Part shown: one piece after another, positions 1 through 64,000 of the stretch | Numbering within the stretch: position 1 is the stretch's first letter | How the letters are laid out: every line of letters starts with the position of its first letter | From: an uncultured Actinomycetes bacterium | GTDB taxonomy: Bacteria; Actinomycetota; UBA4738; HRBIN12 | Direction: 5' to 3' | Assembly (NCBI GenBank): GCA_963713185.1 | Contig: CAVQKV010000007.1 | Coordinates: 18,537-82,536 of the forward strand | Length of the DNA: 64,000 nt | Notes under the pieces: model-generated | What the model saw: only the letters and a program-made list of their open reading frames with translations | What the model was told of the DNA's origin: nothing | Database searches by the model: none | Translations under genes and position numbers: made by a program

Positions 1-2
1 TG

Positions 3-650
3 TTCAAGCGGATCGTCGACATCCCGGGGTTCGGCTCGGACAACTACATCGACTTCCTGACCCCGGGGATCGTCCTGATGACAGCCTTGTTCTCGGGCGG
101 CTGGGCGGGGATGGCACTGATCGAGGACATCGATCGCGGCGTGACCGACCGGTTCCTCGTGACCCCCGTGAGTCGCGGCGCCCTGATCGCCGGACGGCTG
201 CTCCAGCTCGGGATCGTCGCCGTGATCCAGTCGGCGATCCTGCTGACGATCGGGATCCTGCTCGGAGCCAGCTACTCGGCCAACCCGGGCGGGCTGTTCG
301 TCCTGGTGTTCTGCTCGGTGTTGCTCGGAGCGGCGTTCGGCGCGCTGTCGACGGCGATGGCGGTCGTCGTCCGCAGGGAGGAGACCGTGATCGCCGCCGT
401 GAACTTCATCATCCTACCGCTGACGTTCCTGTCCGGCGTCTTCATCACGCTCACCCTGGCGCCGGGGTGGATCCAGGCCGCCGCTCGATTCAACCCGGTC
501 AACTGGGCCGTCCAGGCCGGACGCGGGGCGCTCGCGACGAACCCCGACTGGTCGATGGTCTCGGCTCGCGTCGGCCTGCTGATCCTGTTCGCGTTGGTGT
601 GCACCTGGCTCGCCATCCGGGCGTTCCGCGCCTACCAGCGCTCGGTCTGA
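3..650 (+). CDS. ABC-2 type transporter permease, C-terminal part (5' end outside window)
   Basis: The frame is open from the window edge (same frame as ORF 78..650). It has several hydrophobic helices and the IEDIDRGVTDRFLVTPVSR loop typical of ABC-2 (DrrB/NodJ-like) permeases. Confidence 0.75.
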   Translation, partial: FKRIVDIPGFGSDNYIDFLTPGIVLMTALFSGGWAGMALIEDIDRGVTDRFLVTPVSRGALIAGRLLQLGIVAVIQSAILLTIGILLGASYSANPGGLFVLVFCSVLLGAAFGALSTAMAVVVRREETVIAAVNFIILPLTFLSGVFITLTLAPGWIQAAARFNPVNWAVQAGRGALATNPDWSMVSARVGLLILFALVCTWLAIRAFRAYQRSV

Positions 651-764
651 GTGGAGTTGGGATGCGCATCGTGGTGCTGGGCACCTCGGGTCCGGCAGTG
701 GTCGCGTCACGGCGTGCCAGACGGGCAAGAGCCTCGCCCGCGTCCGAACCCGTATCTTCCAGCG

Positions 765-1553
765 GTGCGTCGATCGATCCTCGTCCTGCTGACGTCGCTC
801 TCGACCCTTGCCGCCGCCTGCGGGTACCAACCCGAGATCCAACAGCCGGGCGCGGCCACCGGCGCGTCCACGCCGGCGCCGGCCGCCGCTGCCACGGGAC
901 CGATCTCGGCGGCGCCGACCTTCACGCCGGAGGGATGCCCGGTCGACGACCCGTCCTTCTGCGAGCAGGCGGCGTTCCTCGCCAACGCGCTCGTCCTGTC
1001 GGACGCGGATGCGGTGTTCGACCTCAGTCGTCGCGTCTCGCTGGACTGCACCCAGATCGCCCGGAACAAGTACCCCCAGTGCGAGGACGAGGAGCGGCTG
1101 GACGGGTACGTCGTCGGCACCCATCAGGGTGAGTTCTTCGTCGACCCTCCCGCCGACTACCGCGACATCCTCGCGTTCCTCGTCGAGGCAATCGACGAGG
1201 AATACTCGGACGAGTTCGGCGGACCGCAGATGCAGATCCTGGGCATCTCGACGTGCGGCAAGGGCGCCGACACCTCGTACCACGTCGTGTACCTGGTAGC
1301 GCTCAGCGATCCGGAGAGCACCCTGCCGGGCGACCGGTTCCTCGGGACGTACGAGCTCACCCGGCACGGGGGCGAGTGGGCGATCGGCACGGCGTACGTG
1401 GGTCTGTACACCGACTGGCAGCTGGTCCTGGACGATCCCCTGACCCAGATCGCGTGCGGCGACATCCAGCCGTGGGTCGGAGCCGCGCCGAACCTCAACC
1501 CCCCGCAGTCCGAGAGCCAGCCGACCCCGATCCCGGGCACCGGGACCACCTAG
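765..1553 (+). CDS. hypothetical lipoprotein
   Basis: An in-frame GTG at 765 within ORF 651..1553 gives a signal peptide RRSILVLLTSLSTLAAAC with an L-A-A-C lipobox. The ORF upstream of this point is Arg/Trp-rich and not protein-like. Confidence 0.6.
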   Translation: MRRSILVLLTSLSTLAAACGYQPEIQQPGAATGASTPAPAAAATGPISAAPTFTPEGCPVDDPSFCEQAAFLANALVLSDADAVFDLSRRVSLDCTQIARNKYPQCEDEERLDGYVVGTHQGEFFVDPPADYRDILAFLVEAIDEEYSDEFGGPQMQILGISTCGKGADTSYHVVYLVALSDPESTLPGDRFLGTYELTRHGGEWAIGTAYVGLYTDWQLVLDDPLTQIACGDIQPWVGAAPNLNPPQSESQPTPIPGTGTT

Positions 1554-1641
1554 GGATATCGCCTCGAGTCACCGGCTCGAGCGAGACGTGCCATGCTTGA
1601 GGGCCGCGCCCATGCCGGCGCCCGTTCAAAGGAGGTTGCGG

Positions 1642-1962
1642 ATGGCCGACTACGTGCTCCTGTACAGCGGCGGCTCGATGCCGGAGACCAAGGAAGAGCA
1701 GGACGCGGTGATGGCGGCCTGGGACTCCTGGTTCCACGAGCTGGGCGGCGCCCTGAAGGACGGCGGCAACCCGTTCACGCCCACGGCGAAGAGCATCGCA
1801 CCCGACGGCTCGGTGAGCGACGGCTCGCGCGGCGGCATGGCGAGCGGCTACTCGATCCTCACGGCGGACTCGCTCGACGACGCGACCGAGAAGGCCAAGG
1901 GCTGCCCCGTGCTGAAGGGCGGCGCCTCCATCACGGTGTTCGAGACGTTCGCGGTGATGTAG
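1642..1962 (+). CDS. YCII-related domain protein
   Basis: ATG 1642 follows an AAGGAGG box. The 106-aa product MADYVLLYSGGSMPE... aligns end to end with the paralog at 8882..9199. Confidence 0.75.
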   Translation: MADYVLLYSGGSMPETKEEQDAVMAAWDSWFHELGGALKDGGNPFTPTAKSIAPDGSVSDGSRGGMASGYSILTADSLDDATEKAKGCPVLKGGASITVFETFAVM

Positions 1963-2587
1963 CGGGTCGGCCCGTCAGGTCCGCATCCGGGTCCTTCCGA
2001 ACACGGAGCTCTCGATCACCCAGAACAGCGCGAAAGCACCGTAGAGGATCACGCTCGCCGTGGGATCGACGAGCGCTACCAGGGCCATCGCGAGGTATCC
2101 AGGGAGCGGGCAGGTAGCTTCTGGTGATCCCTTTGACCGCCTTCGGATCGTGATCGGGACGGGGCAACCGACCGCCGACCGAGGCGTAGAACCAGACCGC
2201 GTTGAACATCAGGGCGGTCGCGGTGAGCGTGATCCCGTACGCGAGGGCCGCCGCGGTCGCTCCCTCGTGCTGGATGTGCTCGGCCACGAGCCGCTTCGGG
2301 AACGGGATGAAGGCGACGACCAGCAGGAAACCGACGTTCAGGAACAGGAAGACGCGATCAGCGCGTTCGACCTGCTCCATGATCGCGTGGTGGTTCACCC
2401 AGATGATCCCGATCGTGAGGAAGCTCACGGCGTAGGCGGCGTACGAGGGCCAGATCTCGAGGAGGCGGTTCCCCAGATCGGGCGCATGATCAGCTACTTG
2501 CGCATCCACGTTCACGATCAGGAGGGTCGCCGCGATCGCAAGCACGCCGTCGGCGAACGTCTCGAGCCGGTCCGTCCGCATCGCCAC
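1931..2587 (-). CDS. TMEM175/DUF1211-family potassium channel-like membrane protein, 3' end frameshifted
   Basis: The N-terminus RLETFADGVLAIAATLLIV and WVNHH are family hallmarks. After ~2110 the frame turns Arg/Pro-rich, while the -1 frame reads PGYLAMALVALVDPTASVILYGAFALFWVIESS and stops at 1975-1977. The likely true gene is 1975..2587. Confidence 0.7.
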   Translation of the reverse strand: MAMRTDRLETFADGVLAIAATLLIVNVDAQVADHAPDLGNRLLEIWPSYAAYAVSFLTIGIIWVNHHAIMEQVERADRVFLFLNVGFLLVVAFIPFPKRLVAEHIQHEGATAAALAYGITLTATALMFNAVWFYASVGGRLPRPDHDPKAVKGITRSYLPAPWIPRDGPGSARRSHGERDPLRCFRAVLGDRELRVRKDPDADLTGRPATSPRTSRTP

Positions 2588-2626
2588 AGGCTATCCTCGC
2601 GGGCGTGCCCTCGGCCGTGACCGCTC

Positions 2627-3037
2627 GTGGCTGATGCGCCCTCGCCACCGTTCGATCGGCTCGACTTCGTATACACCCCCTCCGACGACGTCGCGCGGGA
2701 TCTCGCGTACTTCACGCGGGTCCTGGGAGGCCGTGCGGTGTTCGCGATCGATGCGATGGGAACGCGCGTCGCCGCGGTGGAGCTCACCGACGGCCCGCCG
2801 CTCGTGCTGCTCACCGACCACGTCGAAGGTGAACGCGCGATCCTCCTGTATCGCGTCCCCAAGCTCGAGGCGGCGCTCACCGGGCTCGAGGCGCGTGGAT
2901 GGGAGCGCGCGCACACGTTCGAGATCCCGCACGGTCCCTGCTGCTCGTTCGTGACGCCCGGCGGCCACCGGATCGCGCTGTACGAGCTCACCCGGCCCGA
3001 GGTGGCCGAGCATTTCGCGGGTCGTTTCGACTTCTGA
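2627..3037 (+). CDS. VOC (glyoxalase/bleomycin resistance/dioxygenase) family protein
   Basis: GTG start and a 136-aa product with the size and beta-alpha-beta-beta-beta style pattern of small VOC proteins. Codon usage looks coding. Confidence 0.6.
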   Translation: MADAPSPPFDRLDFVYTPSDDVARDLAYFTRVLGGRAVFAIDAMGTRVAAVELTDGPPLVLLTDHVEGERAILLYRVPKLEAALTGLEARGWERAHTFEIPHGPCCSFVTPGGHRIALYELTRPEVAEHFAGRFDF

Positions 3038-3364
3038 GGGACCAGCCGGCCGGACGCGTGCCTGGGTCCGTCGGTCGCGTGAAGCCTCATGGGTCGGGTC
3101 CCAGGCATCGTCCAGCGGCCGCCCAGGAGGACCCGGCACCCTCTCGCTCGGTGGAGCTGCCGTCGACCGGGGCGCGATCGTCCTATGGCGGTGGCGGCGT
3201 CGTCAACGAGACGACCGATGACGCGGGAAGGTCGAGCGCTGGCCACCTGCTGACGCGTCGCGATCGATCCGGCATCCGCGGAGGTCCCCCCATGACCGTC
3301 CTGGGGGGACCTCCGTGGAGCCGTTCGCGGGCCGATCGATCGCGCGGGAGACGGGACACGTCGT

Positions 3365-4231
3365 TCAGGACCCCGAGGTGAACGCCACGAGTCGGGAGAC
3401 CTCCTCGCCGCCGCGGATCAGCCGCTCGAGCACCACGCCGACCCCTGGCGCGTAGAACTTGTGCTCGAGCAGGTTCGGCTCGAGCAGCGTGGCGTCCTCG
3501 GTGACGAGGACCTGATCGAACGACCCGAGGGGGACGTCGACCGTGGCATCGAGGTGGATCACCGTGCCGACGTCCTCCGCCTCCCCCGCGTAGTACTCCT
3601 GACGGTAGGTCTCGCCCACCTGAGGATCGCCCAGCATCGCGATCCCCGGCTGCGCCCCGTCGACCCCGGCCTCCCACGATCCGGCGGTGCCGGACACCGT
3701 GCCGTTTTCGTACTCGGCCGTGTCCTCGCCGAAGTACCAGACGTTCCCGGACCGATCCTGCGCGTACCAGTCGAACGTGTCCTCGGCGAGCTCGCCGCCC
3801 GCGAACACCTGGTCGTGCACGACGGTCGTCGTCACACCGAGGATCACCTTCGTGCGGTCGGTGACCAGGACGACGTTCCGCTCGCGCTGTCCGTCCGAGA
3901 CGCCCTCGTACACGCTCCTGGTCCCCGGGACGAGCGGCAGGTACGGGTTTTCGATCACCGCGACGAAATCCGCCGGAGGCGGAAGCTCCGGCCGGTACGG
4001 CTGCCCCTCCGTCACCGGGGCCGGGTTCACGTTGACGGGTTCGGACGACGTCGTCGTGGGCGTCGCGCTCTGGCTCTGGCTCTGGCTCGGGCTCTCGCTC
4101 TGGCTCGGGCTCTCGCTCTGGCTCGGGCTCTCGCTCTGGCTCGGACCCGAGCCGGAGCTCGCGCTCGTGCTCGCGCACGCGCTGACGAGGAGGGCCAGCA
4201 CGATCAGCGTCGTTCGGATGGCTCTGGTCAT
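3365..4231 (-). CDS. lipoprotein with Ser/Gln/Glu/Pro repeat linker
   Basis: The internal ATG at 4231 of ORF 3365..4588 gives MTRAIRTTLIVLALLVSAC (lipobox), then a (SQSESP)n low-complexity linker and a globular domain. The upstream part of the ORF is an Arg-rich shadow. Confidence 0.7.
   Translation of the reverse strand: MTRAIRTTLIVLALLVSACASTSASSGSGPSQSESPSQSESPSQSESPSQSQSQSATPTTTSSEPVNVNPAPVTEGQPYRPELPPPADFVAVIENPYLPLVPGTRSVYEGVSDGQRERNVVLVTDRTKVILGVTTTVVHDQVFAGGELAEDTFDWYAQDRSGNVWYFGEDTAEYENGTVSGTAGSWEAGVDGAQPGIAMLGDPQVGETYRQEYYAGEAEDVGTVIHLDATVDVPLGSFDQVLVTEDATLLEPNLLEHKFYAPGVGVVLERLIRGGEEVSRLVAFTSGS
4066..4145. repeat. in-frame tandem repeat (6-bp ctggct units, then three 18-bp units) encoding SQSESP repeats
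   Basis: The unit ctggctcgggctctcgct repeats three times at 4082-4135, flanked by partial units. It lies inside CDS 3365..4231. Confidence 0.85.
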
Positions 4232-4317
4232 CACACTCGTCCCCTTCGGCCGGGTATCCGTACCACCTTGTCGCGTCACCGATGAGAGGAACGTGAGTAG
4301 CGGATGATGCCGGCCGG

Positions 4318-5652
4318 TTATGCGGGCACCGACAGCACCACCACGGCGCCGCCGCCGGCGAGGTTGGCGGCCTCGACGGTGCCCCCGTGCGCCTGTGCGA
4401 CGGTCGCGACGATCGCGAGCCCGAGGCCGGCGCCGCCCTCGTCCCGCGAACGCGAGGGGCCCGGCCGCGCGAACGCCTCGAACGCGACCGGCAGGAACCC
4501 GGGCGGGAACCCGGGACCCGTATCGCGAACTTCGAACACGACTGACCCGTCGCTGCGCTCGGCGGCGACGCTCACGCGTCCTCCCCACGGCACGTACCGC
4601 AGCCCGTTGTCCAAGAGGTTGCCGAGCGCCTGCCGCATCCGGAGCTCGTCCAGCTCGGCGCGCAGCTCGTCCTGGACACGGACGTCGATGCCGACGCCGC
4701 GTTCGGAGGCCCGGGCGGCGAACGAGTCGACGGTCCCACCCACCATCAGCGCGACGTCGACCTGCTCACGGCGGATCGGCAGCCGGCCCCGGTCGGCTCG
4801 AGCGAGGACCAGCAGGTCGTCGGCCAGGCGCGCGAGCCGATCCGTCTCCGCCGACGCGCTGCGGAGCGCCCGCTCCAGGTCGTCGGCCGTTCGCGAACGC
4901 CGCAGGGCCAGGTCGAGCTCGGCCTTCAGGTTCGCCAGCGGCGTCCGGAGCTCGTGGCTCGCGTCGTCCACGAACCGGCGCTCGCGCTCGATCGCGTCCT
5001 CGAGCCGCTGGAGCATCGCGTTGAGCGTCTCGGCCAGCAGGGCGAGCTCGTCGCGCGTATCGGGGACCGGCAGCCGGCGTGCGGCGTCGCTCGCCGAGAT
5101 CGCGGCGGCCTCCCGACGCATCGACTCGACCGGGCGGAGCGTCCAGCCCACCAGGAGCCACGTGACGCCGGTGACCAGGATGAGCGCGAGCGGTCCCCCC
5201 ACCGCGAGCGACGTGGCGAGCCGGCCGAGGGTCTGCCGCTGGTCGTCGAGCGACGCGCCGACGACGAGGACGCCCCCCTCCGGGAGCGGGACCGCGAGCA
5301 TCCGGGCGGGGACGACCTCGCCCCCGATCGCGACCGCGCCACGTTCGGAGACGGTGGGGGCGACCACGTCGTCCCGAACGAGCGCAGGCGCCCCGGCGAT
5401 GCCGCTCGAGGAGGCCACGAGCGCGCCGTCCGGTCCGATCAGCTGCGCGAACGCGTCATCGGGCTGATCGTGGGGGAGCGTACCGGACCGCTCGACGACC
5501 GCAAGCTCGGCGTCCGCCCTCGAACGCAGGGTCTCGTCGATCGCCTGCCGAAGCTCGGCCTGGAGACGCAGGTAGACGAACGCGCCGGTCGCCGCGAGCA
5601 CGACCGCCATGAGGGCCGCCGCGACCAACGTCACCCTCGTCCGCAGCGGCAT
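4318..5652 (-). CDS. sensor histidine kinase (HAMP-HisKA-HATPase)
   Basis: Starts at MPLRTRVTLVAAALMAVVLAA (TM segment), has a second TM segment plus HAMP, the H-box FVDDASHELRTPL, and a C-terminal GLGLAIV G-box. Its ATG overlaps the stop of the upstream regulator (ATGA at 5650-5654). Confidence 0.9.
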   Translation of the reverse strand: MPLRTRVTLVAAALMAVVLAATGAFVYLRLQAELRQAIDETLRSRADAELAVVERSGTLPHDQPDDAFAQLIGPDGALVASSSGIAGAPALVRDDVVAPTVSERGAVAIGGEVVPARMLAVPLPEGGVLVVGASLDDQRQTLGRLATSLAVGGPLALILVTGVTWLLVGWTLRPVESMRREAAAISASDAARRLPVPDTRDELALLAETLNAMLQRLEDAIERERRFVDDASHELRTPLANLKAELDLALRRSRTADDLERALRSASAETDRLARLADDLLVLARADRGRLPIRREQVDVALMVGGTVDSFAARASERGVGIDVRVQDELRAELDELRMRQALGNLLDNGLRYVPWGGRVSVAAERSDGSVVFEVRDTGPGFPPGFLPVAFEAFARPGPSRSRDEGGAGLGLAIVATVAQAHGGTVEAANLAGGGAVVVLSVPA

Positions 5653-6329
5653 CAGCCGGTTTCCCGCCGGAGCCGGTACCCGGCGCCGCGCACCGTCTCG
5701 ATCTGATCGCGCCCGAAGGGCCGGTCGACCTTGTTGCGCAGATAGCGGATGTAGACGTCGACGACGTTGGAGTCGCCGTCGTACGCGAAGTCCCACACGT
5801 GCTCGGTCAGCTGAGTCCGCGACAGGACCTCGCCGGGGTGGCGCATCAGGTACTCGAGGAGCGAGAACTCGCGCGCCGTCAGGGCGATCACGTGGCCGTC
5901 CCGGACCACGCGCCTCTCGGCGGGGTCGAGCTCGAGCCCTCCGACGCACACGACCGGTGGGCGCTCGACCGCGCCTCGTCGCATCAACGCGCGGAGCCGG
6001 GCGAGCACCTCGGCGATCGAGAACGGCTTGGTCAGGTAGTCGTCGGCACCGGCGTCCAGGCCGGCGACCCGATCGGCGACCGCGTCGCGCGCAGTGAGCA
6101 TGAGCACGGGGCTCCACCGCCCCGCCTCCCGCAGCCGTCGGCTCACCTCCAGGCCGTCGAGATCGGGCAACATCAGGTCCAGCACGATCGCGTCGTACGG
6201 GTTCTCGGTCGCGAGCCAAAGGGCATCTTGTCCGCTGCCCACGACGTCGACGGCGTACCCCTCTTCCTCGAGCGCGCGCTTGAGCAGGCCGGCCATCTTG
6301 ACCTCGTCCTCCACGACGAGCACCCGCAT
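5652..6329 (-). CDS. OmpR/PhoB-family response regulator
   Basis: MRVLVVEDE...LDLMLPDLDG...TKPF receiver domain plus a winged-helix output ending VRGAGYRL. The start is taken at Met77 of ORF 5652..6557. Confidence 0.9.
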   Translation of the reverse strand: MRVLVVEDEVKMAGLLKRALEEEGYAVDVVGSGQDALWLATENPYDAIVLDLMLPDLDGLEVSRRLREAGRWSPVLMLTARDAVADRVAGLDAGADDYLTKPFSIAEVLARLRALMRRGAVERPPVVCVGGLELDPAERRVVRDGHVIALTAREFSLLEYLMRHPGEVLSRTQLTEHVWDFAYDGDSNVVDVYIRYLRNKVDRPFGRDQIETVRGAGYRLRRETG

Positions 6330-6420
6330 CCGCACAGCGTAGGCCCGAGCCATGAGAGCCGGATGAGAAGTCCCGACCGCTCCTACCGGCGGAGTCGGAA
6401 GATCTCCGTCCGCACGTGGT

Positions 6421-7221
6421 TCACGCGTCGAGCACCGAACGGACGAACGCGACCACCGCCGGCTCCCCCGGATCGATAAAGTGACCACCGCCCACGGTCT
6501 CGATCCTGGCCCCCGGGATCGCGGCCGCCATCCGCGCCGCGATCCGCGCGAACGCATCCGGCGAGTCCGTCCCCTGAACGATCAACGTCGGCTTCGAGAT
6601 GCGCGCGAGGTCGGTCTCGGTCGCCTCGAGCCATGGACCCCGGAACTCGGCCAGGATCGCCGGCCCGTTCTCCGTGAACATCTGCCTGGTGCGTTGCGGG
6701 AACCCTTCCCAGGCTCCCTCGCCGAGCACCTCGCGGAGGAACGTCTCGGCCACCGAGGCGGGGTCGCGGGCCGCCGCCTCCTCCAGCGCGCGGCGGAGCG
6801 CATCCGCCCAGGCCATCGCATCCTCGTCGAGGGTGACGCTCGCGGCCTCGAGCAGCACCATCGCACGGACGAGCTCGGGATCGCGCAGGGCGAGCTCGAT
6901 GGCGACCTCCCCTCCGTAGCTGCGCCCGATGACGATGGCCGGCGCGGCGTCGAGGGCTCGGATGAGCGCAGCGGCATCCTTCGCGTGTTGCACCACGCTG
7001 GTCGCGTACGGCTCCGGTCGTTCGCTCCGCGTGCAGCCACGGCGGTCGTACACGATCACCCGTCCGAGTGTCGCGAGCTCCGTGGTGGCGGCCCTGCGCC
7101 AGACCATCGCCGACGAGGACGTCCCGTGGATACACAGGATCGGGTCGCCCCGTCCGTGCTCCTCGTAGTACAGGCGGACACCGTTGACGTGGACGTCGGG
7201 CACCTTCGAACGCTTCACCAC
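6421..7221 (-). CDS. alpha/beta hydrolase
   Basis: HG oxyanion motif (ILCIHGTSSS), nucleophile elbow GRSYGG, and a C-terminal His (GGGHF). Confidence 0.85.
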   Translation of the reverse strand: MVKRSKVPDVHVNGVRLYYEEHGRGDPILCIHGTSSSAMVWRRAATTELATLGRVIVYDRRGCTRSERPEPYATSVVQHAKDAAALIRALDAAPAIVIGRSYGGEVAIELALRDPELVRAMVLLEAASVTLDEDAMAWADALRRALEEAAARDPASVAETFLREVLGEGAWEGFPQRTRQMFTENGPAILAEFRGPWLEATETDLARISKPTLIVQGTDSPDAFARIAARMAAAIPGARIETVGGGHFIDPGEPAVVAFVRSVLDA

Positions 7222-7301
7222 GGCGCGCGGCGTGTCAACCGTCGCTCGACCCGCCGGCGCTGGCCCCGCATACTCGACCGGGAACGCCGCAGGAGAACGA
7301 G

Positions 7302-7763
7302 ATGGGCGTGGAAGAGAACCGATCGCTGGTGCTCCGGTTCTACGAACAGGTGTGGAACCAGGGGAACGTGAACGTCGCCGGGGAGATCTTCGCGGACGAC
7401 TACGTTCGACACGACCTGCGGCCGACGCAGGCGCTCCCGGGTTGGGCGGGACAGGCGAAGATCGCGGCCGACTTCCGAGCGGCGCTCCCGGACCTCCACA
7501 TGGTTGTGGATCTGATCGTCGCGGAGGGAGACCTCGTCGCGGCGAGGTGGACGACCGAAGGGACCAACACGGGTGCGTGGGGCGGCCGCCCTCCGACGGG
7601 CAGGCGTGCGACGTTCTCCGGCGTCAACGTCTTCCGGTTCGGTGACGGCAAGGTGGTCGAGCTCTGGAACCATCGGGACGACCTCGGCCTCGCGCAGCAG
7701 CTCGGCGCCGAGATCTTCGCGGGCGCCGCTCCCCCTGAGGAGGCTCCGCCTCGGGGAGGATGA
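7302..7763 (+). CDS. SnoaL-like ester cyclase family protein
   Basis: NRSLVLRFYEQVWNQGN...ELWNHRD is the typical predicted ester cyclase (SnoaL-like) signature. Confidence 0.8.
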   Translation: MGVEENRSLVLRFYEQVWNQGNVNVAGEIFADDYVRHDLRPTQALPGWAGQAKIAADFRAALPDLHMVVDLIVAEGDLVAARWTTEGTNTGAWGGRPPTGRRATFSGVNVFRFGDGKVVELWNHRDDLGLAQQLGAEIFAGAAPPEEAPPRGG

Positions 7764-7781
7764 TCGGCGGGCACGGCGGCT

Positions 7782-8195
7782 CTAGTGGTTCTCGGACCTG
7801 GCCCCCGCGAAGAAGCGGTTCCACTCGTCGAGCTTGTCCGGCAGGAACCAGCAGCGCCTCCACCGGCCCTGCTCGTCGATCTCCGCGAACTGCGCGACGA
7901 GCACGTGCATCCGCTCACCGTGACCCTGTGCGGCGATGTCGAGGAAGATCGTCACGTAGCGGTCCCCGGCGAGCACGTCGTCCACCTCGACCTGGATCGA
8001 TCCGCTCGACGCGGCGTCCAGCATCGCGAAGAAGCGCCGGATCCCGTTGCGACCCTTGAACGTGCCGCTCGCCGGGGTGTCACCCGGCGCGATCCATACG
8101 GCTTCCTCGGCGAACCCATCGAGCAGACGACCGAAGTCGCGCGCCATGAACGCGTCCACCGTCTCGCGCATCCGGGTCGCGTTCGCGTGCTCCAT
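7782..8195 (-). CDS. NTF2/SnoaL-like domain protein
   Basis: 137-aa ORF with good coding character and an NTF2-like pattern (DAFMARDFGRLLDGFAEEAVW). Confidence 0.7.
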   Translation of the reverse strand: MEHANATRMRETVDAFMARDFGRLLDGFAEEAVWIAPGDTPASGTFKGRNGIRRFFAMLDAASSGSIQVEVDDVLAGDRYVTIFLDIAAQGHGERMHVLVAQFAEIDEQGRWRRCWFLPDKLDEWNRFFAGARSENH

Positions 8196-8205
8196 CCCTG
8201 ACGCC

Positions 8206-8577
8206 CTACGACCAGAACGCGTCGACCGCGTCCCGATCGTCGGCGAGGGCCCAGTACTCCGTCCAGTGCCCGTCGGCGTCCAGGGTGAGCGCCTCGGCGA
8301 TCAGGACGTCCATCCATCGCACCTCGCGGTAGGCCGAGACCCGCATGAAGATCGAGGCGTGCCGGTCGTTCGCGAGGATCTCGGCGGGCTCGACCTGCAA
8401 CGTCCCTGCCGTCTCGTGGCGCACGCGGCGGAAGTAGTCGATCACCGCATCGACCCCGACGTAATCCCCGCTCATCTCGTGGTTGCCGCCCACGTGCCAC
8501 AGGATGTCGGGGGCCAGGAACTCGCGCATCGCGTCGTGGTCGCCCGAGTTGTAGACCTCGAGCGCACGACGGAACAT
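8206..8577 (-). CDS. NTF2/SnoaL-like domain protein
   Basis: The protein-like part of ORF 8206..8817 begins at MFRRALEVYNSGDHDAMREFLAPDILWHV. An alternative GTG start lies at 8601. Confidence 0.65.
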   Translation of the reverse strand: MFRRALEVYNSGDHDAMREFLAPDILWHVGGNHEMSGDYVGVDAVIDYFRRVRHETAGTLQVEPAEILANDRHASIFMRVSAYREVRWMDVLIAEALTLDADGHWTEYWALADDRDAVDAFWS

Positions 8578-8881
8578 CGAGACGTTCCGGTGTTCGGACA
8601 CCGTCCCCCCATGCCCGGTAGCCACGCACCGTACCCGCAGGTAACGCACGCTGCCCAGGGTCGCAGGGACTACAGGAAACGGCGCATGCTCGAGCCGACG
8701 GCACCGGATCGCCGCAGCGCGTGGACGCGATGGTGGCCGTGTGTTGGCAGCAAGACGCGTTCGAAGACCCCTTCCAAGTCTTGCCCTGGAGGAGTGAGAA
8801 GGGGCTGTCGAAACCACCCCTCCCCGTTCGTCGTAGGGATGACGGACGGACAGGCCGAGAGGCCGGAAGGAGGGGTTTCAG

Positions 8882-9199
8882 GTGGCGGACTTCGTGCTGC
8901 TCTACAGCGGCGGGAGCATGCCCGAGACCGACGCGGAGAAGGATCGCGTCATGAAGGCATGGGACGCCTGGTACGCGGAGCTCGGCGGATCGATCAAGGA
9001 TGGGGGGAACCCGTTCGCGCCGGCGGCCAAGACCATCGCGAACGATGGCGCCGTGAGCGACGCCTCCGGGCCGCTGTTCACCGGCTACACGATCGTGCAG
9101 GCCGACTCGCTGGACGCGGCGGCCGTGATCGGGAAGGGCTCGCCGGTCCTGCAGGGCGGCGGCAGCGTGACCGTCTACGAGGCGTTCGACGTCATGTAG
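8882..9199 (+). CDS. YCII-related domain protein (paralog of 1642..1962)
   Basis: GTG start follows GGAAGGAGGGG. The product MADFVLLYSGGSMPE... is collinear with the 1642 gene. Confidence 0.75.
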   Translation: MADFVLLYSGGSMPETDAEKDRVMKAWDAWYAELGGSIKDGGNPFAPAAKTIANDGAVSDASGPLFTGYTIVQADSLDAAAVIGKGSPVLQGGGSVTVYEAFDVM

Positions 9200-9207
9200 G
9201 TCGGTCC

Positions 9208-9244
9208 GAGGTGGTCGCGGGAGCACCTCTCCCGCGACCACCTC
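9208..9244. terminator. 16-bp perfect inverted repeat between convergent genes (bidirectional terminator-like hairpin)
   Basis: gaggtggtcgcgggag (9208-9223), loop cacct, ctcccgcgaccacctc (9229-9244). There is no U-tract, which is common in high-GC genomes. Confidence 0.5.
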
Positions 9245-9254
9245 GCCGCATCGG

Positions 9255-9737
9255 TCAGTGCACCCACGGCACGAACCGCCACCGAATGCGGCGACGGTAG
9301 GCCTCGTACTCGGGGTAGCGTTCGGCGAGCATCGACTCCTCATGTCGCGACTTGAGCTCGAGTACGAGGACGAGCAGAGCGCTCGGGACGAGCGCGAGCG
9401 GCGACGTGGCGAAGGACCACCCCAGCGCGATGAGCAGCACGCCCCCGTACATCGGGTGACGGGCCCGCCGGTAGACGCCGCCGACCCGCAGCGCCGCGCC
9501 CTCGGACGGCCTGGGGAACGGCGTGAGCGCGCTACCGAGCCCGACGATCCCGGCCACGAACAGCACCAGCCCCGCAACCGCGATCGCGACGCCGGCGACG
9601 AGGAACGTGGTCCGAGCCGGGTCGCCCCAGGCAGGGCCGGCGATCCCCACCACGGCGATCACCACACCGAGCGCGAACTGCGCGACGACCCATCCCTCGC
9701 CTCGGGGGCCGAGCGCCGGGATCTTGGGTTCATCCAC
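9255..9737 (-). CDS. isoprenylcysteine carboxyl methyltransferase (ICMT/PEMT-like) family membrane protein
   Basis: Multi-TM protein with the C-terminal motif GVYRRARHPMYGG...E...L...YPEYEAY. Confidence 0.8.
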   Translation of the reverse strand: MDEPKIPALGPRGEGWVVAQFALGVVIAVVGIAGPAWGDPARTTFLVAGVAIAVAGLVLFVAGIVGLGSALTPFPRPSEGAALRVGGVYRRARHPMYGGVLLIALGWSFATSPLALVPSALLVLVLELKSRHEESMLAERYPEYEAYRRRIRWRFVPWVH

Positions 9738-9771
9738 CGCCGAACGGTACCTGCGGCGGTGGGGCTGCGGA

Positions 9772-10185
9772 CTATCGAGCGCGCATGCGGTTGTTCCGGG
9801 GGTTGTGCTCGAGCTCGGCGAGACCGAGCGCCTCCAGCAGCGGCGGCACGTACATCCCGAATCGCCCTCGAAGGCCCTTCTTCAAGCCATACCACCCGCC
9901 GACCGGATTGTCGGGTGAGCGGCCCCATGCCTCGACCGTGCCCTCGCCGGCCGGCCTCTGCTCGTCGGCGCTCCCGAGCGGCACCCAGTCGCCGTTCGCC
10001 TTCAACATCGCGTGCAGGTCCTCGATGCACCGGAGCTGGTAGCTCAGCTGGGTCTTGCCCACCTGGCACACGAGCGCGGGTGGATCGGCCTCCTCGTCGC
10101 GCCACATCTGGTACTCGGAGGTCCCCGGCGGGGTCTTCAACACCCAGGGATCATCCTTCGAACCCGAACCCCTCGACTCGGTCAT
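9772..10185 (-). CDS. conserved hypothetical protein (widely distributed small family, function unknown)
   Basis: The MTESRG start has AGGGGAGG upstream. The motifs DDPWVLKTPPGTSEY...GGWYGLKKGLRGRFGMYVPPLLEALGLAELEHNPRNNRM are recognisable from many bacterial hypotheticals. Confidence 0.7.
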   Translation of the reverse strand: MTESRGSGSKDDPWVLKTPPGTSEYQMWRDEEADPPALVCQVGKTQLSYQLRCIEDLHAMLKANGDWVPLGSADEQRPAGEGTVEAWGRSPDNPVGGWYGLKKGLRGRFGMYVPPLLEALGLAELEHNPRNNRMRAR

Positions 10186-10330
10186 GAGTACCTCCCCTGA
10201 CGACCCAGTCCTCGTCCGGCTCATCCCGCGGGACGTAGCCGAGCGCGTCCCTCCAGAACGCGAACATCCGCTCGAAGTCGTTGCAGTCGATGACCACCGA
10301 GCCGACGCGGATCTTGATCGGATCCCTCAA
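10151..10330 (-). pseudogene. N-terminal remnant of a VOC/glyoxalase-like gene
   Basis: (L)RDPIKIRVGSVVIDCNDFERMFAFWRDALGYVPRDEPDEDWVV is a typical VOC N-terminus. The frame then runs into the RBS and start of the next gene and stops after ~59 codons. Confidence 0.55.
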
Positions 10331-10929
10331 AGCGTCGCCGCCTCGACCGGGTGTTCGCGCAACATCAAGACGCCGAGCGTGACCACGTAGGCGATGAACG
10401 CGATCGGGGCGACCGCATCCAAGGCCGCGGACCCGAGCGGGCTCACCACAGCCCTGACGAACACCATCAGCGAAACCGCGATACCGAACCACCGCACCCA
10501 CACGGGCCGGCGGGGCACCGTCGCGAGCGCGAACAGACCCAGCGCGACGAACAGCGCGGCGTCGGTGAGATCGGCGGCGAACGTCCACGTGTGCGCCATC
10601 GACGGCGTCGGCGTTCCGAGCGCCAGCACGAGCGGCGGGACGGCGGTCGCGAGCTCGGTGAGGACGACCAGGGTCGTGGCACTGACGATCCTGGGAGCAC
10701 GCGTCCTGGGAAGCGCACGCCGAGCGAGTGCGATGGCGAACATCACGAACGGCACCAGCGCCAGCACGCCGACCACCTGCGCCGCGATCACCACGGACCC
10801 GTGGTCCGAGTAGAAGGCGACGATCGTCGCTCCCGGGTCGTCGGCCGTGGGGATCGAGACCAAACCACCGGCCACGAGCAGCATCACCGCGAAGCCGATC
10901 CCCCACCAGCCTTGCCGCGGGTCGACCAC
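10327..10929 (-). CDS. hypothetical integral membrane protein
   Basis: 200-aa ORF with about six hydrophobic helices. No family was recognised. Confidence 0.6.
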   Translation of the reverse strand: MVDPRQGWWGIGFAVMLLVAGGLVSIPTADDPGATIVAFYSDHGSVVIAAQVVGVLALVPFVMFAIALARRALPRTRAPRIVSATTLVVLTELATAVPPLVLALGTPTPSMAHTWTFAADLTDAALFVALGLFALATVPRRPVWVRWFGIAVSLMVFVRAVVSPLGSAALDAVAPIAFIAYVVTLGVLMLREHPVEAATL

Positions 10930-10965
10930 GATCGCGACCCTACTCGAGTCAGCGGCACCCCGCGC

Positions 10966-11724
10966 CTAGCCGTCGCCCCACGGATCGTCGGGGTGGAACA
11001 CCGCGACCAGCTCGCGCCCTCCGGCCTCGGGTTCGAGGCGCAGCTCCCTCGCCGTCGCGAGGTCGACCGGGAGGTTCCGCCCCCAGGCCGCGTGGCCCAG
11101 GCCGAGCTCGGCCCTCCCGACCGCGATGCGACGTCCGTCCGTGGTGACGAGCCACACGCGGTACCAGCCCGAGCCCCCCACCGGCGCTCGCAGCGAGACG
11201 AACATCCACGACGGGTCGCCTTGGTACCCCCACGCGGTCCCGACTTCGCTCACCCCGCTCCGAAGCGGAGCGGCGGCGAAGAACGAGCCCTGTCCCACGC
11301 CCAGCAGCGCTCGGTACTCGTCCGCGACGCGGCGATCCTTCGCCGTCGTCGCGAACATCGCACCGGCGCCGATCGCGATGGCGAGCACCAGGCTCGCCGC
11401 GGCCAGTCCCACCCGCCACGGCCGGCGCAAGGCGGCCCAGCGGCGGCCTGCCGGTCGGGCACGAACACGGGACCGGCGCCCCTCGCCCAGCTCGATCGCG
11501 TCGAGGACCCGCGACTCGAGGCCGGGCGGCGCCTCGTGCTCGGGTGCGAGCAGCAGCAGCTCGTCGGTGACCGACGACAGCTCGGAGACCAGCCGCCGGC
11601 ACGCCTGACACCCGGCCAGATGGCGCAAGGCGCCTTCGCGCTCGTGCCCGTCGGCGACGCCGAGCGCGAGCTCGGGTGCGAGCTCGGTCACCTGTTCGCA
11701 GCTCATCTCACGACCCATCGCCAA
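10966..11724 (-). CDS. anti-sigma factor (zf-HC2 type, single TM)
   Basis: The N-terminal H-x3-C-x2-C motif (RHLAGCQACRRL), a TM segment near residue 110, and a position directly downstream of the ECF sigma gene. The start may instead be ATG 11706. Confidence 0.8.
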   Translation of the reverse strand: MAMGREMSCEQVTELAPELALGVADGHEREGALRHLAGCQACRRLVSELSSVTDELLLLAPEHEAPPGLESRVLDAIELGEGRRSRVRARPAGRRWAALRRPWRVGLAAASLVLAIAIGAGAMFATTAKDRRVADEYRALLGVGQGSFFAAAPLRSGVSEVGTAWGYQGDPSWMFVSLRAPVGGSGWYRVWLVTTDGRRIAVGRAELGLGHAAWGRNLPVDLATARELRLEPEAGGRELVAVFHPDDPWGDG

Positions 11725-12265
11725 CCCCCAGCTCGGACCGCAGCTTCATCAACGCCGCCCGGATCCTGGTCTTCACGGTCCCGAGCGGCACGCCGTCCAG
11801 TTCGCTCATCTCACGGGCGGTGAAGCCGTAGAACACCGCAAGCACGAGCGCCCGACGCTGCGGCTCGGGGAGCCGGCGAACGGCCTCCCGGAGCGGCTCG
11901 GCGTCCGCCACCGCATCCGGCACGCCGGTCCCGATCCGTTCGCGCTCGAGCCGGCCCTCGGAAAGGCCGAGCAGGATCTCGGGGTCGACCGGATCCGCGC
12001 GACGCGACGGCAGCATGTTGATCGAGGTGTTGCGGGCGATCGTCAGCAGCCACGCCGCCACGCTCCCCCGCCGCGCATCGAACCCCGATGCGTGCCTCCA
12101 CGCCCGGACGAACGTCTCCTGCGCCGCCTCCTCCGCCGCCCCGCGGTCCCGCAGGATCGACAGCGTCAGGCCGAAGATCCGCCGCTCGAAGCGCCGGACG
12201 AACTCGGCGGCGGCCGTCGCGTCGCCCGAACCCATGCCGGCCAGCAACGCCTCATCCGAGAGCAT
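11708..12265 (-). CDS. ECF-family RNA polymerase sigma-70 factor
   Basis: Region 2 (AAQETFVRAWRH...WLLTIARN) and region 4 (LPEPQRRALVLAVFYGFTAREMSELDGVPLGTVKTRI). Confidence 0.9.
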   Translation of the reverse strand: MLSDEALLAGMGSGDATAAAEFVRRFERRIFGLTLSILRDRGAAEEAAQETFVRAWRHASGFDARRGSVAAWLLTIARNTSINMLPSRRADPVDPEILLGLSEGRLERERIGTGVPDAVADAEPLREAVRRLPEPQRRALVLAVFYGFTAREMSELDGVPLGTVKTRIRAALMKLRSELGVGDGS

Positions 12266-12446
12266 CGCGCCGGCGGCCGCTGCCGCGTCGAGGGATCCCC
12301 ACGAGGTGTATTACCGGCCGGAGCCCCCGATGGTTTGCCGGTTCGAGCAGATTTCTTCCGACGGCGGCCCGATCCGGCCCGAACGGAATCCCGAACCGCG
12401 ACCCCGCCGGTAGTACCTCGCGTCCACCGACTGGAAGGGGAAGACC

Positions 12447-12908
12447 ATGCGAGGAACGAGCGGACGGGTGCGACTGGTCGGCGCGCTGTTCGCGCTCGGG
12501 CTGGTCGCGGCGGCGTGCTCGAGCGCGGGCGCCTCCACGGGCAGCGGCGGGATGTCGCTCTCGATCGCCTCACCCGGGGACGGCGCCTCGGTGTCGGAGC
12601 CGTTCACGGTGAAGCTGGATGCGAGCGTCCCGATCGGCGAGCCGACGACCGGCGAGCACCACGTGCACCTCTGCTTCGACGGCGGGAGCTGCGACGAGCT
12701 CTCGCAGTCCGTGATCGCGTACCAGGACTCGGTGCAGGTGACGGGGCTCTCGCCCGGGATGCACACGATCCACGCCTCGCTCCGCAATGCCGACCACTCC
12801 GACGCGGGCGTGAGCGCCGAGATCACGGTCACCGTGAGCGGCGGCGGGATGGGTTCGGGTGTGGGGTCGAGCACCGGGGCCACCGGAAGCCGAGGGTATG
12901 GCTACTGA
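12447..12908 (+). CDS. DUF4399-like lipoprotein
   Basis: Signal peptide with lipobox LVAAAC and a GEHHVHL motif. Divergent from the ECF sigma operon. Confidence 0.6.
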   Translation: MRGTSGRVRLVGALFALGLVAAACSSAGASTGSGGMSLSIASPGDGASVSEPFTVKLDASVPIGEPTTGEHHVHLCFDGGSCDELSQSVIAYQDSVQVTGLSPGMHTIHASLRNADHSDAGVSAEITVTVSGGGMGSGVGSSTGATGSRGYGY

Positions 12909-13637
12909 GCCACGGACCGAGCGCGCCGCGGAGCCCGTGGCACTCACCCGCCATCCCCGGCGCGTCCGCTGGTTCCACGCGGCGATCTACCTGACCACGA
13001 TCCCGCTCCTGTGGACCGGATGGTGGCTGCTGTCGGGCGAGGAAGGGAGTCCGAGCTTCCTCGCCCGCGTGTTCCACGTCGCCGACGTCCGGGTGCACGT
13101 GTGGGCGGGGCGGGTGCTCGCGCTGCTCGCGATCGCCGCGATCGCGTTCGGGCGCCGGGGGGTTCGGACGTTCGTGCGGGAGACGCTGCGCCGCGACCCC
13201 GGCGACGCGCGGTGGTGGGTGAGGTGGCCGGCCGCCGTACTGACCGGACGCTTCGCGCGCCACGAGGGCGCGTTCGACCCCGGCCAGCGCGTGGCGAACG
13301 TCGTGATCGTGGGTGGGTTAATCGTCCTCACGACGACCGGCATCGCGCTGACGCTGTTGCACGGCGGACCCGCTGTTCGCCTGGCTGGCGAAGGTCCACC
13401 TGTGGACCGCGGTCGATCGTGACCCCGGTGATCCTCGGTCACGTGCTCGTCGCGCTCGGCGTGCTGCCCGGCTACCGGGGGGTGTGGCGTTCGATGCACC
13501 TCGGCGGGCGGGTACCCGAGGAGACCGCCCGGCGCGTGTGGCCGGGATGGACCGAGCGGACGCTCTCGGACGCGAGACCGACGGACGACCGCGAGACGGG
13601 GACGGCATCACGCCATCCTCGGGGTGCTGGGGTCTAG
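12898..13637 (+). pseudogene. cytochrome b561 / Ni-Fe hydrogenase b-type cytochrome-like membrane protein, two frame breaks
   Basis: ATG 12898 overlaps the upstream stop (ATGGCTACTGA). The protein-like sequence changes frame at ~13378 (LFAWLAKVHLWTAV) and again at ~13412 (VTPVILGHVLVALGVLPGYRGVWRSM...), ending at 13637. Confidence 0.55.
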
Positions 13638-15874
13638 TCGAACAGCGCGTCGAACGCCCGCAGCGTGTCGCCCAACCGGCCGGCCAGCGTCGTCGCGAGC
13701 CAGCGGTGCAGCGCCGCGGCGAGCTCGGGCTCCTCGGCCTCCATCCGCGCGATCGACTCCTGGGACAGCCGGAGGACCACGCTCGGGGTCTCGGCCACCA
13801 CGTCCGCCGTGCGCGGGACCCCCGTGTACATCGCGACCTCCCCGACCACCACACCCGGGTGCATCGTCCGCAGGCGCATCCGCGTCCCCAGGGCCGTGAG
13901 GATCTCGACCCGCAGCCGGCCGGACTCGAGGACGAACACGTCGTCGGGCGACTCGTCCTGGTGGATCAGCACGGTCCCTTCCGGGACCGTCACACGCTCG
14001 AGGTAGGTCCGCAGGCCCCGCGGCATGCCGGCGAGCCCGGCCTCCGCGGACGGCACCGGCTCGGCACCGGCGTCCTCGAGCAGCCCCTCCTCGCAGCGCT
14101 GGAGTCCCCGATCCAGGTCCGGCTCGAACCGCAGGACCGCGGACGCGCCCGCCCCCCCACGCTCGAGCTGCCTGCGCACCGGGTCCGAGACCCCGGTGAA
14201 CACGAGCTCGAACCCGTTCGCCTCCGCCAGGTGCGTGACCTTGAGGAAGGACACCACCGCCGAGGAGTCCACCCCGGTCACCCGTCGCAGGTCGATCACC
14301 AGGAACCTCGGCGGTGCCGCCTCCACGCGCTTTCGGATCCGCTCGAGCAGGCCGTTGGCCGACCCGAAGAACACGAACCCGTTCAGGCGCAGGATCTGGA
14401 CGCGGTCGCCCATGGCCCGTAGCGCCGCTCGCTCGGTGGGCGGACGGTCCACGTTGCTGTGGTAGGTCTCCCCGAAGGAGACCTCGCGCACCAGCTCGAT
14501 CCGGCCGTAGCTGACCGCGAACAGGACGACCGCGAGCACGAGCCCGAGCACGACCCCGGGCAGGAACCCCCGGGCGATGATCGCCGCCAGGATCACCAGG
14601 ACGACCCCGTACTCCACCGGCGGCAGGGTCCGCCGCTTGTCCCAGACCCACTCGACCAGGAAGGCGAGGCCGAGGAACACGAGCACGCCGCCCACGATCA
14701 TGCGCGGGATCAGCTCGATGACGGCGGCGCCGAACACGACCGCGGCGAGCGGGACCGCCGCGGCGATGAGCCCCGCGGCCCGCGCGTTCACCTTCATGCG
14801 CTCGGCGAGCGCGCTCAGGCTGAGCGCGTGGTAGCCGGGGATGCCGCCGAGCGCGCCGGAGATCACGTTCAGCACCCCGGCGTCGCGCAGCTCCTCGTTC
14901 GTTTCCAGGTCCCGGTGCAAGATGATCTCGGTCCCGCTGATGTTGAACAAGATCGCAAGCACGGCCACGAACACGGCGGTGGCGATGCCCGCCCACTGGC
15001 CGAGCACCGCCGACCAGTCGGCGCCGGTGAGGGCTCGAAGGGTCCACGGCTGCCACAGGCGAACCGACTCGAAGGGTCCGAGCAGCCACCGCCCATGCCG
15101 AGCGGCATCGAGCGACGAGCCCGTCACGAGCATGCCGATCGCGAACAGCACGAGCCCGATGCCGATCACGATCGGGATGACCAGCGGCTTCTTCAGCTGC
15201 CGGACGGCCACGAGCAGGATCACGCCGAAGGCGAACGCAGGCACCCAGTGCTTGAGCGTCACCGGGCTGCCCAGGAGGCCGATGGTGCGCAGGTGCACCT
15301 CCACACCGGAGGAGACGTAGATGCCGCCCTTCAGGAGCAGCCACCCCGTGCCGGCCAGGAAGCCGCCGACGACCGGGTACGGCACGAACCGGACCAGGTT
15401 GCCGAGCCGGAAGGTCCCGAGCGCCGAGAAGACGAGACCGCACAGGACCGTCACGACCAGCGTCGCGGCGACGACGGTCAGGAAGATGTCGGGCGTCTCG
15501 AACGCCCCGACGCCTGCGGTCTCGGCGACCCTCACGATGGCCGCGGCCTTCGAGGCCGTGCTCGCTGCCACGATCGCGAGCACGGCCGTCGCGGCGTCCT
15601 GCACGCTGCCGACGACACCTCGGGAGCCCGCCCTCCAGGCGAGGAACCCGAGCGTGAGCGCGGCCGCAACGAGGTACAGCCCGATGCCGTCCGCCAGATC
15701 ACCCACGAGCACTCCGCCGAACACGAAGGCGGCGAACGCGACCGCGAGGACCACCTCGACGCCGCCGATGATCACCCCCGCGACCAGCGAGGCGAGCACG
15801 CCGGATCGTCGCTCCTCTGACGGCGACCCGCCTCCCCTGGAACCCAGGCGAGGCGACTCCATCTGCACATCCAT
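13634..15874 (-). CDS. SulP-family anion transporter with STAS and C-terminal cyclic nucleotide-binding domain (copy A)
   Basis: 746 aa starting at MDVQMESP, with GGAGAG upstream. SulP core (FVPYPVVGGFLAGTGWLL), STAS (ILRLNGFVFFGSA...VIDLRRVTGVDSSA) and CNB (GEVAMYTGVPRTADVVAETPS). The rest of the 1499-aa ORF is a shadow of copy B. Confidence 0.9.
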   Translation of the reverse strand: MDVQMESPRLGSRGGGSPSEERRSGVLASLVAGVIIGGVEVVLAVAFAAFVFGGVLVGDLADGIGLYLVAAALTLGFLAWRAGSRGVVGSVQDAATAVLAIVAASTASKAAAIVRVAETAGVGAFETPDIFLTVVAATLVVTVLCGLVFSALGTFRLGNLVRFVPYPVVGGFLAGTGWLLLKGGIYVSSGVEVHLRTIGLLGSPVTLKHWVPAFAFGVILLVAVRQLKKPLVIPIVIGIGLVLFAIGMLVTGSSLDAARHGRWLLGPFESVRLWQPWTLRALTGADWSAVLGQWAGIATAVFVAVLAILFNISGTEIILHRDLETNEELRDAGVLNVISGALGGIPGYHALSLSALAERMKVNARAAGLIAAAVPLAAVVFGAAVIELIPRMIVGGVLVFLGLAFLVEWVWDKRRTLPPVEYGVVLVILAAIIARGFLPGVVLGLVLAVVLFAVSYGRIELVREVSFGETYHSNVDRPPTERAALRAMGDRVQILRLNGFVFFGSANGLLERIRKRVEAAPPRFLVIDLRRVTGVDSSAVVSFLKVTHLAEANGFELVFTGVSDPVRRQLERGGAGASAVLRFEPDLDRGLQRCEEGLLEDAGAEPVPSAEAGLAGMPRGLRTYLERVTVPEGTVLIHQDESPDDVFVLESGRLRVEILTALGTRMRLRTMHPGVVVGEVAMYTGVPRTADVVAETPSVVLRLSQESIARMEAEEPELAAALHRWLATTLAGRLGDTLRAFDALFD
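14106..15056. repeat. 951-bp near-identical tract shared with 16415..17365 (offset 2309)
   Basis: The ORF-track translations in three frames are identical between the copies apart from single changes (R/K and A/P). The flanks of both genes are clearly diverged. Confidence 0.9.
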
Positions 15875-15882
15875 CGGCTCTC

Positions 15883-18207
15883 CTAGTCGAGCAGGGCGTC
15901 GAACTCCCTCTGGGTGTCGCTCAATCGCTCCGAGAGGATCCTCGCGAGCCACCGATGCAGCGCCGCGGCCAGCTCGGGCTCCTCGGCCTCCATCCGCTCG
16001 ATCGCCGCGCCGCTGAGCCGCAGGACCACGCTCGGCGTCTCGGCCACCACGTCCGCCGTTCGCGTCACGCCCGTGTACATCGCGACCTCGCCGACGACCA
16101 CGCCGGGGTTCACCCTCCGCACGCGCATCTGGGTCCCGTCGGTCGTCACCATCTCCACGCTCAGTCGGCCCGATTCCACGACGAACAGATCGCCCGGCGG
16201 TTCGTCCTGTCGGATCAGCACCGTGCCCTCGGCCAACGGCATGCGCTCGAGGTAGCCGCGCACGCCGGGCGGCAGGTCGGCGAGCACGCCGCTCGACCCG
16301 TCCGAGGACGCCACCCGGTCGGCACCGATCTCGACCGCACGGCCGCCGACCCCGCCTTCGACCCCATCCCCGACGGGGCCGACCTGGAGCAGACGTTCCT
16401 CGCACCACTGCAAGCCCCGATCCAGGTCCGGCTCGAACCGCAGGACCGCGGACGCGCCCGCCCCCCCACGCTCGAGCTGCCTGCGCACCGGGTCCGAGAC
16501 CCCGGTGAACACGAGCTCGAACCCGTTCGCCTCCGCCAGGTGCGTGACCTTGAGGAAGGACACCACCGCCGAGGAGTCCACCCCGGTCACCCGTCGCAGG
16601 TCGATCACCAGGAACCTCGGCGGTGCCGCCTCCACGCGCTTTCGGATCCGCTCGAGCAGGCCGTTGGCCGACCCGAAGAACACGAACCCGTTCAGGCGCA
16701 GGATCTGGACGCGGTCGCCCATGGCCCGTAGCGCCGCTCGCTCGGTGGGCGGACGGTCCACGTTGCTGTGGTAGGTCTCCCCGAAGGAGACCTCGCGCAC
16801 CAGCTCGATCCGGCCGTAGCTGACCGCGAACAGGACGACCGCGAGCACGAGCCCGAGCACGACCCCGGGCAGGAACCCCCGGGCGATGATCGCCGCCAGG
16901 ATCACCAGGACGACCCCGTACTCCACCGGCGGCAGGGTCCGCCGCTTGTCCCAGACCCACTCGACCAGGAAGGCGAGGCCGAGGAACACGAGCACGCCGC
17001 CCACGATCATGCGCGGGATCAGCTCGATGACGGCGGCGCCGAACACGACCGCGGCGAGCGGGACCGCCGCGGCGATGAGCCCCGCGGCCCGCGCGTTCAC
17101 CTTCATGCGCTCGGCGAGCGCGCTCAAGCTGAGCGCGTGGTAGCCGGGGATGCCGCCGAGCGCGCCGGAGATCACGTTCAGCACCCCGGCGTCGCGCAGC
17201 TCCTCGTTCGTTTCCAGGTCCCGGTGCAAGATGATCTCGGTCCCGCTGATGTTGAACAAGATCGCAAGCACGGCCACGAACACGGCGGTGGCGATCCCCG
17301 CCCACTGGCCGAGCACCGCCGACCAGTCGGCGCCGGTGAGGGCTCGAAGGGTCCACGGCTGCCACGACTGGCGGTCGTCGAACGGACCGAACAGCAGCCA
17401 GTTGCCCGACCTCGCACCCTCGAGCGACGAGCCCGTCACGAGCATGCCGATCGCGAACGCCACGATCCCGATCCCGATCACGACCGGGATCACGAGTGGG
17501 TTCTTCACCACCCGCGTCGCGACGAGCAGGATCACGCCGAACGCTACCGCGGGAAGCCACAACTGCAGCACCCTCGACTCCGTCAGGTCGCCGATCGTGG
17601 CCAGCGATGCCGCCTCGCGCGAGGCGACGGCGATGCCGCCCTTCAGCAGCAGCCACCCCGTCCCCGCGACGAACCCCCCGACGACCGGGTAGGGGACGAA
17701 CCTGATCAGGTTGGCGCGCTTGAGCGTCCCGAGCACCAGGAACACGACGCCGCACAGGACGGTCACGACGAGCGTCGCGGCGACGACCGTGAGGAAGGCT
17801 CGCTCGGGGCCCCCGAACGCGTCGAGGGCCGTGGTCGTCGCCACGATCGCGAGCACGGCGGCCACCGTCCCCTGCAGGCTGCCGACGACCCCGCGGAGAC
17901 CCGCCCGCCACGCGAGGATCGCGAGCGTCAGCGCTGCCGCTCCGAGGTAGAGGGTGATCGCATCCGGGAGGGAATCCTCGAGATAGCCCCCGAACACGAA
18001 GGCGGCGAACGCGACCGCGAAGACCGTCTCGATGGCACCGATGACCACGCCGGCCGCGAGCACGGCGAGCATCCCCTCGGGTCGTCGCTGTCCGACCACG
18101 GTCCCTCCCCCTGAAAGCGGACTGTAGGCGCAAGCGCGGTCGAGCGCATGCGGTCGAGGGCCTGACCCACCCGAACGCCCAGACGCAGGGAGCCCCTCCG
18201 TCGCCAT
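15883..18207 (-). CDS. SulP-family anion transporter with STAS and C-terminal cyclic nucleotide-binding domain (copy B)
   Basis: 774-aa ORF collinear with copy A and carrying a 20-aa longer STAS-CNB linker. The true start may be an internal codon near MLAVLAAG. Confidence 0.9.
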   Translation of the reverse strand: MATEGLPASGRSGGSGPRPHALDRACAYSPLSGGGTVVGQRRPEGMLAVLAAGVVIGAIETVFAVAFAAFVFGGYLEDSLPDAITLYLGAAALTLAILAWRAGLRGVVGSLQGTVAAVLAIVATTTALDAFGGPERAFLTVVAATLVVTVLCGVVFLVLGTLKRANLIRFVPYPVVGGFVAGTGWLLLKGGIAVASREAASLATIGDLTESRVLQLWLPAVAFGVILLVATRVVKNPLVIPVVIGIGIVAFAIGMLVTGSSLEGARSGNWLLFGPFDDRQSWQPWTLRALTGADWSAVLGQWAGIATAVFVAVLAILFNISGTEIILHRDLETNEELRDAGVLNVISGALGGIPGYHALSLSALAERMKVNARAAGLIAAAVPLAAVVFGAAVIELIPRMIVGGVLVFLGLAFLVEWVWDKRRTLPPVEYGVVLVILAAIIARGFLPGVVLGLVLAVVLFAVSYGRIELVREVSFGETYHSNVDRPPTERAALRAMGDRVQILRLNGFVFFGSANGLLERIRKRVEAAPPRFLVIDLRRVTGVDSSAVVSFLKVTHLAEANGFELVFTGVSDPVRRQLERGGAGASAVLRFEPDLDRGLQWCEERLLQVGPVGDGVEGGVGGRAVEIGADRVASSDGSSGVLADLPPGVRGYLERMPLAEGTVLIRQDEPPGDLFVVESGRLSVEMVTTDGTQMRVRRVNPGVVVGEVAMYTGVTRTADVVAETPSVVLRLSGAAIERMEAEEPELAAALHRWLARILSERLSDTQREFDALLD
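16415..17365. repeat. partner copy of the 951-bp tract at 14106..15056
   Basis: Same evidence as the partner tract. Identity starts at ccccgatccaggtcc and ends at ggctgccac in both copies. Confidence 0.9.
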
Positions 18208-18270
18208 CGGCCTGATGACGCTCGAGACCTGCCTCCGTCGCCTGCCGGGAGGATCCCGAGGTCGCCGGGG

Positions 18271-18981
18271 CTACCTACCGGAACGTGTCGGGCTCATCGC
18301 GCGCGCCTCGCGGGCCAGTCGACGCGCGAGACGGATCGGCTCCGGCGTCCGGTACCGACCGGTGACGCCGCGTACCACGTCGAGCGCAACAGCCGCGTCC
18401 GTCCGCCACGCCGCGTGCACCATCACAGGTCGGGCGCCGCGGCGCGTTCGGAGGGCGGCTCCGACGATCTCACCACCCAGGACGAGCGGAGCCGACAACC
18501 CTCGGTCGGCTGCCGGCTCCACCGGCGCCGCGATCAGCGGTCGGACCGTCACGCCGACGGTCGGCACGTCGAGCACCGCGCCCAAGTGCAGCGCGATGCC
18601 GGCCCGGCGAGGATGATCCAGCCCCGTGCCGTTCACGAGCACGACGTCCGGCGTGAGCCTCAGTGTCCGGATGGCTCGCTCGAGCAGCGGCCCTTCGCGA
18701 AGGGCAAGGAGGCCCGGCACGTAGGGACCTCCGGCTCGTCCGTGAACGGCGGTCGAGCTGAGCGGCCCCGGTTCGCCGGCGACGAGCGCCACCGCGGCAA
18801 CCCACAGCGGATCGCCGGCGCCGCCGATCCCGACGAGACCGACGGGCCCGGCCACGAAGGCGCCCGCCACGACGAGGCGCCGTTCGGGATCGGGCCTCCA
18901 GATCCGTGGTTCGAGGCGAGCGAGCCGCTGCTGGAGCGCCTCGAGCTCCCCGGGCGCCGTGGGCCAGCCGATAGGTGTCAC
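18271..18981 (-). CDS. nfi: endonuclease V (deoxyinosine 3' endonuclease)
   Basis: Motifs YVPGLLALREGP and VNGTGLDHPRRAGIALHLG, plus length, match the Nfi family. Confidence 0.85.
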   Translation of the reverse strand: MTPIGWPTAPGELEALQQRLARLEPRIWRPDPERRLVVAGAFVAGPVGLVGIGGAGDPLWVAAVALVAGEPGPLSSTAVHGRAGGPYVPGLLALREGPLLERAIRTLRLTPDVVLVNGTGLDHPRRAGIALHLGAVLDVPTVGVTVRPLIAAPVEPAADRGLSAPLVLGGEIVGAALRTRRGARPVMVHAAWRTDAAVALDVVRGVTGRYRTPEPIRLARRLAREARAMSPTRSGR

Positions 18982-19049
18982 CTGGCGCTCGACGATACCG
19001 ACGGATCGGCAAGCGTGGCGGTCGAGATGCGCGTGTCTTCGGATCTGCT

Positions 19050-19259
19050 CTAGCCGGCGGTATGGCGCTCGAGGTGCGCGTCGATGCGAGACTCCATCGC
19101 GTCGAGCCTCGTATCCAAACGAGATCCCAAAGCGTCGATCCGGTTGCTCAGTCCATCGATCCGACTCCCGAGCCCATCGATCCGAGAGCCGAGATAGAAC
19201 AGACTCCCCAGCGACGTGGCGGCGAGCAAGCCGATCGCGGTCCAGACGGCGGCATCCAT
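19050..19259 (-). CDS. small membrane-anchored coiled-coil protein with heptad repeats
   Basis: MDAAVWTAIGLLAATSLGSLFYL (TM segment) followed by GSRIDGL GSRIDGL SNRIDAL GSRLDTR... These are encoded by three 21-bp tandem units around 19131-19195. The ORF extends to 19292. Confidence 0.55.
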   Translation of the reverse strand: MDAAVWTAIGLLAATSLGSLFYLGSRIDGLGSRIDGLSNRIDALGSRLDTRLDAMESRIDAHLERHTAG

Positions 19260-19350
19260 CTCGATCGCGAGCGTAGCACCGCAGGGTGTCACGTTTCCCC
19301 CGTGGGACCGCTGCCGAGATCGAGACCGGCGGGTTCTCGAACGGCTCCCG

Positions 19351-20949
19351 CTACTCGATGTAGCCGAGACCGCGGAGGTGCTCCTCCATCTCGTCGGCCT
19401 CGGTGTCGCTGACCGCCGTGGCCTCGTCGCCGCTCGGCATGCCGGGGATCTGCACCGCCGGCTCGGCCTCGGCCTGCGCGACCTTCGCGTCCGAACCCAC
19501 GACCTCGTGCAGCACCCGGCCGGTGTGCTCGATCGAGGCGGGCGCGTCGAGCGCCGCCAGGATCGTCGGCGCCATGTCGATCAGCAGCGGCGGCTGCTCG
19601 AACGGCTTCACGGACGGCCCGGCCGCCACGATCACGCCCTCGATGCCGGTGGTCGCCGCTGATCCAGTCGGCGTCCTCGATCGCGGACTTCGCGTGGGTG
19701 AGCGAGTACCGCTCGGCCGGCTCCATCAGGATGTCGGGCGCGGTGTCGGCGTGCTTGCCCTTGAAGATCTCCTCGCGCCGGTAGATCGCCTTCACGGGCT
19801 TGCGGCCGGTCTTCGGGTCGACGAAGCTCGACGAGCGCGTCCATCACCTGGTCGCGCACCTTCTCGAAGTCGGCCGGGTCGACGATGCCGTCGGGCTCGC
19901 GCCCGGCCAGGTTGATCGAGACGCCCTCACCGGTCGAGCGGATCGTCGTGAACGCCTTGGTCTTGGACCAGTTCACCGACTGCGGCAGCGAGACCTTCCC
20001 GTGCAGGCCGAGCATGTCGTAGACCTTGCGCGCGACCTTGCGCACCGGCCCCCACTGCATCGGCCCGAAGACCACGTTCGACGCGCTGAACTCGAGGAAG
20101 CCGAACTCTTCAGCAGGTGGTCCATGTGGATCGTGCGCGTGACCGACTGGAACCCGTGGTCGCGAGATGAACAGGACCAGGTCGTCGGGCTCGCGTGCGC
20201 GAGACGAACGAGCCGATCGCGTCGTCGAGCTGCGCGTAGATGTCTGCGCACCTTCCCGCCGATCGCGGTCTCGTGGTTCTTCGCGTAGTCGGGGTGGTCG
20301 GGCGCGACGTAGTTCGACAGCGCGTGCTGCGTGCGGTCGACCGAGACCCAGACCGAGGCCATCAGGTCCCAGTCGGAGTTGTCCATCAGCCACTCGGTCG
20401 CGCGGATCCGCTTGCCGGTGACCTCGAGCGCCTCGTCCAGGTACTGCGTCGGGCCGGTTGCGGTAGGTCGTCCAGGACATGCCGTTGATCGCCCACGGCA
20501 CGCCGGCCTTCTCGAGCTGCTCGGCCAGGTCGGCGGGCTGCGTGTACGGTGCGCCCCTTCGGCAGCACGCCGCCGGCGAGCGATCTTCCCGTTGATCTCC
20601 GGCGGCGGGAACATGCAGCGGCACGTCGGCGTAGCACCCCGACCTTGCCGGCCGCCGAGAGGTCCTCGACGAACGTCCGCTCCTTGATCGACTTGTAGGT
20701 GACCGGGTACTGCTTGTGGGTGCCCGGCACGGTCTCGAGGATGTCGTAGACCCCGTGATCGGCCGGGTCGACCCCCGTCAGGAACGACGGCCACGCCGCC
20801 CACGAGTGGGTCGGCACCGTCGAGCGCAGGACGCCCTTCTGCCCCCGGTCGATCAGGGCCTGCAGGTTCGGCAGGGCGCCCCGCTCGAGCAGGGGTTCGA
20901 GGATGCGCCAGTCGGCGCCATCCCATCCGATGAGCAGCACTCGTGGCAT
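19351..20949 (-). pseudogene. nucleotide pyrophosphatase/phosphodiesterase (alkaline phosphatase superfamily) gene with ~11 frame breaks
   Basis: The N-terminus MPRVLLIGWDGADW...STVPTHSWAAWPSFLTG (metal-site Thr) is family-typical. Conserved segments then hop among all three frames (ORFs 20386..20949, 19973..20965, 19632..20624, 19289..19795, 19351..19635), down to ...RGLGYIE. Confidence 0.75.
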
Positions 20950-21212
20950 TAGGCGTCAGCTCCATTCAGCGGTTGCTTAGAGTCTACAAATCGGGTGCTC
21001 GCGTCTTGCACGTGGTTTATGGGTACTTCGGCACAACACTTTATCCTCGGCTCAGATCAAGCCAGACATCAAGAACACGCTCCGACAAGCAAGCCTCAAC
21101 TGGCAGATCGCTCGACCAACTATTCATTCCGCCGGGGACTAGAGACAACCCTTGGACGGGTCATTTTCTCTCAGGGATGGGAGGCGATGCGCTCCTGCTC
21201 AGCCGTGGAGCG

Positions 21213-24200
21213 TCAATCCGACACCGGGCGCCACGTCGGCTCGGTGACGTACGCGCCGATCGTGAACACCTCGCTCGCGTCGGCGCGCATCAGCAGGGCC
21301 AATGTTCCTGATGAGTCTGAGGCCGAAGCGCCAGCCATCACGATCCACCGTCCGTCCGGCGACCAGTCGAGGACGAGTTGGCCAATAGAGGGACTCCTGG
21401 GGAAGTCCTCCATGAACTCGCGGACGTCGGAGCCGTCGGGGCGCATCGACAGAATGGTTCTTCCCCCGCCGAGCTTGTGCCCCCAGAAGAGGATCCGTTC
21501 CCCATCTGGCGTCCACGAGAGGGGGAACCCGAAGTGGCCGGCTGGCTCCTCACCCACCTTGGTCACGTCACTGCCGCCCGCGCCCATCACATAGAGGTTG
21601 AAATGATCCCCATTGATGCCGGTGAACGCGATCCGGCGACCGTCCGGAGACCACGCTGGCCACCCAAAACCCTCGCTCTCACTCGTCACCAGCTCCGTCC
21701 ATCCGCTGCCGTCGGCGTCCATGACGACGATGCTGCTTCGGACCGAGTCTGGTAAGTCCGGTTCCTCGAGGGCGAGCGCGACATGGCTCCCGTCCGGCGA
21801 CCATGCGGGATCGATCACGTCACCCACCACATCGGTGAGTCGCACGAGCCCGGTACCGTCGGCATGCAAGGCGTACAGATCGGACCCGTCCGGACCGTGG
21901 CCGGTGAAGACGATTCTGGTTCCGTCGGGGGACCAGCCCGGAGATGCGCTACTGCGACTCTCGTCGGTCAGTTGCTCTACGTCGAAGCCGGCGGCGTCCA
22001 TGAGAGCGATCTGCCCCTCGGTCGCGAAGGCGATCACCCCCGAGGGCGCCGGGGTCCACGCGAGCCGCTCGGAGACCTCGTTCGGTCCTGCGCACGTACC
22101 GCCGCTCTTGAACTCCCAATTCAGGGACTTTGCGGACCCCGAGACTCGGTACGACGCGGGTCCGCCCGTGAGCCCGGTCCCAACGCAGTCGCCGGTCAGG
22201 GGATCGAACACGACGAGGTCTGGCTTCGCGAGCAGGACGTTGCCGGATTCGATGACGGCGGCGTCCCGAGCTAACTCGTACGTCCCGTCCTCGATATGCA
22301 TCCGATACGTGACCAAGGGCCGGCCGTTCGCATCACGCAGGTTCACCCCCGTTACGCGATCCGGCTCAGCAGCAGATACGAGGTAGGACCCATCGCGCAA
22401 GAGTGGAACCGTGGCAGCCGCCGGCCGATCCTTGGCGGTGACCGTCGCGTCCTCCGCCGAAGCAACCGGTCCCGAGGACGACAGCCACCACTCGTACAGC
22501 GTGAGATCTGCCTGGTCGTTCCTGATGGCGTGCGCGTAGATGGCCGAGTTCTCGTCCGTCCACTGGATGTGCGACGTCTCCGTGTCGCCGATCACCTGCG
22601 TGTAACAGAGGACACGGCCGGCCGGCTCGCCGCCGATCGAGTAGGGCGTCACCGCGAGGTGGTCGGTCGCGCACTCACCGTCGGGTGCCCGGTTGACGTT
22701 CGCACGGATCTGGAAGGCCTCGTCCATCTCGTCCCTGCTGGAGAACAGCTCGTAGAGAACCTCGACCTCGTCCTCCGTGCAGACCAGCGCCGAAAGTGGG
22801 CCATCGGCCGAGACCGCCCGGTCGAGTGGGAGGCAAGCCGCGCCGAGGTTCTCGGGGATGTAGCCGAGGAGCCGTTCGTCGTCCGAGGTGAGCGCCCGCT
22901 CGACCGTCTGGAAATGCGGTGCTGGGGACGGGCTGAGGGGGTCCTCACCCCTTTGGCCGGTTGGCGTCCCGTCCCGCGACACGGAGAACACGATCACCCC
23001 GGTCACGAGGGCCGCCGCCAAAGCACCGGCTACGGCACGCCACCTCAACGACCCCGACGACGCTCGCCCTGCCGAACCGGCGGGCGGACCCAGCGCATCA
23101 CGAGCAGCGGTCGTGAACCTCCCGCAGCTGACGTATCGGCCGTCAGGCGACTTCGAGAGCGCCGTTGCGACGACCTCATCGATCGCGGCCGGGAGGTCGG
23201 GACGCGAGGCTGTCAGCCGGGGCGGCTTCTCGCCGAGGTGCGCGTAGAGCGCGGCCACCTGCGTCTCTCGTTCGTAGGGAACCTTGCCGGTGAGGCACTC
23301 GAACAGCACGCACGCGAGCGCGTAGACATCGGCGCGAGCATCGACACGCTTGCCCTCGATCTGCTCCGGAGCGACATAGTCAACCGTTCCGACGAACTGC
23401 CCGGTCCGGGTGAGGCCACCGGTCCCGCCTTCAAGGCGTTTGGTGAGACCGAAGTCCGATAGGTAAACGAGGTCGCGGCCCTCTGAGCCCTCCTCGGGGA
23501 CGACCAGGATGTTCCCCGGCTTCACGTCGCGGTGGACGAGCCCGCGGGCATGGGCAGCGTCGAGCGCCGAAGCCGTCTCCCGTACGATCCACAGTGCCCG
23601 CTCCGGGTCGAGCGTCCCCTCGCGCCGGATCAGTGTGCCAAGGTCGGTCCCCGGCACGTATCGCATCGCGATGAAGAGAGAGTCTTCGGCCTCGCCCGCT
23701 TCGTAGATCGGCACGATGTTCGGATGCTCCATCCCTGCCGCGATGCGCGACTCGCGGACGAAGCGCTCTCGGAACCGGTCGTCGTCGGCGAGCTGCGGCG
23801 CTAGGAGCTTGAGCGCGACCTTGCGTCCGAGGGCGAGGTGCTCGGCGAGGTAGACGACGCTCATGCCGCCCCGGCCGAGCACCGCTTCGATCCGATACCC
23901 GGCGAACGAGGTCCCAAGCGCTAGATCTCCCCTCGAGGGACGCCCCGAAGGTGGCGGTGCCGATGTCTCGTCACCCAGCAGATCGGGGTCCCGCCTCAGG
24001 ATCCGCTGGTTCAGGTCCAGGAGCTCGGCCGACGGATCGGCTCCGAGCTCGTCCTGCAGCACCTGTCGAGCCCGCTGAAACGCGTCGAGCGCCTCGGCCT
24101 GTCGGCCGGACCGATACATCGCGAGCATCAGGTGAGCCCATAGCCGCTCCCGCAACGGATATCGCGAGGTCAGCGCTTCGAGCTCGGACACCATGGTCGA

Positions 24201-24710
24201 ATGCCGCCCCATCTCGAGCTCGGCCGCGATCCGATGCTCGGTCGCCCCGAGTCGGAGCTCTTCCATCCGTGCGATGGATCCGCGAAGCGAGGGTTCGTCG
24301 GCGAGGTCGGCGAACGCCGGTCCGCGCCACAGATCCAGAGCCTCCGCAAGGGTCGCCGCCGCGCCCGAAGGATCGGACCCCGACGATGCCTTGCCCCGCC
24401 TCACGAGCGACTCGAAACGCGAAGCATCGATCTCCTCGGGCGCAACGGAGAGCACGTATCCGCCCCCGCGCCCCTCGATCCTCCCGTCGCCGAGCACCTT
24501 GCGCAGCCGGGATACGTACGACTGCAGCGTGTTCCGTGCCGAATCGGGTGGGTCCTGGCCCCAGAGATCATCGATCAGCCGTTCGGCCGGCACGATCCGG
24601 TTGGCCTGAAGGATCAGGTGCGCCAAGACGGCGCGCTGCTTCGGCCCGCCGATCGGAAGCGGACGGCCATCATCTAGGACCTCCATGGGCCCGAGCACCC
24701 GGAACTCCAC
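21213..24710 (-). CDS. SARP (OmpR-type wHTH + BTAD) - Ser/Thr protein kinase - TM - Cys-containing extracellular domain - PD40/TolB-like beta-propeller fusion protein
   Basis: GTG 24710 gives VEFRVLGPMEV (SARP N-terminus). BTAD ~23985-24420. Kinase ~23106-23906 (GRGGMSVV, VALK, HRDVKPGN, DFG, APE). TM 22980-23045. At least five WSPDG/WTPDG blades at 21216-22043. Confidence 0.85.
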   Translation of the reverse strand: MEFRVLGPMEVLDDGRPLPIGGPKQRAVLAHLILQANRIVPAERLIDDLWGQDPPDSARNTLQSYVSRLRKVLGDGRIEGRGGGYVLSVAPEEIDASRFESLVRRGKASSGSDPSGAAATLAEALDLWRGPAFADLADEPSLRGSIARMEELRLGATEHRIAAELEMGRHSTMVSELEALTSRYPLRERLWAHLMLAMYRSGRQAEALDAFQRARQVLQDELGADPSAELLDLNQRILRRDPDLLGDETSAPPPSGRPSRGDLALGTSFAGYRIEAVLGRGGMSVVYLAEHLALGRKVALKLLAPQLADDDRFRERFVRESRIAAGMEHPNIVPIYEAGEAEDSLFIAMRYVPGTDLGTLIRREGTLDPERALWIVRETASALDAAHARGLVHRDVKPGNILVVPEEGSEGRDLVYLSDFGLTKRLEGGTGGLTRTGQFVGTVDYVAPEQIEGKRVDARADVYALACVLFECLTGKVPYERETQVAALYAHLGEKPPRLTASRPDLPAAIDEVVATALSKSPDGRYVSCGRFTTAARDALGPPAGSAGRASSGSLRWRAVAGALAAALVTGVIVFSVSRDGTPTGQRGEDPLSPSPAPHFQTVERALTSDDERLLGYIPENLGAACLPLDRAVSADGPLSALVCTEDEVEVLYELFSSRDEMDEAFQIRANVNRAPDGECATDHLAVTPYSIGGEPAGRVLCYTQVIGDTETSHIQWTDENSAIYAHAIRNDQADLTLYEWWLSSSGPVASAEDATVTAKDRPAAATVPLLRDGSYLVSAAEPDRVTGVNLRDANGRPLVTYRMHIEDGTYELARDAAVIESGNVLLAKPDLVVFDPLTGDCVGTGLTGGPASYRVSGSAKSLNWEFKSGGTCAGPNEVSERLAWTPAPSGVIAFATEGQIALMDAAGFDVEQLTDESRSSASPGWSPDGTRIVFTGHGPDGSDLYALHADGTGLVRLTDVVGDVIDPAWSPDGSHVALALEEPDLPDSVRSSIVVMDADGSGWTELVTSESEGFGWPAWSPDGRRIAFTGINGDHFNLYVMGAGGSDVTKVGEEPAGHFGFPLSWTPDGERILFWGHKLGGGRTILSMRPDGSDVREFMEDFPRSPSIGQLVLDWSPDGRWIVMAGASASDSSGTLALLMRADASEVFTIGAYVTEPTWRPVSD

Positions 24711-24956
24711 GCCGCGACCGTACGCCGACGCCGTGGAGAGCGAAAGCGACCCTATCCCGCTGAGGGACTCGTTCCATGCTTTCGGGAGGCCATCACGATG
24801 TCCTTCGTCACACCAGGCGATCGATCTGATCGGCAGACGAGGGGTCGCCCCCTGTTGTAGTGGGCCCGCGCGAGCCACCACCACCTCCGCATCTCGAACG
24901 CTCGAGCGGCTCGACCGCTGAGCGCGCCGTTCGAGAGGACGTGGCACCATGCCGCC
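24711..24956. promoter_or_regulatory. divergent intergenic region between the SARP-kinase gene and the HisKA_3 kinase gene
   Basis: 246 bp between two divergent start codons. Promoters are inferred from position only, and no motif was identified. Confidence 0.3.
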
Positions 24957-27101
24957 ATGTCAAGCTCGAACGAAGATCGCGCCGCGGCCGCGAGCTCGCC
25001 TCGCCTGCGGCTGCTCGCCCGCGTCATCTTCGGTCTGACGATCCTGGGTATCGCGTCCGGCGTCTGGTTCTCGTTCCTCGATGCCGGGAAGTTCGAACTC
25101 GACCTCGCCTTTCTGCTCAGCTTCTGCCTGTTCCCGATCATCGGCTACATCTTGGCGATCCGCCGGCCGGACAACGCGATCAGCTGGTTGATGCTGGGGA
25201 TCGGCGCTGCCTTCGGCCTGAGCGCGTTGGAGGGGTCCTACGCGAGCTACGCGATCCACGGCGGCGTCGGCGGGTATCGCCTGGGGGCGATCGCCCTCGC
25301 GTTCGACCAGCCGATGTGGTTGCCGATCGTCGGTCTGCCGGCGACGTTCCTGATCCTGCTCTTCCCCGATGGGCACCTGCCGTCGCCACGCTGGCGGTGG
25401 TTCGCCTGGGTCCTGGGCGCCAGCATGGTGATCGTCTTCCTGGCGATCCTGTTCAGCCCGGGGCGGTTCGAGGACAGCGCGTTCCCGAACGTGGTGAACC
25501 CGCTCAGCTCGGAGGCTGTGCGGTCGGTAGTGGCGGTCGCCACCGTCTCGCTCGTCATCCTCCCGATCGGCGTGATCGGCTCGCTGGTGAGCCTCGTGCA
25601 GCGGTTCCGCCGGTCCACGGGGATCGAGCGGCTGCAGCTGCGGTGGCTCGTGACCGCCGCAGGTACGGTCGCCATCCTCTACGCCTCCGCCCTCGTCCTC
25701 TCGTTCAACGCAACCTGGGGGACCGACGCCACGCCCGGCTGGTTGGGGGTCCTCCAGGCACTCGCCATCGTGTCCTTCGGCCTGATCCCGATCGCGATCG
25801 GGATCTCCGTGCTCCGGTACCACCTCTTCGACATCGACCTCGTGATCAACCGGGCGCTGCTGCTCGCAGCAATGGTGGTCTTCATCACCCTCGTGTACAT
25901 GGGGATCGTCGTCGGCGTCGGGGCACTCGTCGGGAGTCAGGCGAACGCCGTCCTGTCCGCGGTGGCCGCCGCGGTCGTCGCGCTGGCGTTCCAACCTGCG
26001 CGGAGACGTGCTCAGCGGTTCGCCGACCGCCTCGTCTACGGGAAGCGAGCGACGCCCTACGAAGTGCTCTCGCAGTTCTCCGATCGGCTCGGCAACGCGT
26101 ACGCGAACGAGGAGCTGCTGCCGAGGATGGCCCGGGCGCTGGCCGAGGGCACCGGTGCGTCCCGCGCCGACGTGTGGGTCCGCGTCGGCGACGAGCTCCG
26201 AGGGGAGGCCGTGTGGCCGCAGGACGCCGATCGGCCCGACCCCCTCGTCGCCTCAGCGAACACCGAAGGGAGCCTCTCCTCGTCGTCGATGCGCGAGCCC
26301 GTCCGCCACTTGGATGAGCTCCTCGGAGCGCTGTCGATAACGAAGAAGCCGGGAGAGTCGATCACCGCGACCGAGGAGAAGCTCGTCCGCGATCTGGCCT
26401 CCCAGGCGGGTCTGGTGATGCGCAACGTCGCGCTCGCGGAGCAACTGATGGACACCATCGAGGAGCTCCGCGCGTCGCGCCAGCGCTTGGTGACCGCGCA
26501 GGACGAGCGCGCCAAGCAGCTCGAGCGGAACCTGCACGACGGCGCGCAGCAGCAGATCGTCGCGCTCACGGTGAAGCTGCGACTGCTCGGCCAGCTGATG
26601 GATCGTGACGTGGAGAAGGCCAAGTCGATGGCGTCGGATCTCCAGGCCGATGCGACGGACGCGTTGGAGCAGCTCCGAGACCTGGCTCGCGGCATCTACC
26701 CGCCGTTGCTGGCGGACCAGGGCCTCGTCGCGGCACTCGAGGCACAGGCGCGCAAGGCAACCGTCCCGACGGAGGTTCGATCCGACGGGATCGGCCGCTA
26801 CCCGCAGGACATCGAGGCCGCCGTCTACTTCTGCGTCCTCGAGGCCCTGAACAACGTGGCCAAGTACGCCGAGGCGACGAGGGCAGAGGTGAGCCTGGCG
26901 CAGATCGATGGCCATCTCCGTTTCGCCGTCGTCGACGACGGGACGGGTTTCGACACGGCTGAGACGAGTTACGGAACGGGGGTCCAGGGGATGGCCGACC
27001 GCTTGGACGCGATCGGCGGTGCCCTCGAGGTGGTCTCCCGCAAAGGCGAAGGCACGACCATCGAAGGCCAGATCCCGACGCCCGCGAACCCCGACGCCTG
27101 A
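24957..27101 (+). CDS. multi-TM sensor histidine kinase, HisKA_3 (NarL/LuxR-partner) type, no adjacent response regulator
   Basis: About 8-10 N-terminal TM helices and a GAF-like middle region. H-box ERNLHDGAQQ, N-box EALNNVAKYA and G-boxes DDGTGF / GVQGMADR. Confidence 0.9.
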   Translation: MSSSNEDRAAAASSPRLRLLARVIFGLTILGIASGVWFSFLDAGKFELDLAFLLSFCLFPIIGYILAIRRPDNAISWLMLGIGAAFGLSALEGSYASYAIHGGVGGYRLGAIALAFDQPMWLPIVGLPATFLILLFPDGHLPSPRWRWFAWVLGASMVIVFLAILFSPGRFEDSAFPNVVNPLSSEAVRSVVAVATVSLVILPIGVIGSLVSLVQRFRRSTGIERLQLRWLVTAAGTVAILYASALVLSFNATWGTDATPGWLGVLQALAIVSFGLIPIAIGISVLRYHLFDIDLVINRALLLAAMVVFITLVYMGIVVGVGALVGSQANAVLSAVAAAVVALAFQPARRRAQRFADRLVYGKRATPYEVLSQFSDRLGNAYANEELLPRMARALAEGTGASRADVWVRVGDELRGEAVWPQDADRPDPLVASANTEGSLSSSSMREPVRHLDELLGALSITKKPGESITATEEKLVRDLASQAGLVMRNVALAEQLMDTIEELRASRQRLVTAQDERAKQLERNLHDGAQQQIVALTVKLRLLGQLMDRDVEKAKSMASDLQADATDALEQLRDLARGIYPPLLADQGLVAALEAQARKATVPTEVRSDGIGRYPQDIEAAVYFCVLEALNNVAKYAEATRAEVSLAQIDGHLRFAVVDDGTGFDTAETSYGTGVQGMADRLDAIGGALEVVSRKGEGTTIEGQIPTPANPDA

Positions 27102-27138
27102 GAGAGACTGGGGGAACGACGAGTCGGGAGGTCGAGCG

Positions 27139-27910
27139 ATGGAGACGGTCACATCCAAGGACGGCACGGAGCTCGCGTTCGATCGGCTCGGCCAGGGACC
27201 GCCGGTGGTGCTGGTGTGCGGCGGTTCGGTCGACCGCATGGCCGACGCGGCCATCGCGCAGGAACTCTCGTCCGACTTCACGGTCCTCAACTACGACCGC
27301 CGTGGGCGCGGAGACAGCGGGGACACGCCTCCGTACGCGATCGAGCGAGAGGTCGAGGACATCGAGGCGGTGATCGGCGCGGCCGGCGGATCGGCCAACC
27401 TGTGGGGATCCTCGTCGGGTGCGGTGCTCGCGATGATCGCCACGGCGAGCGGGGCCCCGGTCACCAAGCTGGCGCTCTGGGAACCGCCGTTCATCCTCGA
27501 CGAGAACGCCCGCCCCCGCCGACCAGGTCGAGCAGTACGAGCGGATGATCGCGGAAGGCCGTCGCGGCGACGCGGCCGAGTACTTCATGTCGAAGGTCGT
27601 GGGGATGCCCCCGGAGTTCGTCGCCGACGCGCGGACGCAGCCCTGGTGGGCGGAGCAGGAGGCGATCGCCCACACGCTCGCGTACGACGCCCGCATCATG
27701 GGCGACTACTCGATCCCGACCCAGACCGCGGCGTCGGTCAAGCCCCCGACGCTCGTGCTCGCCGGCGGGGCCGACATGCCGTTCATGCGCGAGTCGGCAC
27801 AAGCCCTGGCGGATGCGATCCCCGACGGGCAGGTCCGGTTCCTCGACGGTCAGGGGCACAACGTCGACCCCGCGGTCCTCGTGCCGGCGTTGAAGGAGTT
27901 CTTCTCCTAG
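27139..27910 (+). CDS. alpha/beta hydrolase, one frame break at a C5 run (~27513-27517)
   Basis: METVTSKDGTELAFDRLGQGPPVVLVCGG...GSSSGA (nucleophile elbow) lies in frame 1. After cgcccccgcc the homologous sequence continues in ORF 27545..27910 (…FLDGQGHNV). Confidence 0.75.
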
Positions 27911-27931
27911 GCGCGCTCGGTTCCTCGAGGC

Positions 27932-28525
27932 TCAGCGCACGAACCGGCGGTCCGGCACGAACCACAGCAGCGCGACGGCCACGTAGAGCGCGTACGAGAT
28001 CCAGGGGCTCACGAACGCGAGCGGAACGGCCGCCGCGTAGATCACCAGGGAGATGTTCCCCTTGACGTCCGAGCCGATCGCACGGGCGACGGCCGAATCC
28101 CGTCCGTTCGCTCGGATCAGCGCACGGACGAGCAGGGAATACGCCAAGCCGGCCGCGAGCAGCACCAGCCCGTACGCCGCGGCGGGCAGTGGCTGCTCGT
28201 ACTCGTCGCGCAGCCACTCCGTCAGCACGGGGACCAGCGAGAGCCAGAACAGGAGGAACAGGTTCGTCCACATCACGGCGCCACTGACTCGGTCTGCGGC
28301 GCGGAGGAGATGGTGGTGGTTGACCCAGTAGATCCCGACGAGCGTGAAGCTGAGCGCGTAGACGATCAGGCCCGGCAGGAGGTCGTCCCGCACGTCCGCC
28401 AGCGTGTGTCCCTGGGGCGCCCTCAGCTCGAGGGCCATGATCGTGATGATCACCGCGAACACGGCGTCGGAGAATGCCTCCACCCGCCCCGAGCCGAGCT
28501 CCGTCTTGTCGTTGCGTTCCGCCAT
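27932..28525 (-). CDS. TMEM175/DUF1211-family potassium channel-like membrane protein
   Basis: RVEAFSDAVFAVIITIMALEL and YWVNHH motifs with six TM helices. The start is taken at MAERND, and the ORF extends to 28558. It is a paralog of 1931..2587. Confidence 0.8.
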   Translation of the reverse strand: MAERNDKTELGSGRVEAFSDAVFAVIITIMALELRAPQGHTLADVRDDLLPGLIVYALSFTLVGIYWVNHHHLLRAADRVSGAVMWTNLFLLFWLSLVPVLTEWLRDEYEQPLPAAAYGLVLLAAGLAYSLLVRALIRANGRDSAVARAIGSDVKGNISLVIYAAAVPLAFVSPWISYALYVAVALLWFVPDRRFVR

Positions 28526-28556
28526 CCCGCGATGATAGGAGCGGATCATCGGTACC

Positions 28557-28991
28557 ATGCCCCGCGTGGCGGGGATCCCAATCCCGGAGGCAGCTCGCGA
28601 GCTCCTCGAGAGCGACGCCGTCGCTCACGTGGTCACGCTCGACGAGGACGGGGCGCCACACGTCTCGGCGGCGTGGATCGGGATCGACGATGGTGAGATC
28701 GTCCTGGCCACGATGCCCGACCAGCGGAAGCTCAGGAACATCCGCCGAGATCCTCGGGTCGCGCTCTCCGTGCCGTCGACGAACGTCAACGCGTGGGGCC
28801 TCCTCGAGTACCTCGTCGTCTACGGAACGGCGCGCGTCGTCGAGGGCGGCGCCCCCGGGATGCTCCAGCACCTTGCGCACACGTACCTCGGACCCGATGT
28901 CGTGTTCCCGAACATGCCCGACCCGCCGCCCGGGTTCATCACGCGGATCACGCCCGAGCGGTTCGGAGGCGTCGGGCCGTGGAACCCGTAA
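28557..28991 (+). CDS. PPOX-class (pyridoxamine 5'-phosphate oxidase-like) probable F420-dependent enzyme
   Basis: The pattern AVAHVVTLDEDGAPHVSAAWIG...RKLRNIRRDPRVALSV is typical of the split-barrel family. Confidence 0.75.
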   Translation: MPRVAGIPIPEAARELLESDAVAHVVTLDEDGAPHVSAAWIGIDDGEIVLATMPDQRKLRNIRRDPRVALSVPSTNVNAWGLLEYLVVYGTARVVEGGAPGMLQHLAHTYLGPDVVFPNMPDPPPGFITRITPERFGGVGPWNP

Positions 28992-29100
28992 CGCCGTTGG
29001 AGGCTCGTCCGGGATCGCGGCTCGCGCCGGGATCCTTTGAAGAGGGAAGCGAGCCCTTTGGACGGAGCCGCGGCCGGGTATACACGCTTCGACATCCCAG

Positions 29101-29643
29101 ATGAAGGGGGCGGCCGTGAGTGACGACTCGGCACAAGAGCACGCCCGCGTCGCCGAAAAGGCGCGGCGGACGGCGGAGGAGCGGGCGGACGCTGAGCAGG
29201 AACGGGCGGAGCGGATGAAGGAAGAGATGCTCACCGGACCCATGAGCCAGGAAGTGCTCAGGCAGCAGGGACTCATCTACGGCGGCCTGATCCTCATCGG
29301 CGTGTACATGGTGGAGCCGTTCCTCACCGCTCCATCGCTCGACGCCTCCGCCACGATCTCCGTCGTCGCGTTCGCGGTGGCGATCCCGCTCCTGGCCGCG
29401 CTCGTGATGGTCAACCGGCAGGAGGCCTTCCGCGGCCGACGAACCCCGTCCGTCATGGTCACCGTCGCGCTGGCCGTCGGTCAGTCGGCGGCCTTCGTCG
29501 GGATCGTCGCGGGCTTCTGGCACATCACGTGGATCGCCGGGGTGACGTTCCTCGTCGCCGGGCTCGTCGCGGTGGGCATCCATTCGGCCGGCTTCTGGCG
29601 CCTCGAGGAGACGCAGCAGCCGACGTCGCGGGACCGCGGTTAG
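29101..29643 (+). CDS. hypothetical membrane protein
   Basis: Charged N-terminal helix followed by about four TM helices, with good codon bias. No family was recognised. Confidence 0.5.
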   Translation: MKGAAVSDDSAQEHARVAEKARRTAEERADAEQERAERMKEEMLTGPMSQEVLRQQGLIYGGLILIGVYMVEPFLTAPSLDASATISVVAFAVAIPLLAALVMVNRQEAFRGRRTPSVMVTVALAVGQSAAFVGIVAGFWHITWIAGVTFLVAGLVAVGIHSAGFWRLEETQQPTSRDRG

Positions 29644-29699
29644 GCTGACGGGAGTCGGCCGACGATGCGAGAGGCTCCTCCTCGAAGGAGGTACCGGCC

Positions 29700-30274
29700 A
29701 TGGGCATCGTGATCTACGACAAGAGCATGTCCCTCGACGGCTACATCGCCGGAGCGAACATGCGGGTCGAGGCGGGGCTCGGCGACGACGGGGAGCGGCT
29801 GCACGACTGGGCGTTCAAGGACCCCGGCATCGAGCTGATCCAGCGCGAGGTCGACAACCTCGGCGCGGTGATCTGCGGACGCCGCACGTACGACATGTCG
29901 ATCCAGTACTGGGGCGACGGCGGTCCGACGGGGAGGCTCGCGTCCCACTGTTCGTGCTGTCGCACGGCGTGCCCGACGACGTCCCCGAGGGCGGCGTGTA
30001 CACGTTCGTCGACGACCTCGAGACGGCGTTGGGGCGGGCTCGCGAGACCGCGGGCGACATGAACATCAGCGTGATGGGCGCCGACGTCGGACGCCAGCTC
30101 CTCGACGCCGGCGTGATCGACGAGATCTCGGTGCACGTCGTGCCGGTGCTGTTCGGGAGCGGTACGCCGATGTTCGGGCAGGGCGTCGATGAGCACGTCA
30201 CGCTCGAGTTCGTCTGCGTGAGCGAGAGCCCGCACGCCACACACCTGCGCTACCGCGTCGTCCGCGAGGGCTGA
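29700..30274 (+). CDS. dihydrofolate reductase-like (RibD C-terminal domain) protein, one frame break near 29930
   Basis: MGIVIYDKSMSLDGYIAG...CGRRTYD lies in ORF 29700. After the acgggg run the homologous sequence continues in ORF 29954..30274 (VPLFVLSHG...THLRYRVV). Confidence 0.75.
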
Positions 30275-30353
30275 CCCTCCGCAGGGTTGGGCCGCAGCGG
30301 AGACGCGCTCCGTGAGCAACACCGAGCGAGGGAGCTCGTCATAGGCTTCGTCC

Positions 30354-31487
30354 ATGGCGGAGGGGTTCTGCCTGCGATGCGACTGGGCAGGCGAGACGGA
30401 GGAGCCTGCTTGCCCTCGGTGCGCCGCTCCCCTGTACCGGATGGGCCGTTCGGAGCCGACGCCGGCTCCTCCGGACGTTCCCCCGGCCCGCCCCGATCCG
30501 CCGGCCGAAGTCCCGGGTACCCGCGGCGCGCCCCTCGAGGGTTCCGAACGCGAGGGCGATCAGGACGAGGCGGTCCTTCCATCAGTCGGCACGGCCGAGC
30601 GCGGCCGCTGGCGGGTCATCGCTCTCGCCCTCACGCTCACGGCGGTCGTCGCCTTCGCGCTGACGCGTGGTGGCGAGCTCGACCCCGGTGATCGGGACCA
30701 GGCTCGCGCGGACCTCGAGACACCAGCGGATCCTGCCTTTCCCAGCCTGCCGGTCAACCCGTCGCCGGGCCCACCACCTCAGTGCTCCGGTGATGCGACG
30801 CCGCCGGCCCGAGCTGAACCCGCCGACGCCGTGCCGGCCGCAACGGCCGACTACGTCTTCCAGAGCTCGCTCGAAAGCAGCCTGGGCACCGACCCCGATC
30901 CCGAACTCGTCGAGGTCGAGGGTGGCAGCAGCGTCTTCACCGTCGATGGAAGGACCGGGACCACGGTGCTCCGCTTCGCCGGTGGCAGGGGGTTGGCGCT
31001 GGCTCCGACGACCCGAGTCATCCCGAGCTCGGAGTACACGATCGAGCTCCTGTTCCGACTCGATCTCCTCACCGGGTACCGGAAGATCATCGACTTCAAG
31101 AACGGCACCGCCGATGACGGCCTGTACGTGCTGGACGGATGCCTGACCTTCTACCCGAAGCAGCAGCAAGCCCTCAACGCGATCCGAACGGATACGTACG
31201 TGCAGGTCGTCCTGACGCGGGACTCGACCGACCGGGTCGTGGGCTACGTCAACGGCATCAGGCAGTTCGCCTTCGCCGACCGCGGCGGCCTCGCGGAGGT
31301 GAACGGAAGGAAGACCCTTCGGTTCTTCGTCGACGACGTCACGACGACCGGGGAGCATTCGAGCGGTGCGGTATCGCAGATCCGGCTGTTCGATCAGGCC
31401 CTCACCGCGAACGAGGTCGCGGCGCTCGCGTGCACCGAGTTCCTCATCGCGGATGAGGCCTCCCCATGCCTCGAGATCCTGCAGTGA
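30354..31487 (+). CDS. zinc-ribbon / TM / LamG-like (concanavalin A-type lectin) domain protein
   Basis: N-terminal CxxC...CxxC, a Pro-rich linker, TM segment WRVIALALTLTAVVAFAL, and a C-terminal Laminin_G_3-like pattern (…VVLTRDSTDRVVGYVNG…IRLFDQALTANEV). Confidence 0.65.
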   Translation: MAEGFCLRCDWAGETEEPACPRCAAPLYRMGRSEPTPAPPDVPPARPDPPAEVPGTRGAPLEGSEREGDQDEAVLPSVGTAERGRWRVIALALTLTAVVAFALTRGGELDPGDRDQARADLETPADPAFPSLPVNPSPGPPPQCSGDATPPARAEPADAVPAATADYVFQSSLESSLGTDPDPELVEVEGGSSVFTVDGRTGTTVLRFAGGRGLALAPTTRVIPSSEYTIELLFRLDLLTGYRKIIDFKNGTADDGLYVLDGCLTFYPKQQQALNAIRTDTYVQVVLTRDSTDRVVGYVNGIRQFAFADRGGLAEVNGRKTLRFFVDDVTTTGEHSSGAVSQIRLFDQALTANEVAALACTEFLIADEASPCLEILQ

Positions 31488-31518
31488 CGCACGCCGTCCC
31501 GACTTCACACCACGATGC

Positions 31519-32451
31519 TCAGACGCCGAGCAGCGGAGCCACCCGCTCGCCGAAGAGCTCGAGCTGCTCGATCGGGTCGCCCACGGGCCACAGGAACATG
31601 CGCTGGACGCCCGCCTCGGCGTACTGGGTGAGACGTTCCGCGCACGCCTCCGCCGACGAGACCAGCAGCCGTTCGGCGAGTTCCTCGGGGGGTCGCCCGA
31701 GCGTGGGCCCCACCCACTCCTCCAGGATGCGGCGGGCGCTCGACGGGTCGTCCTCGACGCGGAACATCATGGTGGCGAGCGCGTTCGGGAACCTCTCGGG
31801 ATCCTTGCCGTGCTGCGGCAACTGCCGGCGCAGCCGACCCCATGACTCCACGAACCCATCGGGGGTGGTGTTGTAGGCGGAGGCGATCCAACCGTCCCCG
31901 AGTCGGGCCACCCGCCGGAGGCCGGCGTCGGAGCCCCAGCTCCCGACCCAGATCGGCGGGCCGCCGTGCTGCGCAGGTAGAGGCTCGAGACGGACGCCAC
32001 GGGTCGAGTAGAACGTGCCCTCGAACGGCTCGCCGTCCGGATGCCACAGCGCCCGGAGTGCACCGATCGCCTCCTCGAACCGCGGCCAGCGCTCGTCCCA
32101 CGCCAGCCCCGCGGCCTCGTAGTCGGGCGCGTGCGAGCCCGGCCCGACGCCGACGACCAGGCGGCCGGCCGAGAGCAGGTCGATCGCGCCGAGCGACTTC
32201 GCCAGCGGGATGGGCCCACGGACCACGGCGAGCGCGATCGTCGTCGCGAGCGTCAGGTCCCCGGTCGCCGAGACCACCGACGCGAGCGCGGTCGGCGCGT
32301 CCAACCACGGGCGGCGGTGCTGGAGGTGATCGTTCACCGACACAGCCGTGAAGCCGAGCCGTCGGGCCGTTTCTACGTACGCGATCAGCGATGGGGTTTC
32401 GGGTTCGGACTCGCTCCACGTCAGGACCGGGAGATGCACCCCGAGATCCAT
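31519..32451 (-). CDS. LLM-class (luciferase-like) F420-dependent oxidoreductase
   Basis: The MDLGVHLP start follows GGGAGGAGG. The motifs SVNDH, GRLVVGVGPG and PPIWVGSWGS are typical. Confidence 0.85.
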   Translation of the reverse strand: MDLGVHLPVLTWSESEPETPSLIAYVETARRLGFTAVSVNDHLQHRRPWLDAPTALASVVSATGDLTLATTIALAVVRGPIPLAKSLGAIDLLSAGRLVVGVGPGSHAPDYEAAGLAWDERWPRFEEAIGALRALWHPDGEPFEGTFYSTRGVRLEPLPAQHGGPPIWVGSWGSDAGLRRVARLGDGWIASAYNTTPDGFVESWGRLRRQLPQHGKDPERFPNALATMMFRVEDDPSSARRILEEWVGPTLGRPPEELAERLLVSSAEACAERLTQYAEAGVQRMFLWPVGDPIEQLELFGERVAPLLGV

Positions 32452-32521
32452 CCCGCCTCCTCCCGCGCTCGGCCCGGTGTCGACCAAGCGTACGCGCGCC
32501 TACCGTCGGAGGTGTCCCAGA

Positions 32522-32854
32522 TCATGACCGACCGGGGGATAACCCCACGTCGGCCACGACCCGTTCGGTCACCTGGATCTCCCCCGGAACACCATGGCTC
32601 TCCATCCGGCTGGCGGTGTTGACCGTGTCGCCCCACAGGTCGTACATGAACTTGCGCCGCCCGATGACGCCGGCGACCACCGGACCGGTGTCGATCCCGA
32701 TCCGCAGGCCGAGGCCGTCCCTGACGATCCAGATCGGGCTGAGCAACGAGACGATCCCGGCAGCGAGCGTCAAAGCGCCCTTGCGGATGCGCTCGCCCTC
32801 TGTGTCGTCTGGCAGAGCCCCGATCGCTGCGAACCGTTCGAGGATGCCGATCAT
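32522..32854 (-). pseudogene. C-terminal remnant of a class III adenylate/guanylate cyclase
   Basis: Only the second half of the catalytic domain is present ([37 protein letters not shown]). The F-x-D-I-x-GFT metal-binding half is absent. Confidence 0.65.
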
Positions 32855-32887
32855 CGCCGATGCACCATCTCGGCCATGCCGCGAACC

Positions 32888-33619
32888 TCACCCAACGGCG
32901 TGGTGGTACCCGGCCGGGTCGATCTCGACCGTCGACCAGCCAAGCAGGTTGATCGCCACGAGCGCGTGAAGGAGCTGTGGATGGCGCTCGAGCCGTTCGA
33001 CCTCCTTGGGCGCGACCTCGATGCTTGCACGATCGCCTTCGTGACGGACGCGGACGACATCGAACCCGAGCGCGCGGATCTCGCGCTCGGCGTCGTCGAT
33101 CCTGCCGAGGAGATCGGGCGTGATACGCAGGCCGGTCTGCACCCGTGACGAGAGGCAAGCCAGGGCCGGCTTCTCAGCAACGCGCAGTCCGAGTTCGCGC
33201 GCGAGCTCCCGCACCGCGTCCTTGCCGACCCGCTCCTCGAGCAGCGGGTTGCGAACCCCCGCGCGCTCGCCCGCCCATAGGCCCGGCCGGAAGTCCTCGA
33301 GGTCGTCGGCGATCGCCCCGGCTAGCACGACGGCGCCGTCCGCGCTCGCGGCGATCGCGTTCAGCGTCGCGTACAGCTCGGCCTTGCAGTGATAGCAGCG
33401 CATCTCGTCGTTGCGCGCGTAGGCCTCGCGTTCGACCTCGCGCGTCCGGACGATGCGATGCGCGACGCCGACGTCCGCAGCGACGCGTCTCGCCTCCTCG
33501 AGCTCGCCCTCCGCGTAGCTCGGCGACAGGGCCGTCACCGCCGTGACCGAACCCGCCCGGAGCGCCCGCGCGGCCAGCGCGAGGACGAGCGACGAATCTA
33601 CGCCGCCCGAGTGCGCCAC
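32888..33619 (-). CDS. larE: LarE-like ATP-dependent sulfur transferase (PP-loop ATPase)
   Basis: PP-loop SGGVDSS, a conserved Cys region (ALACLSSR), and a position directly after larC. In-frame homology (TTEVRDAVEERIRSYGDRAIVAH) continues upstream to 33688 with no ATG/GTG/TTG. Confidence 0.8.
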   Translation of the reverse strand: MAHSGGVDSSLVLALAARALRAGSVTAVTALSPSYAEGELEEARRVAADVGVAHRIVRTREVEREAYARNDEMRCYHCKAELYATLNAIAASADGAVVLAGAIADDLEDFRPGLWAGERAGVRNPLLEERVGKDAVRELARELGLRVAEKPALACLSSRVQTGLRITPDLLGRIDDAEREIRALGFDVVRVRHEGDRASIEVAPKEVERLERHPQLLHALVAINLLGWSTVEIDPAGYHHAVG

Positions 33620-33684
33620 AATCGCCCGGTCGCCGTAGGAGCGGATGCGCTCCTCGACCGCGTCCCGAACTTCGGTGGTGTTCC

Positions 33685-34854
33685 TCAGATCTCCTCCTCG
33701 AGGACCTGGTGCGCGAGCGCGGACGCGGACTCGTGCACCGCTCGGACCGGCCGGTCGAGCTTGCGCGCGGCCTCGACGACGTCGTCGTGCTCCGGCTTGG
33801 CGCTCACGGCTCGGCCATCGAGGTAGGCGACCTTCACCCGGACCACGGGACCGCCCTCGGCGAGCTCGATCTCGACGACGCGGCGTTCGAGCTCGGGACG
33901 GGAGACCCCATGGACACGGACGCCGAGCGTCGTGGTGTGCTCGAAGAACGCACGTCGAACCCCCGGCACGTCGTCCGCCTCGCAGAGCGCCGAGATCGTG
34001 AGGGCGGGGCGCCCGCGCTTCATGACGATCGGCGTGGACCAGGCGTCGAGCGCGCCGGCCCGCAGCAGGCCTTCGAGCGCGTCCGGCACGAGCTCGGGAG
34101 TGAGGTCGTCCACGTTGGCCTCGACCACGACGAGCCGTCGTTCGCCGCGGCCCACCGCCGGCGTACCGAGCAGGACGCGAACGACGTTGGCCACGCTCTT
34201 CGGATCGCGCGTGCCGGCACCGACGCCGACGGCCTCGAGCCGCATCTCGGGCACCTCCGACGAGGGCTCGCCGAGTGCGGCGAGGATCGCGGCGCCGGTC
34301 GGCGTGACGGGCTCACCCAGCTCGCCGGGGGCATCGGGAGGTCGGACGTCGAACCCGCGGAGGAGCTCGAGCGTCGCCCGCGCGCCCTTCGAGAGCGGGA
34401 GCGGTGCGACAGCGATCGACCGAACATCGATGGCGTCCAGAGCCGCAGCGACCCCGACCACGTCGACGAGCGTGTCGTCGGAGCCGAGCTCCTCGAGATG
34501 AACCTCGTCGAACGGGACGCCGTGCACCCGGGCCTCCGCCTCCCCGAGCCGCGTGAGTACGGTGACCGCGCGCTCGCGCACGCCGGCAGAAATGGTTGCG
34601 CGCTCGACGCGATCGACGAGATCCCGGGGACCGATCGGCTCGTCCGGCGCGCGTTCGAGGCCTTCGGGCAGGACGAGCTCGAGCGCTCTGAGACCGCGCC
34701 GTGTCCTGACGCGGGTTCCGATCTCGATCCGTCGGCCGAGGACGCTCGCGACGGCGTCGGCGATCGGCTCGGGCGGCGCTCCGGCATCGATGAGCGCGGC
34801 GAGCAGCATGTCGCCCGCGACGCCACCGACCGGTTCGACGAACAGCGTCCTCAT
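33685..34854 (-). CDS. larC: LarC-like nickel insertion protein (DUF111 family)
   Basis: The N-terminus MRTLFVEPVGGVAGDMLLAALIDAG is the family hallmark. It is a single uninterrupted ORF whose ATG overlaps the larB stop (ATGA). Confidence 0.85.
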   Translation of the reverse strand: MRTLFVEPVGGVAGDMLLAALIDAGAPPEPIADAVASVLGRRIEIGTRVRTRRGLRALELVLPEGLERAPDEPIGPRDLVDRVERATISAGVRERAVTVLTRLGEAEARVHGVPFDEVHLEELGSDDTLVDVVGVAAALDAIDVRSIAVAPLPLSKGARATLELLRGFDVRPPDAPGELGEPVTPTGAAILAALGEPSSEVPEMRLEAVGVGAGTRDPKSVANVVRVLLGTPAVGRGERRLVVVEANVDDLTPELVPDALEGLLRAGALDAWSTPIVMKRGRPALTISALCEADDVPGVRRAFFEHTTTLGVRVHGVSRPELERRVVEIELAEGGPVVRVKVAYLDGRAVSAKPEHDDVVEAARKLDRPVRAVHESASALAHQVLEEEI

Positions 34855-35636
34855 GCGCCCGCTCTCGCCGAGGCGCGGGCGATCATCGAGGCCAGGTAGC
34901 CCGCGCCGACGCCGTCGTCGATGTTCACGCAGGCAACGCCGGGCGCACACGAGGTCAGCATCGACAGGAGCGCGGCCAGCCCGCCGAAGCTCGCGCCGTA
35001 GCCGACGCTCGTGGGGCAGGCGATCACGGGGCAGTTCGCGATGCCGCCGATCACACTCGCCAGCGCGCCCTCCATCCCGGCGACGACCACGACCGCGTCC
35101 GCACGGGCGAGCTCGGGACGGACGGCATCGAGCCGGTGAAGTCCTGCGACGCCGACGTCGGCGACGATCGCGGTCTCAACCCCGAGGACCAGCGCCGTTA
35201 GCTCGGCCTCCTCGGCGACCGGGATGTCCGACGTGCCGGCGGTGATGACGGGAACGAAGCCGCGCGGCGAGGGCACGTTGCGCGCGATCGCGATGCATCG
35301 GGCTCGAGGCCGTTCGAGGAGCTCGAGATCGCCCGCCGCGGCTCGCACAGCCTCGACGTGCTCGGGCGACGCGCGCGTCACGAGGATCGGCCCGACGTTG
35401 CCCTCGACGAGCCGGTCGACGATGCCGCGGACCTCGGACGGGAGCTTGCCCTCTGCGTAGACGATCTCGCAGCGGCCCTGGCGCAGCTCGCGGTGGTGGT
35501 CCACCTTCGCGAACCCCAGGTCCGCGAACGGCAGGTCCCGGATCTCGTCGGTCGCCGCCGAGGCGGACACATCGCCGTCCGCCACGCGCTCGAGCAGGTC
35601 CCGCAGCCGTCGCTCGTAGGTCGGAGGATCCGCCAC
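34851..35636 (-). CDS. larB: LarB-like pyridinium-3,5-biscarboxylic acid mononucleotide synthase (PurE/AIR carboxylase-related)
   Basis: GTG 35636. VITAGTSDIPVAEEA and VVAGMEGALASVIGG motifs of the PurE-like fold, preceded by the LarB-type N-terminal extension. Confidence 0.85.
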   Translation of the reverse strand: MADPPTYERRLRDLLERVADGDVSASAATDEIRDLPFADLGFAKVDHHRELRQGRCEIVYAEGKLPSEVRGIVDRLVEGNVGPILVTRASPEHVEAVRAAAGDLELLERPRARCIAIARNVPSPRGFVPVITAGTSDIPVAEEAELTALVLGVETAIVADVGVAGLHRLDAVRPELARADAVVVVAGMEGALASVIGGIANCPVIACPTSVGYGASFGGLAALLSMLTSCAPGVACVNIDDGVGAGYLASMIARASARAGA

Positions 35637-35734
35637 GCGCTCACGATATCCCGGCCCTCGCGAACGGCGAGGACCGGCGTCAGAGGTCCCGGGCCCGGGT
35701 CCGTACTCGGGCCGCGACGGCGTCCGTAGGTATC

Positions 35735-36853
35735 GTGACCGACCACGTGGCCTCACCTCGCGTCCTGACGAAGCGCGCGCTGAACCGCGCGTTGCTCGAG
35801 CGTCAGCTGCTGCTGCGGCGGCGCCGGATGCCCGCGCTCGTGGCGGTGGAGCGGCTCGTCGCGCTCCAGTCGCAGGTGCCGCGCGATCCCTACGTCGCGC
35901 TCTGGTCCCGGGTCGAGCCGTTCCGCGCCGAGACGTTGTCCGACGCGCTGGAGGAGCGCCGTGCCGTCCGGATGACCCTGCTCCGCGGGACGCTGCACCT
36001 CGTGACGGCGCGGGACGCGATCGGCCTGCGCGCGCTCGTCCAGCCGGGGATCGAGGGGGTGATCTACGGCTCGAGTCCGCTGCGCAGGGTCGTCGGCAGC
36101 GTCGACATGGACGAGCTGTTCGCGGCGCTCCGCGCCTGGCTCGAGGAGGGGCCACGCACGCGCGCCGAGCTCGTGAAGGAGATCGCCGCGCGATGGCCGG
36201 ACGCCGACGCCGACGCGCTCGGCTACGCGATGTACGGGTTGCCGACGGTGCAGGTGACGCCGCGAGGGCTGTGGCGACGGAGCGGCCGCTCGGCCTTCAC
36301 GACGGTGGAGGCGTGGCTCGGCGCGCCGCCGGATCCCGCGGCCGACGTCGAGACGCTCGTGCTGCGGTACCTCGCGTCCTTCGGACCGGCGACGCCCGCC
36401 GACGCCCAGTACTGGTCGGGCGTGGCCGGCCTGGGCGAGGTCTTCGAACGGCTCCGGCGTCGACTCCGCACCGTCCGCGACGAGGACGGCCGCGACCTCC
36501 TCGACGTCCCGCGCGCGCCGCTCCCCGAACCGGACGTCCCCGCGCCGGTCCGCTTCCTCCCCGAGTACGACAACGTGACGATCGGGCACAAGAACCGGAC
36601 CCGCATCGTCCCCGAGGGCATCCCGCGCTTCACCGAGGTCGGCTGGGGGTCGGTGCTCGTGGACGGGATGGTCGCCGCGCGGTGGCGGCTCTACGAGACG
36701 AAGGCGGATGCGAGGATGCGCATCGAACCGTTCCGCCGCCTGACGCGCGGTGAGCGTGCCGACATCCAGGAGGAGGCCGGGCGGCTCGCGGCGTTCCTCG
36801 CCCCCGAGATGGACGTCGGGGTCGAGCTCCGGACGCGCGCCGCGATGACGTGA
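35735..36853 (+). CDS. winged-helix DNA glycosylase YcaQ/AlkZ-like (DUF1006) family protein
   Basis: RALNRALLERQLLL...VERLVALQSQ...RMTLLRGTLH and the C-terminal FLPEYDN motif. Confidence 0.8.
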   Translation: MTDHVASPRVLTKRALNRALLERQLLLRRRRMPALVAVERLVALQSQVPRDPYVALWSRVEPFRAETLSDALEERRAVRMTLLRGTLHLVTARDAIGLRALVQPGIEGVIYGSSPLRRVVGSVDMDELFAALRAWLEEGPRTRAELVKEIAARWPDADADALGYAMYGLPTVQVTPRGLWRRSGRSAFTTVEAWLGAPPDPAADVETLVLRYLASFGPATPADAQYWSGVAGLGEVFERLRRRLRTVRDEDGRDLLDVPRAPLPEPDVPAPVRFLPEYDNVTIGHKNRTRIVPEGIPRFTEVGWGSVLVDGMVAARWRLYETKADARMRIEPFRRLTRGERADIQEEAGRLAAFLAPEMDVGVELRTRAAMT

Positions 36854-36981
36854 CGTCCGGGTTCCCTGCGGGACCGCCCAAAGGGAGACCAGAGCCACCA
36901 GGAACAGGGCGAACGCCGTCCGGGTCGCCGCGAGTTCGATCCGGTTGCGCCCGGCCTGACGGCTGCCCGGAGCTCGACGGA

Positions 36982-37618
36982 CTACGCGGTGCTCACGATG
37001 AGCGACCGCAGCAGCACAAATCCGAAGGCACCACCGACGCCCGCAAGGCGACGTCCAGGTAGACGATGCCTCTCCGACGCCGGTCCTTCTCGAAGAACGC
37101 CGGGAGCGCGAGACCCACGAGGAGGAGCCCGACGATGACGCCCAGATCGATGAGGCGATACGTCTCCGCGCTCAGGTTGTAGTGCCAGACCTTGCGATCG
37201 ATCACCAGGAAGATCGCCTCGGCCACGAGCATCGCCGAGGGTGCGGCCACCGCCACATCGGGGGACGTTGGGGCTGGGAGGCGATCGCCGCACCGGCCCA
37301 ACCCATGACCGGCCCGGCCACCAGTGCGATCATGGTCCAGACGAGGGTCACGTCGCCCACGACGTAGCCGCGGAGAGCTCCGACCAGGTAGTAGAGGACG
37401 ACGCCCACCACCAGCGTGAGGGCCCCGGCGGCCGTGCCGCGCTTCCGCGACGTCGTGAGGTGCCCGACGAAGAAGGCCGCCAGCCCCCACGGCGAGGCGA
37501 TGTTCCCGAGGATCCCGACCAGCCGACCGCCGATGATCCCGTCCGCCAGCACCGAGAACGCCCCGAGCCCCGCGCCCACCATGACCGAGACCAGCCACAG
37601 GCGGCGGCTCGGAGCCAT
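36982..37618 (-). pseudogene. hypothetical multi-TM membrane protein with two frame breaks
   Basis: MAPSRRLWLVSVMVGAGLGAF... lies in ORF 37202..37663. It continues in ORF 36993..37655 after a G5 run (~37257), and the last helix AGVGGAFGFVLLRSLIVSTA lies in ORF 36982..37293 (break ~37045). Confidence 0.5.
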
Positions 37619-37777
37619 CGACGAACCCTTCTGCTCGGTCGAACGGACGCCACATCGTCCCACCGGGTGAGCCTCGGGCTCCGTCGCAGGCTCGCCGTCG
37701 TCACCATTTCCGAGGTCATCCCGTACCCTCGACCGCCCGTGGCGCGGGCGGACCCCGCGCGGGAGAGGAGGCCCTCC

Positions 37778-38269
37778 ATGAAGAAGCTGCTGGTGGCGTC
37801 CGTTGCCCTCGGCCTCGTGGTCGCCGGCGCGCGGGTGGTGATCGCAGGGACGGCGGCCGGGCGCACGCCCGTCGACTGCGTCGACACGGTCTGGCGGACC
37901 TCCTCGGTCTCGACGTCATCGACGGCGTGGGAGGCCGTTCCGGGGTTCGGAGCCCACCCGACCGCCATCTTCCCGATCACCGTCAACGTCGGCGCGCTGG
38001 TCTCAGGAGCGCCGGTGCGGTTCCGCATCCTCCACACCAACGTGGGCGGGCAGACGTTCGTCAGCAACCCCGGCCCGACGCGCTTCGACCCGGGGGTGAC
38101 CGGTCCGAGCTCCTTCGCCTACCAGTGGGTGGAACGCGACAACGTCGCGGCGACGCACACCAACTTCATCCGCCTGCAGTGGAGGAGCCCGTCGGGCGAC
38201 GCCGTCACCCTGCTCCGAGGCGACATGGCGGTGCTGTACCAGACGGACGGGTGCGACGGATCGTCGTAG
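37778..38269 (+). CDS. secreted hypothetical protein
   Basis: ATG follows GAGAGGAGG. Signal peptide MKKLLVASVALGLVVAGARVVIAG followed by a beta-rich domain. Confidence 0.6.
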   Translation: MKKLLVASVALGLVVAGARVVIAGTAAGRTPVDCVDTVWRTSSVSTSSTAWEAVPGFGAHPTAIFPITVNVGALVSGAPVRFRILHTNVGGQTFVSNPGPTRFDPGVTGPSSFAYQWVERDNVAATHTNFIRLQWRSPSGDAVTLLRGDMAVLYQTDGCDGSS

Positions 38270-38317
38270 GCAACCGGCGCTTCCACCCGAGGCCCGGTCC
38301 GTGGGACCATCGACCGC

Positions 38318-40282
38318 ATGGGAGGCACCGAGACGCCGGCAGCGACCCTCGACGAGGCCAGGGCGGCCTGCGACCGGCGGGCGTGGGAACGTGCGCACGA
38401 GCTCTTCGCGGCCGTGGCCGCCGAGCGCCCGCTCGAGGCAGAGGATCTCGAGCGGTTCGCGAAGGCCGCCTACTGGATCGGAGCCGCGAGCGGGGCGATC
38501 TCGGTCCGGGAGGCGGCGTACGAGGCCTTCCTCGCGCGCGGCGACAACGTGCAAGCCGCGTCCTGCGCGCTCACCCTGCAACGCCAGCACGCCTCGATGC
38601 TCCAGGACTCGATCGCGGCGGCGTGGTTGAAGCGGGCCGAGTGGCTGCTGGTCAGCGCCGAGGAGTCCACGGCCCACGGATACCTGGCCATCGCCCATGC
38701 CGATGCGGCGCGGGCACGTGGGGACGTCGCCGAGGCGACGAACCTGGCCGTGCGAGCCGTGGAGATCGCGAGCCGGTTCGACGACCGCGACCTTCCGACG
38801 TGGGCCCTCATGCGGCGGGGCATGTTCCTCGTGGACGCGGGCCGGGTGGACGAGGGGTGGCCGCTGATGGAGGAGGTCGCCTCGGCCGCGGCCGGCGGCG
38901 AGCTCGGCACGTTCACCACGGGGGCCGTCCTGACCAACGTCGTGAACATGTGCCGCGACCTCGGCGACTTCCGTCGCGGCAGCGAATGGTCCGACGCCGC
39001 GATCCGCTGGTCCGAACGGCAGCAGATCACGGGCTTCCCGGGGATCTGTCGGGTCAACGGGGCGGCGATCCTGCGCATGCTCGGCAGGCTGCGGGAGGCG
39101 GAGGAGGAGGCGCGCGCTGCCTGGCAGGAGCTGATGGAGTTCAGCCCGGCCCACGCCGCGGCGGCGCAGCACGAGCTGGGCGAGGTGCAGCTCCGGCTCG
39201 GAGACCTGACCGCGGCCGACGAGGCCTTCCGACAGGCGCGCGACCTGGGAGAGGATCCACAGCCGGGGCTCGCGCTGCTCCGACTCGCGCAGGGCGATCT
39301 CGATGTGGCTGCGTCTTCGATCCGCCGGAGCCTGCAGGTGGCCGCGTTCGACCGCTTCGCCCGTGCCCGGATGCTGCCGGCGCAGGCCGAGATCGCCGGT
39401 GCGGCGGGCGACGCGCAGACGGCCCGGGCCGCCCGGGACGAGCTGGCGGAGATCGCTCAGCAGGTCGCCTCTCCGGCCATCCGCGCGGCGAACGAGTGGA
39501 CGGCCGGCCTGACCGCGCTCCTCGAGGACGAGCCCGAACGCGCTTCGGGTCACCTCGGCGAAGCCCGGAAGCGATGGGACGAGGTCGGAGCCCCGTACGA
39601 GTCGGCGAAGGTGTCGCTCGCGCTCGCCGACGCGCAGCTCGCCGCCGGCCACGAGGAGGCCGCCGCGACCGAGCTCGATGCGGCGCGGACCGCGTTCGAA
39701 CGGCTGGGGGCGCACCTCGACGCGAGGCGAGCGGCGGAGCTGCTCGCGCGGACCCGGAGCGGCGGCGCGTCGTCCCGCACGGTTCGAACGTTCCTGTTCA
39801 CGGACATCGTCGGCTCGACCGCGCTGATCGAGGTGATCGGGGACGAGGCCTGGAACGACCTCCGCCGTTGGCACAACGAGACGCTCCGCTCGACGTTCGC
39901 CGATCACGGCGGCGAGGAGATCGATCACGCGGGCGACGGCTTCTTCGTCGCCTTCCCCGATCCCGCGCGTGCCGTCGCCTGCGCGGCGGAGATCCAGCGA
40001 CGGCTCGCCGAGCATCGACGGATCCACGGGTTCGCACCCCAGGTGCGGATGGGTCTCCACGCCACGACGGCGACACGGGACGAGACCGGCTACACGGGCC
40101 TCGGCGTGCACACGGCGTCCCGGATCGGCTCGCTCGCGGGGGCGGGTGAGATCCTCGCGAGCGCCGAGACCCTGGCCGCCGTCCCCGACGCGCGGGGTTC
40201 GGAGCGGCGGAGCGTCTCATTGAAAGGGATCGTCGAGCCCGTCGAGGTGGTCTCGATCGACTGGCCCTCGGCGAAGGACTGA
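38318..40282 (+). CDS. TPR-like sensor domain protein with C-terminal class III cyclase domain
   Basis: A ~480-aa helical-repeat N-terminus paralogous to the LuxR regulator at 43374..45003. C-terminal cyclase domain (FLFTDIVGST...HAGDGFFVAF...GVHTASRI). Confidence 0.85.
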   Translation: MGGTETPAATLDEARAACDRRAWERAHELFAAVAAERPLEAEDLERFAKAAYWIGAASGAISVREAAYEAFLARGDNVQAASCALTLQRQHASMLQDSIAAAWLKRAEWLLVSAEESTAHGYLAIAHADAARARGDVAEATNLAVRAVEIASRFDDRDLPTWALMRRGMFLVDAGRVDEGWPLMEEVASAAAGGELGTFTTGAVLTNVVNMCRDLGDFRRGSEWSDAAIRWSERQQITGFPGICRVNGAAILRMLGRLREAEEEARAAWQELMEFSPAHAAAAQHELGEVQLRLGDLTAADEAFRQARDLGEDPQPGLALLRLAQGDLDVAASSIRRSLQVAAFDRFARARMLPAQAEIAGAAGDAQTARAARDELAEIAQQVASPAIRAANEWTAGLTALLEDEPERASGHLGEARKRWDEVGAPYESAKVSLALADAQLAAGHEEAAATELDAARTAFERLGAHLDARRAAELLARTRSGGASSRTVRTFLFTDIVGSTALIEVIGDEAWNDLRRWHNETLRSTFADHGGEEIDHAGDGFFVAFPDPARAVACAAEIQRRLAEHRRIHGFAPQVRMGLHATTATRDETGYTGLGVHTASRIGSLAGAGEILASAETLAAVPDARGSERRSVSLKGIVEPVEVVSIDWPSAKD

Positions 40283-40388
40283 CCCGCGACCACCACGCAA
40301 CTCCGAGCCCCGTTGACCCGAGCGTGGTGCCCGGCGCAGAATCGATGTTTCCGCAGGTCACCTACCGAACGAGCGGAAGGGCGGGAAC

Positions 40389-42023
40389 GTGGCGCAGGAG
40401 GGTCCCGACGGCGTGACGGAACGCACGAGCGGAGCGGCCGACGGTCGGCGGCCGGACCGCCGGGTGCGCGACCCGGAGCGGCTTCCGCCGTTCGTGAGGC
40501 CCGCGGCCGACTTCATCGCCAAGATCCGCGCGACCGTGCACACGAAGCTCCTCGCCGGCTTCCTCGTGATCGCCGTGCTCCTCGTCGCGATGGGGGTCAC
40601 GAGCATCCTCGTCATCCGGGAGATGAACCAGGAGGCGCATCAGCTCATCACGTTGCAGGAGCAGACCGACGTCGCCCGGCAGGCGATCTACTCCGTCACC
40701 TCGCAGAGCCATTTCCGGGCGATGGCGCTGATCACGGAGGAGGACGTCTGGAACGACAAGATCGTCACGGCGAAGGAGGCGTTCGTCGACGAACTGGACA
40801 CGTTGGCCGCGATGGGCGGACCGGACGTTGACGAGGCGGTCGACGGGATGCGAGCGATCGACGAGCGCTACGCTGCCGCCGGCGCCGAGGTCCTGGCCCT
40901 GTACACGGCGGGCGACATCGGAGGCGCGCTCGACCTGCACATCACCGCCGAGCACACGATCTCCCACGAGCTCGAGGACGAGCTCAATCAGCTGATCGAC
41001 TCCACGGAGGAGCGGATCGCCGTGGCGTCAGGCGATCTGTCGTCGCTGCACCGCTTCCTGCTGATCGCCGTCGGGATCTTCTCGGGCGTGAGCCTGCTGA
41101 TCGCGCTGGGTCTCGGCGCGGCCCTGTCCTGGTCGGTCATCCGTCCGGTCCGCAAGATGGACCTCGCGCTGGCCCGGATCGCCGACGGCGATTTCGGACA
41201 GCAGATCGACGTCCCCAACCGGGACGAGTTCGGCCGGCTGACGACGAACCTCAACCGGACCAGCGGACAGCTCGCGACGCTCTACCACGACCTCGAGGAG
41301 CTGAACCAGAACCTCGAGAAGACCGTGGAGGAACAGCTCGGCCAGCTCCGACGGGCGGAACAGCTCCGCCGCTACCTCGCACCGCAGGTCGCCGACGCCG
41401 TGCTCAATAGCGGGGCGCCGGTATCGCTCAGCTCGACGCGCCGGAACCTGAGCATCCTGGTGGCCAACATCCGCGGGTTCACCTCCATGTCCGAGGGCAT
41501 GGAGCCCGAGGAGGTGATCGACGGGCTCAACCAGCACTTCGCGGTCATGACCGACGTCGTCTTCCGCCACGGCGGAACGCTCGACAAGTACATCGGCGAC
41601 GGGATCCTCGCCTTCTTCGGAGATCCCATCCCGTTCGAAGATCACGCCGAACGGGCCGTCGTGACGGCGCTCGAGATGCGGCAGCGCCTCCGCGGCCTCC
41701 GCACGAGGTGGTCGCTCGAGCGCGAGGGTGGACTGAACGTGGGGATCGGGGTCAGCACCGGATACGTGACGGTCGGCAACATCGGTTCGGACACGCGGAC
41801 CGAGTACACGGTGATCGGTAACCACGTCAAGCTGGCGTCGTACCTGGCGCAGACCGCCGCACCGGATCAGATCCTGGTGTCGGAGCGCACGCTGACCGAC
41901 TCCGCGATCCGGGAGCGCGTCGATGCCACCGCCCTGGATCCGCTCGACGTGGAGGGCTTCCGCCATCCGGTCAAGGTCTTCGAGGTCGACGACGTGCCCG
42001 CGCCGCTCCGTCGGCGACTCTGA
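40389..42023 (+). CDS. membrane receptor with helical sensor, HAMP and a degenerate class III cyclase homology domain
   Basis: Two TM segments flank a ~190-aa extracytoplasmic helical domain. HAMP (VIRPVRKMDLALARIADGDF). The cyclase domain reads VANIRGFT, KYIGDG and GNHVKLASYL. Confidence 0.85.
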   Translation: MAQEGPDGVTERTSGAADGRRPDRRVRDPERLPPFVRPAADFIAKIRATVHTKLLAGFLVIAVLLVAMGVTSILVIREMNQEAHQLITLQEQTDVARQAIYSVTSQSHFRAMALITEEDVWNDKIVTAKEAFVDELDTLAAMGGPDVDEAVDGMRAIDERYAAAGAEVLALYTAGDIGGALDLHITAEHTISHELEDELNQLIDSTEERIAVASGDLSSLHRFLLIAVGIFSGVSLLIALGLGAALSWSVIRPVRKMDLALARIADGDFGQQIDVPNRDEFGRLTTNLNRTSGQLATLYHDLEELNQNLEKTVEEQLGQLRRAEQLRRYLAPQVADAVLNSGAPVSLSSTRRNLSILVANIRGFTSMSEGMEPEEVIDGLNQHFAVMTDVVFRHGGTLDKYIGDGILAFFGDPIPFEDHAERAVVTALEMRQRLRGLRTRWSLEREGGLNVGIGVSTGYVTVGNIGSDTRTEYTVIGNHVKLASYLAQTAAPDQILVSERTLTDSAIRERVDATALDPLDVEGFRHPVKVFEVDDVPAPLRRRL

Positions 42024-42135
42024 CCGAGATACCTGTGGCGGAGGCGGAGGGTCTCGCGGAGCGGCAGCTCGAGCGCCATCGACCCCGGTGAGAGGCAGGG
42101 TGAGGGTCGGGGGCTGCGGCGCGGCCGGGCGACCT

Positions 42136-43251
42136 TCAGGCGGCGACGCGCGACTCCCGTGCCACACCGCTGCGCTCCCGTTCGAGCAGCCGCTCGACCA
42201 CGTACCTGGCGTCTCGCGGAACGCCGGGGATGACATCCGAGGCGGAGGAGTACTGGAAGAACAGGCCGACGAAGTACAGGCCCGGCTCGGACGCCACCAC
42301 GCCGCGCTCGTGCACGAGCTCGCCGTCCTCGCCGAAGATCGGGAGATCGATCCACGATAGGTCGTGCCGGAACCCGGTGCACCAGATCACGTTCGCGACG
42401 TCGAGGACGCGCCCGTCCTCGAGCATGGGCTTGCCGTCGCGGACACCTATGGTCTTCGGGACCCGCTCGACGCCCGCGGCCACGATCTGCTTCGGCTTGA
42501 CGCGGACCAGCATGTCGCCCCGGGACGCCTGCTTCGCCTTCGCCTTCCGCCCCCGAGCGGTACGGGTCGTTTGCACGTGGAGCCCGACGAACCGGACGAT
42601 CCGGAAGGCGATGTGGCGGGAGACCCAGGTGTCGATGCTCACTGGGACATGCCCCCGGTCGGGGCCGGAGAGCCACGTCGGATGCGAGCCGACGACGTCG
42701 AGCGAGATGTCGGCGCCCGAGTTCCCGGCACCCACCACGAGGACCCCACCATCGCGGAGCTGTGACGGGTTGCGGTAGTCGCTCGAGTGCATCTGCACGA
42801 TGCCCGGATCGAGCTCGCGGGAGAAGGCCGGGACACGCGGGTCACGGTCGGCTCCCGAGGCGACGATCACGTGCTCGGCCTCGATCCGATCGTGGTCGAG
42901 GGACAGGACGTAGTGGTCCCCGTCCCGGGAGATCCGCTCGACGTGAACGCCGGTGCGCACGGGCAGGTCGAACCTGCGGGCGTAGGCTTCCAGGTAGTCG
43001 GCCATCTGCTGCTTCGTCGGGCACCGGGCGCTCCTCTTCGGGTAGCTCCAGCCGGGCAGCTTGATGGCCCACGAGGGGGTGAACAGACGGAGCGAGTCGT
43101 AACGCGTACGCCACGAACCGCCGATCCGGGCGTTCGCGTCGAGGATCACGAACGACCGGCCCGCCTGCTTGAGGTGGTAGCCGGCGGACAGGCCCGCCTG
43201 CCCTGCGCCCACGATCACCACGTCGAACCGCTCCGAACCCTTGCCGTCCAT
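42136..43251 (-). CDS. flavin-containing monooxygenase-like FAD/NAD(P)-binding oxidoreductase
   Basis: Two dinucleotide-binding motifs: VVIVGAGQAGLS and VLVVGAGNSGADI. The start is taken at MDGKGSERF. Confidence 0.8.
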   Translation of the reverse strand: MDGKGSERFDVVIVGAGQAGLSAGYHLKQAGRSFVILDANARIGGSWRTRYDSLRLFTPSWAIKLPGWSYPKRSARCPTKQQMADYLEAYARRFDLPVRTGVHVERISRDGDHYVLSLDHDRIEAEHVIVASGADRDPRVPAFSRELDPGIVQMHSSDYRNPSQLRDGGVLVVGAGNSGADISLDVVGSHPTWLSGPDRGHVPVSIDTWVSRHIAFRIVRFVGLHVQTTRTARGRKAKAKQASRGDMLVRVKPKQIVAAGVERVPKTIGVRDGKPMLEDGRVLDVANVIWCTGFRHDLSWIDLPIFGEDGELVHERGVVASEPGLYFVGLFFQYSSASDVIPGVPRDARYVVERLLERERSGVARESRVAA

Positions 43252-43373
43252 GCCCGCCCCCTTGATCGCGTGGTTCCGCGACCGTAAGGGGAGCGGGGCA
43301 ACGGGTTCATCGCACGAACGAGCCAACCTCCGGCGGCGCCCTCGTGGTGAGGAATCACCACGAGCCGTGCCGC

Positions 43374-45003
43374 TCAGGCCAGGTCGTGCTCGTAGGCGAA
43401 CGCGGTGGCCGCCGAGCGAGACGTGACGCCGAGCTTCACGAACATGTTCTGGAGGTGGCGGGCGACGGTGTGCTCGCTGATCACGAGCTCGACGGCGATG
43501 TCCCGGTTCGTCTTGCCGGAGGCGACGAGCCGCAGCACCTCGGCCTCGCGAGCCGTCAGGCCGCGCGGCAGGGCCTTCGGCCCACCGAGCAGATCGGAGG
43601 CCTCGGCGGCGTCTCCGGCGGCGCCCAGGCGTTCGAACGTGGCCAGGGCAGCCCGGAGCTCGAGCGCGGCGTCGTCCTCATCCCCGGCCGCACGTAGCGC
43701 GAGCCCGAACGCCATCCGGGCCCGAGCCCCCTCGTACGGCAGGCGCAGCTCCTGCCACAGTCCGGTCGCTCGGCGCAGGCTCGTCAGGGCCGCGGCGACG
43801 TCGCCCTCGGCGAGCAGGAGCGACCCGCGGACGGTCGCCGCGGACGCCGCCAGCACCGGGGCGTTCGAGGCGCCGGCGATCGCGTCGAGCTCGTCCGCGG
43901 CAGTCCTGGCGGCCCCCACGTCGCCGGCCGCGAGCGCGGCGTCCGCGAACGCCCACAGCAGCCTGGTCCGATGGAGCCGATTGCCCGACGTTCCGGTGAT
44001 CGCGACACGCAGCGCCGCGACCGCGGCCTCCACCTTCCCCTGCGCGAGGCGCAGCAGGGCCAGCCCCGGCTGCGGCTCGAACCCGAGCTCGTGCGCCCGC
44101 TCGAACGCCGCCTCGGCGCCGGCCAGATCACCGAGGCGCCGACGCACGTCACCGGTCTCGTACAGCGCCTCACCAGCCAGCCCCGAGTTGAAGCTCAGCA
44201 GCTCCTCCGTGGCCCGGACGGACTCGGCCTCGGCCTGGGACCAGTCCCCTCGGAGGTTCGCGAGCTGGGCCCGATTGACCCGGCACATGCCCGGATACGG
44301 CGACTCGGGAGGGATCGATTCCGCCCACGCACGCGCTGCCTCGCCCCAGTCACCGGCCCGCCGGACGTCGGCGATCTCCAGACAGGCCCCTATCACGTTG
44401 CAGTAGATCGCGCCGGTGAAGTAGTCGTTCAGTTCACCGGCGACCACGGAGGTCATCGCCTCATCGAGCAGGGCCACACCCTCGGCGACGCGGCCCTGAT
44501 CCAGCAGGGTGAGACCCTGCGTGTGGATCGCCATCCCCAGGAGGTCGCGGTCGCCGAAGCGCTGGGCGATCTCGACGGCGCGTTCGGTCAGCGGCACCGC
44601 CGTGTCCGGGTCCCCGCTGAACCGCAGGACCGTCGCCTCGAGGAGCGCGGCGAAACCGAGCTCGACGCAATCGGGCAGGTCCTTCGCGTGTCTCTGGGTA
44701 CGCGCGAACCATCCGGCGCCGACCGCCGGCTCCTCCCGGAGGAAGTGCTCGATGCACAGCCGCGCCGACATCCACGCGGCGCGACGGTCTTCGCCCGCCT
44801 CCACGTAGCCGGTGTACGCCCGTTGGCGGGCCGCGAGCGACTCATCGATCCGGCCGGTCCACCAGGCGGCGTCGGCGAACCGCTCGGCGATCCTCGGGAC
44901 GTTCGAGCGGCTCGAGCGCGCGGAACAGCTCGTACGCCTCGGACCACGATCCCTGATCCACCGCGGCCCGCGCCCGGTCGATGTCCACGATGCGCTCGGC
45001 CAC
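43374..45003 (-). CDS. LuxR-family transcriptional regulator with TPR-like sensor domain, one frame break near 44890
   Basis: C-terminal LuxR HTH (LTAREAEVLRLVASGKTNRDIAVELVISEHTVARHLQNMFVKLGV). N-terminal homology continues upstream of ORF 43374..44804 in another frame, back to GTG 45003 (VAERIVDIDRARAAVDQGSWSEAYELF), preceded by GGAGGAGG. Confidence 0.8.
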
Positions 45004-45078
45004 GCCGCCTCCTCCGTGTCGAACGCCGTGCCGGAAGCCGGGAACAGCCTAGCCCCAACGATCGATCACGCGGAGGGC

Positions 45079-46287
45079 TCAGCCCAGATCGACCGTGTCC
45101 GGTTCGGTGTGCTTGAGCCACACGGCCGTGCCCGCCGCCACCGGGGCGAGGAGCAGCAACACCATCGCGGACAGGCTCGCCTTGGCGCCCCAATCGGTGA
45201 GGCCGACCGTCAGGCAGAGGAGCGCGCAGACGGGCAGGGCGATCTCAGCTATGCGGTAGAGCTCGGGCTGGGTGCGTCGGAGCTCGAGGGTCCAGGCGAT
45301 GAGCGCGTCCGAGAGCATCGCCGCCGCGAGCGAGCCCACCAGCAGCCAGCGCACCGCATCCGGCAGGGGCCGACCCGCATGCTCGACGGTGTTGAGGACC
45401 GCCGCACCGCCCGCGGCGATCGCGACCACCAGCGGGAAGTGCAGGTTGAGCCAGAGCTGGGTCCTCCGCGGGACCGGAGCACGGTACGAGACGAGGTCGA
45501 AGTAGATCCACCACAGACCGATGGCGACCACAACCCCCAGCAGGCCGATCACGATGAACTCGGCCTCGAGCGGATGGACGTCGGCCATGCCGGTCACCGC
45601 CCCCACGATGACCTCGCCGAGGACGATGATGACGAACAGCCCCATCCGTTCGATCAGCGACGGCGTCGTTGAGATACGCGCATCGCCCCACTGGGTCGCG
45701 GGTGGCTTCCACCGGTACATGCCGATGACCCACCCCGCCACCTCGGCGACCAGCGCCGCCGCCCACAGCCAGTACCGGAGCGGCCCGTCGAACGCGACGC
45801 TGACCACGAACAAGACGGTCGCGACGAGGTAGCCCGCCGAGTACGGGACCGACCCGGGCCGGTGGTGGGGGTCGTGCAACCCCGTGCGGAACCACAGGAT
45901 CACCAGGATGAAGGTGTTCGCCGCGTAGGCGAGCGCGAACCCCGTCGAGCCGTCGCCCGGGATATCCCCGATGAACACGGCCATGACCGCCACCGCGAGC
46001 ATCTGGGCGAACGTGAAGATGCGGACACTCATGTCGTTGGTGGTGTGGAGATCGTGATAGAGCGTGCCGTTCAGCCACGAGGACCAGACCGCATAGAAGA
46101 GGAAGACGAACCAGCCGATCCCCGACCACGACGGATGCGTGGCCAGGCGACGGGCGAGCTGGGAGATCACCACGACGAAGACCAGGTCGAAGAACAGCTC
46201 GAGGAAGGTCACGCGCCGGTCGGTCGACCGATCCTCGTACCGACCCGGCGGCTGCCACAGGCGCCGGAAGGTGGAGTGCCGGGTCAT
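45079..46287 (-). CDS. low temperature requirement protein A (LtrA) family membrane protein
   Basis: The VTFLELFFDLVFVVVISQL motif and about 10 TM helices. Confidence 0.85.
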   Translation of the reverse strand: MTRHSTFRRLWQPPGRYEDRSTDRRVTFLELFFDLVFVVVISQLARRLATHPSWSGIGWFVFLFYAVWSSWLNGTLYHDLHTTNDMSVRIFTFAQMLAVAVMAVFIGDIPGDGSTGFALAYAANTFILVILWFRTGLHDPHHRPGSVPYSAGYLVATVLFVVSVAFDGPLRYWLWAAALVAEVAGWVIGMYRWKPPATQWGDARISTTPSLIERMGLFVIIVLGEVIVGAVTGMADVHPLEAEFIVIGLLGVVVAIGLWWIYFDLVSYRAPVPRRTQLWLNLHFPLVVAIAAGGAAVLNTVEHAGRPLPDAVRWLLVGSLAAAMLSDALIAWTLELRRTQPELYRIAEIALPVCALLCLTVGLTDWGAKASLSAMVLLLLAPVAAGTAVWLKHTEPDTVDLG

Positions 46288-46465
46288 GGATCGAATGTAG
46301 CCCGCCCTGCGGCCGAAGGGGCGTACGTCGCAACCGCTTCCGAACGCCTCGCGAGCGGGCGCCCTCCGGGGCGGTTGCCGATGCCCACGGGGTCGTGGAA
46401 CACTCCCTCGCCGCCCGGGGCGGGCCTGGTGCCCTCGCGGGTGTCGGGCGCGTCAGGAGGAGCGG

Positions 46466-47538
46466 GTGCAGCGTCGAAGCGGTCACGTCCTCGTCGTCGA
46501 TGACGACGCGTTGAACCGACGGCTCGTCACCGCGACGCTCGCCCGAGAGGGCTCCGGACGAGCTCGGCCACCAACGGGGCCGAGGCCCTGAAGGCGATCG
46601 GCGAGGACCCGCCCGACGTGATCCTGCTCGACATCGAGATGCCGGGGATGGACGGGATCGAGGTGCTCGAGCACATCAAGTCGGATGAGAAGCTCCGGCA
46701 CCTGCCCGTGGTCATGATCTCGGGCGTGGACGACACGGAGAGCGTCGTGCGGTGCCTCGAGACCGGCGCCGACGATTTCCTTCCCAAACCGTTCGACGCG
46801 GCGATCCTGCGCGCCCGCATCAACGCCGGGCTCGACCGCAAGGCTCTCCACGAGCTCGAACGCGATCGCGTCCGCGACATCTTCACCCGCTTCCTGCCGG
46901 AGTCCATGGTGGATGAGGTGCTCGCGCGGACCGACGGCGATGCGCGGATCCGGCCGGAGCTGCTGACCGGCACGGTCCTGTTCGGTGACCTGCGCGGGTT
47001 CACGAGCTTCGCGGAAGGCCGTCCGGTGGACGAGGTCGTCGAGGCGATCAACACCTACCTCACGCTGATGACCGATGCGGTCCTCGACCACGGCGGCACG
47101 CTGGTCGACTACATGGGCGACGGCATCATGGCCGCGTTCGGCGCCCCGGTCGCGAACGACGACCACGCGGATCTCGCGATCGCGGCCGCGCGCGCGATGG
47201 CGGGCGAGCAGCTCGCGACGTTCAACGCGTGGCTCTCAGCCACCGGTGTCGAGCAGCCGCTGCGGATGGGGATCGGGATCAACTCGGGGCCGGTGCTGTC
47301 CGGGAGCGTCGGGTCGCCGCGACGCCTGGACTACGCCGTGATCGGCGACACGACCAACACCGCGTCGCGGATCGAGGCGATGACGAAGGACCTCGACCAC
47401 GCGGTGCTGTTCTCGGAACAGACCAGGGACGCGCTGCGCGAGCTGCCGGAGGACGCGGTCTCGCTGGGCGAGTTCGAGATCCGCGGCCGGAGCGCCGCGA
47501 TCAAGCTCTGGGCCCTCGACGTCGAGGAACCCGCATGA
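46466..47538 (+). CDS. response regulator receiver fused to class III adenylate/guanylate cyclase, one frame break near 46553
   Basis: GTG 46466 follows AGGAGGAG. The REC N-terminus HVLVVDDDALNRRLVTATLAREG is in one frame and NGAEALKAIGEDPPDVILLDIEMPGMDG...KPF is in ORF 46618..47538. Cyclase motifs FGDLRGFT, YMGDGIMAAFGAP and GDTTNTASRIE. Confidence 0.85.
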
Positions 47539-50500
47539 CCGCCCTCGACGACGAGATCCGAACCCTCAAGGCGCGCGTCGCCGAGCTCGAGGCCCACGAG
47601 GCCGGCCGCGAGCGCGCCGAGAAGGTCCAGGACGCCCTGTACCGCATCGCCGAGACGGCCAGCGTCGCCCAGGACATGCAGGACTTCTACCGGAAGATCC
47701 ACGCGATCGTCGGCGAGCTGATGTACGCCGACAACTTCTACATCGCGCTCTACGACGACGAGCGCGACATGATCAACTTCCCGTACAACATCGACGAGGA
47801 TCCCGACCAGCCGGATCCGGATCTCTGGGAACCCCTCGGCAGCGGCTACGCCGCCGGAACGACCGCCCACCTGCTGCGGACCGGCCGGCCGATGTTGCTC
47901 ACGGCCAAGGACTGGAGACGGCTGGCCGCGCGGGGCGAGATCGTGCTCGTCGGCGAGGAAGCCGTGTCTTGGCTCGGCGTCCCGCTCCAGACCGAGGGCA
48001 AGACCCTCGGCGCCCTCGTCGTCCAGAGCTATCGGGAAGACCGTCGGTACACCGATGCGGACAAGGAACTGCTCACCTTCGTCGGCCAACACATCGCCTC
48101 TGCACTCGAGCGTACGCGCCTGATCGACGAGACTCGCCAGCGCAACGCCGAGCTCGCCCTCATCAACGACGTCCAGCGCGGCCTGGCGATGAACCTCGAC
48201 ATGCAGGCGATGTACGACCTGGTCGGCGACCGGCTCCGGGAGATCTTCGACGCGCAGGTCGTGGACATCGCCGTTCTGGACGAGGGGGCCGGCCTCCTCC
48301 GCTTCCCCTACACCATCGAGAAGGGCGTCCGGTTCCACGACGAGCCGATGGCCGTCTTCGGGTTCCGCAAGCACGTCCTGGAGACCCGAGAGCCGCTGCT
48401 CATCGAGGCCATCACGCCGGAGCTTCTGGCCGAATACGAACAGCCCGCCGTCATCTCGGGGGAGCCCGCCAAGTCCTCGGTCTTCGTGCCGTTGGCCGTC
48501 GGAGGCAGGGCTACCGGGGTGATCTCCCTTCAAAACGTCGACCGGGAGCACGCGTTCGGCGACGCGGACGTGCGTCTCCTCACGACGCTCGCAGGCAGCC
48601 TGAGTGTCGCGCTCGAGAACGCCCGGCTGTTCGAGGAGACACGGCAACGCAACGCCGAGCTCGCTCTCATCAACGACGTCCAGCGCGGCCTCGCGCAGAA
48701 CCTCGAGATGCAGGCGATGTACGACCTCGTCGGCGACCGGCTCCGCGACATCTTCGACGCGCAGGTCGTGAGCGTGGCCGTGCTCGACGAGTCGGGAACC
48801 CTCGTGCGGTTCCCCTACATCATCGAGAAAGGCGAGCGCTTCTTCGTCGAGCCGCAGGAGCCTGTCGGGTTCCGCAGGCACGTCCTCGAGGCGCGCGAGC
48901 CGCTCCTGTTCGAGGCCATCACGCCGGAGCTCCTCGAGGAATGGGATCAGCCCAGCGTTCTCGTGGGCGAGCAGCCGAAATCGTCGGTCTGGGTACCTCT
49001 GGTCGTCGGGGGCAGAGCAACAGGTGTCATCTCGTTGCAGAACGTCGAGAAGGAGCGTGCGTTCAACGAGGCCGACCAGCGGCTGTTGATGACGCTCGCG
49101 GGAAGCCTGAGCGTCGCGCTGGAGAACGCACGACTCTTCGAGGAAACCAAGCAGCGCAACGCCGAGCTCGCGCTCATCAACGACGTCCAGCGCAGCCTGG
49201 CCGAGAACCTCGATATGCACGCGATGTACGAGCTCGTCGGGGACCGCCTCCAGGAGATCTTCGACGCCCAGGTCGTCGACATCGGCGTGCTCGACCGTGA
49301 CGCGGGCAAACTTCGGTTCCCGTACTCGATCGAGCGCGGCGTCCGCTACCCGGACGAAGTGGTCGACACCGGCGGTCTGGGTGGCTACGTCATGCAGACG
49401 CGGCAGCCGCTCCTGATCAACGAGCGGGTCACCGAGAAGACGCTGGAGCTGCTGGGCGAGGCACCGCTGCCCATGGGTTCGGGCGAACCCGCGATGTCGG
49501 TGCTGTTCGTCCCGCTCATCGTGGGCGGCGAGGCCACCGGCCGGATCTCGCTGCAGAACCTCGACCACGAGCACGCGTTCAGCGAGGCGGACGTTCGCCT
49601 GCTCACCACGATCGCGGGAAGCCTGAGCGTCGCGCTCGAGAACGCCCGGCTGTTCGAGGAGACCCGTCAGCGCAACGCGGAGCTCGCCGTGATCAACGAC
49701 GTGCAGCGGAGCCTGGCCGAGAACCTCGACATCCAGGCGATGTACGACCTCGTCGGCGACCGCATCCGAGACATCTTCGACGCCCAGGCCGTCGACATCG
49801 GCGTGCTCGAGCGCGAGACGGGACTGATCTGGTTCCCGTACTCGATCACGCGCGGCGTTCGCGACCCGAAGGAGACGCTCGAACCCAGCGGCCTGACCAC
49901 TTACGTCATGCAGACGCGCGAACCCCTCCTGATCAACGAGGGACTCGACGATCGGGTCGCCGCGATCGGCGGCCCGATGGGGGTGCGCGCGGGCGGATCG
50001 CCGAAGTCGTTGCTGTTCGTCCCCTTGCAGGTAGGCGGCGAAGCGACCGGCCGGATCTCGCTCCAGAACCTGGATCGCGAACACGCGTTCAGCGAGGCGG
50101 ACGTTCGCTTGCTGACGACGATCGCCGGCAGCCTGAGCGTCGCGCTCGAGAACGCCCGCCTTTTCGACGAGACCCGGCAGCGCAACGCCGAGCTCGCGCT
50201 CATCAACGACGTGCAGAGCGGGCTGGCCGAGAACCTCGAGATGCAGGCCATGTACGACCTGGTCGGCGACCGCATCCGCGACATCTTCGACGCGCAGGTC
50301 ATCGCGATCGGCATCGTGAATCGGGACACCGGTCTGCTCGACAACCCGTACATGTTCGAGAAGGGCGCCCGTTACACGACCGAGCCGATGTCCATCGAAG
50401 GCGGGCCGACCAAATTCGTCCTCGACACCGGGGAGACGCTCGTCATCAACGAGCGGTTCACGGAGCGCGCCAACGAGCTCGGACCCGCGCCGAACTGGGG

Positions 50501-53500
50501 CGAGGGGGGTGATCCACTGTCGGCCGTCTACGTCCCTCTTGTCGTGGGAGGTAGGGCGATCGGCCGAATCACCCTGCAGAACATGGACCGCGAGAACGCG
50601 TTCACCGACGCAGACGTCAGCCTCCTGACCACGCTCGCCGGGAGCCTGAGCGTCGCGCTCGACAACGCGCGCCTGTTCGAAGAGACTCAGGCAGCGCAAC
50701 GCCGAGCTCGCGCTCATCAACGACGTCCAGAGCGGCCTCGCCGAGAACCTCGAGATGCAGGCGATGTACGACCTCGTCGGCGAGCGGATCGGGCAGATCT
50801 TCGACGCGCAGACCGTCGACATCGGGGTCGTGGACGAGGCCGGCGCTCAGATCTGGTTCCCGTACTCGATCGAGCGCGGAGTCCGACTGATCGACCATCC
50901 GATCGAGATCATGGGGTTCCGCAAGATCGCCCTAGAGACGCGAGAACCGGTCGTCGTCAACGAAGACATGGAGCGGCGATGTATCGCGGCCGGCAACCCG
51001 CTCGCGATCGCCGGAGAACCCTCGCGGTCGTCCCTCTTCGTCCCCATGCTGATCGGGAATCGAGGGACGGGGGTCATCTCGCTCCACAACCTCGATCGCG
51101 AACACGCGTTCAGCGAGGCCGACGTCAGGCTGCTCATGACGCTCGCCGGCAGCCTGAGCGTTGGGCTCGAGAATGCCCGGTTGTTCGAGGAAACGGGCCA
51201 GCGTGCGGCCGAGCTCGCGATCATCAACAACGTCGGCCAGGCGCTGGCCGAACAGCTCGAGCTCGACGCGTTGATCGAGCGCCTCGGCGATCAGCTCCGT
51301 GAGGTGTTCAGCGCCGACCTCGTCTACGTCGCCTTGCACGACACGGCGACCGACATGATCGACTTCGCTTACTACAGCGAGAACGGGGAGCGCGGCGAGA
51401 ACCCGTCGATGCGCTTCGGGGAGGGGCTCACGTCGAGGATCCTGCAGACGCGGGTGCCGTTGCTCCTCAATCGACCGGAGGCTTTCCAGGAGCTCGGTAT
51501 CCCGGTGGTGGGGACCCCGGCCAAGTCGTACTTGGGGGTCCCCATCATCGCCGGCACGGCTGCCATCGGCGTGATCAGCGTGCAGCACATCGAGCAGGCC
51601 GGACGCTTCACCGAGGCGGACACGCGGCTCCTGTCCACGATCGCCGCGAACGTCGGCGTCGCGATCCAGAACGCCCGCCTCTACGCAGAAACCGGGCGTC
51701 GGGCGAGCGAGATGGCGGCGCTCGCGGAGCTGGGACGCGAGATCGGCGCGCTCCTGGACCTCGAGCCGATCCTGGGCGAGATCGGCGACCGCGCCCGCGA
51801 TCTCCTCGACGCCGACACGAGCGCGGTCTTCCTGGAGCGTGAGGGCCGTTTCGTGCCGGTCGTGGCCCTCGGTGAGTTCGGTGAGGCCCTGATGAGCGAC
51901 ACGATCACGCCCGGCGAGGGGATCGTCGGCGACCTCGCGCTCCGCGGGACGGCGGAGGTCGTCAACGATGTCCGCGGGGACCCGCGCGGGGTCCAGATCC
52001 CTGGGGCGGAGTACGAGGACCTCGAGCGCCTGATGGCGGCTCCGCTCGTGGCGCGCGGCCGGGTCATCGGGGTGATGGCGGTCTGGCGCACGACGCGTGC
52101 CGCGAACCCGTTCACCGGGGAAGACCTCGACTTCCTCGTCGGGCTCTCCCAACAGGCGGCGATCGCGATCGAGAACGCCCGTCTGTTCCAGATGTCGAAG
52201 GAGGCCGAAGAGGGCTACCGCAAGCAGAAGCAGTACTTCGAATCGCTCGTCGAGATCAGCCCGGTCGCGGTGGTGACCATGGATCGCGATCAGACGGTCT
52301 CCGGCTGGAACCCCGCCGCGGCGCGGCTCTTCGGCTACTCGCCGGACGAGGCGATCGGTCGGACGATCGACTCCCTGATCGTCCCCGAGGATCTCGCGCA
52401 GGAAGGTGACGACATCGTGCGGGAGGCGACCGAGCGAGGCCGGGCACACCGGATGTCGAGACGGCACCGGAGCGACGGCCACCTCGTCGAGGTCGAGATC
52501 GACATCGTGCCGCTCGTCGTCGACGGCGAGCACCAGGGCTACTACGCCATCTACCACGACGTCACCGAGCTCCAGGAGGCGCGCAGGACGGCCGACGAGG
52601 CGAACGAGTCCAAGAGCGCTTTCCTCGCGACGATGAGCCACGAGATCCGTACGCCGATGAACGCGATCATCGGGATGAGCGGCCTTCTCGCGGAGACCGA
52701 GCTCGACGCGGAGCAGCGCGAGTACGCCTCGACCATCGCCCGTAGCGGCGAGGCCCTGCTCACGATCATCAACGACATCCTCGACTTCTCGAAGATCGAG
52801 GCCGGGCGGATGGACCTCGAACTCGCGCCGTTCGACGTCCGCGAATGCGTGGAGGCGGTCGTGGACCTGATCGGACCGATCGCGCAACGCAAGGGGATCG
52901 AGGTCACCTACGGGATCGAGCCCGAGACGCCGGAGACCGCGGTCGGCGACACGAGCCGGCTCCGCCAGATCCTGCTCAACCTGCTGAACAACGCCGTGAA
53001 GTTCACCGATGGGGGCGAGATCGCGGTCCACGTCGAGGCGGCGGAGGGGCCGTCCCCCGATCGCATCGCGTTCCACGTGAGCATCCGCGACACCGGGATC
53101 GGGATCCCACCTGATCGGATCGATCAGCTCTTCCGGTCGTTCACGCAGGTCGACGCCTCGACGAGCCGCCGGTACGGAGGTACCGGGCTCGGTCTCGCGA
53201 TCAGCCGGCGGCTTGCCGAGCTGATGGGCGGCACGGTCACGGCGGAGAGCAGCGGCGTCCCTGGGGAAGGCAGCACGTTCCACGTGACGTTCGAGGCGGG
53301 GGTGACCGACATGACGCCGACCGCGCTCCGGCGGGACGGATCGTACGCGGGGCGCCAGGCATTGATCGTGGACGACAACGCGACGAACCTCCTGCTGATG
53401 ACCGCGCTCCTGTCGGCCTGGGGCGTCGAGACGACGAGCGCGTCCTCGGGCAACGAGGCACTCGGCGCGATCGACGGAGGCGGGTTCGACGTCGCGATCC

Positions 53501-54528
53501 TGGACATGCTGATGCCCGGGATGGACGGGCTCGAGCTCGCGACGCGGCTGCACGAGCGCGCGCCGGGGCTACCGACGATCCTCGCCTCGTCGGTCCCGCG
53601 GCACGACGTGTCGAGCGATCCCCGGTGGGAGGGGGCCGGGATCGGTGCGATCATCGTCAAGCCGATCAAGGCCTCGGCCCTCCACGGCGCCCTCGCGATC
53701 GTCCTGGAGATAGAGCCCGGCGGGGAGGCGGCGCGAGAGGAGACCGCGGGAAGCCTCGACCCCGAGCTCGCCTCGCGGCACCCGCTCCGGATCGTCCTCG
53801 CCGAGGACAACGTCGTGAACCAGCGGCTCGCGCTCCGGCTGCTCGAGAAGATGGGCTACCGGGCCGACGTCGCGGCCAACGGGCTCGAGGCCGTCGAGGC
53901 GGTGGAGCGGCAGCACTACGACCTCGTCCTGATGGACGTGCAGATGCCGGAGATGGACGGGGTCGAGGCGACCCGCCACATCCTCGAGCGGTGGCCGGAC
54001 GGCGAGCGTCCCTGGATCGTCGCGATGACGGCCGAGGTGATGCGGGGCGACCGCGAGGGGTTCCTCGCCGCCGGGATGAACGACTACGTCGCGAAACCGA
54101 TCCGCCCGCAGGAGCTCGTGGCGGCGATCACCCGCACGCCAAGCAGGGAGCAGCCGGCTGGCGCGAGCGACCCGACCGAGAGGGCACCGGCGGTGGACGC
54201 CTCGGTCCTCGCCAGGCTTGCCGAGAGCATGGGCGGCGATGACGCCTTCGTGGCCGAGCTGATCGAGCAGTTCGTGACCGACTCGCCGGGGCTGGTCGAG
54301 ACCGCTCGCCACGGGCTCGAGGCCGGCGACGCGGACGAGGTCCGTCGGGCGGCGCACACCCTCAAGTCCAACGCCGCGACGTTCGGGGCGAACGAGCTCG
54401 CCGACCGCAGCAGCCGGCTCGAGGCCGCCGCGAAGGCGGGATCGCTCGGAGTCGGTATCGAACAGGTCGAGGCCATCGACGAAGAGCTCGCTCGGGTGCA
54501 CGCCGCGCTCCGGTCGAGCATCGCATAG
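47535..54528 (+). CDS. soluble multi-GAF hybrid sensor histidine kinase (coiled coil - 9 GAF - PAS - HisKA - HATPase - REC - REC - HPt), one frame break at ~50689
   Basis: ATG 47535 overlaps the upstream TGA. ORFs 47229..51302 and 50755..54528 join across a 1-nt insertion. H-box SHEIRTP (His codon 52639-52641). REC Asp sites [11 protein letters not shown] and [11 protein letters not shown]. HPt [11 protein letters not shown]. No TM segment. Confidence 0.85.
48138..51705 (+). repeat. array of seven tandem ~507-516 bp GAF-module repeats inside the hybrid kinase gene
   Basis: The seam motif cag/caa-cgc-aac-gcc-gag-ctc (QRNAEL) recurs at 48138, 48645, 49152, 49668, 50178, 50692 and, diverged, at 51199. 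Near-identical 40-mers such as ctgagcgtcgcgctcgagaacgcccggctgttcgaggagac recur at unit ends. Confidence 0.85.
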
Positions 54529-54719
54529 GTCAGCCACCTAACGAACGAGTGCCGCCGCCGGGGATGAGAAGGCTTCTACCGCCGCCCACCTGCGGTTCCG
54601 CGTCCTCCGGTCTTGACGAACCGATCGGGCCAGCGGGGTTCCGGCTGGGATCGAACGGGGAAAGCACTCCTTCTGAAGGCCGACGATCCAGGTCGATCTC
54701 GGCCCGGATCTGGACGACT

Positions 54720-54737
54720 CCTCGCAAGGATGCGAGG
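54720..54737 (+). other. 7-bp stem hairpin abutting the RBS of the downstream gene
   Basis: cctcgca-agga-tgcgagg, immediately followed by ggaaggagggg and ATG 54753. Its function is unknown. Confidence 0.3.
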
Positions 54738-54752
54738 GGAAGGAGGGGAAGC

Positions 54753-55271
54753 ATGGGTATCGAGCACGTATCGAAGATCGAGCCCTGCCTGTGGTTCGAC
54801 GACAAGGCGGAGGAGGCCGCCGACTACTACGTCTCCGTGTTCTCCACCCGGCGGGCGACCAGGTCCGACGGCGGCGAGTCCAAGATCCTCGGGGTCACGC
54901 GCTACGGTGACGCGGGGCCGGGCCCTGCGGGCACGGTGATGACCGTGGACTTCCTGCTCGAGGGGCAGGGGTTCGTCGCACTGAACGGCGGGCCAGAGTT
55001 CACCTTCTCGCCGGCCATCTCCTTCGTCGTGAACTGCGAGACGCAGGACGAGGTCGACGAGCTCTGGGAGGCCCTGTCCGAGGGTGGCTCCAAGGGCGAG
55101 TGCGGGTGGGTCGAGGACCGGTTCGGCGTGTCCTGGCAGATCGTGCCGAACGCCCTCGGCGACCTCCTGAGCGATCCCGATCCCGACCGCTCGCAGCGCG
55201 TGATGCGGGCGATGCTCGAGATGCGCAAGCTCGACATCGCAGAGCTCCAACGAGCGGCCGAGGCGGCCTAG
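54753..55271 (+). CDS. VOC-superfamily protein of the PhnB / 3-demethylubiquinone-9 3-methyltransferase-like family
   Basis: KIEPCLWFDDKAEEAADYYVSVF...FVALNGGPEFTFSPAISFVV.C..Q.EVD..W..L...G....CGWV.DRFGVSWQI is the typical family pattern. Confidence 0.8.
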   Translation: MGIEHVSKIEPCLWFDDKAEEAADYYVSVFSTRRATRSDGGESKILGVTRYGDAGPGPAGTVMTVDFLLEGQGFVALNGGPEFTFSPAISFVVNCETQDEVDELWEALSEGGSKGECGWVEDRFGVSWQIVPNALGDLLSDPDPDRSQRVMRAMLEMRKLDIAELQRAAEAA

Positions 55272-55283
55272 CGACCGCAGGCG

Positions 55284-56279
55284 TCAGCCGCTCGCGAACC
55301 GGTCGGTCGCTCGCACGATCTCCCGCTCGATCCCGGGTGCGCCCGCGCCGTGGCCGGCGTCGTCCACGACGACGAGCTCCGAGCCCGGCCACGCGCGGTG
55401 CACCGCCCACGCCGAGCCGAGCGGCGCCTGGAAGTCGAAGCGCCCTTGGATGAGCACCGCGGGGAGCCGGTCGAGAACGCCCAGCCCGCGGAGCAGCTGG
55501 TCCTCGGCGAGCCAGGCGTCGTGCCGCACGTAGTGCGTGACGAGGCGCGCGAACGCGAGCGCGAACCCCGGATCCTCGAACCGTTCGTCGAGGTCCGAGG
55601 TCGGAGGCCACGACGGCGTGGCGGACTCCCACAGGCACCACTCGTAGGCGGCGCGGGTTCGGACCTCCGGGTCCCGGTCGAACAGCATCCGTCCGTAGGC
55701 CTCGACGATATCGAGATCGCGGAGCTCGTCCGGCACCGCGTCCAGGAGTCGCTCCCACGGGTCGGGGAAGAATGCGCGGACGCCGCCGCGGAACAGCCAG
55801 TCGAACTCGGAGCGCCGCGCCGAGTTCACGCCCCACAGCACCATCCCGGTCACGCGGCTCGGATGCCGCTCGCCGTACGCGAGCGCGAGCGCGCTCCCCC
55901 ACGATCCGCCGGTCACCAGCCAGCACTCGATGCCGAGATGCTCGCGCACACGCTCGATATCGTCCACGAGGTTCGGGGTCGTGTTGTTCGACAGGTCGAT
56001 CTCGGGTTCACTCGCGTGCGGGGAGCTCCGGCCGCAGTTCCGCTGATCGAACAGGACGACCCGGTAGGCCTCGGGGTCGAACAGCCGCCGCTGCCACGAC
56101 GTGCATCCCGAACCAGGCCCGCCGTGCAACACGACCGCCGGCTTCCCGCCCGGGTCGCCGCACGTCTCCCAGTAGACGAGGTCGCCGCCGCCCACATCCA
56201 GCAGGCCATGGTCGTACGACTCGATCTCGGGGTACGGACGCGGCTGCGAGCGGTCCGGGATGGCGCCTCCTGACGACAT
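55284..56279 (-). CDS. pip: proline iminopeptidase (prolyl aminopeptidase)
   Basis: HGGPG oxyanion motif, DQRNCGRS, nucleophile elbow GGSWGS, and a C-terminal AGH. Confidence 0.85.
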   Translation of the reverse strand: MSSGGAIPDRSQPRPYPEIESYDHGLLDVGGGDLVYWETCGDPGGKPAVVLHGGPGSGCTSWQRRLFDPEAYRVVLFDQRNCGRSSPHASEPEIDLSNNTTPNLVDDIERVREHLGIECWLVTGGSWGSALALAYGERHPSRVTGMVLWGVNSARRSEFDWLFRGGVRAFFPDPWERLLDAVPDELRDLDIVEAYGRMLFDRDPEVRTRAAYEWCLWESATPSWPPTSDLDERFEDPGFALAFARLVTHYVRHDAWLAEDQLLRGLGVLDRLPAVLIQGRFDFQAPLGSAWAVHRAWPGSELVVVDDAGHGAGAPGIEREIVRATDRFASG

Positions 56280-56344
56280 CCGAAGACTGTGGCAGAACGG
56301 CGCCGGTGAACCCCAACGTCGACTCCGTGGGACGATCGGCGACC

Positions 56345-57080
56345 ATGAGCGGGATGCCGAGCGGCGACGAGTTGCTCCGACGTGCCGCCGCCAACTGCGC
56401 CGGCGCCTACCGGACGTGGATGGGACATCTGGGGAGCCCGACGAGGCTCAGGGACGAACTCTCGTGCGCCGATCGCCAGCCTTCGGTCGCCCTCCCGCCG
56501 AACAGCGCGACGCTCCTGCGGGCTCCCGGGCCGGACGGCGGCGGCGAGCTGCTCGAGCGGGCGGCGGCCTTCTTCGGCGAACGGTCGGGAGGCCGGTACG
56601 GCATCTGGAGCCTGTGGCCGATCCCGTCCTCGCCGACGCCGAGGGCCCGGGCCAACCCGTCCCCTGCATGATCCGCGATCCGGGCGGCTCGGCATCCCGC
56701 GCGCCGGACGAGCTCCGGATCGTCGAGGTGGCGGACGAGACAGGGGCGCGCCACGCCGCCACACTCATCGAAGAGGTGTTCGGCGCCCGTGCGTCGGGGC
56801 CGGCCCTGTCGCTCGAGTGCCTCGACCTGCACCCCCGCGCGTGGGTGGGCTACGTCGCGGAACGGCCGGTGACCACGGCAGCCGCCTACATCGACGAGAC
56901 GTTCGTCGGCGTCTACGCGGTGGCAACGGCCGCCGACTCCCGCGGGAACGGGTATGGGGAAGCGATCACCTGGGCGGCCACGCTCTGCCGCTGCCGGCCG
57001 CGTTCGCGAGCTCAACCGCCCCCGGAAGCCCGTCCACAGCCCGACGTCCGGCCCGCAGGATCGGGGTCGCCGGGCCCTGA
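56345..57080 (+). pseudogene. GNAT-family N-acetyltransferase-like gene with at least two frame breaks
   Basis: The N-terminus is in the frame of ORF 55772..56671 (MSGMPSGDELLRRAAANCAG...). Acetyl-CoA motif A (VGVYAVATAADSRGNGYGEAI) is in ORF 56260..57234. The C-terminus could not be reconstructed with confidence. Confidence 0.4.
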
Positions 57081-57137
57081 GCGCCGGACATCCCCCGAGC
57101 GACGCTGGCCGGGTCCAGGCCGAAGGAGGCGAGGACG

Positions 57138-57596
57138 ATGGCCGCTCAGGCTCCGACCAGCGGCACGAGGCTGCACGTTCGAGAGTCCCAGCAAGCCCCG
57201 ACCGGGCCGGCCCGCATCACGGGCAAGTACCTAAGCGTCATGAGCTTTCGGCGCGATGGCACGGGCGTGGCGACGCCGGTGTGGTTCGTCACGGAGGGCG
57301 ACCGCCTGCTCGCGATGACGGCGGTGGGATCGGGCAAGGTGAAGCGGATCCGACGCAACCCGTCCGTGAGGGTGGCCGCGTGCTCGGCCCGGGGCCGGCT
57401 CCACGGGGCGCCGATCCCGGCGCACGCCGAGCTCCTGCCGTCGACCGAGGTGGAGCGCGTGAAGCGACTGATGGGGCGGAAGTACCGGTTCGACCTGCTC
57501 TTCATCAGGCCGATCCGGGCGATCCAGTCGATGATGCATCCCGAGCGCAGGGACGAGCAGGCGACGATCGTCGCGATCACACCGACGTCGATCTGA
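57138..57596 (+). CDS. PPOX-class probable F420-dependent enzyme
   Basis: ATG follows GAAGGAGG. GKYLSVMSFRRDGTGVATPVWFV...KVKRIRRNPSVRVA is the typical split-barrel pattern. Confidence 0.75.
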   Translation: MAAQAPTSGTRLHVRESQQAPTGPARITGKYLSVMSFRRDGTGVATPVWFVTEGDRLLAMTAVGSGKVKRIRRNPSVRVAACSARGRLHGAPIPAHAELLPSTEVERVKRLMGRKYRFDLLFIRPIRAIQSMMHPERRDEQATIVAITPTSI

Positions 57597-57611
57597 AGCA
57601 GCGTTCGCTCA

Positions 57612-58847
57612 TCACATCACGCGCCGCAGCGGCGTCCGGGTGACGAGCGGCCACGCGAGCGCGAACGAACCGATGATGCCGAGCGTCGCCACCAGGAGCG
57701 CCTTCACGTCGCCGGACAGGGGGGTCGGTCGCAGCGCGAGCGCGAGCGCGACGAGCACCGGCCCCTGCAACATGAACGCCATGTAGGAGCTCCGTGCCGT
57801 CGCCCGGCGCAACCGGCTCGTGCGGTCCAGGTGCCGTTGCGCGAACGCCAGCACCCAGATCGACGCGCAGACCGCGAGTACGCCCTCGGCCATCGCCGCG
57901 ACGAGGGCCGTCAGCCGCCATCCGCCGAAGTACGCGTCCTCGCTGAGCCCGAGCGGCTCCGCCGACAGGACGGCCGCGGCGACGCAGAGGACCGCCACGA
58001 TCGTCGCGATCCCGCACCGTCGCGCGATTGCGTCGGGCACGGGTCGGAGCCAGCCGCGACGGGCCGCGACTACGCCGAGACCGAACAGCGCGAGGTACTC
58101 GGGCCAACCCCAGAGCTTGATGTTCAGGGGCTGGTTCGAGTCCGCCGGGAACACGAGTCGAACCAGGAACGTCGCGACGCCCACGGCGACCGCGAGCAGG
58201 ACCAGCTGGCGCCAGCGCAAGACCCTCCCACGTGCCGGCGGTGGCGGGAACAGCTTCCGCCACGCGACCAGACCGAGCGAGTAGACCAACAGCACACCGA
58301 CGAACCAGACCGGGCCGTTGTCGAGCACCGGGTCCGTGTCCGCGACGGACCGCCAGAATCCGCGATGCAGGTAGGGCTCGAGCAGGGCGAACTCCAGGAG
58401 CGGCCACACCACCAGCGTGTACACGGCGAACGGCACGCCCAGCCGCAGGAGCCGATCGGTGACGAACCGCGATGACCCCTTCCGCGCGAGCGAATCCTCG
58501 GTGAACAGACCCGAGATGAGGAAGAACAGGGCCATGAGGAAGAGCGCGCCGAGGCTCACGAGCGCGACCACGAAGACGGTCTCGACGACGGGCGACAGCG
58601 TCGCCTCCTGGATGTCCTGGTACGTCCAGGAGCCGAACTCCGAGTAGCCCTGGATCGCGTGCGCCGCGATGATCCCCGCGATCAGCAGGGTCTTGACGTT
58701 GTCCAGGTACGCGAGACGCTCGCCCGCCGGACGGGCACCGCGGTCCGGGCCGCGGTCCGTGCCTCGCACCGCGTCGGGCGGGCGAGCCCTTCCGAGGCGG
58801 GTCCCGGGATCCGACGCCACAACCGAACGGGTCATCGGGACCCTCAC
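57612..58847 (-). CDS. acyltransferase family 3 membrane protein
   Basis: About 10 TM helices and the N-terminal LAYLDNVKTLLIAGIIAAH motif of acyltransferase_3 proteins. Confidence 0.8.
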   Translation of the reverse strand: MRVPMTRSVVASDPGTRLGRARPPDAVRGTDRGPDRGARPAGERLAYLDNVKTLLIAGIIAAHAIQGYSEFGSWTYQDIQEATLSPVVETVFVVALVSLGALFLMALFFLISGLFTEDSLARKGSSRFVTDRLLRLGVPFAVYTLVVWPLLEFALLEPYLHRGFWRSVADTDPVLDNGPVWFVGVLLVYSLGLVAWRKLFPPPPARGRVLRWRQLVLLAVAVGVATFLVRLVFPADSNQPLNIKLWGWPEYLALFGLGVVAARRGWLRPVPDAIARRCGIATIVAVLCVAAAVLSAEPLGLSEDAYFGGWRLTALVAAMAEGVLAVCASIWVLAFAQRHLDRTSRLRRATARSSYMAFMLQGPVLVALALALRPTPLSGDVKALLVATLGIIGSFALAWPLVTRTPLRRVM

Positions 58848-58924
58848 CTCCGTGGCCAGACTCGGGCCGGTTCACGGTCGGCTCCAGGGTCGAACGCCCC
58901 GACGCGCCGGGGACCCGGATCCGG

Positions 58925-59878
58925 CTACGCCGAGACCATGACGGCGAACTTGCCGCGCGACCGATGCTCGCCGACCAGGCGCAGCGCCTGCGGCAGCTCG
59001 TCGAAGGCGAAGGTCCGCGTGATCGGGACCCTGAGCATGCCCTCGGCGGCCATCTCGAGCACCGTCCCGAGCGATCCGGGGTCGGCCTGCCCCAGCACGT
59101 TCGTGCCGCTCAGCCCACGCTCGGCGACCGAGCCTGCGTCGGCACCCCCCACCGTGCTGGCGAGCCTGCCGCCCCCCTTGACGAGCGCGGCGGTCTGGTC
59201 GAACGCGTCGCCCAGTTGGACCGCGACGATCAGGGCATCCACGCCTTCGGGGAACATCTCGCGCACGGCCGTGGTGGCGTCACCCGTCGTGTAGTCGACG
59301 ACGTCGCTCGCGCCGAGCTCCCGGATCCACGCCTCGTCCTCGGGCCCGGCGGTCGCGACCACGCGGGCCCCTCGAACCGCAGCCATCTGGACCGCGTACG
59401 AGCCGACGCCTCCCGCGGCGCCCACGACGAGGACGACGTCTCCCTCCGATGGTTCGACCGCATCGACGCACGCGAGCCCGGTGACGGCGGCGAGCCCGGT
59501 GGACGCCGCCTGCCCGAAGTCGAGGACCGCGGGCTTGCGTTCGATGAACCCCTCGGCGGGGACGACGACGGACTCGGCGTAGGTGCCTCGCCCCACGTAC
59601 GGCTCGCCAGGGGTGATGCCGGCGACCTCGTCGCCGACGACGAACGCCGTCACGCCCTCCCCGACCGCATCGACCACGCCGGCGTAGTCCTTCCCGATCA
59701 CGACCGGGTAGCGGTGCTCCATCATGCCCTTGGCCATCCCGGTCGCCACGAACACGTCGAACCCGTTCACCGAGGACGCGCGGACCCCGACCCGGACCTC
59801 ACCGGGACCCGGTTCGGGCGTCGGGATCTCGATCAACGCCGCTGACGCCTGCTCATCCGCCAATCCGAACGCCCTCAT
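58925..59878 (-). CDS. zinc-type alcohol dehydrogenase / quinone oxidoreductase (MDR superfamily)
   Basis: MRAFGL start, NADP-binding VVGAAGGVGSYAVQ, and a GroES-like N-terminal domain. Confidence 0.85.
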   Translation of the reverse strand: MRAFGLADEQASAALIEIPTPEPGPGEVRVGVRASSVNGFDVFVATGMAKGMMEHRYPVVIGKDYAGVVDAVGEGVTAFVVGDEVAGITPGEPYVGRGTYAESVVVPAEGFIERKPAVLDFGQAASTGLAAVTGLACVDAVEPSEGDVVLVVGAAGGVGSYAVQMAAVRGARVVATAGPEDEAWIRELGASDVVDYTTGDATTAVREMFPEGVDALIVAVQLGDAFDQTAALVKGGGRLASTVGGADAGSVAERGLSGTNVLGQADPGSLGTVLEMAAEGMLRVPITRTFAFDELPQALRLVGEHRSRGKFAVMVSA

Positions 59879-60022
59879 GATCCCCCCCTCACGCCCGCCC
59901 GGCCTCGGCTTCCTCCGGGCACAACCCGACCGGGACCGGGAACCTTCCCGGTCCTGCAGATGCACGGAACCCCGGGTCCGACGACCCGGGGTTCCGTGCC
60001 TTGTGTCGATCTCCCGGCCCGG

Positions 60023-61477
60023 TTACTTCCAGCCGATGACCTCCAGGATCAAGCCGTGGCCGGTGACGTTGTGCTGGACGCTGACGAACAAGCGCGTCCC
60101 GGTGGCGTCGAACACGCCGCCCGTCCACTCGGCGCCGTTGCCCTCCGCCGTCACGTGCAGGTCGTTCAGCGTGCCGATCCGGATGCAGCCGTCCGACAGC
60201 AGGTTCGCGTCCGCTCCGTCCGGCAGGCAATCCCACAGGTCGTTGTTGTGGCGGGTCGCGATCGGGAACTCGGGTCCGTCGCCGTCCTCGTGCACGATCC
60301 AGTTGCCGCGCCCAGGCTGGTAGGCGATGTTGTCCATCATCGCGAAGTCGGGGTAGCCGATCACCAGGAACTGGACCTCCGGGGTCGACAGGGTCGTCGC
60401 GTTCGCGGCCTGCGCGAGGGTCCCGTCGGTCAGGCAGATGGTCTCGCCGTAGTTCCGGTCGGTGAGCTCGTTGCCCGTGTTGTTCCCGCACCACCGGACG
60501 TTCCCGTCGCCGAGCGCCACGAGGTCGAAGTCGAGATCCTCCGGCCGGTAGTAGCCGGTCAGCTTCAGGGTCGAAGCCGCCGCACGCAGGTCGACGGGGG
60601 CCCCGCCCGGCACCGGGATCCAGGTGCCCAGCCCGGTCTGCGTGCCCTGCCCGTAGTCGGTGTTGCTGGAGCGCTTCCCCAGCCGGAGTCCGAAGATGCT
60701 GCCTCCCACGAGCGGACTGTCGTCCAGGTCCGTGATCGGGGGGTCCTGCGGATCCCAAAGCGTCGTGGGGATGAACTTGAAGTACGCACCGCCGGCCGTG
60801 CCGTTCAGCGGTCGGTTCTCGTCGCCGTAGTACATCACCCCGCTTGCGGTGATGCCGACGCCTTCGAATGAGAGCTTGCCGACCGCGTCCCGGCGGGCGA
60901 TGTTCGACGTCCCGGTGCCGCCGACCGGGTTGCCCGACCCGTCGATCGTGACGCCCGTCGTGTGCAGGGGATCGACCAGCTCGAACAGACGGCCGCTCGA
61001 TCCGTTCTCTTCGGCGAACACGACGGTGCCCCACGGGGTCCGGTGAGCGGGATCACAGCTGACGAGTCCCCCCGACACGATCGTCTCGACGAGCCCGTCA
61101 GAGATCCGGATCCGCTGCAGGGCCGGCTGCGCCGCTCCCTGCTCGTTGCATGCGATGAGCCATGTGGGGTCCGTGTCGTTCGGCCAGAGCGCCATCATGT
61201 CGATGTTCGGTCCGGCGTTCGCCGCCGCGGTGACGACCCGTGCGCTCAGGCCGTTCGCGAACGTTGCGAGGGTCAGCGGGTTCGCATCCGCGGTCACCTG
61301 ACTGACGCTGGCCGTCGAGGACGTCGCGATCGGCTTGCCGACGCCGAAGAGCGGCTGCGACTTCGCATCCAACAGGTTCTGTTCGTCGAGCCCGATGTCC
61401 AGGCCCGCGAGCACCGAGCTCACGAGCCCGAGCCCGAGCGCCACCACCAGCCCGATGCCGGTCGCCACCTTCTTCAT
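60023..61477 (-). CDS. secreted DUF839/PhoX-like beta-propeller protein
   Basis: ATG 61477 follows GAAGGAGGG. Signal peptide MKKVATGIGLVVALGLGLVSSVLAG. The motifs YYRPEDLD, DNIAYQPGRGNWIVHEDGD and WTGGVFDATGTRLFVSVQHN resemble the PhoX family. Confidence 0.7.
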   Translation of the reverse strand: MKKVATGIGLVVALGLGLVSSVLAGLDIGLDEQNLLDAKSQPLFGVGKPIATSSTASVSQVTADANPLTLATFANGLSARVVTAAANAGPNIDMMALWPNDTDPTWLIACNEQGAAQPALQRIRISDGLVETIVSGGLVSCDPAHRTPWGTVVFAEENGSSGRLFELVDPLHTTGVTIDGSGNPVGGTGTSNIARRDAVGKLSFEGVGITASGVMYYGDENRPLNGTAGGAYFKFIPTTLWDPQDPPITDLDDSPLVGGSIFGLRLGKRSSNTDYGQGTQTGLGTWIPVPGGAPVDLRAAASTLKLTGYYRPEDLDFDLVALGDGNVRWCGNNTGNELTDRNYGETICLTDGTLAQAANATTLSTPEVQFLVIGYPDFAMMDNIAYQPGRGNWIVHEDGDGPEFPIATRHNNDLWDCLPDGADANLLSDGCIRIGTLNDLHVTAEGNGAEWTGGVFDATGTRLFVSVQHNVTGHGLILEVIGWK

Positions 61478-61651
61478 CTGCACCCTCCTTCCCTCGCGCG
61501 ACCGTTCGGCCGCGCCCGCCGGTGCGAGCGGAAGTTCTAGTGGCGGGAGGTGACCGGAAGGTGATCGAACGGTGAACGGCCAGATGGACTTCCGCAGAAC
61601 GATCAGCGCACGGCGGCGGCGATCGCGCTCGGGACGCTCGGCGGGCGCGCG

Positions 61652-62224
61652 CTCCCGGACGACGCGGAACCACAGGTGCGTCACGCTCGGCGACTCGATC
61701 GACGCCGTCCGCTCCAGCTCGATGTGGTCGGAACCCAGGTGGTCGAACAGCCGTGTGCCGGTACCGAGGAGCACCGGCACGAGTTGGAGGCGAAGCTCGT
61801 CCACGAGCTCGGCGTCCAGGAACTGCTGGGCGACGTTCGCGCCCATCACCAGCACATCCCGGTCCCCAGCCGCGGCTCGGGCCCGCCGGAGAGCCCCCAC
61901 GAGCCCGTCCGTGACGAACGTGAACGTGCCGCCGGTCGTGACCATCGTGGCCCGCGCCTCGTGGGTGAGCACGAAGCAGGGGACCGGGAACGGAACGCCT
62001 CCCCACGGCGCCAGGCCCACGTCGAACGTGCGCCGGCCCATCACGACGGATCCGACCATCCCCGGCGCCCGCTCGGCCACATCGGCCTCCGGCCCCTCGA
62101 CCTCGTCGAACAGCCACTCGTGGAGCCGCTCGCCACCCGCCCCCATGGGTCGGTCGACGCACACCTTCGGCCCGGCGCTGAACCCGTCGAGCGACACCGA
62201 GGCGCTCACGATCACCTTGCCCAT
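61652..62224 (-). CDS. dihydrofolate reductase-like (RibD C-terminal domain) protein with no stop codon at the expected end
   Basis: MGKVIVSASVSLDGF...GRRTFD...THLWFRVVRE is collinear with the 29700..30274 paralog. Homology ends near 61652, but the frame stays open and runs in-frame into the next gene (ORF 60023..62257). Confidence 0.65.
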
Positions 62225-62258
62225 CACGTCTCCTCCGCCCGAGGCTCCTACCATCACC

Positions 62259-63884
62259 TCAGCACTCGACCCCGACCGCCTCCCCGACGTACGCGTCGCT
62301 CGGTCGCTCCCGTTCCGCGGCCTCTCGTTCGGCCTCGGCCTCTCGGTCCGCGCCCGAGCGAACGTGCCGGAGCATCGTCACCGCGAGCCCGGCCACGGCG
62401 ACGGCCACGACGGTCGCGATCGCGGTGCTCACCCGCATGCCCTGGACGAACGCGTCCCGGGCGCTGTCCACGAGCCGGTTGCCGAGGGAACCCGGCAGCC
62501 GCTCGGCGACGCCGACGGCCCCGCCGAGCGTGTCACGCGCCGCATCCGCCACACCCGCTGGAACGCCCGCCGGGAGCAGATCGGCGAGCTCCGCCCGGTA
62601 GACGGCCGCGCCGATGCTTCCCAAGATCGCGATCCCGAGCGCGCCCCCGAGTTCGGCGCCCGTCTCGGAGATCCCGGACGCCGCCCCGGCGCGTTCGGGA
62701 GGGGCCGACCCGACGATCAGGTCCGTGGTCGCCGTGAAGACCGGGGCGAGCCCGAGCGAGATCACGACCGACGCCGCGACGAGCAGCGTGAGGTCGGCCG
62801 ATCCGTCGACGCGGCTGAGCATCGAGAGGCCGAACGCCCCCATCGCGAGGCCCCCGCCGATCACGTAGGCGGGCCGGATCCGCCGCAGCAGCCGGGGCGC
62901 GGCGGTCGAGCCCACGATGAACCCCAGCGCCGACGGCAGCGACCACAACCCCGCCTGGAGCGGCGAGAGCCCGAGCACCAGCTGCAGGTACTGGGCGACG
63001 AACAGGAAGTAACCGATCGCGATGAAGACGCCGAGCACGTTGGTCGCCAGGGACGCGCTGAACGCCCGGATCTTGAACAGGGAGAGATCGATCATCGGGT
63101 CCGCCAGGGAGAACTGCCGCCGGACGAACACCAGGCCCACCGCGAGCCCGACCAGGATCGAGGAGATCGGAAGCGGCCCGATCCCGTCCTGCGCCATCTC
63201 CTTCAGCCCGAAGATCACGGCCAGGATCGCGACCAGCGACAGGGCGGCGCTCGCGAGATCGAGCCGACCCGCGTTCGGGTCTCGGTACTCGGGCAGGAGC
63301 CTTGGACCGAGCAGGAGGAGCAGGGCCATGACAGGGACCGCGAGGAGGAACACCGATCCCCACCAGAAGTGGTCGAGGAGCACGCCGCCCAGCACCGGAC
63401 CGACCGCCCCGCCGGCCGAGAAGCCGGCGATCCACACGCCGATCGCGATCGACCGCTCTCGGGGGTCGAGGAACATGGCGAAGATCAGGGACAGGGTCGA
63501 CGGCGCGAGGGTCGCGCCGGCCACGCCCTGGAGCGCACGCGCGCCGATCAGCATCTCGGCGCTGGTCGAGAACGCCGCGATCACCGACACGACGCCGAAC
63601 GCCGCCGCCCCGATCATCAGCAGCCGTCGGCGGCCGATCCGGTCGCCGAGCGTGCCCATCGTGATCAGGCAGCCGGCGACCATGAACCCGTAGATGTCGA
63701 CGATCCAGAGCAACTGGGCGCTGGTGGGTCCGAGGTCTTCCGACAGGGAAGGCACCGCGAGGTGCAGCACGGTCAGATCCATCGCGTAGAGCAGGCAGGC
63801 GATGGCCAGGACGGCGAGCCCGATCCACTCCTTCCGTGCGGCCTTCGGCGTTTCGACCCTGACGTCCCTGCCCTCGAGCTGCAT
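62259..63884 (-). CDS. MFS transporter, 14-TM drug:H+ antiporter (DHA2/EmrB-like)
   Basis: The GTLGDRIGRRRLL motif (loop 2-3) and about 14 TM helices. The start is taken at MQLEGRD within ORF 62259..63962. Confidence 0.85.
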   Translation of the reverse strand: MQLEGRDVRVETPKAARKEWIGLAVLAIACLLYAMDLTVLHLAVPSLSEDLGPTSAQLLWIVDIYGFMVAGCLITMGTLGDRIGRRRLLMIGAAAFGVVSVIAAFSTSAEMLIGARALQGVAGATLAPSTLSLIFAMFLDPRERSIAIGVWIAGFSAGGAVGPVLGGVLLDHFWWGSVFLLAVPVMALLLLLGPRLLPEYRDPNAGRLDLASAALSLVAILAVIFGLKEMAQDGIGPLPISSILVGLAVGLVFVRRQFSLADPMIDLSLFKIRAFSASLATNVLGVFIAIGYFLFVAQYLQLVLGLSPLQAGLWSLPSALGFIVGSTAAPRLLRRIRPAYVIGGGLAMGAFGLSMLSRVDGSADLTLLVAASVVISLGLAPVFTATTDLIVGSAPPERAGAASGISETGAELGGALGIAILGSIGAAVYRAELADLLPAGVPAGVADAARDTLGGAVGVAERLPGSLGNRLVDSARDAFVQGMRVSTAIATVVAVAVAGLAVTMLRHVRSGADREAEAEREAAERERPSDAYVGEAVGVEC

Positions 63885-64000
63885 CCGTGCCACCTCCCTC
63901 CGTCTCCGTCCGTCTCCATCGGGCCGCGTGCATCTAGGACGGGTGCGCGGGGGCAGATTCATCGGTCCCGCGCGGTTCCTGGCCGATGAGTTCCGCGCCT

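Follow-up and report, generated by a model that had tools for sequence, protein, structure and literature searches.

The SLC26/SulP family of transporters includes BicA, SLC26Dg, DauA/YchM and Rv1739c, proteins that join a Sulfate_transp membrane domain to a STAS domain. Structures of SLC26Dg, SLC26A9 and prestin place dimer-contact elements of the family in the region formed by TM8-14 and STAS. Cyclic-nucleotide-binding (CNB) domains of the CAP/PKA type are found in other membrane proteins. The K+ channels SthK and MloK1 and the bCNG channels of the MscS type carry one at the cytoplasmic C-terminus. The CNG, HCN, MloK1 and SthK channels are tetrameric and built on a 6-TM pore-loop plan.

Conversion between paralogous genes is known in bacteria from tufA/tufB in Salmonella, the rRNA operons, pilE/pilS and the PE/PPE genes. 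Paralogues are said to escape conversion by divergence, as set out in the Walsh model. A literature search on conversion between tandem paralogues in bacteria returned nothing specific.

In the 64,000-nucleotide stretch of DNA analysed here (the window), two adjacent genes, B (upstream) and A (downstream), encode proteins in which SulP/SLC26, STAS and cNMP-binding domains are combined. We consider it highly probable that they represent an old, coupled SLC26/SulP pair in which the central module has been converted repeatedly, and for which we infer control of transport by cyclic nucleotides.

The gene pair and its products

Open reading frames and Pfam searches bear out the first-pass annotation, which had described two head-to-tail genes 8 bp apart with the same three-part architecture (Table 1). 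All three domains score above the curated cut-offs in both proteins: Sulfate_transp at 84.9 bits in A and 73.1 bits in B (cut-off 23.2), STAS at 57.3 bits (cut-off 22.6) and cNMP_binding at 65.2 and 63.3 bits (cut-off 27.5). Both genes are intact. The linker between STAS and CNB is 20 amino acids longer in B, corresponding to an indel of 60 bp (20 codons).

Table 1. Coordinates of the gene pair and its features, numbered from the first nucleotide of the window
Feature	Position	Strand	Details
Gene B, upstream copy	15883-18207	minus	774 aa; ORF and translation; Sulfate_transp 51-418, STAS 498-585, cNMP_binding 658-739 (Pfam)
Gene A, downstream copy	13634-15874	minus	746 aa; same three-domain architecture as B
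Spacer, B stop (15883-15885) to A start	15875-15882	minus	8 bp
Conversion tract, gene A	14106-15056	minus	codons about 274-590; 951 bp, 2 mismatches to 16415-17365
Conversion tract, gene B	16415-17365	minus	partner of 14106-15056
Tract difference 1	14818 (A), 17127 (B)	minus (genes)	G in A, A in B; synonymous
Tract difference 2	14987 (A), 17296 (B)	minus (genes)	G in A, C in B; synonymous
Diverged part of A, TM1-TM7 (first inverted repeat)	14872-15802	minus	~74% nucleotide identity to B
Phosphate-binding cassette of the A CNB domain	13805-13843	minus	G678 E679 ... R688 T689 A690

Gene A starts with an ATG at 15874, and the ribosome-binding site just 5' of it (GGAGAG, 15878-15883) overlaps the TAG stop codon of gene B, which suggests from the sequence that translation of the two genes is coupled. 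In relatives the tblastn matches to the two copies end 5-18 bp apart, a spacing similar to that of A and B. No promoter-like site was found, and the two terminator-like matches, both within the paralogous coding sequence, were set aside as chance matches. A 1499-aa open reading frame (13634-18133) was likewise rejected as a fusion; the frame of A is merely open upstream through B, owing to the high GC content of the DNA (71%).

The pair is preceded by nfi and followed by a cytochrome-like gene, a lipoprotein gene and an ECF sigma gene. The closest relative shares only the downstream side and the other relatives share no neighbours; as judged from the genomes compared, the conserved unit is the gene pair itself and not its neighbourhood.

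The AlphaFold2 model of the gene A product (pLDDT 91.6, pTM 0.86) comprises 14 TM helices, STAS and CNB, and its top 48 Foldseek matches are all SLC26 transporters. Scores against the NCBIfam models fall far below their cut-offs (sulP, TIGR00815, 97.8 vs 380.45; BicA 53.4 vs 880; DauA 59.5 vs 614), and a substrate can therefore not be transferred from these families. By the same profile scores, A and B are placed outside the curated sulP, BicA and DauA subfamilies and are members of no functionally defined subfamily. The first-pass annotation had called cNMP-binding SulP proteins uncharacterised. In agreement with this, full-text literature searches yielded no paper on the SulP/SLC26 plus cNMP-binding architecture, and structure searches yielded no solved structure that combines SulP, STAS and CNB. 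The architecture is nonetheless very common, with more than 2,200 clusters at 50% identity related at E<=1e-30.

The CNB profile matches PKG, PKA, CRP and SthK. The five cassette residues named in Table 1 are present in both copies, and the cassettes differ only by P687T in B. Across 107 family members the glycine is found in 107/107, the glutamate in 106/107, the arginine in 91/107 and the alanine in 103/107. It had been proposed that the differing CNB domains of A and B reflect different ligand tuning, but the motif that contacts the ligand is, apart from P687/T, the same, and the differences between the two proteins sit instead in TM1-7, the length of the linker and the periphery of the CNB domain. 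A Pfam search of the genome gave 24 matches to class III cyclase domains above the cut-off. Cyclic AMP or cGMP made by these many cyclases would probably bind the intact cassette and modulate anion transport via STAS, and A and B may be regulated like the cyclic-nucleotide-gated channels.

The central tract and its recurrent conversion

The claim that a block of 951 bp differs at only two positions at a constant offset of 2309 proved correct to the base. On the model of A, this tract takes in the loop that leads to TM8, the second inverted repeat (TM8-TM14) and the core of STAS. Its edges are sharp, with dense mismatches right outside both ends. Identity is thus not uniform along the genes: the tract has 2/951 differences, whereas A and B are about 70-85% identical in the flanks. 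Alignment also upheld the diverged ends described previously, with an offset of 2249 at the 3' ends and the 60-bp indel; in the 5' parts the offset is 2312 or 2273. TM1-TM7 differs, for example, at the N-terminus of TM3, where A has QDAAT and B has QGTVA. With its last codons, the span listed for TM1-TM7 in Table 1 overlaps the start of the tract.

The longest exact run shared by A and B is 712 bp, compared with a maximum of 99 bp when the 325 differences were shuffled 10,000 times; a chance origin of this run is excluded (analytic P ~1e-47). Outside the tract the longest shared exact runs are 20-28 bp. Within the tract dN is 0.000 and dS 0.008, while dS reaches 0.48 and 0.53 in the two flanks, and the identity therefore does not stem from constraint at the protein level. 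With GC3 at 0.90-0.99 in every segment of every copy, a GC bias of the conversion would not be visible. At the first of the two differing sites the B state is a derived singleton; the compared copies from relatives carry the A state, except for one with a third base. At the second, it is A that carries a derived state when compared with almost all relatives. The last event in this genome (G000) would thus be very recent, each copy having since acquired a single new synonymous change.

The tandem pair itself is old. At least 13 genomes of the genus carry it, as do other genera of the same family, and the duplication is older than the radiation of the genus and probably older than that of the family. 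In a tree of TM1-7, the upstream copies group together and the downstream copies likewise, with a single label change (0/500 shuffles gave as low a number). The branch that parts the two groups is weakly supported (34/53), although the clustering is far from random. The tree of the tract, TM8-14 plus STAS, requires 14 label changes, at least 12 of which are forced by well-supported branches. Here 8/18 genomes have their own two copies as sisters: G000 (100/100), G003, G017, G297, SMAG, G310, G006 and G044. The AU test rejects monophyly of the upstream copies, that is orthology, in the tract (delta lnL 1237, p=0.0002).

Across the 18 genomes the identity of the two copies is 64-76% in TM1-7 in every case, whilst in the middle it ranges from 67% to 100%. 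The copies are nearly identical over the tract in G000 (99.8%), G003 (99.8%), G017 (99.6%) and G007 (98%), and only 67-79% identical over the central module in G044, G001, G008 and G016. Between sister species the tract is 95-96.5% identical, and dS between orthologues of the nearest species is about 0.10. The within-genome dS of 0.008 lies below this value, so conversion came after speciation; it is independent in at least four species. The 5' boundary of these independent events coincides within 20 nt, falling at alignment column 950 in G000 and G007, 951 in G011, 960 in G003 and 969 in G017. At the 3' edge of the tract (columns 1849-1904), both copies in G000 carry the state of the upstream copy of G007, which marks B as the donor there.

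Collectively, the dS values, the incongruent trees, the AU test and the wide occurrence of the tandem pair agree with the first-pass view that recent conversion took place between older paralogues. That view is adjusted in one respect: in place of one event, there has been recurrent concerted evolution of TM8-14 plus STAS in several lineages, here and among related soil bacteria, and the 5' boundary is almost the same each time. The likely agent would be non-reciprocal recombination of the RecA type between the copies, repeatedly overwriting TM8-14 and the STAS core, with transfer from B to A at least at the 3' edge of the tract. TM1-7 has been homogenised in none of the genomes examined, and the linker and CNB domain only occasionally. 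Since recombination needs exact identity, each new event would halt where the previous one halted, and the shortness of the exact runs outside the tract is the simplest explanation for a sharp 5' boundary that recurs. Selection that preserves the difference between the two TM1-7 halves may reinforce it.

Alternative explanations

Selection could have a larger part than this. It has to be considered whether TM13/14 and STAS join A and B into heterodimers, in which case selection too would keep the module identical, favouring a matched interface, whilst TM1-7 and the CNB tether would stay distinct to give each protomer transport or regulatory properties of its own. The extent of the tract, TM8-14 plus STAS, suits such an arrangement, as do the coupling of the pair and its conservation as a unit although its neighbours change. 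The narrow range of TM1-7 identity in 18/18 genomes, beside a middle that varies widely and a 5' boundary fixed within 20 nt, points the same way. A frozen boundary is, however, expected without any selection, as flanks that are 25% diverged and share exact runs of <=28 bp block strand exchange, and the four genomes with central modules at 67-79% show that identity is not required. We regard this explanation as unlikely. Slightly less likely still is its fullest form, that A and B pair obligatorily or preferentially as an SLC26 heterodimer in which selection retained conversion for a matched interface and gate scaffold, and the unconverted TM1-7 halves and differently tethered CNB domains give the protomers different responses to substrate or cyclic nucleotide. 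If true, this would be the first heteromeric SLC26 transporter gated by a second messenger, and an instance of concerted evolution maintaining a protein-protein interface.

An origin of the identity in the assembly is considerably less probable than either. An assembler might have collapsed similar central regions and written one repeat consensus into both genes. Short of such a collapse, consensus building or polishing may have erased a small true divergence of, say, 1-3%. The genome is a 10-contig MAG of 73% completeness, relatives assembled in few contigs show frameshifts of the kind left by errors in a long-read consensus, and all four examples (4/4) of the full-length, near-identical tract come from few-contig assemblies. 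This last association follows from the data type, as short-read MAGs that hold both full genes are necessarily those without long identical tracts. Indirect evidence speaks against an artefact. Other MAGs of the genus that have few contigs and were probably built from long reads (G016, and also G014 and G002) have only 75-93% identity in this region; such assemblies do not by themselves create identity. The tract still contains two differing sites within two intact genes, its sequence is species-specific (86% between G000 and G003, each of which is 99.8% identical internally), and the same pattern is seen in four independent MAGs. In addition, an Illumina-only MEGAHIT k127 contig of a relative (L043/L020, 2442 bp) bears an exact 127-bp terminal repeat that begins at the same 5' boundary, which is the de Bruijn loop expected from an identical tract.

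The dS values and the trees rule out both a fresh duplication whose ends diverged very rapidly and purifying selection on the protein as the sole source of the identity, and the probability of this reading is negligible: constraint in unconverted genomes is indeed strongest in the central module (dN 0.16-0.21 vs 0.37-0.42 in TM1-7), but the dS of the tract here is 0.008 while flank synonymous sites are near saturation, upstream and downstream copies have orthologues across genera, and gradients of constraint do not make edges so sharp.

Significance and comparison with known systems

With recurrent conversion as the preferred reading, the pair constitutes a natural experiment in which TM1-7 escaped conversion and TM8-14 plus STAS was re-homogenised across species, with a boundary nearly fixed at the inverted-repeat junction. 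It offers a way to examine the limits that sequence divergence sets to recombination, or the way in which selection divides a protein into modules that the copies share and modules that each has to itself. A practical consequence is that TM1-7 alone is a safe basis for orthology calls and trees of transporters of this type; those built on anything else will mislead. The proteins also belong to a very large group that joins SLC26 to a cyclic-nucleotide sensor, unstudied as far as literature searches show and present in bacteria with very many cyclases. With this group, direct control of anion transport by a second messenger becomes testable.

The paralogous conversion described here shares with cases of the tufA/tufB type a non-reciprocal homogenisation within one genome and the clustering of paralogues by genome. 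Unlike those cases, it concerns only one structural module of a multidomain transporter. That module has been converted anew in many species, and the neighbouring half of the membrane domain has been spared throughout the history of the pair.

As transporters, A and B have the same Sulfate_transp and STAS domains as BicA, SLC26Dg, DauA/YchM and Rv1739c, but differ from all of them by the additional cNMP-binding domain at the C-terminus. The model of A has the SLC26/SulP fold, a 14-helix membrane domain of 7+7 arrangement with short strands before TM3 and TM10, and its membrane domain superposes on SLC26Dg and BicA with TM-scores of 0.73-0.75 normalised to the target, although identity to the solved structures is only 15-20%. 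The CAP/PKA-type CNB domain at the C-terminus recalls SthK, with whose CNBD the profile of A and B aligns (E ~1e-17). The membrane part is that of an elevator-type SLC26 carrier, and A and B are hence not members of the CNG/HCN/MloK1/SthK channels; in these proteins the CNB domain follows STAS, whereas in the cyclic-nucleotide-gated channels it follows the C-linker.

The gene pair and its central tract

Two head-to-tail genes 8 bp apart, encoding the same three-part architecture, had been described by the first-pass annotation, and both points hold. The upstream copy, gene B, stops 8 bp before the start of the downstream copy, gene A, with a GGAGAG ribosome-binding site overlapping the stop codon of B, and both proteins match the Pfam families Sulfate_transp, STAS and cNMP_binding far above curated cut-offs. 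An ORF of 1499 aa (13634-18133) was rejected as a fusion gene; it is the frame of A remaining open upstream across B, which is read in another frame, and such ORFs are normal in DNA of 71% GC.

Features of the transporter gene pair (window coordinates, or residues of the structural model)
Feature	Position	Strand	Description
Gene B	15883-18207	-	774 aa, upstream copy (ORF, translation)
Gene A	13634-15874	-	746 aa, downstream copy (ORF, translation)
Stop TAG of B	15883-15885	-	
Start ATG of A	15872-15874	-	
Tract	14106-15056 (A) / 16415-17365 (B)	-	near-identical central block
Tract difference 1	14818 (A) / 17127 (B)	-	synonymous
Tract difference 2	14987 (A) / 17296 (B)	-	synonymous
nfi	18271-18981	-	endonuclease V gene
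TM1-7	residues 25-251		AlphaFold2 model
TM8-14	residues 294-456		AlphaFold2 model
STAS	residues ~460-601		AlphaFold2 model
CNB domain	residues 609-745		AlphaFold2 model

With the end of the endonuclease V gene 63 bp upstream of B and both genes on one strand, nfi and the transporter pair may share a transcript; none of the relatives examined shows this gene order. Downstream of the pair, in convergent orientation, lie a cytochrome-like gene, a lipoprotein gene and an ECF sigma/anti-sigma pair. Neighbours are shared with the closest relative on the downstream side only, and with other relatives on neither side. The conserved unit is the transporter pair itself, whose copies are separated by 5-18 bp in the relatives examined.

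Base-level comparison of the two genes confirms a tract of 951 bp, at a constant offset of 2309, with exactly two mismatches. For each mismatch one copy carries a derived singleton, as expected if mutations, or residual errors, have arisen since the last homogenisation. Mismatches are dense directly beyond both ends: the 5' parts, correctly described earlier as diverged, align at offsets of 2312 and 2273, and the 3' parts at the stated offset of 2249, the 60-bp indel being one of 20 codons in the STAS-CNB linker. The longest exact run shared by A and B is 712 bp, while shuffling their 325 differences 10,000 times never produced a run longer than 99 bp.

It is very improbable that the tract identity is an assembly artefact. 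Indirect evidence against one comes from the intact reading frames of both genes and from the two sites at which the tract copies still differ. Each species has its own tract sequence in four independent MAGs, and identity over the region is 75-93% in other few-contig MAGs of the genus (G016, G014 and G002). In a relative, an Illumina-only MEGAHIT contig (JBAVEY010000133.1, 'k127', 2442 bp) comprises the end of an upstream copy and the start of a downstream copy. Its final 127 bp are an exact copy of its first 127 bp, and the repeat starts at the tract boundary seen here. Such a de Bruijn loop is what an identical tract produces. Short-read MAGs containing both full genes must be those without long identical tracts, so that full examples come from few-contig assemblies. 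Even if milder over-homogenisation had hidden a true identity of 97-99%, the conclusion would stand. Single frameshifts break the genes into two or three frames in several few-contig MAGs of relatives (loci L025 of G007, L037 of G017, L031 of G016 and L034-L036 of G002), with the protein sequence staying clean, a pattern typical of consensus errors in long reads and not of decay.

Between A and B, dN and dS are 0.000 and 0.008 in the tract, against 0.27 and 0.48 in the TM1-7 segment and 0.22 and 0.53 in the C-terminal segment (linker and CNB domain). The low dS of the tract relative to its flanks rules out both protein constraint as the cause of the identity and a fresh duplication.

Concerted evolution of an old pair

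The tandem pair itself is old. At least 13 further genomes of the genus have the same head-to-tail arrangement, as do several genera elsewhere in the family, and the protein is present in 14 of the 301 genomes sampled from the phylum. Those relatives that carry a name are soil MAGs: Microflora Danica 'uncultured Actinomycetes' and one 'Sporichthyaceae bacterium'. A tandem pair with 41% and 37% identity to A in a different family of the phylum (L054, G265:C195:1-5000) implies that pairing long predates the family or arose more than once. One relative, G002, holds three separate pairs (L034 on C3, L035 on C5 and L036 on C7), two of them on small contigs (41-51 kb) and resembling pairs of other species in the genus; this could reflect binning contamination or real multiplication of the pair.

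The relatives' pairs were retrieved and both copies of each were excised and aligned. In the TM1-7 tree, a single branch divides the upstream from the downstream copies without exception, giving one label change where about 12 are expected (0 of 500 shuffles as low), although support for the dividing branch is weak (34/53). The tract tree has 14 label changes, of which well-supported branches force at least 12, and the two copies of the same genome are sisters in G000, the genome studied here (100/100), G003 (100/99), G017 (100/98), G297 (98/96), SMAG (99/96), G310 (100/100), G006 (99/89) and G044 (93/85). Forcing the upstream copies together in the tract costs 1237 log-likelihood units (AU p=0.0002). 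The C-terminal tree is intermediate, with 7 label changes. Across 18 genomes, paralog identity is 64-76% in TM1-7, 67-100% in the tract and 63-92% in the C-terminal part. The two copies of G297 (L050), from another genus, share 94% identity over the tract and 92% over the CNB region, including exact runs of up to 120 bp, so conversion can also include the C-terminal sensor domain.

Had a single conversion preceded speciation, same-genome copies should be at least as diverged as orthologues. Tract identity within genomes is 99.8% in G000, 98.0% in its closest relative G007, 99.8% in G003 and 99.6% in G017; between genomes it is 95.4-96.5% for G000 and G007, about 95.4% for G003 and G017, and 86% for G000 and G003. 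With orthologue dS in the tract at about 0.10 for both species pairs (G000/G007 and G003/G017), same-genome copies are 10-50 times less diverged than orthologues, so conversion must postdate speciation in all four species. The G007 copies differ at alignment columns 1849-1904, where the two in G000 both match the G007 upstream copy, indicating that the G000 tract is some 60 bp longer, with B as donor there. Recent gene conversion between older paralogs, as first proposed, is thus upheld by segmental dN/dS, the age of the pair and the segment trees, and these sequence comparisons support extending it to concerted evolution of the central module. The process is of a known kind.

The TM1-7 segment of B is 86% identical in nucleotides between G000 and G007 (dS 0.25; span given, 15883-17365), and that of A 96.6% (dS 0.07), with dS of 0.10-0.14 in the other segments. 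This suggests that the upstream copy may have undergone allelic replacement there, through recombination with a more distant lineage.

Boundaries of the tract

The 5' edge of the tract falls at alignment column 950 in G000 and G007, 951 in G011, 960 in G003 and 969 in G017, and the 3' edges at codons 572-599 of A. On an AlphaFold2 model (pLDDT 91.6, pTM 0.86), tract codons ~274-590 correspond to the loop preceding TM8, the whole second inverted repeat and the STAS core. The longest exact runs between A and B outside the tract are 20-28 bp, which is about the minimum identity needed for RecA-dependent exchange, so a mechanically frozen boundary is the simplest explanation. Selection keeping TM1-7 distinct may also have a part in it, and these data fit either.

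Divergence of the copies and relation to known transporters

In TM1-7, A and B share ~74% nucleotide identity, and at the N-terminus of TM3, A has QDAAT where B has QGTVA, the family consensus being QD. In SLC26 structures, TM3 and TM10 together form the anion site. The STAS-CNB linker is 20 residues longer in B, and the CNB parts outside the phosphate-binding cassette also differ. It is plausible from these sequences that the two proteins differ in substrate or kinetics. The ligand tuning suggested by the first-pass annotation fares less well, as the cassette (G678-E679 ... R688-T689-A690), identical in A and B except for P687T, lends no support to a difference in nucleotide specificity. On the boldest reading, the shared central module may mark a heterodimer interface.

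Class III cyclase domains are unusually dense in the genome: 24 matches exceed the Pfam cut-off in 2.08 Mb (73% complete). Four such domains lie in the window, 15-30 kb from the pair, at ~32555, 39788, 41442 and 46972 (G000:C7:51091, 58324, 59978 and 65508 in contig coordinates).

The transporters belong to a large family: scoring covered 1,755 close relatives that share all three Pfam domains, and 2,224 clusters (50% identity) are related at E<=1e-30, nearly all of the best 150 being full-length through the CNB domain. Among 107 diverse members, the cassette residues are conserved as G in 107, E in 106, R in 91 and A in 103. The architecture is annotated but, as far as literature searches showed, unstudied; no study of SulP-STAS-CNB proteins was found and PDB entries lack the arrangement, in agreement with the earlier statement that it is experimentally uncharacterised.

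The Foldseek neighbours of the model are SLC26 proteins, namely prestin, pendrin, SLC26A2/3/6/7/9/11, plant SULTR and fungal SulT. The predicted membrane domain resembles those of SLC26Dg and BicA (TM-score 0.73-0.75, normalised to target). Sequence identity to all the matched SLC26 structures is 13-20%, and A and B score far below the cut-offs of the curated sulP, BicA and DauA models. The CNB profile of the family, for its part, aligns with the CNB domains of PKG, PKA, CRP and SthK.

What the first reader, a model, noticed from the sequence alone, without database searches (positions are those of the whole stretch)
21213..24710. Single polypeptide fusing a SARP DNA-binding regulator to a receptor Ser/Thr kinase with extracellular PD40 propeller
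Seen, in order: an OmpR-type winged helix (VEFRVLGPMEVLDDGRPL...YVSRLRKVL) and a BTAD domain. Next comes a complete Hanks kinase with all catalytic motifs, then one TM helix (WRAVAGALAAALVTGVIVFSV). Then follow a ~310-aa Cys-containing extracellular domain and at least five WSPDG-type PD40 blades. Established: SARP/EmbR-type regulators are normally separate proteins controlled by partner kinases, as with PknH and EmbR in mycobacteria. Inference: this is a Rosetta-stone fusion of such a pair. It would be a membrane-tethered transcription factor whose DNA-binding domain sits next to its own kinase and an external sensor. That raises the question of how it reaches DNA, whether ToxR-like at the membrane or by proteolytic release. 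It sits divergently from an orphan HisKA_3 kinase.
Basis: partly seen in the sequence, partly recalled or inferred. Interest (0 to 1): 0.7.

Follow-up and report, generated by a model that had tools for sequence, protein, structure and literature searches.

The report
Receptor kinase fused to SARP regulator
One intact 1,165-residue gene joins a DNA-binding antibiotic-regulator-type transcription activator (SARP), a working-looking Ser/Thr kinase, a membrane anchor and an outside sensor, and it belongs to a large, conserved but unstudied family from uncultured Actinomycetota that links kinase signalling directly to a transcription factor.

Summary
Window 21213-24710 (- strand) is one uninterrupted gene encoding, in order:
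- an OmpR-type winged helix plus BTAD (a complete SARP module)
- a Hanks kinase with every catalytic residue
- one transmembrane helix
- two disulfide-bearing extracellular domains with no confident structural relative
- a PD40 beta-propeller

It is not an assembly artefact. More than 100 protein clusters share the full architecture at 45-92% identity, and all modules are under purifying selection.

The fusion is also not rare. The N-terminal SARP-kinase cassette occurs in at least 42 clusters at 50% identity, with varied C-terminal parts: PD40, solute-binding domains, STAND-WD40, or none. In relatives where the kinase is unfused, separate SARP genes often lie beside it. This supports the Rosetta-stone reading.

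No paper I could search describes the architecture, and databases call it only 'BTAD domain-containing putative transcriptional regulator'.

The most likely working is a single-chain receptor. An outside ligand activates the kinase, which controls the attached SARP, which then activates promoters while still tethered to the membrane, as ToxR does. That mechanism is inferred, not shown. The target promoters and the ligand are unknown.

Verdict: a new variant of known kinds, of moderate to good interest.

The parts
21213..24710 (-). Whole coding sequence, 1,165 aa plus stop; start GTG at 24710
   Evidence: ORF list and translation. The start is fixed by the homologue consensus MEF... and by ATG at the same position in L001. 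There are 105 full-length homologues.
24441..24710 (-). OmpR-type winged-helix DNA-binding domain of the SARP module (aa 1-90)
   Evidence: Pfam Trans_reg_C, aa 23-86. It aligns without gaps to the AfsR DNA-binding domain. AfsR DNA-contact residues W74, P79, T88, R92, R94 and K95 (PMC10936776) correspond to W50, P55, S/T64, R68, R70 and K71, which are conserved in 106 sequences.
23997..24431 (-). BTAD, the bacterial transcriptional activation domain (aa 94-238)
   Evidence: Pfam BTAD, E 1.8e-46, over the full profile 1-146. It is aligned with the wHTH to AfsR (8HVR, E 2e-50) and EmbR (2FEZ, E 1.6e-47). dN/dS is 0.20.
23898..23978 (-). Pro/Ser/Gly-rich flexible linker between SARP and kinase (aa 245-271)
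   Evidence: Low conservation, variable length among relatives, dN/dS 0.67.
23106..23897 (-). Hanks-type Ser/Thr kinase domain (aa 272-535)
   Evidence: Pfam Pkinase, E 2e-46. Partial NCBIfam matches to the PknB and PknD kinase domains. All catalytic residues are invariant in 106 sequences, and the activation loop carries T434/T436.
22980..23042 (-). Single transmembrane helix (aa 557-577), preceded by basic residues R556 and R558
   Evidence: Hydropathy scan: one segment with mean 2.2 or more at this position in 106 of 106 homologues.
22461..22913 (-). Extracellular domain 1 (aa ~600-750): alpha/beta sandwich with four invariant Cys
   Evidence: AlphaFold2 pLDDT 92.4. Invariant C626, C644, C680 and C702. 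Only weak fold matches, to PsbP, TiME, Mtc28, LpqN and EagT6 (TM 0.30-0.40). No Pfam hit and no PDB sequence match.
22065..22403 (-). Extracellular domain 2 (aa ~770-882): all-beta barrel-like domain with two invariant Cys
   Evidence: AlphaFold2 two-domain model, pLDDT 89.8. Invariant C842 and C873. Weak matches to lipocalin-like C-terminal domains of SurE/D-aminopeptidase and to fHbp/TbpB barrels.
21216..22055 (-). PD40 (TolB-type) beta-propeller (aa 886-1165), five canonical W-S/T-P-D-G blades plus N- and C-terminal strands
   Evidence: Pfam PD40, five stretches, E 1e-23. NCBIfam TolB propeller, aa 899-1160, E 9e-28.
24711..24789 (-). Conserved 5' leader; the last ~45 nt before the start are nearly identical in the closest relative
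   Evidence: blastn and alignment with L001. Homology stops 79 nt upstream. No sigma-70-like promoter and no direct repeats were found there.

Best explanation
This is a single-chain transmembrane signalling protein of an uncultured actinobacterium.

**Layout.** The N-terminal 555 residues are cytoplasmic. They hold a complete SARP transcription-activator module (winged helix + BTAD), joined by a ~27-residue flexible linker to an active Hanks Ser/Thr kinase. One helix crosses the membrane. Outside lie two disulfide-stabilised domains and a TolB-like PD40 propeller, which together form the sensor.

**Proposed working (inferred).**
1. Binding of an unknown extracellular ligand, probably a peptide, protein or envelope fragment given the propeller type, promotes receptor dimerisation.
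2. The kinase trans-autophosphorylates on activation-loop T434/T436, as in PknB-class kinases.
3. Two SARP modules are thereby brought side by side and/or released from inhibition by the adjacent kinase, through phosphorylation or through a conformational change.
4. They bind direct repeats overlapping the -35 element of target promoters and recruit RNA polymerase, as the AfsR SARP does.
5. The protein stays in the membrane throughout, as ToxR and CadC do.

**Shown:** the gene, domain order, intact catalytic and DNA-contact residues, topology, conservation, and the existence of split and adjacent versions.

**Inferred:** the ligand, the direction of regulation, the phospho-targets, the DNA sites, and activity while tethered.
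For: - **Architecture and intact motifs:**
- **The SARP module is complete.** It aligns end to end with the AfsR SARP (E 2e-50) and EmbR (E 1.6e-47). It keeps the residues that contact DNA in the AfsR-RNA polymerase cryo-EM structure (PMC10936776; counts).
- **Selection.** dN/dS is 0.27 for the wHTH, 0.20 for BTAD and 0.22 for the kinase, so the DNA-binding part is kept as strictly as the kinase. Across 105 homologues the SARP and kinase are the most conserved parts, at 68-69% identity against 37-57% for the ectodomains.
- **Topology.** One hydrophobic helix sits at the same place in 106 of 106 sequences. Six invariant Cys occur only on the C-terminal side.
- **Functional coupling of SARP and kinase.** At least 42 of the best 150 clusters at 50% identity carry the colinear SARP-kinase cassette, with four different C-terminal arrangements. 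Separate SARP genes lie beside the closest unfused kinases in 14 of 80 loci.
- **Membrane-tethered SARPs exist without a kinase:** L030, SARP-TM-DUF6923-Peripla_BP_6.
- **Precedent.** In AfsR the C-terminal domains auto-inhibit the SARP, and the SARP acts as a side-by-side dimer. This gives a precedent both for control by an adjacent domain and for control by dimerisation.
Against: - No target is known. I found no SARP-type direct repeats at 11- or 22-nt spacing upstream of this gene or of three homologues, and no promoter-like site.
- Gene neighbourhoods are not conserved, so context says nothing about the regulon.
- No conserved Ser/Thr phospho-acceptor was identified in the SARP or in the linker. 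EmbR T209 corresponds to Ala192 here, and the linker is variable.
- For AfsR itself, phosphorylation by AfsK barely changes activation in vitro. Phospho-control of a SARP is therefore not a settled precedent.
- The topology rests on a hydropathy scan and Cys placement, not on a dedicated predictor or an experiment.
- No PAE or model of the cytoplasmic part was obtained.
Confidence: 0.5

Rival explanations
1. The parts are the same, but the switch is dimerisation and not phosphorylation of the SARP. Ligand-driven pairing of receptors places two SARP modules side by side on the direct repeats. The kinase mainly phosphorylates itself and other cellular substrates.
For: The AfsR SARP is monomeric in solution and dimerises side by side on DNA, and phosphorylation has little effect on AfsR activation (PMC10936776). 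No conserved phospho-acceptor was found in the SARP or linker. A SARP-TM-sensor protein without any kinase exists (L030).
Against: If pairing were enough, there would be little reason to keep the kinase between the SARP and the membrane in more than 100 clusters with every catalytic residue invariant. The cassette also occurs in soluble forms with no membrane receptor (P0144, P0121).
Confidence: 0.2
2. The membrane form is a latent precursor. After a signal, proteolysis in the juxtamembrane region, the linker or the membrane helix releases a soluble SARP or SARP-kinase fragment, which then acts on the chromosome.
For: Two poorly conserved flexible segments flank the kinase (aa 245-271 and 536-556) and could be cleaved. 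Regulated proteolysis of membrane-bound regulators is well established (my knowledge: RsiW/RseA, and ToxR/TcpP degradation). Soluble SARP-kinase proteins of 530-730 aa exist as separate genes, so the cassette can work without a membrane anchor.
Against: No protease gene is conserved beside the gene. No conserved cleavage motif was seen in the linkers. Membrane-tethered winged-helix regulators such as ToxR and CadC work without release (my knowledge).
Confidence: 0.15
3. The SARP module is an input and not an output. DNA binding localises or activates the kinase, as reported for the DNA-activated membrane kinase YabT of Bacillus subtilis. The kinase then phosphorylates nucleoid-associated or transcription proteins.
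For: YabT is a transmembrane Hanks kinase whose DNA-binding motif is needed for activation (abstract of PMC3708118, listed). The DNA-contact residues here are very uniform across paralogues with differing ectodomains.
Against: The module includes a complete BTAD, and the residues that contact RNA polymerase in AfsR (D71, R59 and E76, equivalent to D47, R35 and E52 here) are conserved. That points to transcription activation and not mere DNA docking. A large extracellular sensor already provides an input.
Confidence: 0.1
4. The fusion is an artefact: a sequencing or assembly frameshift, or a decaying pseudogene that joins two neighbouring genes.
For: Raw reads could not be inspected. Window GC3 of the gene (0.80) is somewhat below that of its neighbours.
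Against: There are 105 independent full-length homologues from NCBI, ENA, JGI and Logan assemblies. A 94%-identical copy in another assembly has the same uninterrupted frame. dN/dS is well below 1 in the SARP, kinase and PD40 modules. The same protein was gene-called on a 384-kb contig in public data.
Confidence: 0.02

Closest known systems
PknH / EmbR of Mycobacterium tuberculosis (receptor Ser/Thr kinase and its SARP-family substrate)
   Same: A Hanks kinase with one membrane helix and an extracellular, disulfide-bearing sensor, coupled to a SARP (winged helix + BTAD) regulator. The SARP part here matches EmbR over its whole length (E 1.6e-47).
   Different: PknH and EmbR are two proteins that dock through EmbR's FHA domain. 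Here there is one chain and no FHA. The sensor is not PknH-like: there is no PknH_C Pfam hit and PknH is absent from the fold matches. The reported EmbR phosphosite T209 is Ala here.
AfsK / AfsR of Streptomyces coelicolor
   Same: The SARP module is the closest solved relative (8HVR/8K60, E 2e-50). Its DNA- and RNA-polymerase-contact residues are retained. In AfsR the C-terminal domains auto-inhibit the SARP, and the kinase could do the same here. AfsK also carries a C-terminal beta-propeller (PQQ repeats).
   Different: AfsR is a soluble SARP-NOD-TPR protein phosphorylated in trans by a separate kinase. Here the kinase replaces NOD-TPR and the protein is membrane-anchored. NCBIfam scores for AfsR (226 vs cut-off 1430) and AfsK (104 vs 1300) are far below the family thresholds.
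ToxR / CadC / TcpP class of membrane-bound one-component winged-helix regulators
   Same: An N-terminal cytoplasmic OmpR-type winged helix, a single membrane helix and an extracytoplasmic sensor in one polypeptide. This is the precedent for activating promoters while tethered (my knowledge).
   Different: Those proteins have no BTAD and no kinase, and they are proteobacterial. Here ~470 residues (BTAD, linker, kinase, juxtamembrane) lie between the DNA-binding domain and the membrane.
PknD of M. tuberculosis and other receptor kinases with extracellular beta-propellers
   Same: Kinase, one membrane helix, extracellular six-bladed-type propeller. The kinase domain matches the PknD model (E 2e-40).
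   Different: PknD has an NHL propeller and no DNA-binding module. Here the propeller is PD40/TolB-type, preceded by two extra domains.
Classified SARP size classes: small, medium, large, SARP-LAL (review PMC10972967)
   Same: The N-terminal SARP module is followed by a regulatory C-terminal extension.
   Different: None of the described classes contains a protein kinase or a membrane helix.

Membership tests
SARP family (Streptomyces antibiotic regulatory proteins) | N-terminal OmpR-type winged-helix DNA-binding domain | tested here: met
   Pfam Trans_reg_C, 45 bits against a cut-off of 26.2. Gap-free alignment to the AfsR and EmbR DNA-binding domains.
SARP family (Streptomyces antibiotic regulatory proteins) | BTAD directly following the winged helix | tested here: met
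   Pfam BTAD, 158.5 bits against a cut-off of 22.1, over profile positions 1-146 of 146.
SARP family (Streptomyces antibiotic regulatory proteins) | Conserved DNA-contact residues of the recognition helix and wing (AfsR W74, P79, T88, R92, R94, K95) | tested here: met
   W50 in 106/106, P55 in 106/106, T/S64 in 99/106, R68 in 102/106, R70 in 106/106, K/R71 in 83/106. AfsR Q48 is K/R here and AfsR R87 is an invariant Q (residues taken from PMC10936776).
SARP family (Streptomyces antibiotic regulatory proteins) | Binds direct heptamer/11-nt repeats overlapping the -35 element and activates transcription | not testable with these tools
   No such repeats were found upstream of this gene or of three homologues. 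The regulon is unknown.
Hanks-type (eukaryote-like) Ser/Thr protein kinases | Complete catalytic core: G-loop, VAIK Lys, alphaC Glu, HRD, Asn, DFG, APE | tested here: met
   Pfam Pkinase, 159 bits against a cut-off of 31.7. G279-x-G281-G282, K301, E320, H393-R-D395, N400, D419-F-G421 and A447-P-E449 are invariant or nearly invariant in 37-106 sequences.
Hanks-type (eukaryote-like) Ser/Thr protein kinases | Activation-loop Thr pair for autophosphorylation (PknB T171/T173 type) | tested here: met
   T434 in 106/106 and T436 (T101, S5), in the motif T-x-T-G-Q-F-V-G-T. The correspondence to PknB is from my own knowledge and was not aligned here.
Single-pass receptor kinase topology (N-in, C-out) | Exactly one membrane helix between the kinase and the C-terminal domains | tested here: met
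   One hydrophobic segment (Kyte-Doolittle mean 2.2-3.0 over 19 residues) at the equivalent position in 106/106. The seven extra segments in other sequences are weak, at 1.64-1.71. No dedicated predictor was available.
Single-pass receptor kinase topology (N-in, C-out) | Extracytoplasmic hallmarks on the C-terminal side | tested here: met
   Six invariant Cys lie in aa 626-873. PD40/TolB-type propellers are typically periplasmic (my knowledge). Disulfide formation itself was not tested.
PD40 / TolB-like beta-propeller | Repeated PD40 blades forming a propeller | tested here: met
   Five PD40 stretches, 83 bits against a cut-off of 20.9. The TolB propeller model matches aa 899-1160 (E 9e-28), well below the equivalog cut-off (97 vs 343 bits), so this is not TolB itself.
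PknH-like extracellular sensor domain (Pfam PknH_C) | Sequence or fold match to the PknH sensor domain | tested here: not met
   No Pfam hit even at E<=10. A profile search of PDB sequences found nothing. The Foldseek top 50 lack PknH; the best matches are PsbP, TiME, Mtc28 and LpqN at TM 0.30-0.40.
ToxR-like membrane-bound one-component regulators | Cytoplasmic winged helix, one membrane helix, external sensor in one chain | tested here: met
   Domain order and hydropathy.
ToxR-like membrane-bound one-component regulators | Activates transcription while membrane-bound | not testable with these tools
   Requires localisation and ChIP or reporter experiments.
AfsR (NCBIfam NF053617) / AfsK (NF053615) equivalogs | Whole-protein score above the curated cut-off | tested here: not met
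   225.8 bits against a cut-off of 1430 for AfsR, and 103.8 against 1300 for AfsK. Only the SARP or the kinase part matches.

The most novel reading that the evidence does not exclude
SARP-kinase is a widespread, modular 'one-polypeptide pathway' of uncultured Actinomycetota. A eukaryote-like receptor kinase is covalently joined to its own transcription factor, so that sensing, phospho-signalling and promoter activation happen in one membrane-tethered chain. Evolution has plugged the same cassette onto several sensor types: PD40 propellers, solute-binding domains and STAND-WD40. This would be a third design of bacterial transmembrane gene control, beside two-component systems and ToxR-type regulators. 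It would also be a natural experiment showing how Hanks kinases govern SARPs.
Probability: 0.4. Interest if true: 0.75.

Novelty: new variant of a known kind. Interest (0 to 1): 0.55.

Why it matters
**An unsettled question becomes testable.** How Ser/Thr kinases control SARP regulators (AfsK-AfsR, PknH-EmbR) is still unsettled after three decades. The 2024 AfsR structure paper reports that phosphorylation barely changes activation in vitro. A family in which kinase and SARP are one chain gives strong evolutionary evidence that the two act together. It also gives a simple system, with one protein, fixed stoichiometry and no docking domain, in which to test whether phosphorylation, dimerisation or relief of auto-inhibition is the switch.

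**It widens two known categories.** It extends the ToxR/CadC idea of membrane-tethered winged-helix activators to Gram-positive Actinomycetota and to SARPs. It adds a class to the SARP classification, which at present has none with a kinase or a membrane anchor.

**A practical use.** SARPs are widely over-expressed to awaken silent biosynthetic clusters. A ligand-gated SARP could serve as a sensor-actuator part.

Tried and rejected
1. **Target sites.** I looked for SARP-box direct repeats and promoter-like sites in the 246-bp divergent intergenic region and upstream of three homologues. I found none at 11- or 22-nt spacing, only short inverted repeats containing TCGAG. The run of TCGAG motifs I noticed by eye is palindromic and not direct.

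2. **Conserved neighbourhood.** There is none for the window copy. Homologues at 55-70% identity sit between uvrB and uvrA, often as tandem pairs. The 94%-identical copy shares only the gene itself. I therefore reject the divergent HisKA_3 kinase as a functional partner.

3. **PknH-like sensor.** Rejected.

4. **GTDB genome scan.** It cannot be used to say which species carry the family. It was useful only for the SARP-adjacency observation.

5. **Reverse-order fusions (kinase then SARP).** Two-stretch hits suggested these, but the two I checked are tandem SARP-SARP (P0173) and kinase-kinase (P0131) proteins. I dropped the claim.

6. **Conserved phospho-acceptor.** EmbR T209 is Ala here. The 'RPSR' motif before the kinase is confined to a subfamily.

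7. **Mid-domain search.** A protein search with the mid domain alone returned only fragments of this same family, so there was no independent functional clue.

8. **Source contig.** The exact look-up of the window's own gene call (P0265) in the contig index failed. The source organism is known only as an Actinomycetota MAG. One fragment at 82% identity is labelled Aeromicrobium sp..

9. **Cultured replicons.** tblastn against 72,556 plasmid or large-replicon records found no colinear SARP-kinase.

10. **Literature.** Seven literature searches found no description. The library lacks most subscription journals, so this is not proof of absence.

Full report

Yes. On the - strand an ORF runs without a stop from 24950 to the stop codon at 21213-21215. 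The consensus of more than 100 homologues begins M-E-F at this point. The closest relative has ATG exactly where the window has GTG, and nucleotide similarity fades 79 nt further upstream.

Pfam gives:
- Trans_reg_C, aa 23-86
- BTAD, aa 94-238, full profile
- Pkinase, aa 272-~530
- five PD40 repeats in aa 886-1165

NCBIfam matches only parts, to the kinase domains of PknB and PknD, the SARP part of AfsR and the TolB propeller. All score far below the family cut-offs.

**2. Is the gene intact and functional-looking?**

A protein search returned 120 listed hits. Of these, 105 are full length (1,140-1,220 aa) with the same domain list at 45-92% identity, from NCBI, ENA, JGI and Logan assemblies. 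NCBI names them only 'BTAD domain-containing putative transcriptional regulator [Actinomycetota bacterium]'. The window's own protein is in public data as a 1,221-aa gene call on a 383,915-bp contig.

In an alignment of 106 sequences:
- The SARP and kinase parts are the most conserved, at 68-69% identity to the query. The ectodomains are at 37-57%.
- Every catalytic residue of the kinase is invariant or nearly so, and the activation loop carries T434-x-T436.
- All 106 have one strongly hydrophobic segment at the same place, although its sequence varies. That is the usual signature of a membrane helix.
- Six Cys, all C-terminal to that helix, are invariant.

Against the 94%-identical copy (L001), dN/dS is 0.27 for the wHTH, 0.20 for BTAD, 0.22 for the kinase and 0.18 for PD40, but 0.6-0.7 in the two linkers. 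The DNA-binding part is therefore maintained as strictly as the kinase. An assembly artefact or a pseudogene is excluded for practical purposes.

**3. The SARP module**

It aligns over its whole length with the AfsR SARP (PDB 8HVR/8K60, E 2e-50) and with EmbR (2FEZ, E 1.6e-47). The AfsR-RNA polymerase cryo-EM paper (PMC10936776) lists the DNA contacts and states which are conserved among SARPs.

| AfsR residue | Role | Residue here | Conservation in the family |
|---|---|---|---|
| W74 | DNA contact | W50 | 106/106 |
| P79 | DNA contact | P55 | 106/106 |
| T88 | DNA contact | T/S64 | 99/106 |
| R92 | DNA contact | R68 | 102/106 |
| R94 | DNA contact | R70 | 106/106 |
| K95 | DNA contact | K/R71 | 83/106 |
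| D71 | RNA-polymerase contact | D47 | conserved |
| E76 | RNA-polymerase contact | E/D52 | conserved |
| R59 | RNA-polymerase contact | R35 | conserved |

This looks like a working activator and not a relic. The reported EmbR phosphosite T209 corresponds to Ala192.

**4. The ectodomain**

Residues 578-885 have no Pfam match even at E<=10. AlphaFold2 with a 105-sequence alignment gives a confident model (pLDDT 89.8) of two domains:
- an alpha/beta sandwich, aa ~600-750, with four Cys
- an all-beta barrel-like domain, aa ~770-880, with two Cys

Foldseek against the PDB finds nothing convincing:
- For the two-domain model, the best matches are the lipocalin-like C-terminal domains of SurE and D-aminopeptidase, and PsbP.
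- For the first domain alone (pLDDT 92.4), the best matches are PsbP, TiME, Mtc28, LpqN and EagT6/SciW, at TM 0.30-0.40 and E about 1e-2.

To my knowledge these all share the Mog1/PsbP-type sandwich, and several are secreted mycobacterial envelope proteins, but the match is too weak for membership. The PknH sensor is not among the hits, and a sequence profile finds no PDB relative. A protein search with this region alone recovers only fragments of the same family. The ligand is unknown.

**5. How common is the fusion, and is it a Rosetta stone?**

An exhaustive HMMER search used aa 1-545 against 1.84 billion cluster representatives. At least 42 of the best 150 align colinearly from residue 1 through the kinase. 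Their lengths run from 530 to 2,056 aa. Sampled members are:
- SARP-kinase only, soluble (P0144, P0121)
- SARP-kinase-TM-DUF6923-SBP_bac_5 (P0125, P0128)
- SARP-kinase-nSTAND1-WD40, ~1,700 aa (P0150, P0204)

The linker alignment separates two clades:
- one with a 25-40-residue Pro/Ala-rich linker and G-loop GRGGMS, which holds this family and the other receptor forms
- one with almost no linker and G-loop GEGAFG, which holds the STAND-WD40 forms

The cassette is therefore modular, and either old or assembled more than once.

The scan of GTDB species genomes was seeded on kinase motifs and truncated, so it says nothing about which species carry the family. It did deliver the closest unfused kinases, and 14 of those 80 loci have a separate SARP gene (45-53% identical to this one) within 6 kb. 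Examples:
- a 527-aa SARP with a USP-like C-terminal half lies directly upstream of, and co-directional with, a receptor kinase (L069, L037)
- 541-aa SARPs lie convergent to kinase-nSTAND1-WD40 genes (L021, L030) and to a kinase-DUF6923-Peripla_BP_6 receptor gene (L044)
- in L030 there is a SARP-TM-DUF6923-Peripla_BP_6 protein, that is, a membrane-tethered SARP with no kinase

Conversely, P0013 is 78% identical over kinase-to-propeller but starts at the kinase, with only 187 nt to the next gene. Fused, adjacent and SARP-less states thus all exist among close relatives. This is the pattern expected when two partners that work together have been joined. I have no proper background rate for SARP density in these genomes, so I call the adjacency enrichment suggestive and not proven.

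**6. Context**

The window copy lies divergent to a HisKA_3/HATPase_c kinase (24957-27101). No response regulator is adjacent, and the remaining neighbours are unrelated or of unknown function.

Homologues at 55-70% identity sit between uvrB and uvrA, next to aminotransferase and chromate-transporter genes. Twice they occur as tandem pairs.

The 94%-identical copy shares only window 21204-24789, and both flanks are unrelated. Synonymous divergence between these two copies is mosaic: 0.23-0.25 in the SARP against 0.02-0.05 in the barrel domain and propeller. That points to recombination between paralogues.

Context therefore gives no clue to the regulon and does not support a link to the histidine kinase. 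I found no SARP-type direct repeats and no sigma-70-like promoter upstream.

**7. How it most likely works**

Shown:
- a cytoplasmic SARP that looks competent
- a flexible linker
- a kinase that looks active
- one membrane helix
- an external sensor stabilised by disulfides

Inferred:
1. Ligand binding outside promotes pairing and activation-loop autophosphorylation.
2. This converts the attached SARP into an active, side-by-side DNA-bound dimer, either by phosphorylation or by relief of inhibition by the neighbouring kinase. In AfsR the C-terminal domains inhibit the SARP and the SARP dimerises only on DNA.
3. The protein acts from the membrane like ToxR or CadC.

The two linkers plus the kinase give the SARP a reach that I estimate at well over 100 Angstrom. 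Tethered action is therefore sterically reasonable (my estimate, not computed).

Rivals are a phosphorylation-independent dimerisation switch, proteolytic release, and a YabT-like model in which DNA activates the kinase. I rate the main model at about 0.5.

**8. Comparison with what is known, and novelty**

The closest systems are:
- PknH/EmbR and AfsK/AfsR, which have the same two partners but as separate proteins that use FHA docking or phosphorylation in trans
- ToxR-type regulators, which have the same topology but no BTAD and no kinase
- PknD-type propeller receptor kinases, which have no DNA-binding part

The current SARP classification (small, medium, large, SARP-LAL) has no kinase-bearing or membrane-bound class. 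Surveys of kinase architectures that I could read mention BTAD only as a substrate domain. Seven full-text searches found no description. No colinear SARP-kinase occurs in 72,556 plasmid or large-replicon records of cultured bacteria.

I file it as a new variant of known kinds: real, abundant in environmental Actinomycetota, and uncharacterised.

**9. Verdict**

Interest is 0.55. A signalling specialist would find a kinase welded to its transcription factor notable and experimentally useful. But every part is a known domain, and the mechanism, ligand and targets remain to be shown.

Noticed in passing
window 21204-24789 vs L001 4601-8182: Similarity to the closest relative (94% nt) covers only the gene plus 79 nt upstream and 9 nt downstream; both flanks are unrelated. 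Synonymous divergence is mosaic along the gene (dS 0.25 in the SARP, 0.02-0.05 in the barrel domain and propeller), and the gene's GC3 (0.80) is below that of its neighbours (0.85-0.92). This suggests relocation and recombination or gene conversion between paralogues.
   Followed up: partly
window 24957-27101 (+): A 714-aa membrane histidine kinase (HisKA_3 + HATPase_c) lies divergent to the finding, with no response regulator gene next to it. The pairing is not conserved in any homologous locus examined.
   Followed up: partly
window 24892-24936: A perfect 9-nt inverted repeat, TCTCGAACG / CGTTCGAGA, separated by 27 nt, plus further TCGAG-containing palindromes, lies in the divergent intergenic region. 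Function unknown. They are not the direct repeats expected for a SARP.
   Followed up: no
window 15883-18270, 38270-47538, 50650-54528: The window is dense in signalling genes: SulP-STAS transporter with a cNMP-binding domain; MalT-like TPR protein; HAMP-adenylate/guanylate cyclase; TPR-LuxR regulator; response regulator-cyclase; and a 1,292-aa hybrid kinase with three GAF, PAS, HisKA, HATPase, two receiver and an Hpt domain.
   Followed up: no
L030 2589-5765 (-): A 1,058-aa protein with SARP, one membrane helix (aa 317-335), DUF6923 repeats and a Peripla_BP_6 domain. It is a membrane-tethered SARP without any kinase, divergent from a kinase-nSTAND1-WD40 gene. It appears to be another undescribed SARP class.
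   Followed up: partly
L021 5893-10470, L030 5893-10485; P0150, P0204: Very large proteins combining a Hanks kinase, an nSTAND1 NTPase, a hydrophobic segment and WD40 propellers, either with an N-terminal SARP fused (~1,700-2,050 aa) or with SARP genes alongside. It is an AfsR-like STAND regulator with a kinase inserted.
   Followed up: partly
L069 3622-5205, L021 10480-12105, L044 4422-6047, L039 9140-10936: SARPs of 527-598 aa whose C-terminal half resembles universal stress protein domains (only a weak Usp Pfam hit in L039). They are repeatedly encoded next to receptor Ser/Thr kinases in Thermoleophilia-type MAGs.
   Followed up: partly
L002 6823-13942; L084 4455-11495: Tandem pairs of full-length family members lie in a conserved block between uvrB and uvrA (with Oxidored_molyb, Aminotran_5/KYNU_C and chromate-transporter genes). 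This indicates local duplication of the receptor.
   Followed up: partly
window 19973-20965 (-) and 19351-19725 (-): ORFs of 330 and 124 aa downstream of the finding have no Pfam match. The 20-22 kb region has the lowest GC of the window (0.656).
   Followed up: no

Follow-up and report, generated by a model that had tools for sequence, protein, structure and literature searches.

A conserved gene pair encoding a nine-GAF hybrid histidine kinase and a receiver-linked class III cyclase as a probable phosphorelay to cyclic-nucleotide synthesis

How might a very large soluble histidine kinase be connected to the nucleotidyl cyclase whose gene it overlaps? The two genes lie on the forward strand of a 64,000-nucleotide stretch of DNA (hereafter the window), and the host of the operon is a soil actinobacterium. 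A sequence-only reading had proposed that the kinase controls the cyclase through its C-terminal Hpt domain. Our analysis indicates that the two-gene operon probably encodes a four-step His-Asp-His-Asp phosphorelay with cyclic-nucleotide synthesis as its output.

The first gene (46466-47538) starts at a GTG at 46466, 4 nt downstream of a Shine-Dalgarno-like AGGAGGA (46455-46461, read from the sequence), and encodes a REC-cyclase of 357 aa once its frame is repaired. This start is supported by the N-terminus MQRRTGHVLVVDDD of an intact 357-aa orthologue (L081:4931-6004) that is 92% identical to the window cyclase. In the receiver (46487-46821; Pfam Response_reg 1.8e-31, aa 8-119), the acidic pair, the phospho-acceptor Asp (in ILLD), the Ser and the Lys-Pro are all in place, and the corresponding D12, D13, D56, S86 and K108 (L081 numbering) vary little or not at all across 10 orthologues. 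The nearest solved relative of this receiver is PleD REC1 (domain E about 1e-25). A helical linker (46822-46971), whose FTRFLP motif falls on the FGRY cyclase-transducer element (CTE; the motif is named in PMC5995499) of Cya2 in an alignment to 6FHT, leads into the class III catalytic domain (46972-47499; Pfam Guanylate_cyc 2e-21, aa 170-345).

The catalytic residues of this domain are intact, with both metal Asp residues, the Asn and the Arg present, and the closest structure is the Synechocystis guanylate cyclase Cya2 (2W01, E 8e-31). The base-specifying pair is a non-canonical Asp/Ala, and Gln/Thr is found at these positions in the Gaiellaceae and Chloroflexota-type orthologues. Because the base-specifying residue is Asp and not the Lys of adenylate cyclases, the product of the window cyclase is uncertain. 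Cya2 likewise combines a CTE-like motif with an acidic residue in place of this Lys, and the E488K change turns it into an adenylate cyclase (PMC5995499). The two enzymes differ in the pair itself (Asp and Ala in the window, Glu and Gly in Cya2) and in their regulatory domain, which is CHASE2 in Cya2 and REC in the window cyclase.

The kinase gene (47535-54528; 2330 aa after removal of one base) begins with an ATG at 47535 that overlaps the cyclase stop TGA (47536-47538) as ATGA, 5 nt after a Shine-Dalgarno-like GAGGAA. A candidate helical or coiled-coil leader, judged from sequence only (aa 1-29, 47535-47621), precedes GAF unit 1, the cap unit (47622-48134), the inner array of units 2-7 (48135-51195, with boundaries at 48135, 48642, 49149, 49665, 50175 and 50688), unit 8 (51196-51693) and the divergent last unit 9 (51694-52197). 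The nine GAF stretches are recovered both by Pfam (GAF_2 6e-125, GAF 1.3e-109) and by an HMM made from the units, which finds nine full-length units over aa 25-1554. They are followed by a PAS domain (52234-52575, aa 1567-1680; PAS_4 4.5e-16, PAS 1.5e-13) and a kinase core (52612-53295) in which HisKA (aa 1693-1757, H-box SHEIRTP) and HATPase_c (aa 1804-1920) score 1.7e-22 and 8.2e-30. Two Response_reg stretches come next, receiver 1 (53341-53730, with DD, D, S and K present) and the better-scoring receiver 2 (53791-54129, aa 2086-2198), and the protein closes with an Hpt domain (54256-54504, aa 2241-2323; Pfam 4.6e-15). The H-box, the N and G boxes, the receiver Asp residues and the Hpt His are all readable. 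No convincing transmembrane segment is found among 19-residue windows of the kinase, the Kyte-Doolittle maximum of 1.76 falling within a GAF beta hairpin. The domain order, the gene overlap and the lack of membrane segments given in the sequence-only reading are thus borne out.

That reading had allowed for one frame break, in the kinase, and had missed a second one, in the cyclase gene. The kinase frame is restored by dropping a surplus base near 50687-50689, in GAGACTCAGGCAG, exactly on the LFEET/RQRNAEL linker between GAF units 6 and 7. In the cyclase gene a run of G near 46549-46552 is one G short, with GGG in the window and GGGG in L081. With a break in each gene, both proteins could be inactive in this genome, and a single-base indel in each of two adjacent genes, one of them outside a homopolymer (that in the kinase), would suit real mutations that leave pseudogenes or split genes here. 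We consider this unlikely. The cyclase indel is a difference in G-run length, and after each break a third-position GC of 0.92 and the conserved residues resume at once in the new frame, a signal that also covers 21 linker codons preceding the second ORF's first ATG. Unbroken orthologues of matching length are known for the kinase (P0003, 2326 aa, and P0005, 2323 aa; 80% identity) and for the 357-aa cyclase. In the nearest relatives, all MFD-named MAGs, these genes are also broken many times (five or more breaks in L001 and one in the cyclase tail of L002), a pattern that fits indel-prone assemblies. Given that only one base is gained or lost at each break and that unbroken orthologues are known, sequencing errors are the most likely cause of both.

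That the two proteins work together is strongly indicated by the conservation of their linkage: of the 14 related loci examined, 13 have a REC-cyclase next to a homologous kinase. Searching from the cyclase gave five species-level relatives (L001-L005), and in all of them a REC-cyclase is immediately followed by a HisKA-HATPase-REC-REC-Hpt kinase; their cyclases are 59-90% identical to that of the window. The linkage is kept even in L003 and L004, where dCache-HAMP-GAF takes the place of the sensor part and genes for periplasmic binding proteins are present. With kinase homologues as query, eight of nine loci have an adjacent REC-cyclase. L081 and L084-L086 share the gene order and 4-nt overlap of the window. 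In L082 and L083, both from Gaiellaceae, the order is inverted, again with a 4-nt overlap, and the genomic context is a different one. In a distant clade (L087-L090, one locus being from a Chloroflexota MAG) a kinase without Hpt is followed by a stand-alone Hpt gene (112-118 aa) and then by the REC-cyclase; in L087 this small protein shares 43% identity with the Hpt domain of the window kinase. The exception, L091, has no REC-cyclase within its bounds; a second giant GAF protein follows the kinase and runs off the locus. Genes for cNMP_binding proteins flank the operon in L087, L089, L090 and L091. The window itself has a SulP-STAS-cNMP_binding gene at 15883-18207 on the reverse strand.

Adjacency need not mean direct transfer: the Hpt could feed a distant regulator, with the REC-cyclase served by another kinase or acting as a mere phosphate sink. 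Hybrid kinases may have several partners, the two internal receivers have no assigned roles, and a TPR-LuxR regulator is encoded nearby in the window, though it has no receiver. Set against this, the linkage persists whatever the gene order or context and whether the Hpt is split off or fused, and genes overlap in almost all loci. We also find no further free receiver within 40 kb; the only other one in the window belongs to an OmpR-type regulator 40 kb away that has its own kinase. An arrangement of this kind thus appears very unlikely, and transfer from the kinase through Hpt to the cyclase receiver, strongly supported by comparative genomics, is the most likely route.

Gene neighbourhood and domain logic together suggest both this phosphotransfer and its direction. 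The kinase would act as a soluble cytoplasmic protein, presumably a dimer, with nine GAFs on continuous signalling helices followed by PAS. Changes of ligand or state in the GAF and PAS modules would set autophosphorylation of the HisKA histidine, from which phosphate would pass to an internal receiver, probably REC2, then to the C-terminal Hpt histidine and finally to the receiver Asp of the REC-cyclase. The phosphorylated PleD-like receiver may then alter dimer geometry, and this change, relayed by the helical linker and the cyclase-transducer element, would switch the cyclase, presumably activating it. The product would be a cyclic nucleotide of uncertain base, read most likely by canonical cNMP-binding-domain proteins.

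The nine GAF units had been described as far beyond the usual number. This does not hold within the kinase family, where nine is ordinary: unit number ranges from 6 to 20 among the 120 best homologues, placing nine mid-range, and 72 of the best 150 clusters (50% identity) have at least nine. Units 2-7 share 60-78% protein and 76-83% DNA identity, whereas protein identity falls to about 44% for unit 8 and to about 30% for units 1 and 9. The end units are conserved one-to-one: in five of six relatives compared the first unit is the 1:1 orthologue of unit 1 (46-63% identity), unit 8 is orthologous to the penultimate unit of most relatives, and close relatives also possess a 1:1 orthologue of unit 9. 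Across homologues the inner units undergo gain, loss and rearrangement, and the number and order of units 2-7 differ even between close relatives. Tandem arrays with units of about 510 nt are a recognised assembly hazard, and the array might have been inflated by repeat mis-assembly; this is extremely improbable, given how far the units have diverged in both DNA and protein, the presence of nine-unit orthologues of equal length in independent assemblies, and the finding of a separate orthologue in other genomes for every unit. The array is therefore taken as genuine, and may be pictured as a conserved frame (unit 1 on one side, units 8 and 9 on the other) around a variable inner block. An AF2 model of unit 2 has a pLDDT of 90, and a tandem-unit model places a single continuous 45-residue helix through the unit junction.

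What the units may sense is suggested by the pocket side, or lid, of the GAF fold. Between the paralogous inner units of the window, lid identity is 33% and core identity 73%, a contrast that is partly circular since the lid was defined from variable columns. The independent comparison is that of orthologous units across genomes, in which units 1-7 have 67-90% lid and 82-93% core identity; lid conservation is weaker in units 8 and 9 (45-58% in some pairs), giving a range of 45-90% when these are included. Because pocket sides differ between units yet are conserved between orthologues, these patterns argue for an array that integrates several different cytoplasmic inputs and not for nine copies of one sensor.

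One such input could be the product of the partner cyclase. If at least one GAF unit bound this cyclic nucleotide, kinase and cyclase would form a self-reinforcing or self-limiting switch, an extension of the phosphorelay and compatible with it. In a Foldseek comparison the unit-2 model comes closest to the cAMP-bound GAF of Leptospira Lcd1 (5W10, E 2e-11, 20% identity), a weak positive. By summed profile score the PDB entry that matches the units best is 1YKD, the GAF tandem with which Anabaena CyaB2 binds cAMP, and CyaB2 is itself a precedent in that cAMP bound to its GAF domains raises cyclase activity (PMC4411481). Yet the PDB matches do not discriminate, the heme-binding DosS/DosT GAF, the PtsP GAF and the HD-GYP GAF scoring about equally. 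The NKFDE fingerprint is reduced in the units to N, F and D, with L, V or M at the K position and V at the E position; the low lid identity between units is unexpected for one shared product; and canonical cNMP_binding proteins in the distant operons are the likely readers. We therefore regard feedback through the GAF units as doubtful. Anabaena CyaB1 and CyaB2 (GAF-GAF-PAS-cyclase) and the mammalian PDE2/5/6/10/11 likewise regulate a cNMP enzyme by tandem GAFs joined through long helices. Theirs are two GAFs with full NKFDE fused directly to the enzyme, whereas the window has nine with the incomplete motif, on a kinase linked to the cyclase by a probable phosphorelay.

Other known systems are close to this design. 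In cyanobacterial CyaC (Spirulina/Anabaena) and Dictyostelium ACR, histidine-kinase and receiver domains are fused to a class III adenylate cyclase. As is proposed for the window, these proteins couple two-component phosphotransfer to a class III cyclase through an adjoining receiver, but they do so in one polypeptide with no Hpt step, while here the Hpt-bearing kinase and the REC-cyclase are separate products of one operon, the sensor of the family is an array of 6 to 20 GAF units, and the Lys typical of adenylate cyclases is absent. PleD and WspR are also receiver-controlled nucleotide cyclases that need dimerisation; their GGDEF output makes c-di-GMP, in contrast to the mononucleotide cNMP expected of a class III (Guanylate_cyc) domain. 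The window kinase follows the HisKA-HATPase-REC-Hpt relay logic of ArcB, BarA/GacS and TorS type kinases, with canonical motifs, and differs from them in being soluble, in having two receivers and a giant GAF array as input, and in a terminal receiver that is fused to a cyclase and not to a DNA-binding domain. Multi-GAF cyanobacteriochromes carry many GAF domains serially on one signalling protein. No bilin-binding Cys is conserved in the GAF units of the window, and the organisms here are non-photosynthetic Actinomycetota and Chloroflexota. A literature search found no characterised system with this layout, as the sequence-only reading had also stated. The kinase family with its REC-cyclase partner is widespread but unstudied, and the pair represents known signalling logic in a variant so far uncharacterised.

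The operon begins with a REC-cyclase gene whose GTG start at 46466 (+), read from the sequence, lies just 3' of AGGAGGA and whose TGA stop (47536-47538, +) overlaps the ATG of the kinase gene at 47535 as ATGA, with GAGGAA just upstream. The kinase gene runs to 54528 (+), and reading through it requires the removal of one base at ~50687-50689. Pfam profiles applied to the repaired translations confirm the layout proposed by the sequence-only reading, namely a REC-cyclase joined by the ATGA overlap to a nine-GAF kinase with Hpt. The 357-aa REC-cyclase matches Response_reg (1.8e-31) and Guanylate_cyc (2e-21; PF00211, 76.8 bits against a cut-off of 21.9). The 2330-aa kinase contains nine stretches matching GAF profiles (PF01590, PF13185 and PF13492 were considered; GAF_2 6e-125, 412 bits against a cut-off of 28.6; GAF 363 bits), along with HisKA, HATPase_c, two Response_reg and a C-terminal Hpt (4.6e-15), all above their cut-offs; PAS is also found. 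Motifs read from the sequence include SHEIRTP (H-box), NNAVKF, DTGIGI, GGTGLGL, the Asp residues of LDM/LMD and, in Hpt, [11 protein letters not shown]. By profiles and motifs alike, the predicted product is a hybrid (unorthodox) histidine kinase with Hpt, and no segment resembling a transmembrane one was seen when the whole protein was scanned. Scans for promoter and terminator consensus sequences around the operon found none, which is uninformative in DNA of 70% GC (the GC content of the window is ~70%).

The layout stood, but the single frame break assumed for it did not: the cyclase gene also needs repair, as a G run at ~46549-46552 is one base short (GGG versus GGGG in the orthologue in L081, an independent MAG contig, GCA_049587975.1). 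The start coordinate 46466 in the sequence-only reading silently crosses this break. The kinase break sits exactly between ARLFEET and RQRNAEL, in the linker between repeats six and seven. L081 is collinear with the window from 40.3 to 55.3 kb at 84-89% nucleotide identity, and its two genes are intact (357 aa and 2326 aa). Aligned to L081, the cyclase gene shows a single isolated gap, and the kinase gene shows one isolated 1-base gap at the break, its remaining gaps lying in divergent loops and compensating each other. Directly past either break, the new frame carries both coding signal and conserved residues. The closest genomic relatives are all MFD-named MAGs and have frame breaks in both genes (L001 has five or more, and the cyclase tail of L002 has one), which suggests that the breaks of the MFD-named loci L001-L004 are systematic indel errors of high-GC assemblies. 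Because the L081 genes are intact, the reading continues in frame and MFD-named relatives are also broken, we consider it highly likely, from these sequence comparisons, that both breaks in the operon are indel errors. An apparent cyclase-kinase fusion ORF in L002 (9839-13096) was rejected, as it results from the frame error in the cyclase tail and the real cyclase stop lies directly against the kinase ATG.

The proposal that the kinase acts on the cyclase, with Hpt handing phosphate to the cyclase receiver, is supported by the conservation of the gene pair. With the cyclase as query and one genome per species searched, the five closest relatives (Actinomycetes or Actinomycetota MAGs, 59-90% identity) all carry a HisKA-HATPase-REC-REC-Hpt kinase directly downstream of the REC-cyclase. 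Two of these loci (L003, 10918-16756, and L004, 10941-18393) combine the same REC-cyclase with two to three periplasmic binding-protein (SBP_bac_3) genes and a dCache-HAMP-one-GAF membrane kinase ending in the same REC-REC-Hpt tail. Because the sensor part differs on a conserved core in L003 and L004, the conserved unit at the sequence level is the REC-cyclase plus the REC-REC-Hpt kinase core, with a predicted exchangeable sensor.

Starting from the kinase, the neighbourhoods of nine homologues were looked up. The gene order of the window and its 4-nt overlap recur in L081 and L084-L086. The Gaiellaceae loci L082 and L083 show the reversed order (kinase, then REC-cyclase), again with a 4-nt overlap, in an unrelated context of LigD, ligase and ketoacyl synthase genes. 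In a more distant clade (L087-L090, the first of these from a Chloroflexota MAG), the kinase has 3446-3938 aa and no Hpt; downstream of it lie first a stand-alone Hpt gene (112-118 aa) and next the REC-cyclase. L091 has, after the kinase, another giant multi-GAF protein (15729-20518; >3200 aa) with a MalT-like TPR start, and the locus ends inside its gene. Linkage of REC-cyclase and kinase is thus strongly conserved in related loci, in both gene orders and in varied contexts. A fused or split Hpt, both gene orders and varied neighbourhoods are together the classical genomic signature of proteins predicted to act in one pathway, and the proposed phosphorelay from the kinase to the REC-cyclase is well supported by these comparisons. 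The sole other receiver in the 64 kb belongs to an OmpR-type response regulator (5652-6581, -) with its own histidine kinase adjacent (~4321-5001, -), a pair unrelated to the operon.

The receiver of the REC-cyclase has the full set of residues expected of a phosphorylatable (CheY-like) domain: among 10 REC-cyclases, each of D12, D13, D56, S86 and K108 (L081 numbering) is either invariant or shows conservation of at least 90%. The closest solved receiver is the first receiver of PleD, a protein in which phosphorylation-driven dimerisation activates a nucleotide cyclase. In the cyclase domain, 10 orthologues share F-x-D-L-R-G-F-T, G-D-G and N-x-A-x-R without variation, and because every catalytic residue is in place, the enzyme is probably active.

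The base-specifying residues of the cyclase are non-canonical. The closest solved catalytic domain is that of the guanylate cyclase Cya2 (2W01), where Glu488 sets base specificity and E488K yields an adenylate cyclase (PMC5995499). The equivalent residues in the window cyclase are Asp (TLVDYMGDG) and Ala (DYAVIGD); the first is acidic, like the Glu of Cya2, but is Asp. Across the orthologues the pairs are Asp/Ala, Asp/Thr or Gln/Thr, with Lys in none, and the first position is Asp in the window and close relatives and Gln in Gaiellaceae and Chloroflexota-type orthologues. The adenylate cyclase signature (Lys with Asp or Thr) is absent from the window cyclase. Judged by these residues, the label 'adenylate cyclase' is unwarranted, and the enzyme may possibly make cGMP or have mixed specificity.

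The kinase belongs to a large family. With the whole kinase as query, 4030 proteins scored below 1e-30. All of the best 120 are multi-GAF hybrid kinases of 1693 to 4067 aa, with lengths stepping by ~169 aa. A unit HMM finds 6 to 20 units in these best 120, with nine mid-range, and the idea that nine GAFs go far beyond the usual number is therefore wrong. An exhaustive profile search of 1.84 billion representatives returned 15,298 proteins below 1e-30; nine or more units occur in 72 of its top 150 clusters and 12 or more in 23, with none above 20. Family members come from Gaiellaceae, Actinomycetota and Chloroflexota MAGs and their source labels go no further than 'GAF domain-containing protein' or 'PAS domain S-box protein'. 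We found no description in the open-access literature of a family combining a multi-GAF kinase, Hpt and a REC-cyclase, including under Thermoleophilia/Gaiella and REC-guanylate cyclase, in agreement with the earlier statement that no system of such layout has been characterised. The operon is a member of this large, unstudied family, a new combination of known parts.

Both profile and fold place the units among GAF domains. The AF2 model of unit 2 is a confident GAF fold (pLDDT 90), and its Foldseek matches are all GAF domains with probability 1.00. In a two-unit AF2 model (pTM 0.55, domain orientation uncertain), the last helix of the first unit continues unbroken into the second, forming a single 45-residue helix, and these models support a predicted helical spine through the array. 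In our own pairwise comparisons, protein identity among units is 60-78% for units 2-7, ~44% for unit 8 and ~30% for units 1 and 9. Tandem Repeats Finder reported nothing on the array, whose 510-nt period is beyond its 500-nt limit. The alternative that the array is an assembly expansion is ruled out by the low identity of the units and by the presence of each unit's own orthologue in other genomes; the check thus came out against expansion.

Two patterns of evolution are seen within the array. In most of the relatives compared, units 1, 8 and 9 have one-to-one orthologues at the first, penultimate and last positions. Inner-unit orthology is shifted between proteins that are 80% identical overall, and some inner units lack a counterpart. 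Against the homologous kinase P0003, for instance, window units 3, 4 and 5 pair with its units 4, 5 and 6, and window unit 6 has no counterpart there and an 88% match to unit 8 of another homologue, P0004. Inner units are 57-58% alike across clades and 65-72% alike within one protein. Because end units correspond one to one and inner units are shifted and more alike within a protein, the array is, on this sequence evidence, a fixed frame around an inner block evolving by unit gain, loss and reordering.

Paralogous inner units of the window share 73% identity in helices and core sheet and 33% in the pocket-side segments (unit residues 60-75 and 91-113), a partly circular contrast, since the choice of segments in part creates it. 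In the same segments, identity between orthologous units of different genomes is 67-90%, with units 8 and 9 lower in some pairs. Because orthologues keep these segments, the comparison, which is independent of segment choice, argues that the predicted pocket side of each unit is under its own constraint.

The sequence-only reading had also suggested a feedback loop through cyclic nucleotide binding by the GAFs. The units read LQN[VLM]DRE.AF.[ED]AD[VQ], keeping N, F and D of the NKFDE fingerprint and replacing K by V/L/M and E by V/Q, so that the full fingerprint of the PDE2/5/6/10 and CyaB1/2 subfamily is absent from them, with only three of five residues present. The nearest PDB GAFs by profile and fold are the cAMP-binding CyaB2 (1YKD) and Lcd1 (5W10), with heme-binding DosS/DosT, PtsP and HD-GYP close behind. 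The top Foldseek match of unit 2 is 5W10, the cAMP-bound Lcd1 GAF, a weak match (20% identity) with non-cNMP GAFs scoring nearly equally. These searches do not decide the ligand class, as cAMP-, heme- and unknown-ligand GAFs score too close. A bilin-binding (cyanobacteriochrome or phytochrome) reading was ruled out for want of a conserved chromophore Cys: the nine units show no conserved Cys column, and the sole Cys lies in a variable loop of unit 7. Because only three of five NKFDE residues are present and pocket sides are unit-specific, nine sensors of one product are unlikely. A cNMP feedback loop, in which one or a few units would bind the product, is speculative.

Canonical cNMP_binding proteins appear to be more obvious readers of the signal than the GAF units. 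Their genes lie beside the operon in L087 and L089-L091 and encode MFS transporters, a SpoIIE phosphatase and a Crp-like regulator; in L090, cNMP_binding-SpoIIE and Crp-like genes (18371-20312) are downstream of the Hpt and REC-cyclase genes. Candidate cyclic-nucleotide readers in the window are a SulP-STAS-cNMP_binding transporter (15883-18207, -) and the protein behind a second, weak cNMP_binding-like match nearby (13751-13984, -); they parallel the MFS-cNMP_binding transporters of L087 and L089-L091. Upstream of the operon, a divergent LtrA gene (45079-46287, -) lies between the TPR-LuxR gene and the cyclase; it is present in L084 and absent from the otherwise collinear L081, an insertion or deletion difference among close relatives noted at 45084-46247. 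Further upstream are genes for the TPR-LuxR regulator, a flavin monooxygenase, a HAMP-cyclase and a TPR-cyclase, and a small glyoxalase-like (3-dmu-9_3-mt) gene lies downstream. The TPR-cyclase and HAMP-cyclase genes (38318-40282, +, and 40389-42023, +) are further class III cyclases, and a short cyclase-like tblastn match occurs at ~32597-32725 (-). The source genome seems rich in cyclases.

A bolder interpretation, which we put forward as rather improbable, is that the array works as an evolvable 'sensor tape'. Every inner unit would have its own ligand specificity, and units would be added, dropped and reordered by unequal recombination, re-programming in each lineage which cytoplasmic metabolites are integrated, possibly with the cyclic nucleotide of the pathway itself among them. 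Their summed signal would pass along one continuous helical spine into the phosphorelay and on to a receiver-gated cyclase of unusual base specificity, possibly producing cGMP in Actinomycetota and Chloroflexota. If true, a single bacterial sensor would integrate multiple inputs by a new principle, and the relay would constitute a new phosphorelay-controlled cGMP pathway.

The individual parts are all known, and the value of the system lies in their combination and its testability. Arrays of 6-20 units with conserved caps and a fast-remodelled inner block offer a natural system for studying tandem-sensor summation along a helical spine and the evolution of a repertoire by unit gain and loss. 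Cyclic GMP signalling is rare in bacteria, and the non-canonical base-specifying residue makes phosphorelay-controlled synthesis of cGMP or another cNMP possible. If the relay works as inferred, it would be a widespread module tying two-component phosphorelays to cyclic-mononucleotide synthesis in abundant, barely cultured soil lineages (Thermoleophilia-like Actinomycetota, Gaiellaceae and Chloroflexota).

Follow-up and report, generated by a model that had tools for sequence, protein, structure and literature searches.

The window analysed here was a 64,000-nt stretch of DNA from an uncultured Actinomycetes bacterium. It carried a gene for a multi-GAF hybrid histidine kinase, preceded by a gene for a receiver (REC) domain and a class III nucleotide cyclase (Table 1). 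The tandem array inside the kinase gene was the sensor region of one cytoplasmic hybrid histidine kinase, whose predicted architecture was a coiled-coil leader, nine GAF domains, PAS, HisKA-HATPase, REC, REC and HPt. Namely, the Pfam profiles GAF_2 (E 6e-125) and GAF (E 1.3e-109) each matched nine stretches, a significant match to the GAF family (PF01590/PF13185/PF13492) by the gathering threshold. The kinase modules were matched as well (HisKA, E 1.7e-22; HATPase_c, E 8e-30; two stretches of Response_reg, E 1.7e-45; Hpt, E 4.6e-15). The domain set of a hybrid-kinase phosphorelay was complete in one polypeptide, but only with one base removed at 50689. As sequenced, the gene did not form a single uninterrupted frame because a +1 break at ~50689 split it into two ORFs, whereas its orthologs were uninterrupted. 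The intact orthologs P0003 (2,326 aa) and P0005 (2,323 aa) were 80% identical to it over 100% of the length.

Table 1. Features of the kinase locus, with positions counted from the first letter of the window. L001 was an NCBI MAG and L002 a JGI contig; P0004 and P0037 were related proteins.
Feature	Position	Strand	Remarks
REC + class III nucleotide cyclase gene	46466..47538	+	357 aa in relatives; upstream of kinase
Multi-GAF hybrid histidine kinase gene	47535..54528	+	~2,330 aa after removing one base at ~50689
ORFs as sequenced	47229..51302 and 50755..54528	+	kinase gene split in two
Short coiled-coil leader	47535-47609	+	precedes G0
G0, diverged N-terminal GAF	47610..48137	+	~28% identical to G1-G6
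G1 unit, 169 aa	48138..48644	+	core 88% identical to L002 unit 1
G2 unit, 169 aa	48645..49151	+	core closest to L001 unit 3 (74%)
G3 unit, 172 aa	49152..49667	+	core 85% to L001 unit 4, not unit 3; structure modelled
G4 unit, 170 aa	49668..50177	+	core 79% to L001 unit 5; structure modelled
G5 unit, 171 aa + extra base	50178..50691	+	core type in P0004 (86%) and P0037 (90%)
G6 unit, 169 aa	50692..51198	+	positionally stable ortholog; core 84-85% identical to L001 and L002 unit 6
G7, diverged unit, 166 aa	51199..51696	+	~42% identical to G1-G6; stable ortholog, core 74%
G8, most diverged GAF, 165 aa	51697..52191	+	~23% identical to G1-G6; stable ortholog, core 91-97%
Frame break, one-base insertion, G5/G6 seam	50688..50690	+	directly 5' of 40-nt word shared with G3
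PAS domain	52234..52575	+	Pfam PAS_4/PAS, aa 1567-1680
HisKA (H-box SHEIRTPMN) + HATPase_c	52612..53295	+	Pfam HisKA aa 1693-1757, HATPase_c aa 1804-1920
Two receiver (REC) domains	53356..54129	+	Pfam Response_reg, two stretches; tblastn positions
HPt phosphotransfer domain	54256..54504	+	Pfam Hpt, aa 2241-2323

The original prediction, made from the sequence alone, described seven tandem GAF modules of ~510 bp with conserved seams and divergent cores. Its unit starts were reproduced exactly: the codon string for QRNAEL began at the first base of each of G1 to G6, and a diverged copy, QRAAEL, at that of G7 (Table 1). The spacings between repeat families were 507, 507, 516, 510, 514/513 and 507/508, then 498 and 504 nt. 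A self dot-plot of 47500-52300, which had been proposed as a check, was computed numerically and gave periodic diagonals; the ~510-nt diagonal had 216 shared 10-mers with harmonics up to 5x, compared with a maximum of 9 in 50 codon-shuffled sequences. The array was missed by Tandem Repeats Finder, whose longest period (500 nt) is shorter than the ~510-nt unit. The identity of the units as GAF modules and their origin by duplication were supported, but their number was not, since Pfam detected nine and these comprised six close copies (G1-G6) together with G7, G0 and G8. The predicted 514-bp period was also a true spacing, but it was not a multiple of three, and the one-base insertion inside the array had gone unnoticed.

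In an alignment of G1-G6, the N-seam was 83% identical at the amino acid and 87% at the nucleotide level, the C-seam 81% and 79%, and the core 47% and 59%, which agreed with conserved seams and divergent cores. The description of the seams as nearly identical in DNA was an overstatement. Nucleotide identity of the seams ranged from 73 to 92% between units, and the longest exact common word (40 nt) occurred in only 2 of the 21 unit pairs, most pairs sharing words of 17-37 nt. Whole-unit DNA identity was only 65-79%. Taking all the evidence together, we considered it probable that the locus encoded a helix-linked nine-GAF kinase with selection on its seams, turnover of its units and a break due to a sequencing error.

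At the break, the window read GAGACTCAGGCAGCGC and the orthologs GAGACCC-GGCAGCGC (ETRQR); L001 and L002 were intact at this seam and had plain in-frame genes. Neither version of the exact seam was found in the metagenome contigs scanned, two proteins of the window had no exact match in public assemblies, and no other contig of this strain was found by these searches. A sequencing or consensus indel error was most likely judging from the sequence, because frame breaks affected at least four further window genes as well, namely those for the REC-cyclase, a TPR-GerE regulator, an alpha/beta-hydrolase and a Phosphodiest protein. It was unlikely, although conceivable, that the break was real and that the kinase and its partner cyclase were recent pseudogenes in this organism. 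In that case, the N-terminal product would consist of 1,051 native residues and a 204-residue out-of-frame tail, without the kinase. Such decay would fit the single-base indels in both operon genes and in the neighbouring TPR-GerE regulator, as well as the location of the insertion outside any homopolymer. However, the broken genes kept ~80-92% protein identity to intact orthologs and had neither in-frame stops nor further decay. The REC-cyclase break (~46549-46552) was an error in the length of a G run, one G being missing from GGGG; tblastn with the L001 and L002 orthologs placed aa 1-29 of the cyclase in one frame and aa 29-357 in another, with 92% identity. Moreover, unrelated genes were split too, which pointed to consensus errors. 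According to codon-usage frame calls and to how the translations read, the Phosphodiest gene was spread over about five frames, and four of its five fragments taken alone had no Pfam match. Similar damage was present in the nearest species representative (L020), a Nanopore-only MAG riddled with frameshifts. With one gene split by a probable indel and several such breaks in the window, the ORF calls of this assembly should be treated carefully.

Consistent with the proposal that the seams were inter-domain helices, each seam was predicted to be a single continuous helix of ~45 residues in an AF2 model of a two-unit segment (monomer, pLDDT 84.8; helices H145-189 and H315-360). The model had the expected order of GAF elements, with an antiparallel beta-sheet, the terminal helices on one side and the small helices on the other. 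Foldseek matched it with probability 1.0 to many GAF structures, the top ones being PDE5A (3lfv, E 7e-17, TM 0.61), PDE2A (3ibj) and CyaB2 (1ykd). A seam would consist of the C-terminal helix of one GAF domain fused to the N-terminal helix of its successor, as in the GAF-A/GAF-B tandems of cNMP phosphodiesterases and CyaB2. By analogy with known GAF folds, the protein may be a dimeric rod in which the seam helices make up a coiled-coil spine, and conformational signals from every GAF domain may pass along this spine to the kinase.

The cores, made up of the beta-sheet, the helices a3 and a4 and the loops, fell into distinct types. A conservation profile of 1,021 units, taken from 120 proteins in several phyla, gave ~0.8 bits for a1 and a5 and 2.6 bits for a4 and loop; the polar residues Y58, E61, R65 and S116 were conserved within the otherwise variable core. 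The cores were probably functional because the dN/dS of orthologous-type cores was 0.05-0.29. The predicted diversity of the cores was borne out, with each core type itself conserved between genomes, and this conservation suggested different inputs for different core types.

The likeness of the seams had originally been attributed to concerted evolution. Based on the sequence comparisons, it was probably purifying selection on a register-critical connector, not gene conversion, that accounted for their conservation. A constraint on register was indicated by seam length: of 885 seams, 798 were 45 aa long and 34 were longer by one heptad, at 52 aa (45+7). The alternative, in which gene conversion or unequal crossing-over kept the seams alike while the pockets diversified, was quite improbable. 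It would predict units more alike within a genome than between genomes, which was found for neither seams nor cores. In the seams, nucleotide identity between paralogs of one genome was 0.875, as compared with 0.870 between non-orthologous units of different genomes and 0.884 between orthologs; the respective core values were 0.614, 0.626 and 0.666. Synonymous identity of the seams was likewise 0.764 within a genome versus 0.755 between non-orthologs, so genome-specific homogenisation was not seen and concerted evolution was unsupported. In favour of conversion, identical residues of the N-seam had identical codons at a frequency of 0.81, compared with 0.66 expected from codon usage. However, this excess was equally present between genomes, and neither the C-seam (0.61 versus 0.58) nor the core had one. 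The N-seam dS of 0.17-0.18 for the window gene (W6 against W1, W2 and W3) was slightly below the ortholog values of 0.22-0.28, but these differences rested on ~30 synonymous sites. Exact words of up to 40 nt and the gain and loss of units, which indicated that recombination happened in the array, would also suit conversion, whereas a seam profile kept over all 1,021 units and several phyla could not result from conversion in one gene. Some gene conversion, either old or occasional, or nucleotide-level selection would be compatible with the N-seam synonymous excess.

Selection on the seams was accompanied by turnover of whole units. More than 4,000 database proteins matched at E < 1e-30, from Actinomycetota, Chloroflexota, Betaproteobacteria and other groups; the hosts of multi-GAF homologs were Actinomycetota and other non-phototrophs. 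The window gene was an ordinary member of this large family, which, to judge from the searchable literature, was uncharacterised. Homologs had 6-20 units (10 in P0004), and their protein lengths were quantised by ~169 aa. Relatives of the same length and 80% identity had different core types at equal positions, the core-type strings being ABCDEFGHI for the window gene, AJKCDEGHI for P0003 and ABJKCLGHI for P0005. The G5 core type was missing from the two closest relatives and was found in P0004 and P0037. These comparisons, among them that of copy number between relatives which had been proposed as a check, supported unit turnover and, with it, the prediction that the locus was prone to recombination. 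Whole units were gained and lost, probably via recombination inside the conserved seams. The end units G0 and G6-G8 remained fixed. The differences in array order could represent differential loss from a longer ancestor instead of shuffling, and the comparison may have included some paralogs in place of orthologs.

The predicted risk of assembly errors in copy number was not supported. An artefact of repeat collapse or expansion, whether in copy number or in the array as a whole, was very improbable. The array was indeed periodic, and the frame break lay exactly at a seam and adjoined the longest shared word. However, the units were too divergent to collapse, exact identity between them never exceeding 40 nt, and every unit had a distinct core with orthologs elsewhere. 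Additionally, the independent assemblies of two relatives, L001 and L002, each had a single intact ORF with this nine-unit layout, and repeat collapse was rejected. Programmed ribosomal frameshifting or transcriptional slippage yielding two products, to which the ~550-nt overlap of the two long ORFs might point, had a negligible probability and was rejected, since there was neither a slippery heptamer nor a homopolymer within 15 nt on either side of the insertion, the +1 site was not conserved in the simple in-frame orthologs of L001 and L002, and long ORF overlaps are expected in DNA of 70% GC.

The stop codon of the REC-cyclase gene overlapped the kinase start (ATGA). This 4-nt overlap was present in the window, in L001 and in the P0004 contig, and the cyclase gene lay upstream of the kinase in these three and in L002; a syntenic stretch of L020 also spanned its position. 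The partner gene of the relatives contained the Pfam domains Response_reg and Guanylate_cyc. Judging from the gene layout, the kinase was translationally coupled to the REC-cyclase, and the phosphorelay output was likely directed to this protein, with a pathway ending in cNMP synthesis. The partnership did not extend to distant multi-GAF loci and hence cannot inform the function of the whole family.

We tentatively hypothesized, as a rather doubtful reading, that the family was a cassette-type sensor, in which the near-invariant heptad-phased connector helix would be a mechanical coupler of universal use and, at the same time, a handle for recombination. Lineages could then gain, lose or rearrange whole GAF "input cards" of different specificity while signal transmission stayed intact, and the 6-20 inputs feeding one kinase would be combined differently in each lineage. 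The output in this clade would be the coupled REC-cyclase, and some GAF domains might sense its cNMP product, forming a feedback loop. The polar core residues (Y58, E61, R65 and S116) would bind a common ligand moiety. With its strict 169-residue period, near-invariant connectors that vary in length by whole heptads only and core-type swapping between close relatives, the family would be a natural system for the study of domain-array expansion and of the way in which a single helical spine integrates the signals of many sensor domains.

Several known systems resembled the window kinase in part. Cyanobacteriochrome photoreceptors, with 3-7 GAF domains each tuned to a different colour, also have tandem GAF sensors feeding one output and were the natural parallel to the proposed combinatorial sensor array; no other type of multi-GAF array was found in the searchable literature. 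In contrast to them, the units described here had a strict ~169-aa period and near-invariant connectors. No chromophore-binding Cys was found: eight of the nine units (G0-G5, G7 and G8) had no Cys at all, and the single one of G6 was located in the variable core region, with no counterpart in the other units. A cyanobacteriochrome or phytochrome GAF was rejected for lack of a conserved bilin-attachment Cys.

The seam was also similar to the S-helix (Anantharaman, Balaji and Aravind 2006, PMC1592074). An S-helix is a parallel coiled coil of about five heptads. The predicted seam helix resembled it in its length (~40-45 residues), its heptad periodicity, its place between signalling domains and the conserved polar cluster at its middle (EETRQRN in the seam), and the length variants of the seam differed by exactly one heptad. 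However, S-helices were explicitly separated from inter-GAF linkers and defined by an "ERT" signature (PMC1592074). Since the seam read ETRQRN and lacked this signature in the central heptad, S-helix membership was rejected. Inter-GAF linkers were described as poorly conserved (PMC1592074), whereas the connector of the window kinase was highly conserved.

By sequence, the closest solved structures were GAF domains of DevS/DosS-DosT and of sigma-54 activators (3k2n, 2vzw and 2y8h; E ~1e-4), with marginal similarity. DevS was likewise a tandem-GAF histidine kinase from Actinomycetota, but it was non-hybrid, had two GAF domains and bound haem via a His that was not identifiable here. The best structural matches to the two-unit model were the GAF-A/GAF-B tandems of PDE2A/PDE5A/PDE6 and CyaB1/CyaB2. 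The NKFDE motif (N[KR]-X(5-24)-F-X3-DE) was absent from all nine units, G1-G6 having only a partial N...F...D pattern, and membership in the cNMP-type GAF motif class was rejected. The only hints of cAMP or cGMP binding were the similarity in fold and the cyclase gene next to the kinase. In these tandems, as in the window kinase, GAF domains on a long connecting helix regulate a C-terminal catalytic domain, and a cyclase was present in the pathway context of the window kinase too. However, they had two GAF domains rather than nine (6-20 in the family), the sequence identity was only 15-20%, and the output here was a hybrid histidine kinase.

A k-mer dot-plot of 47500-52300 contained a diagonal at ~510 nt with 216 shared 10-mers and harmonics at 1020, 1530, 2040, and 2550, while the same diagonal in codon-shuffled controls (n=50) had at most 9. 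The periodicity was real and far above chance. A repeat search of the window returned families of six to eight copies between ~48.1 and 52.2 kb, with start-to-start spacings of 507, 507, 516, 510, 514/513, 507/508, 498, and 504 nt, and the codon strings for QRNAEL began exactly where the original prediction had placed them. The array was missed by Tandem Repeats Finder, which handles periods of up to 500 nt and so falls short of the ~510-nt unit. The array was a real feature that had been correctly located. It was contained in the gene of a hybrid histidine kinase whose start shared ATGA with the stop of the upstream gene. Once one base near 50689 was taken out, the product had 2,330 aa, and its Pfam domain order was nine GAF units (G0-G8), PAS, HisKA, HATPase_c, two receiver domains, and HPt. 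Thus, the proposed tandem array of GAF modules was upheld but their number was nine rather than seven. G1-G6 were close copies (whole-unit identity of 56-78%), G7 was ~42% identical to them, and the terminal units G0 and G8 were only ~28% and ~23% identical, respectively. An antisense ORF spanning the array (47331-50822, minus strand, 1,163 aa) had no codon-usage support, and the frame track favoured the plus strand; we rejected it as a gene, since stop-free antisense frames are usual in coding DNA of 70% GC.

Features of the kinase gene, neighbouring cyclase genes, and genes with apparent frame breaks (window coordinates)
Feature	Position	Strand	Remarks
Phosphodiest (type I phosphodiesterase / nucleotide pyrophosphatase-like) gene	19288-20955	-	apparently ~five frames
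Alpha/beta-hydrolase	27112-27889	+	two frames, switch near 27505-27552
TPR/MalT-like gene, C-terminal cyclase-like region	38318-40282	+	
HAMP-cyclase gene	40389-42023	+	
TPR + GerE (LuxR-type) regulator gene	43377-45000	-	break ~44893-44897
REC-cyclase gene	46466-47538	+	break ~46549-46552, relative to L001 and L002 orthologs
Multi-GAF hybrid histidine kinase gene	47535-54528	+	ATG at 47535; contains whole array

The 514-nt spacing was confirmed as well; it is not divisible by three, however, and the resulting frame change inside the array had been overlooked. As sequenced, the kinase gene consisted of two ORFs in different frames (47229..51302 and 50755..54528). At the G5/G6 seam, the window had GAGACTCAGGCAGCGC, where both closest orthologs, from the relatives L001 and L002 with intact nine-unit kinases, had GAGACCC-GGCAGCGC. 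Other genes of the window were broken too. Namely, the REC-cyclase gene had a GGGG run one G short relative to L001 and L002, leaving aa 1-29 and aa 29-357 in separate frames, and the TPR-GerE gene carried one additional C near 44895 in comparison to its 542-aa ortholog in L001. Further split genes were flagged by the codon-usage frame track, with partial Pfam confirmation: the N-terminal half of the alpha/beta-hydrolase matched positions 1-93 of Abhydrolase_6 and the C-terminal half, in another frame, positions 152-233 of Hydrolase_4, while the first piece of the Phosphodiest gene covered only profile positions 1-64 of 342. The scatter of the latter gene was either heavy indel error or the mark of a dead gene. 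Moreover, the nearest species representative, L020, was a Nanopore-only MAG (PMC12313526), and its own kinase copy was fragmented by frameshifts into many short ORFs. Because of these broken genes and the state of L020, it was likely that the kinase break was a sequencing or consensus indel. A genuine break, which would make the kinase a real pseudogene, was considered unlikely on the same grounds. Exact protein look-ups in public assemblies and an exact-seam scan of metagenome contigs did not find a second copy of the strain. Programmed frameshifting was very unlikely since the site had neither a slippery heptamer nor a homopolymer.

Alignment of the units supported the predicted combination of conserved seams and divergent cores. 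Within G1-G6, identity was 83% at the amino acid and 87% at the nucleotide level in the N-seam (the opening ~47 residue positions in the unit alignment), 81% and 79% in the C-seam (the last ~37), and 47% and 59% in the core. The description of the seam DNA as nearly identical was too strong, as the longest exact word common to two units was 40 nt and occurred in only 2 of 21 pairs. Collapse of the array during assembly was not expected because the repeats were this divergent, and the nine-unit layout was also present in the two independent assemblies of the relatives L001 and L002. An assembly error in copy number was thus very unlikely, and the assembly concern at this locus is the single-base indel.

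The seams had been attributed to concerted evolution, the signature of which is genome-specific homogenisation. We examined this unit by unit in the window (W) and two intact relatives at 80% identity, L001 (A, an NCBI Actinomycetota MAG) and L002 (B, a JGI contig). Seam nucleotide identity was 0.884 between orthologs, 0.875 between paralogs within a genome, and 0.870 between non-orthologous units of different genomes, so that no genome-specific homogenisation was found among W, A, and B, and the attribution was not supported. The conservation profile was the same across the 120 homologs (1,021 canonical units), with entropies of ~0.8 bits in the seam helices and 2.6 bits in a4 and the loop. 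Given this family-wide profile and the lack of genome-specific homogenisation, the seam sequences pointed to purifying selection, to which gene conversion may have added a minor share. Identical residues used the same codon at a frequency of 0.61 in the C-seam (0.58 expected from codon usage), 0.55 in the core (0.59 expected), and 0.81 in the N-seam (0.66 expected). Since the N-seam excess was equally strong between genomes (~0.76), it appeared to reflect site-specific constraint or composition rather than within-gene conversion. Some codon positions among the first ~40 of each unit (48138-50810) were fixed in all six close units of the window, nearly always with the same codon in the two related genomes; QRNAEL was almost always CAG CGC AAC GCC GAG CTC, while Arg, Ala, and Leu codons varied elsewhere.

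The prediction that the seams form inter-domain helices agreed with an AlphaFold2 model of G3-G4 and the following N-seam (alignment of 25 sequences, mean pLDDT of 84.8). In the model, residues 145-189 and 315-360 each formed one unbroken helix, which corresponded to a seam and led into a second, short helix; the beta-sheet, a lower-confidence loop, and helices a3 and a4 made up the variable core. The best Foldseek matches in the PDB were the GAF-A/GAF-B tandems of PDE5A, PDE2A, PDE6, and CyaB2 (E down to 7e-17, TM ~0.6), and phytochrome GAF-PHY modules ranked next; by sequence, there was no close solved structure (best E ~1e-4). Seams were surveyed in 121 proteins, comprising the window's kinase and the 120 listed homologs; of these 885 seams, 798 had a NARL-to-FDAQ distance of 45 residues and 34 had one of 52. 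A fixed-register coiled-coil connector would allow such a step of one heptad. Another 40 matches at 51 residues were GAF-to-HisKA junctions rather than GAF-GAF seams. We rejected the S-helix as an identity for the connector because its ERT signature was missing and inter-GAF linkers are kept separate from S-helices (PMC1592074). That study describes inter-GAF linkers as poorly conserved, whereas few parts of the window's kinase were conserved as well as its connector.

The dN/dS of orthologous-type cores was 0.05-0.29, and therefore each core type was kept by selection. G0, G6, G7, and G8 were stable positional orthologs, and W1 paired with B1 (88%). However, other cores matched off position: W3 with A4 (85%), W4 with A5 (79%), and W2 most closely with A3 (74%). 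The W5 core had no counterpart in A or B (best 46%) but its type was found again in the homologous kinases P0004 (86%) and P0037 (90%). With core types clustered at >=65% identity, the window read ABCDEFGHI, the intact nine-unit kinases P0003 and P0005 read AJKCDEGHI and ABJKCLGHI, and the ten-unit P0004 read ABCLEMDFHN. Among the 120 best homologs, protein length changed in ~169-aa steps and unit count ranged from 6 to 20. The syntenic kinase gene of L020 (11146-17257, MAG MFD09267.bin.2.223) was ~880 nt shorter, corresponding to one GAF and the PAS domain. These shifts in number and position bore out the expectation of a recombination-prone locus, and they represented either true re-ordering or only differential loss and duplication. 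The most alike units within W were neighbours (G1/G2, 70%; G3/G4, 59%), as expected from tandem duplication.

In the window, as in L001, L002, and the P0004 contig, a gene encoding REC and a class III cyclase preceded the kinase, and in each of these except L002 the two genes overlapped by 4 nt. The position of the cyclase gene was also covered by the syntenic stretch of L020. In L002, the REC-cyclase gene and the nine-GAF kinase gene were separated by an extra, shorter GAF hybrid kinase (1722-4748, 1,008 aa), which overlapped both by 4 nt and was not present in the window or L001. The cyclase partner was absent from distant multi-GAF loci. Judging from domain logic, we infer that many GAF inputs would act on the kinase and, through the REC-HPt relay, on the REC-cyclase and cNMP production. 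The NKFDE motif of cNMP-binding GAFs was absent, and a cyanobacteriochrome-type chromophore site was ruled out since 8 of the 9 units had no Cys. The core polar residues Y58, E61, R65, and S116 were >=90% conserved family-wide and may touch a shared ligand moiety. Three class III nucleotide cyclase genes (TPR/MalT-like, HAMP-cyclase, and REC-cyclase) were clustered inside the window in a stretch of less than 10 kb, and this cyclase-rich neighbourhood was syntenic with L001 and L020.

Structurally, the kinase resembled the GAF tandems of PDE and CyaB, extending the same plan to nine units. The likeness to cyanobacteriochrome arrays, the only 5-7-GAF arrays described in the searchable literature, was conceptual. 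Multi-GAF hybrid kinases form a populous but uncharacterised family in which this kinase is a routine member; the family at large could be worth studying experimentally. Elsewhere in the window, an ORF of 1,248 aa (21216-24959, minus strand) read, as judged from its translation, like the N-terminus of a BTAD-type transcriptional activator, joined to a protein kinase of the Ser/Thr type and, at the C-terminus, a TolB-like beta-propeller.
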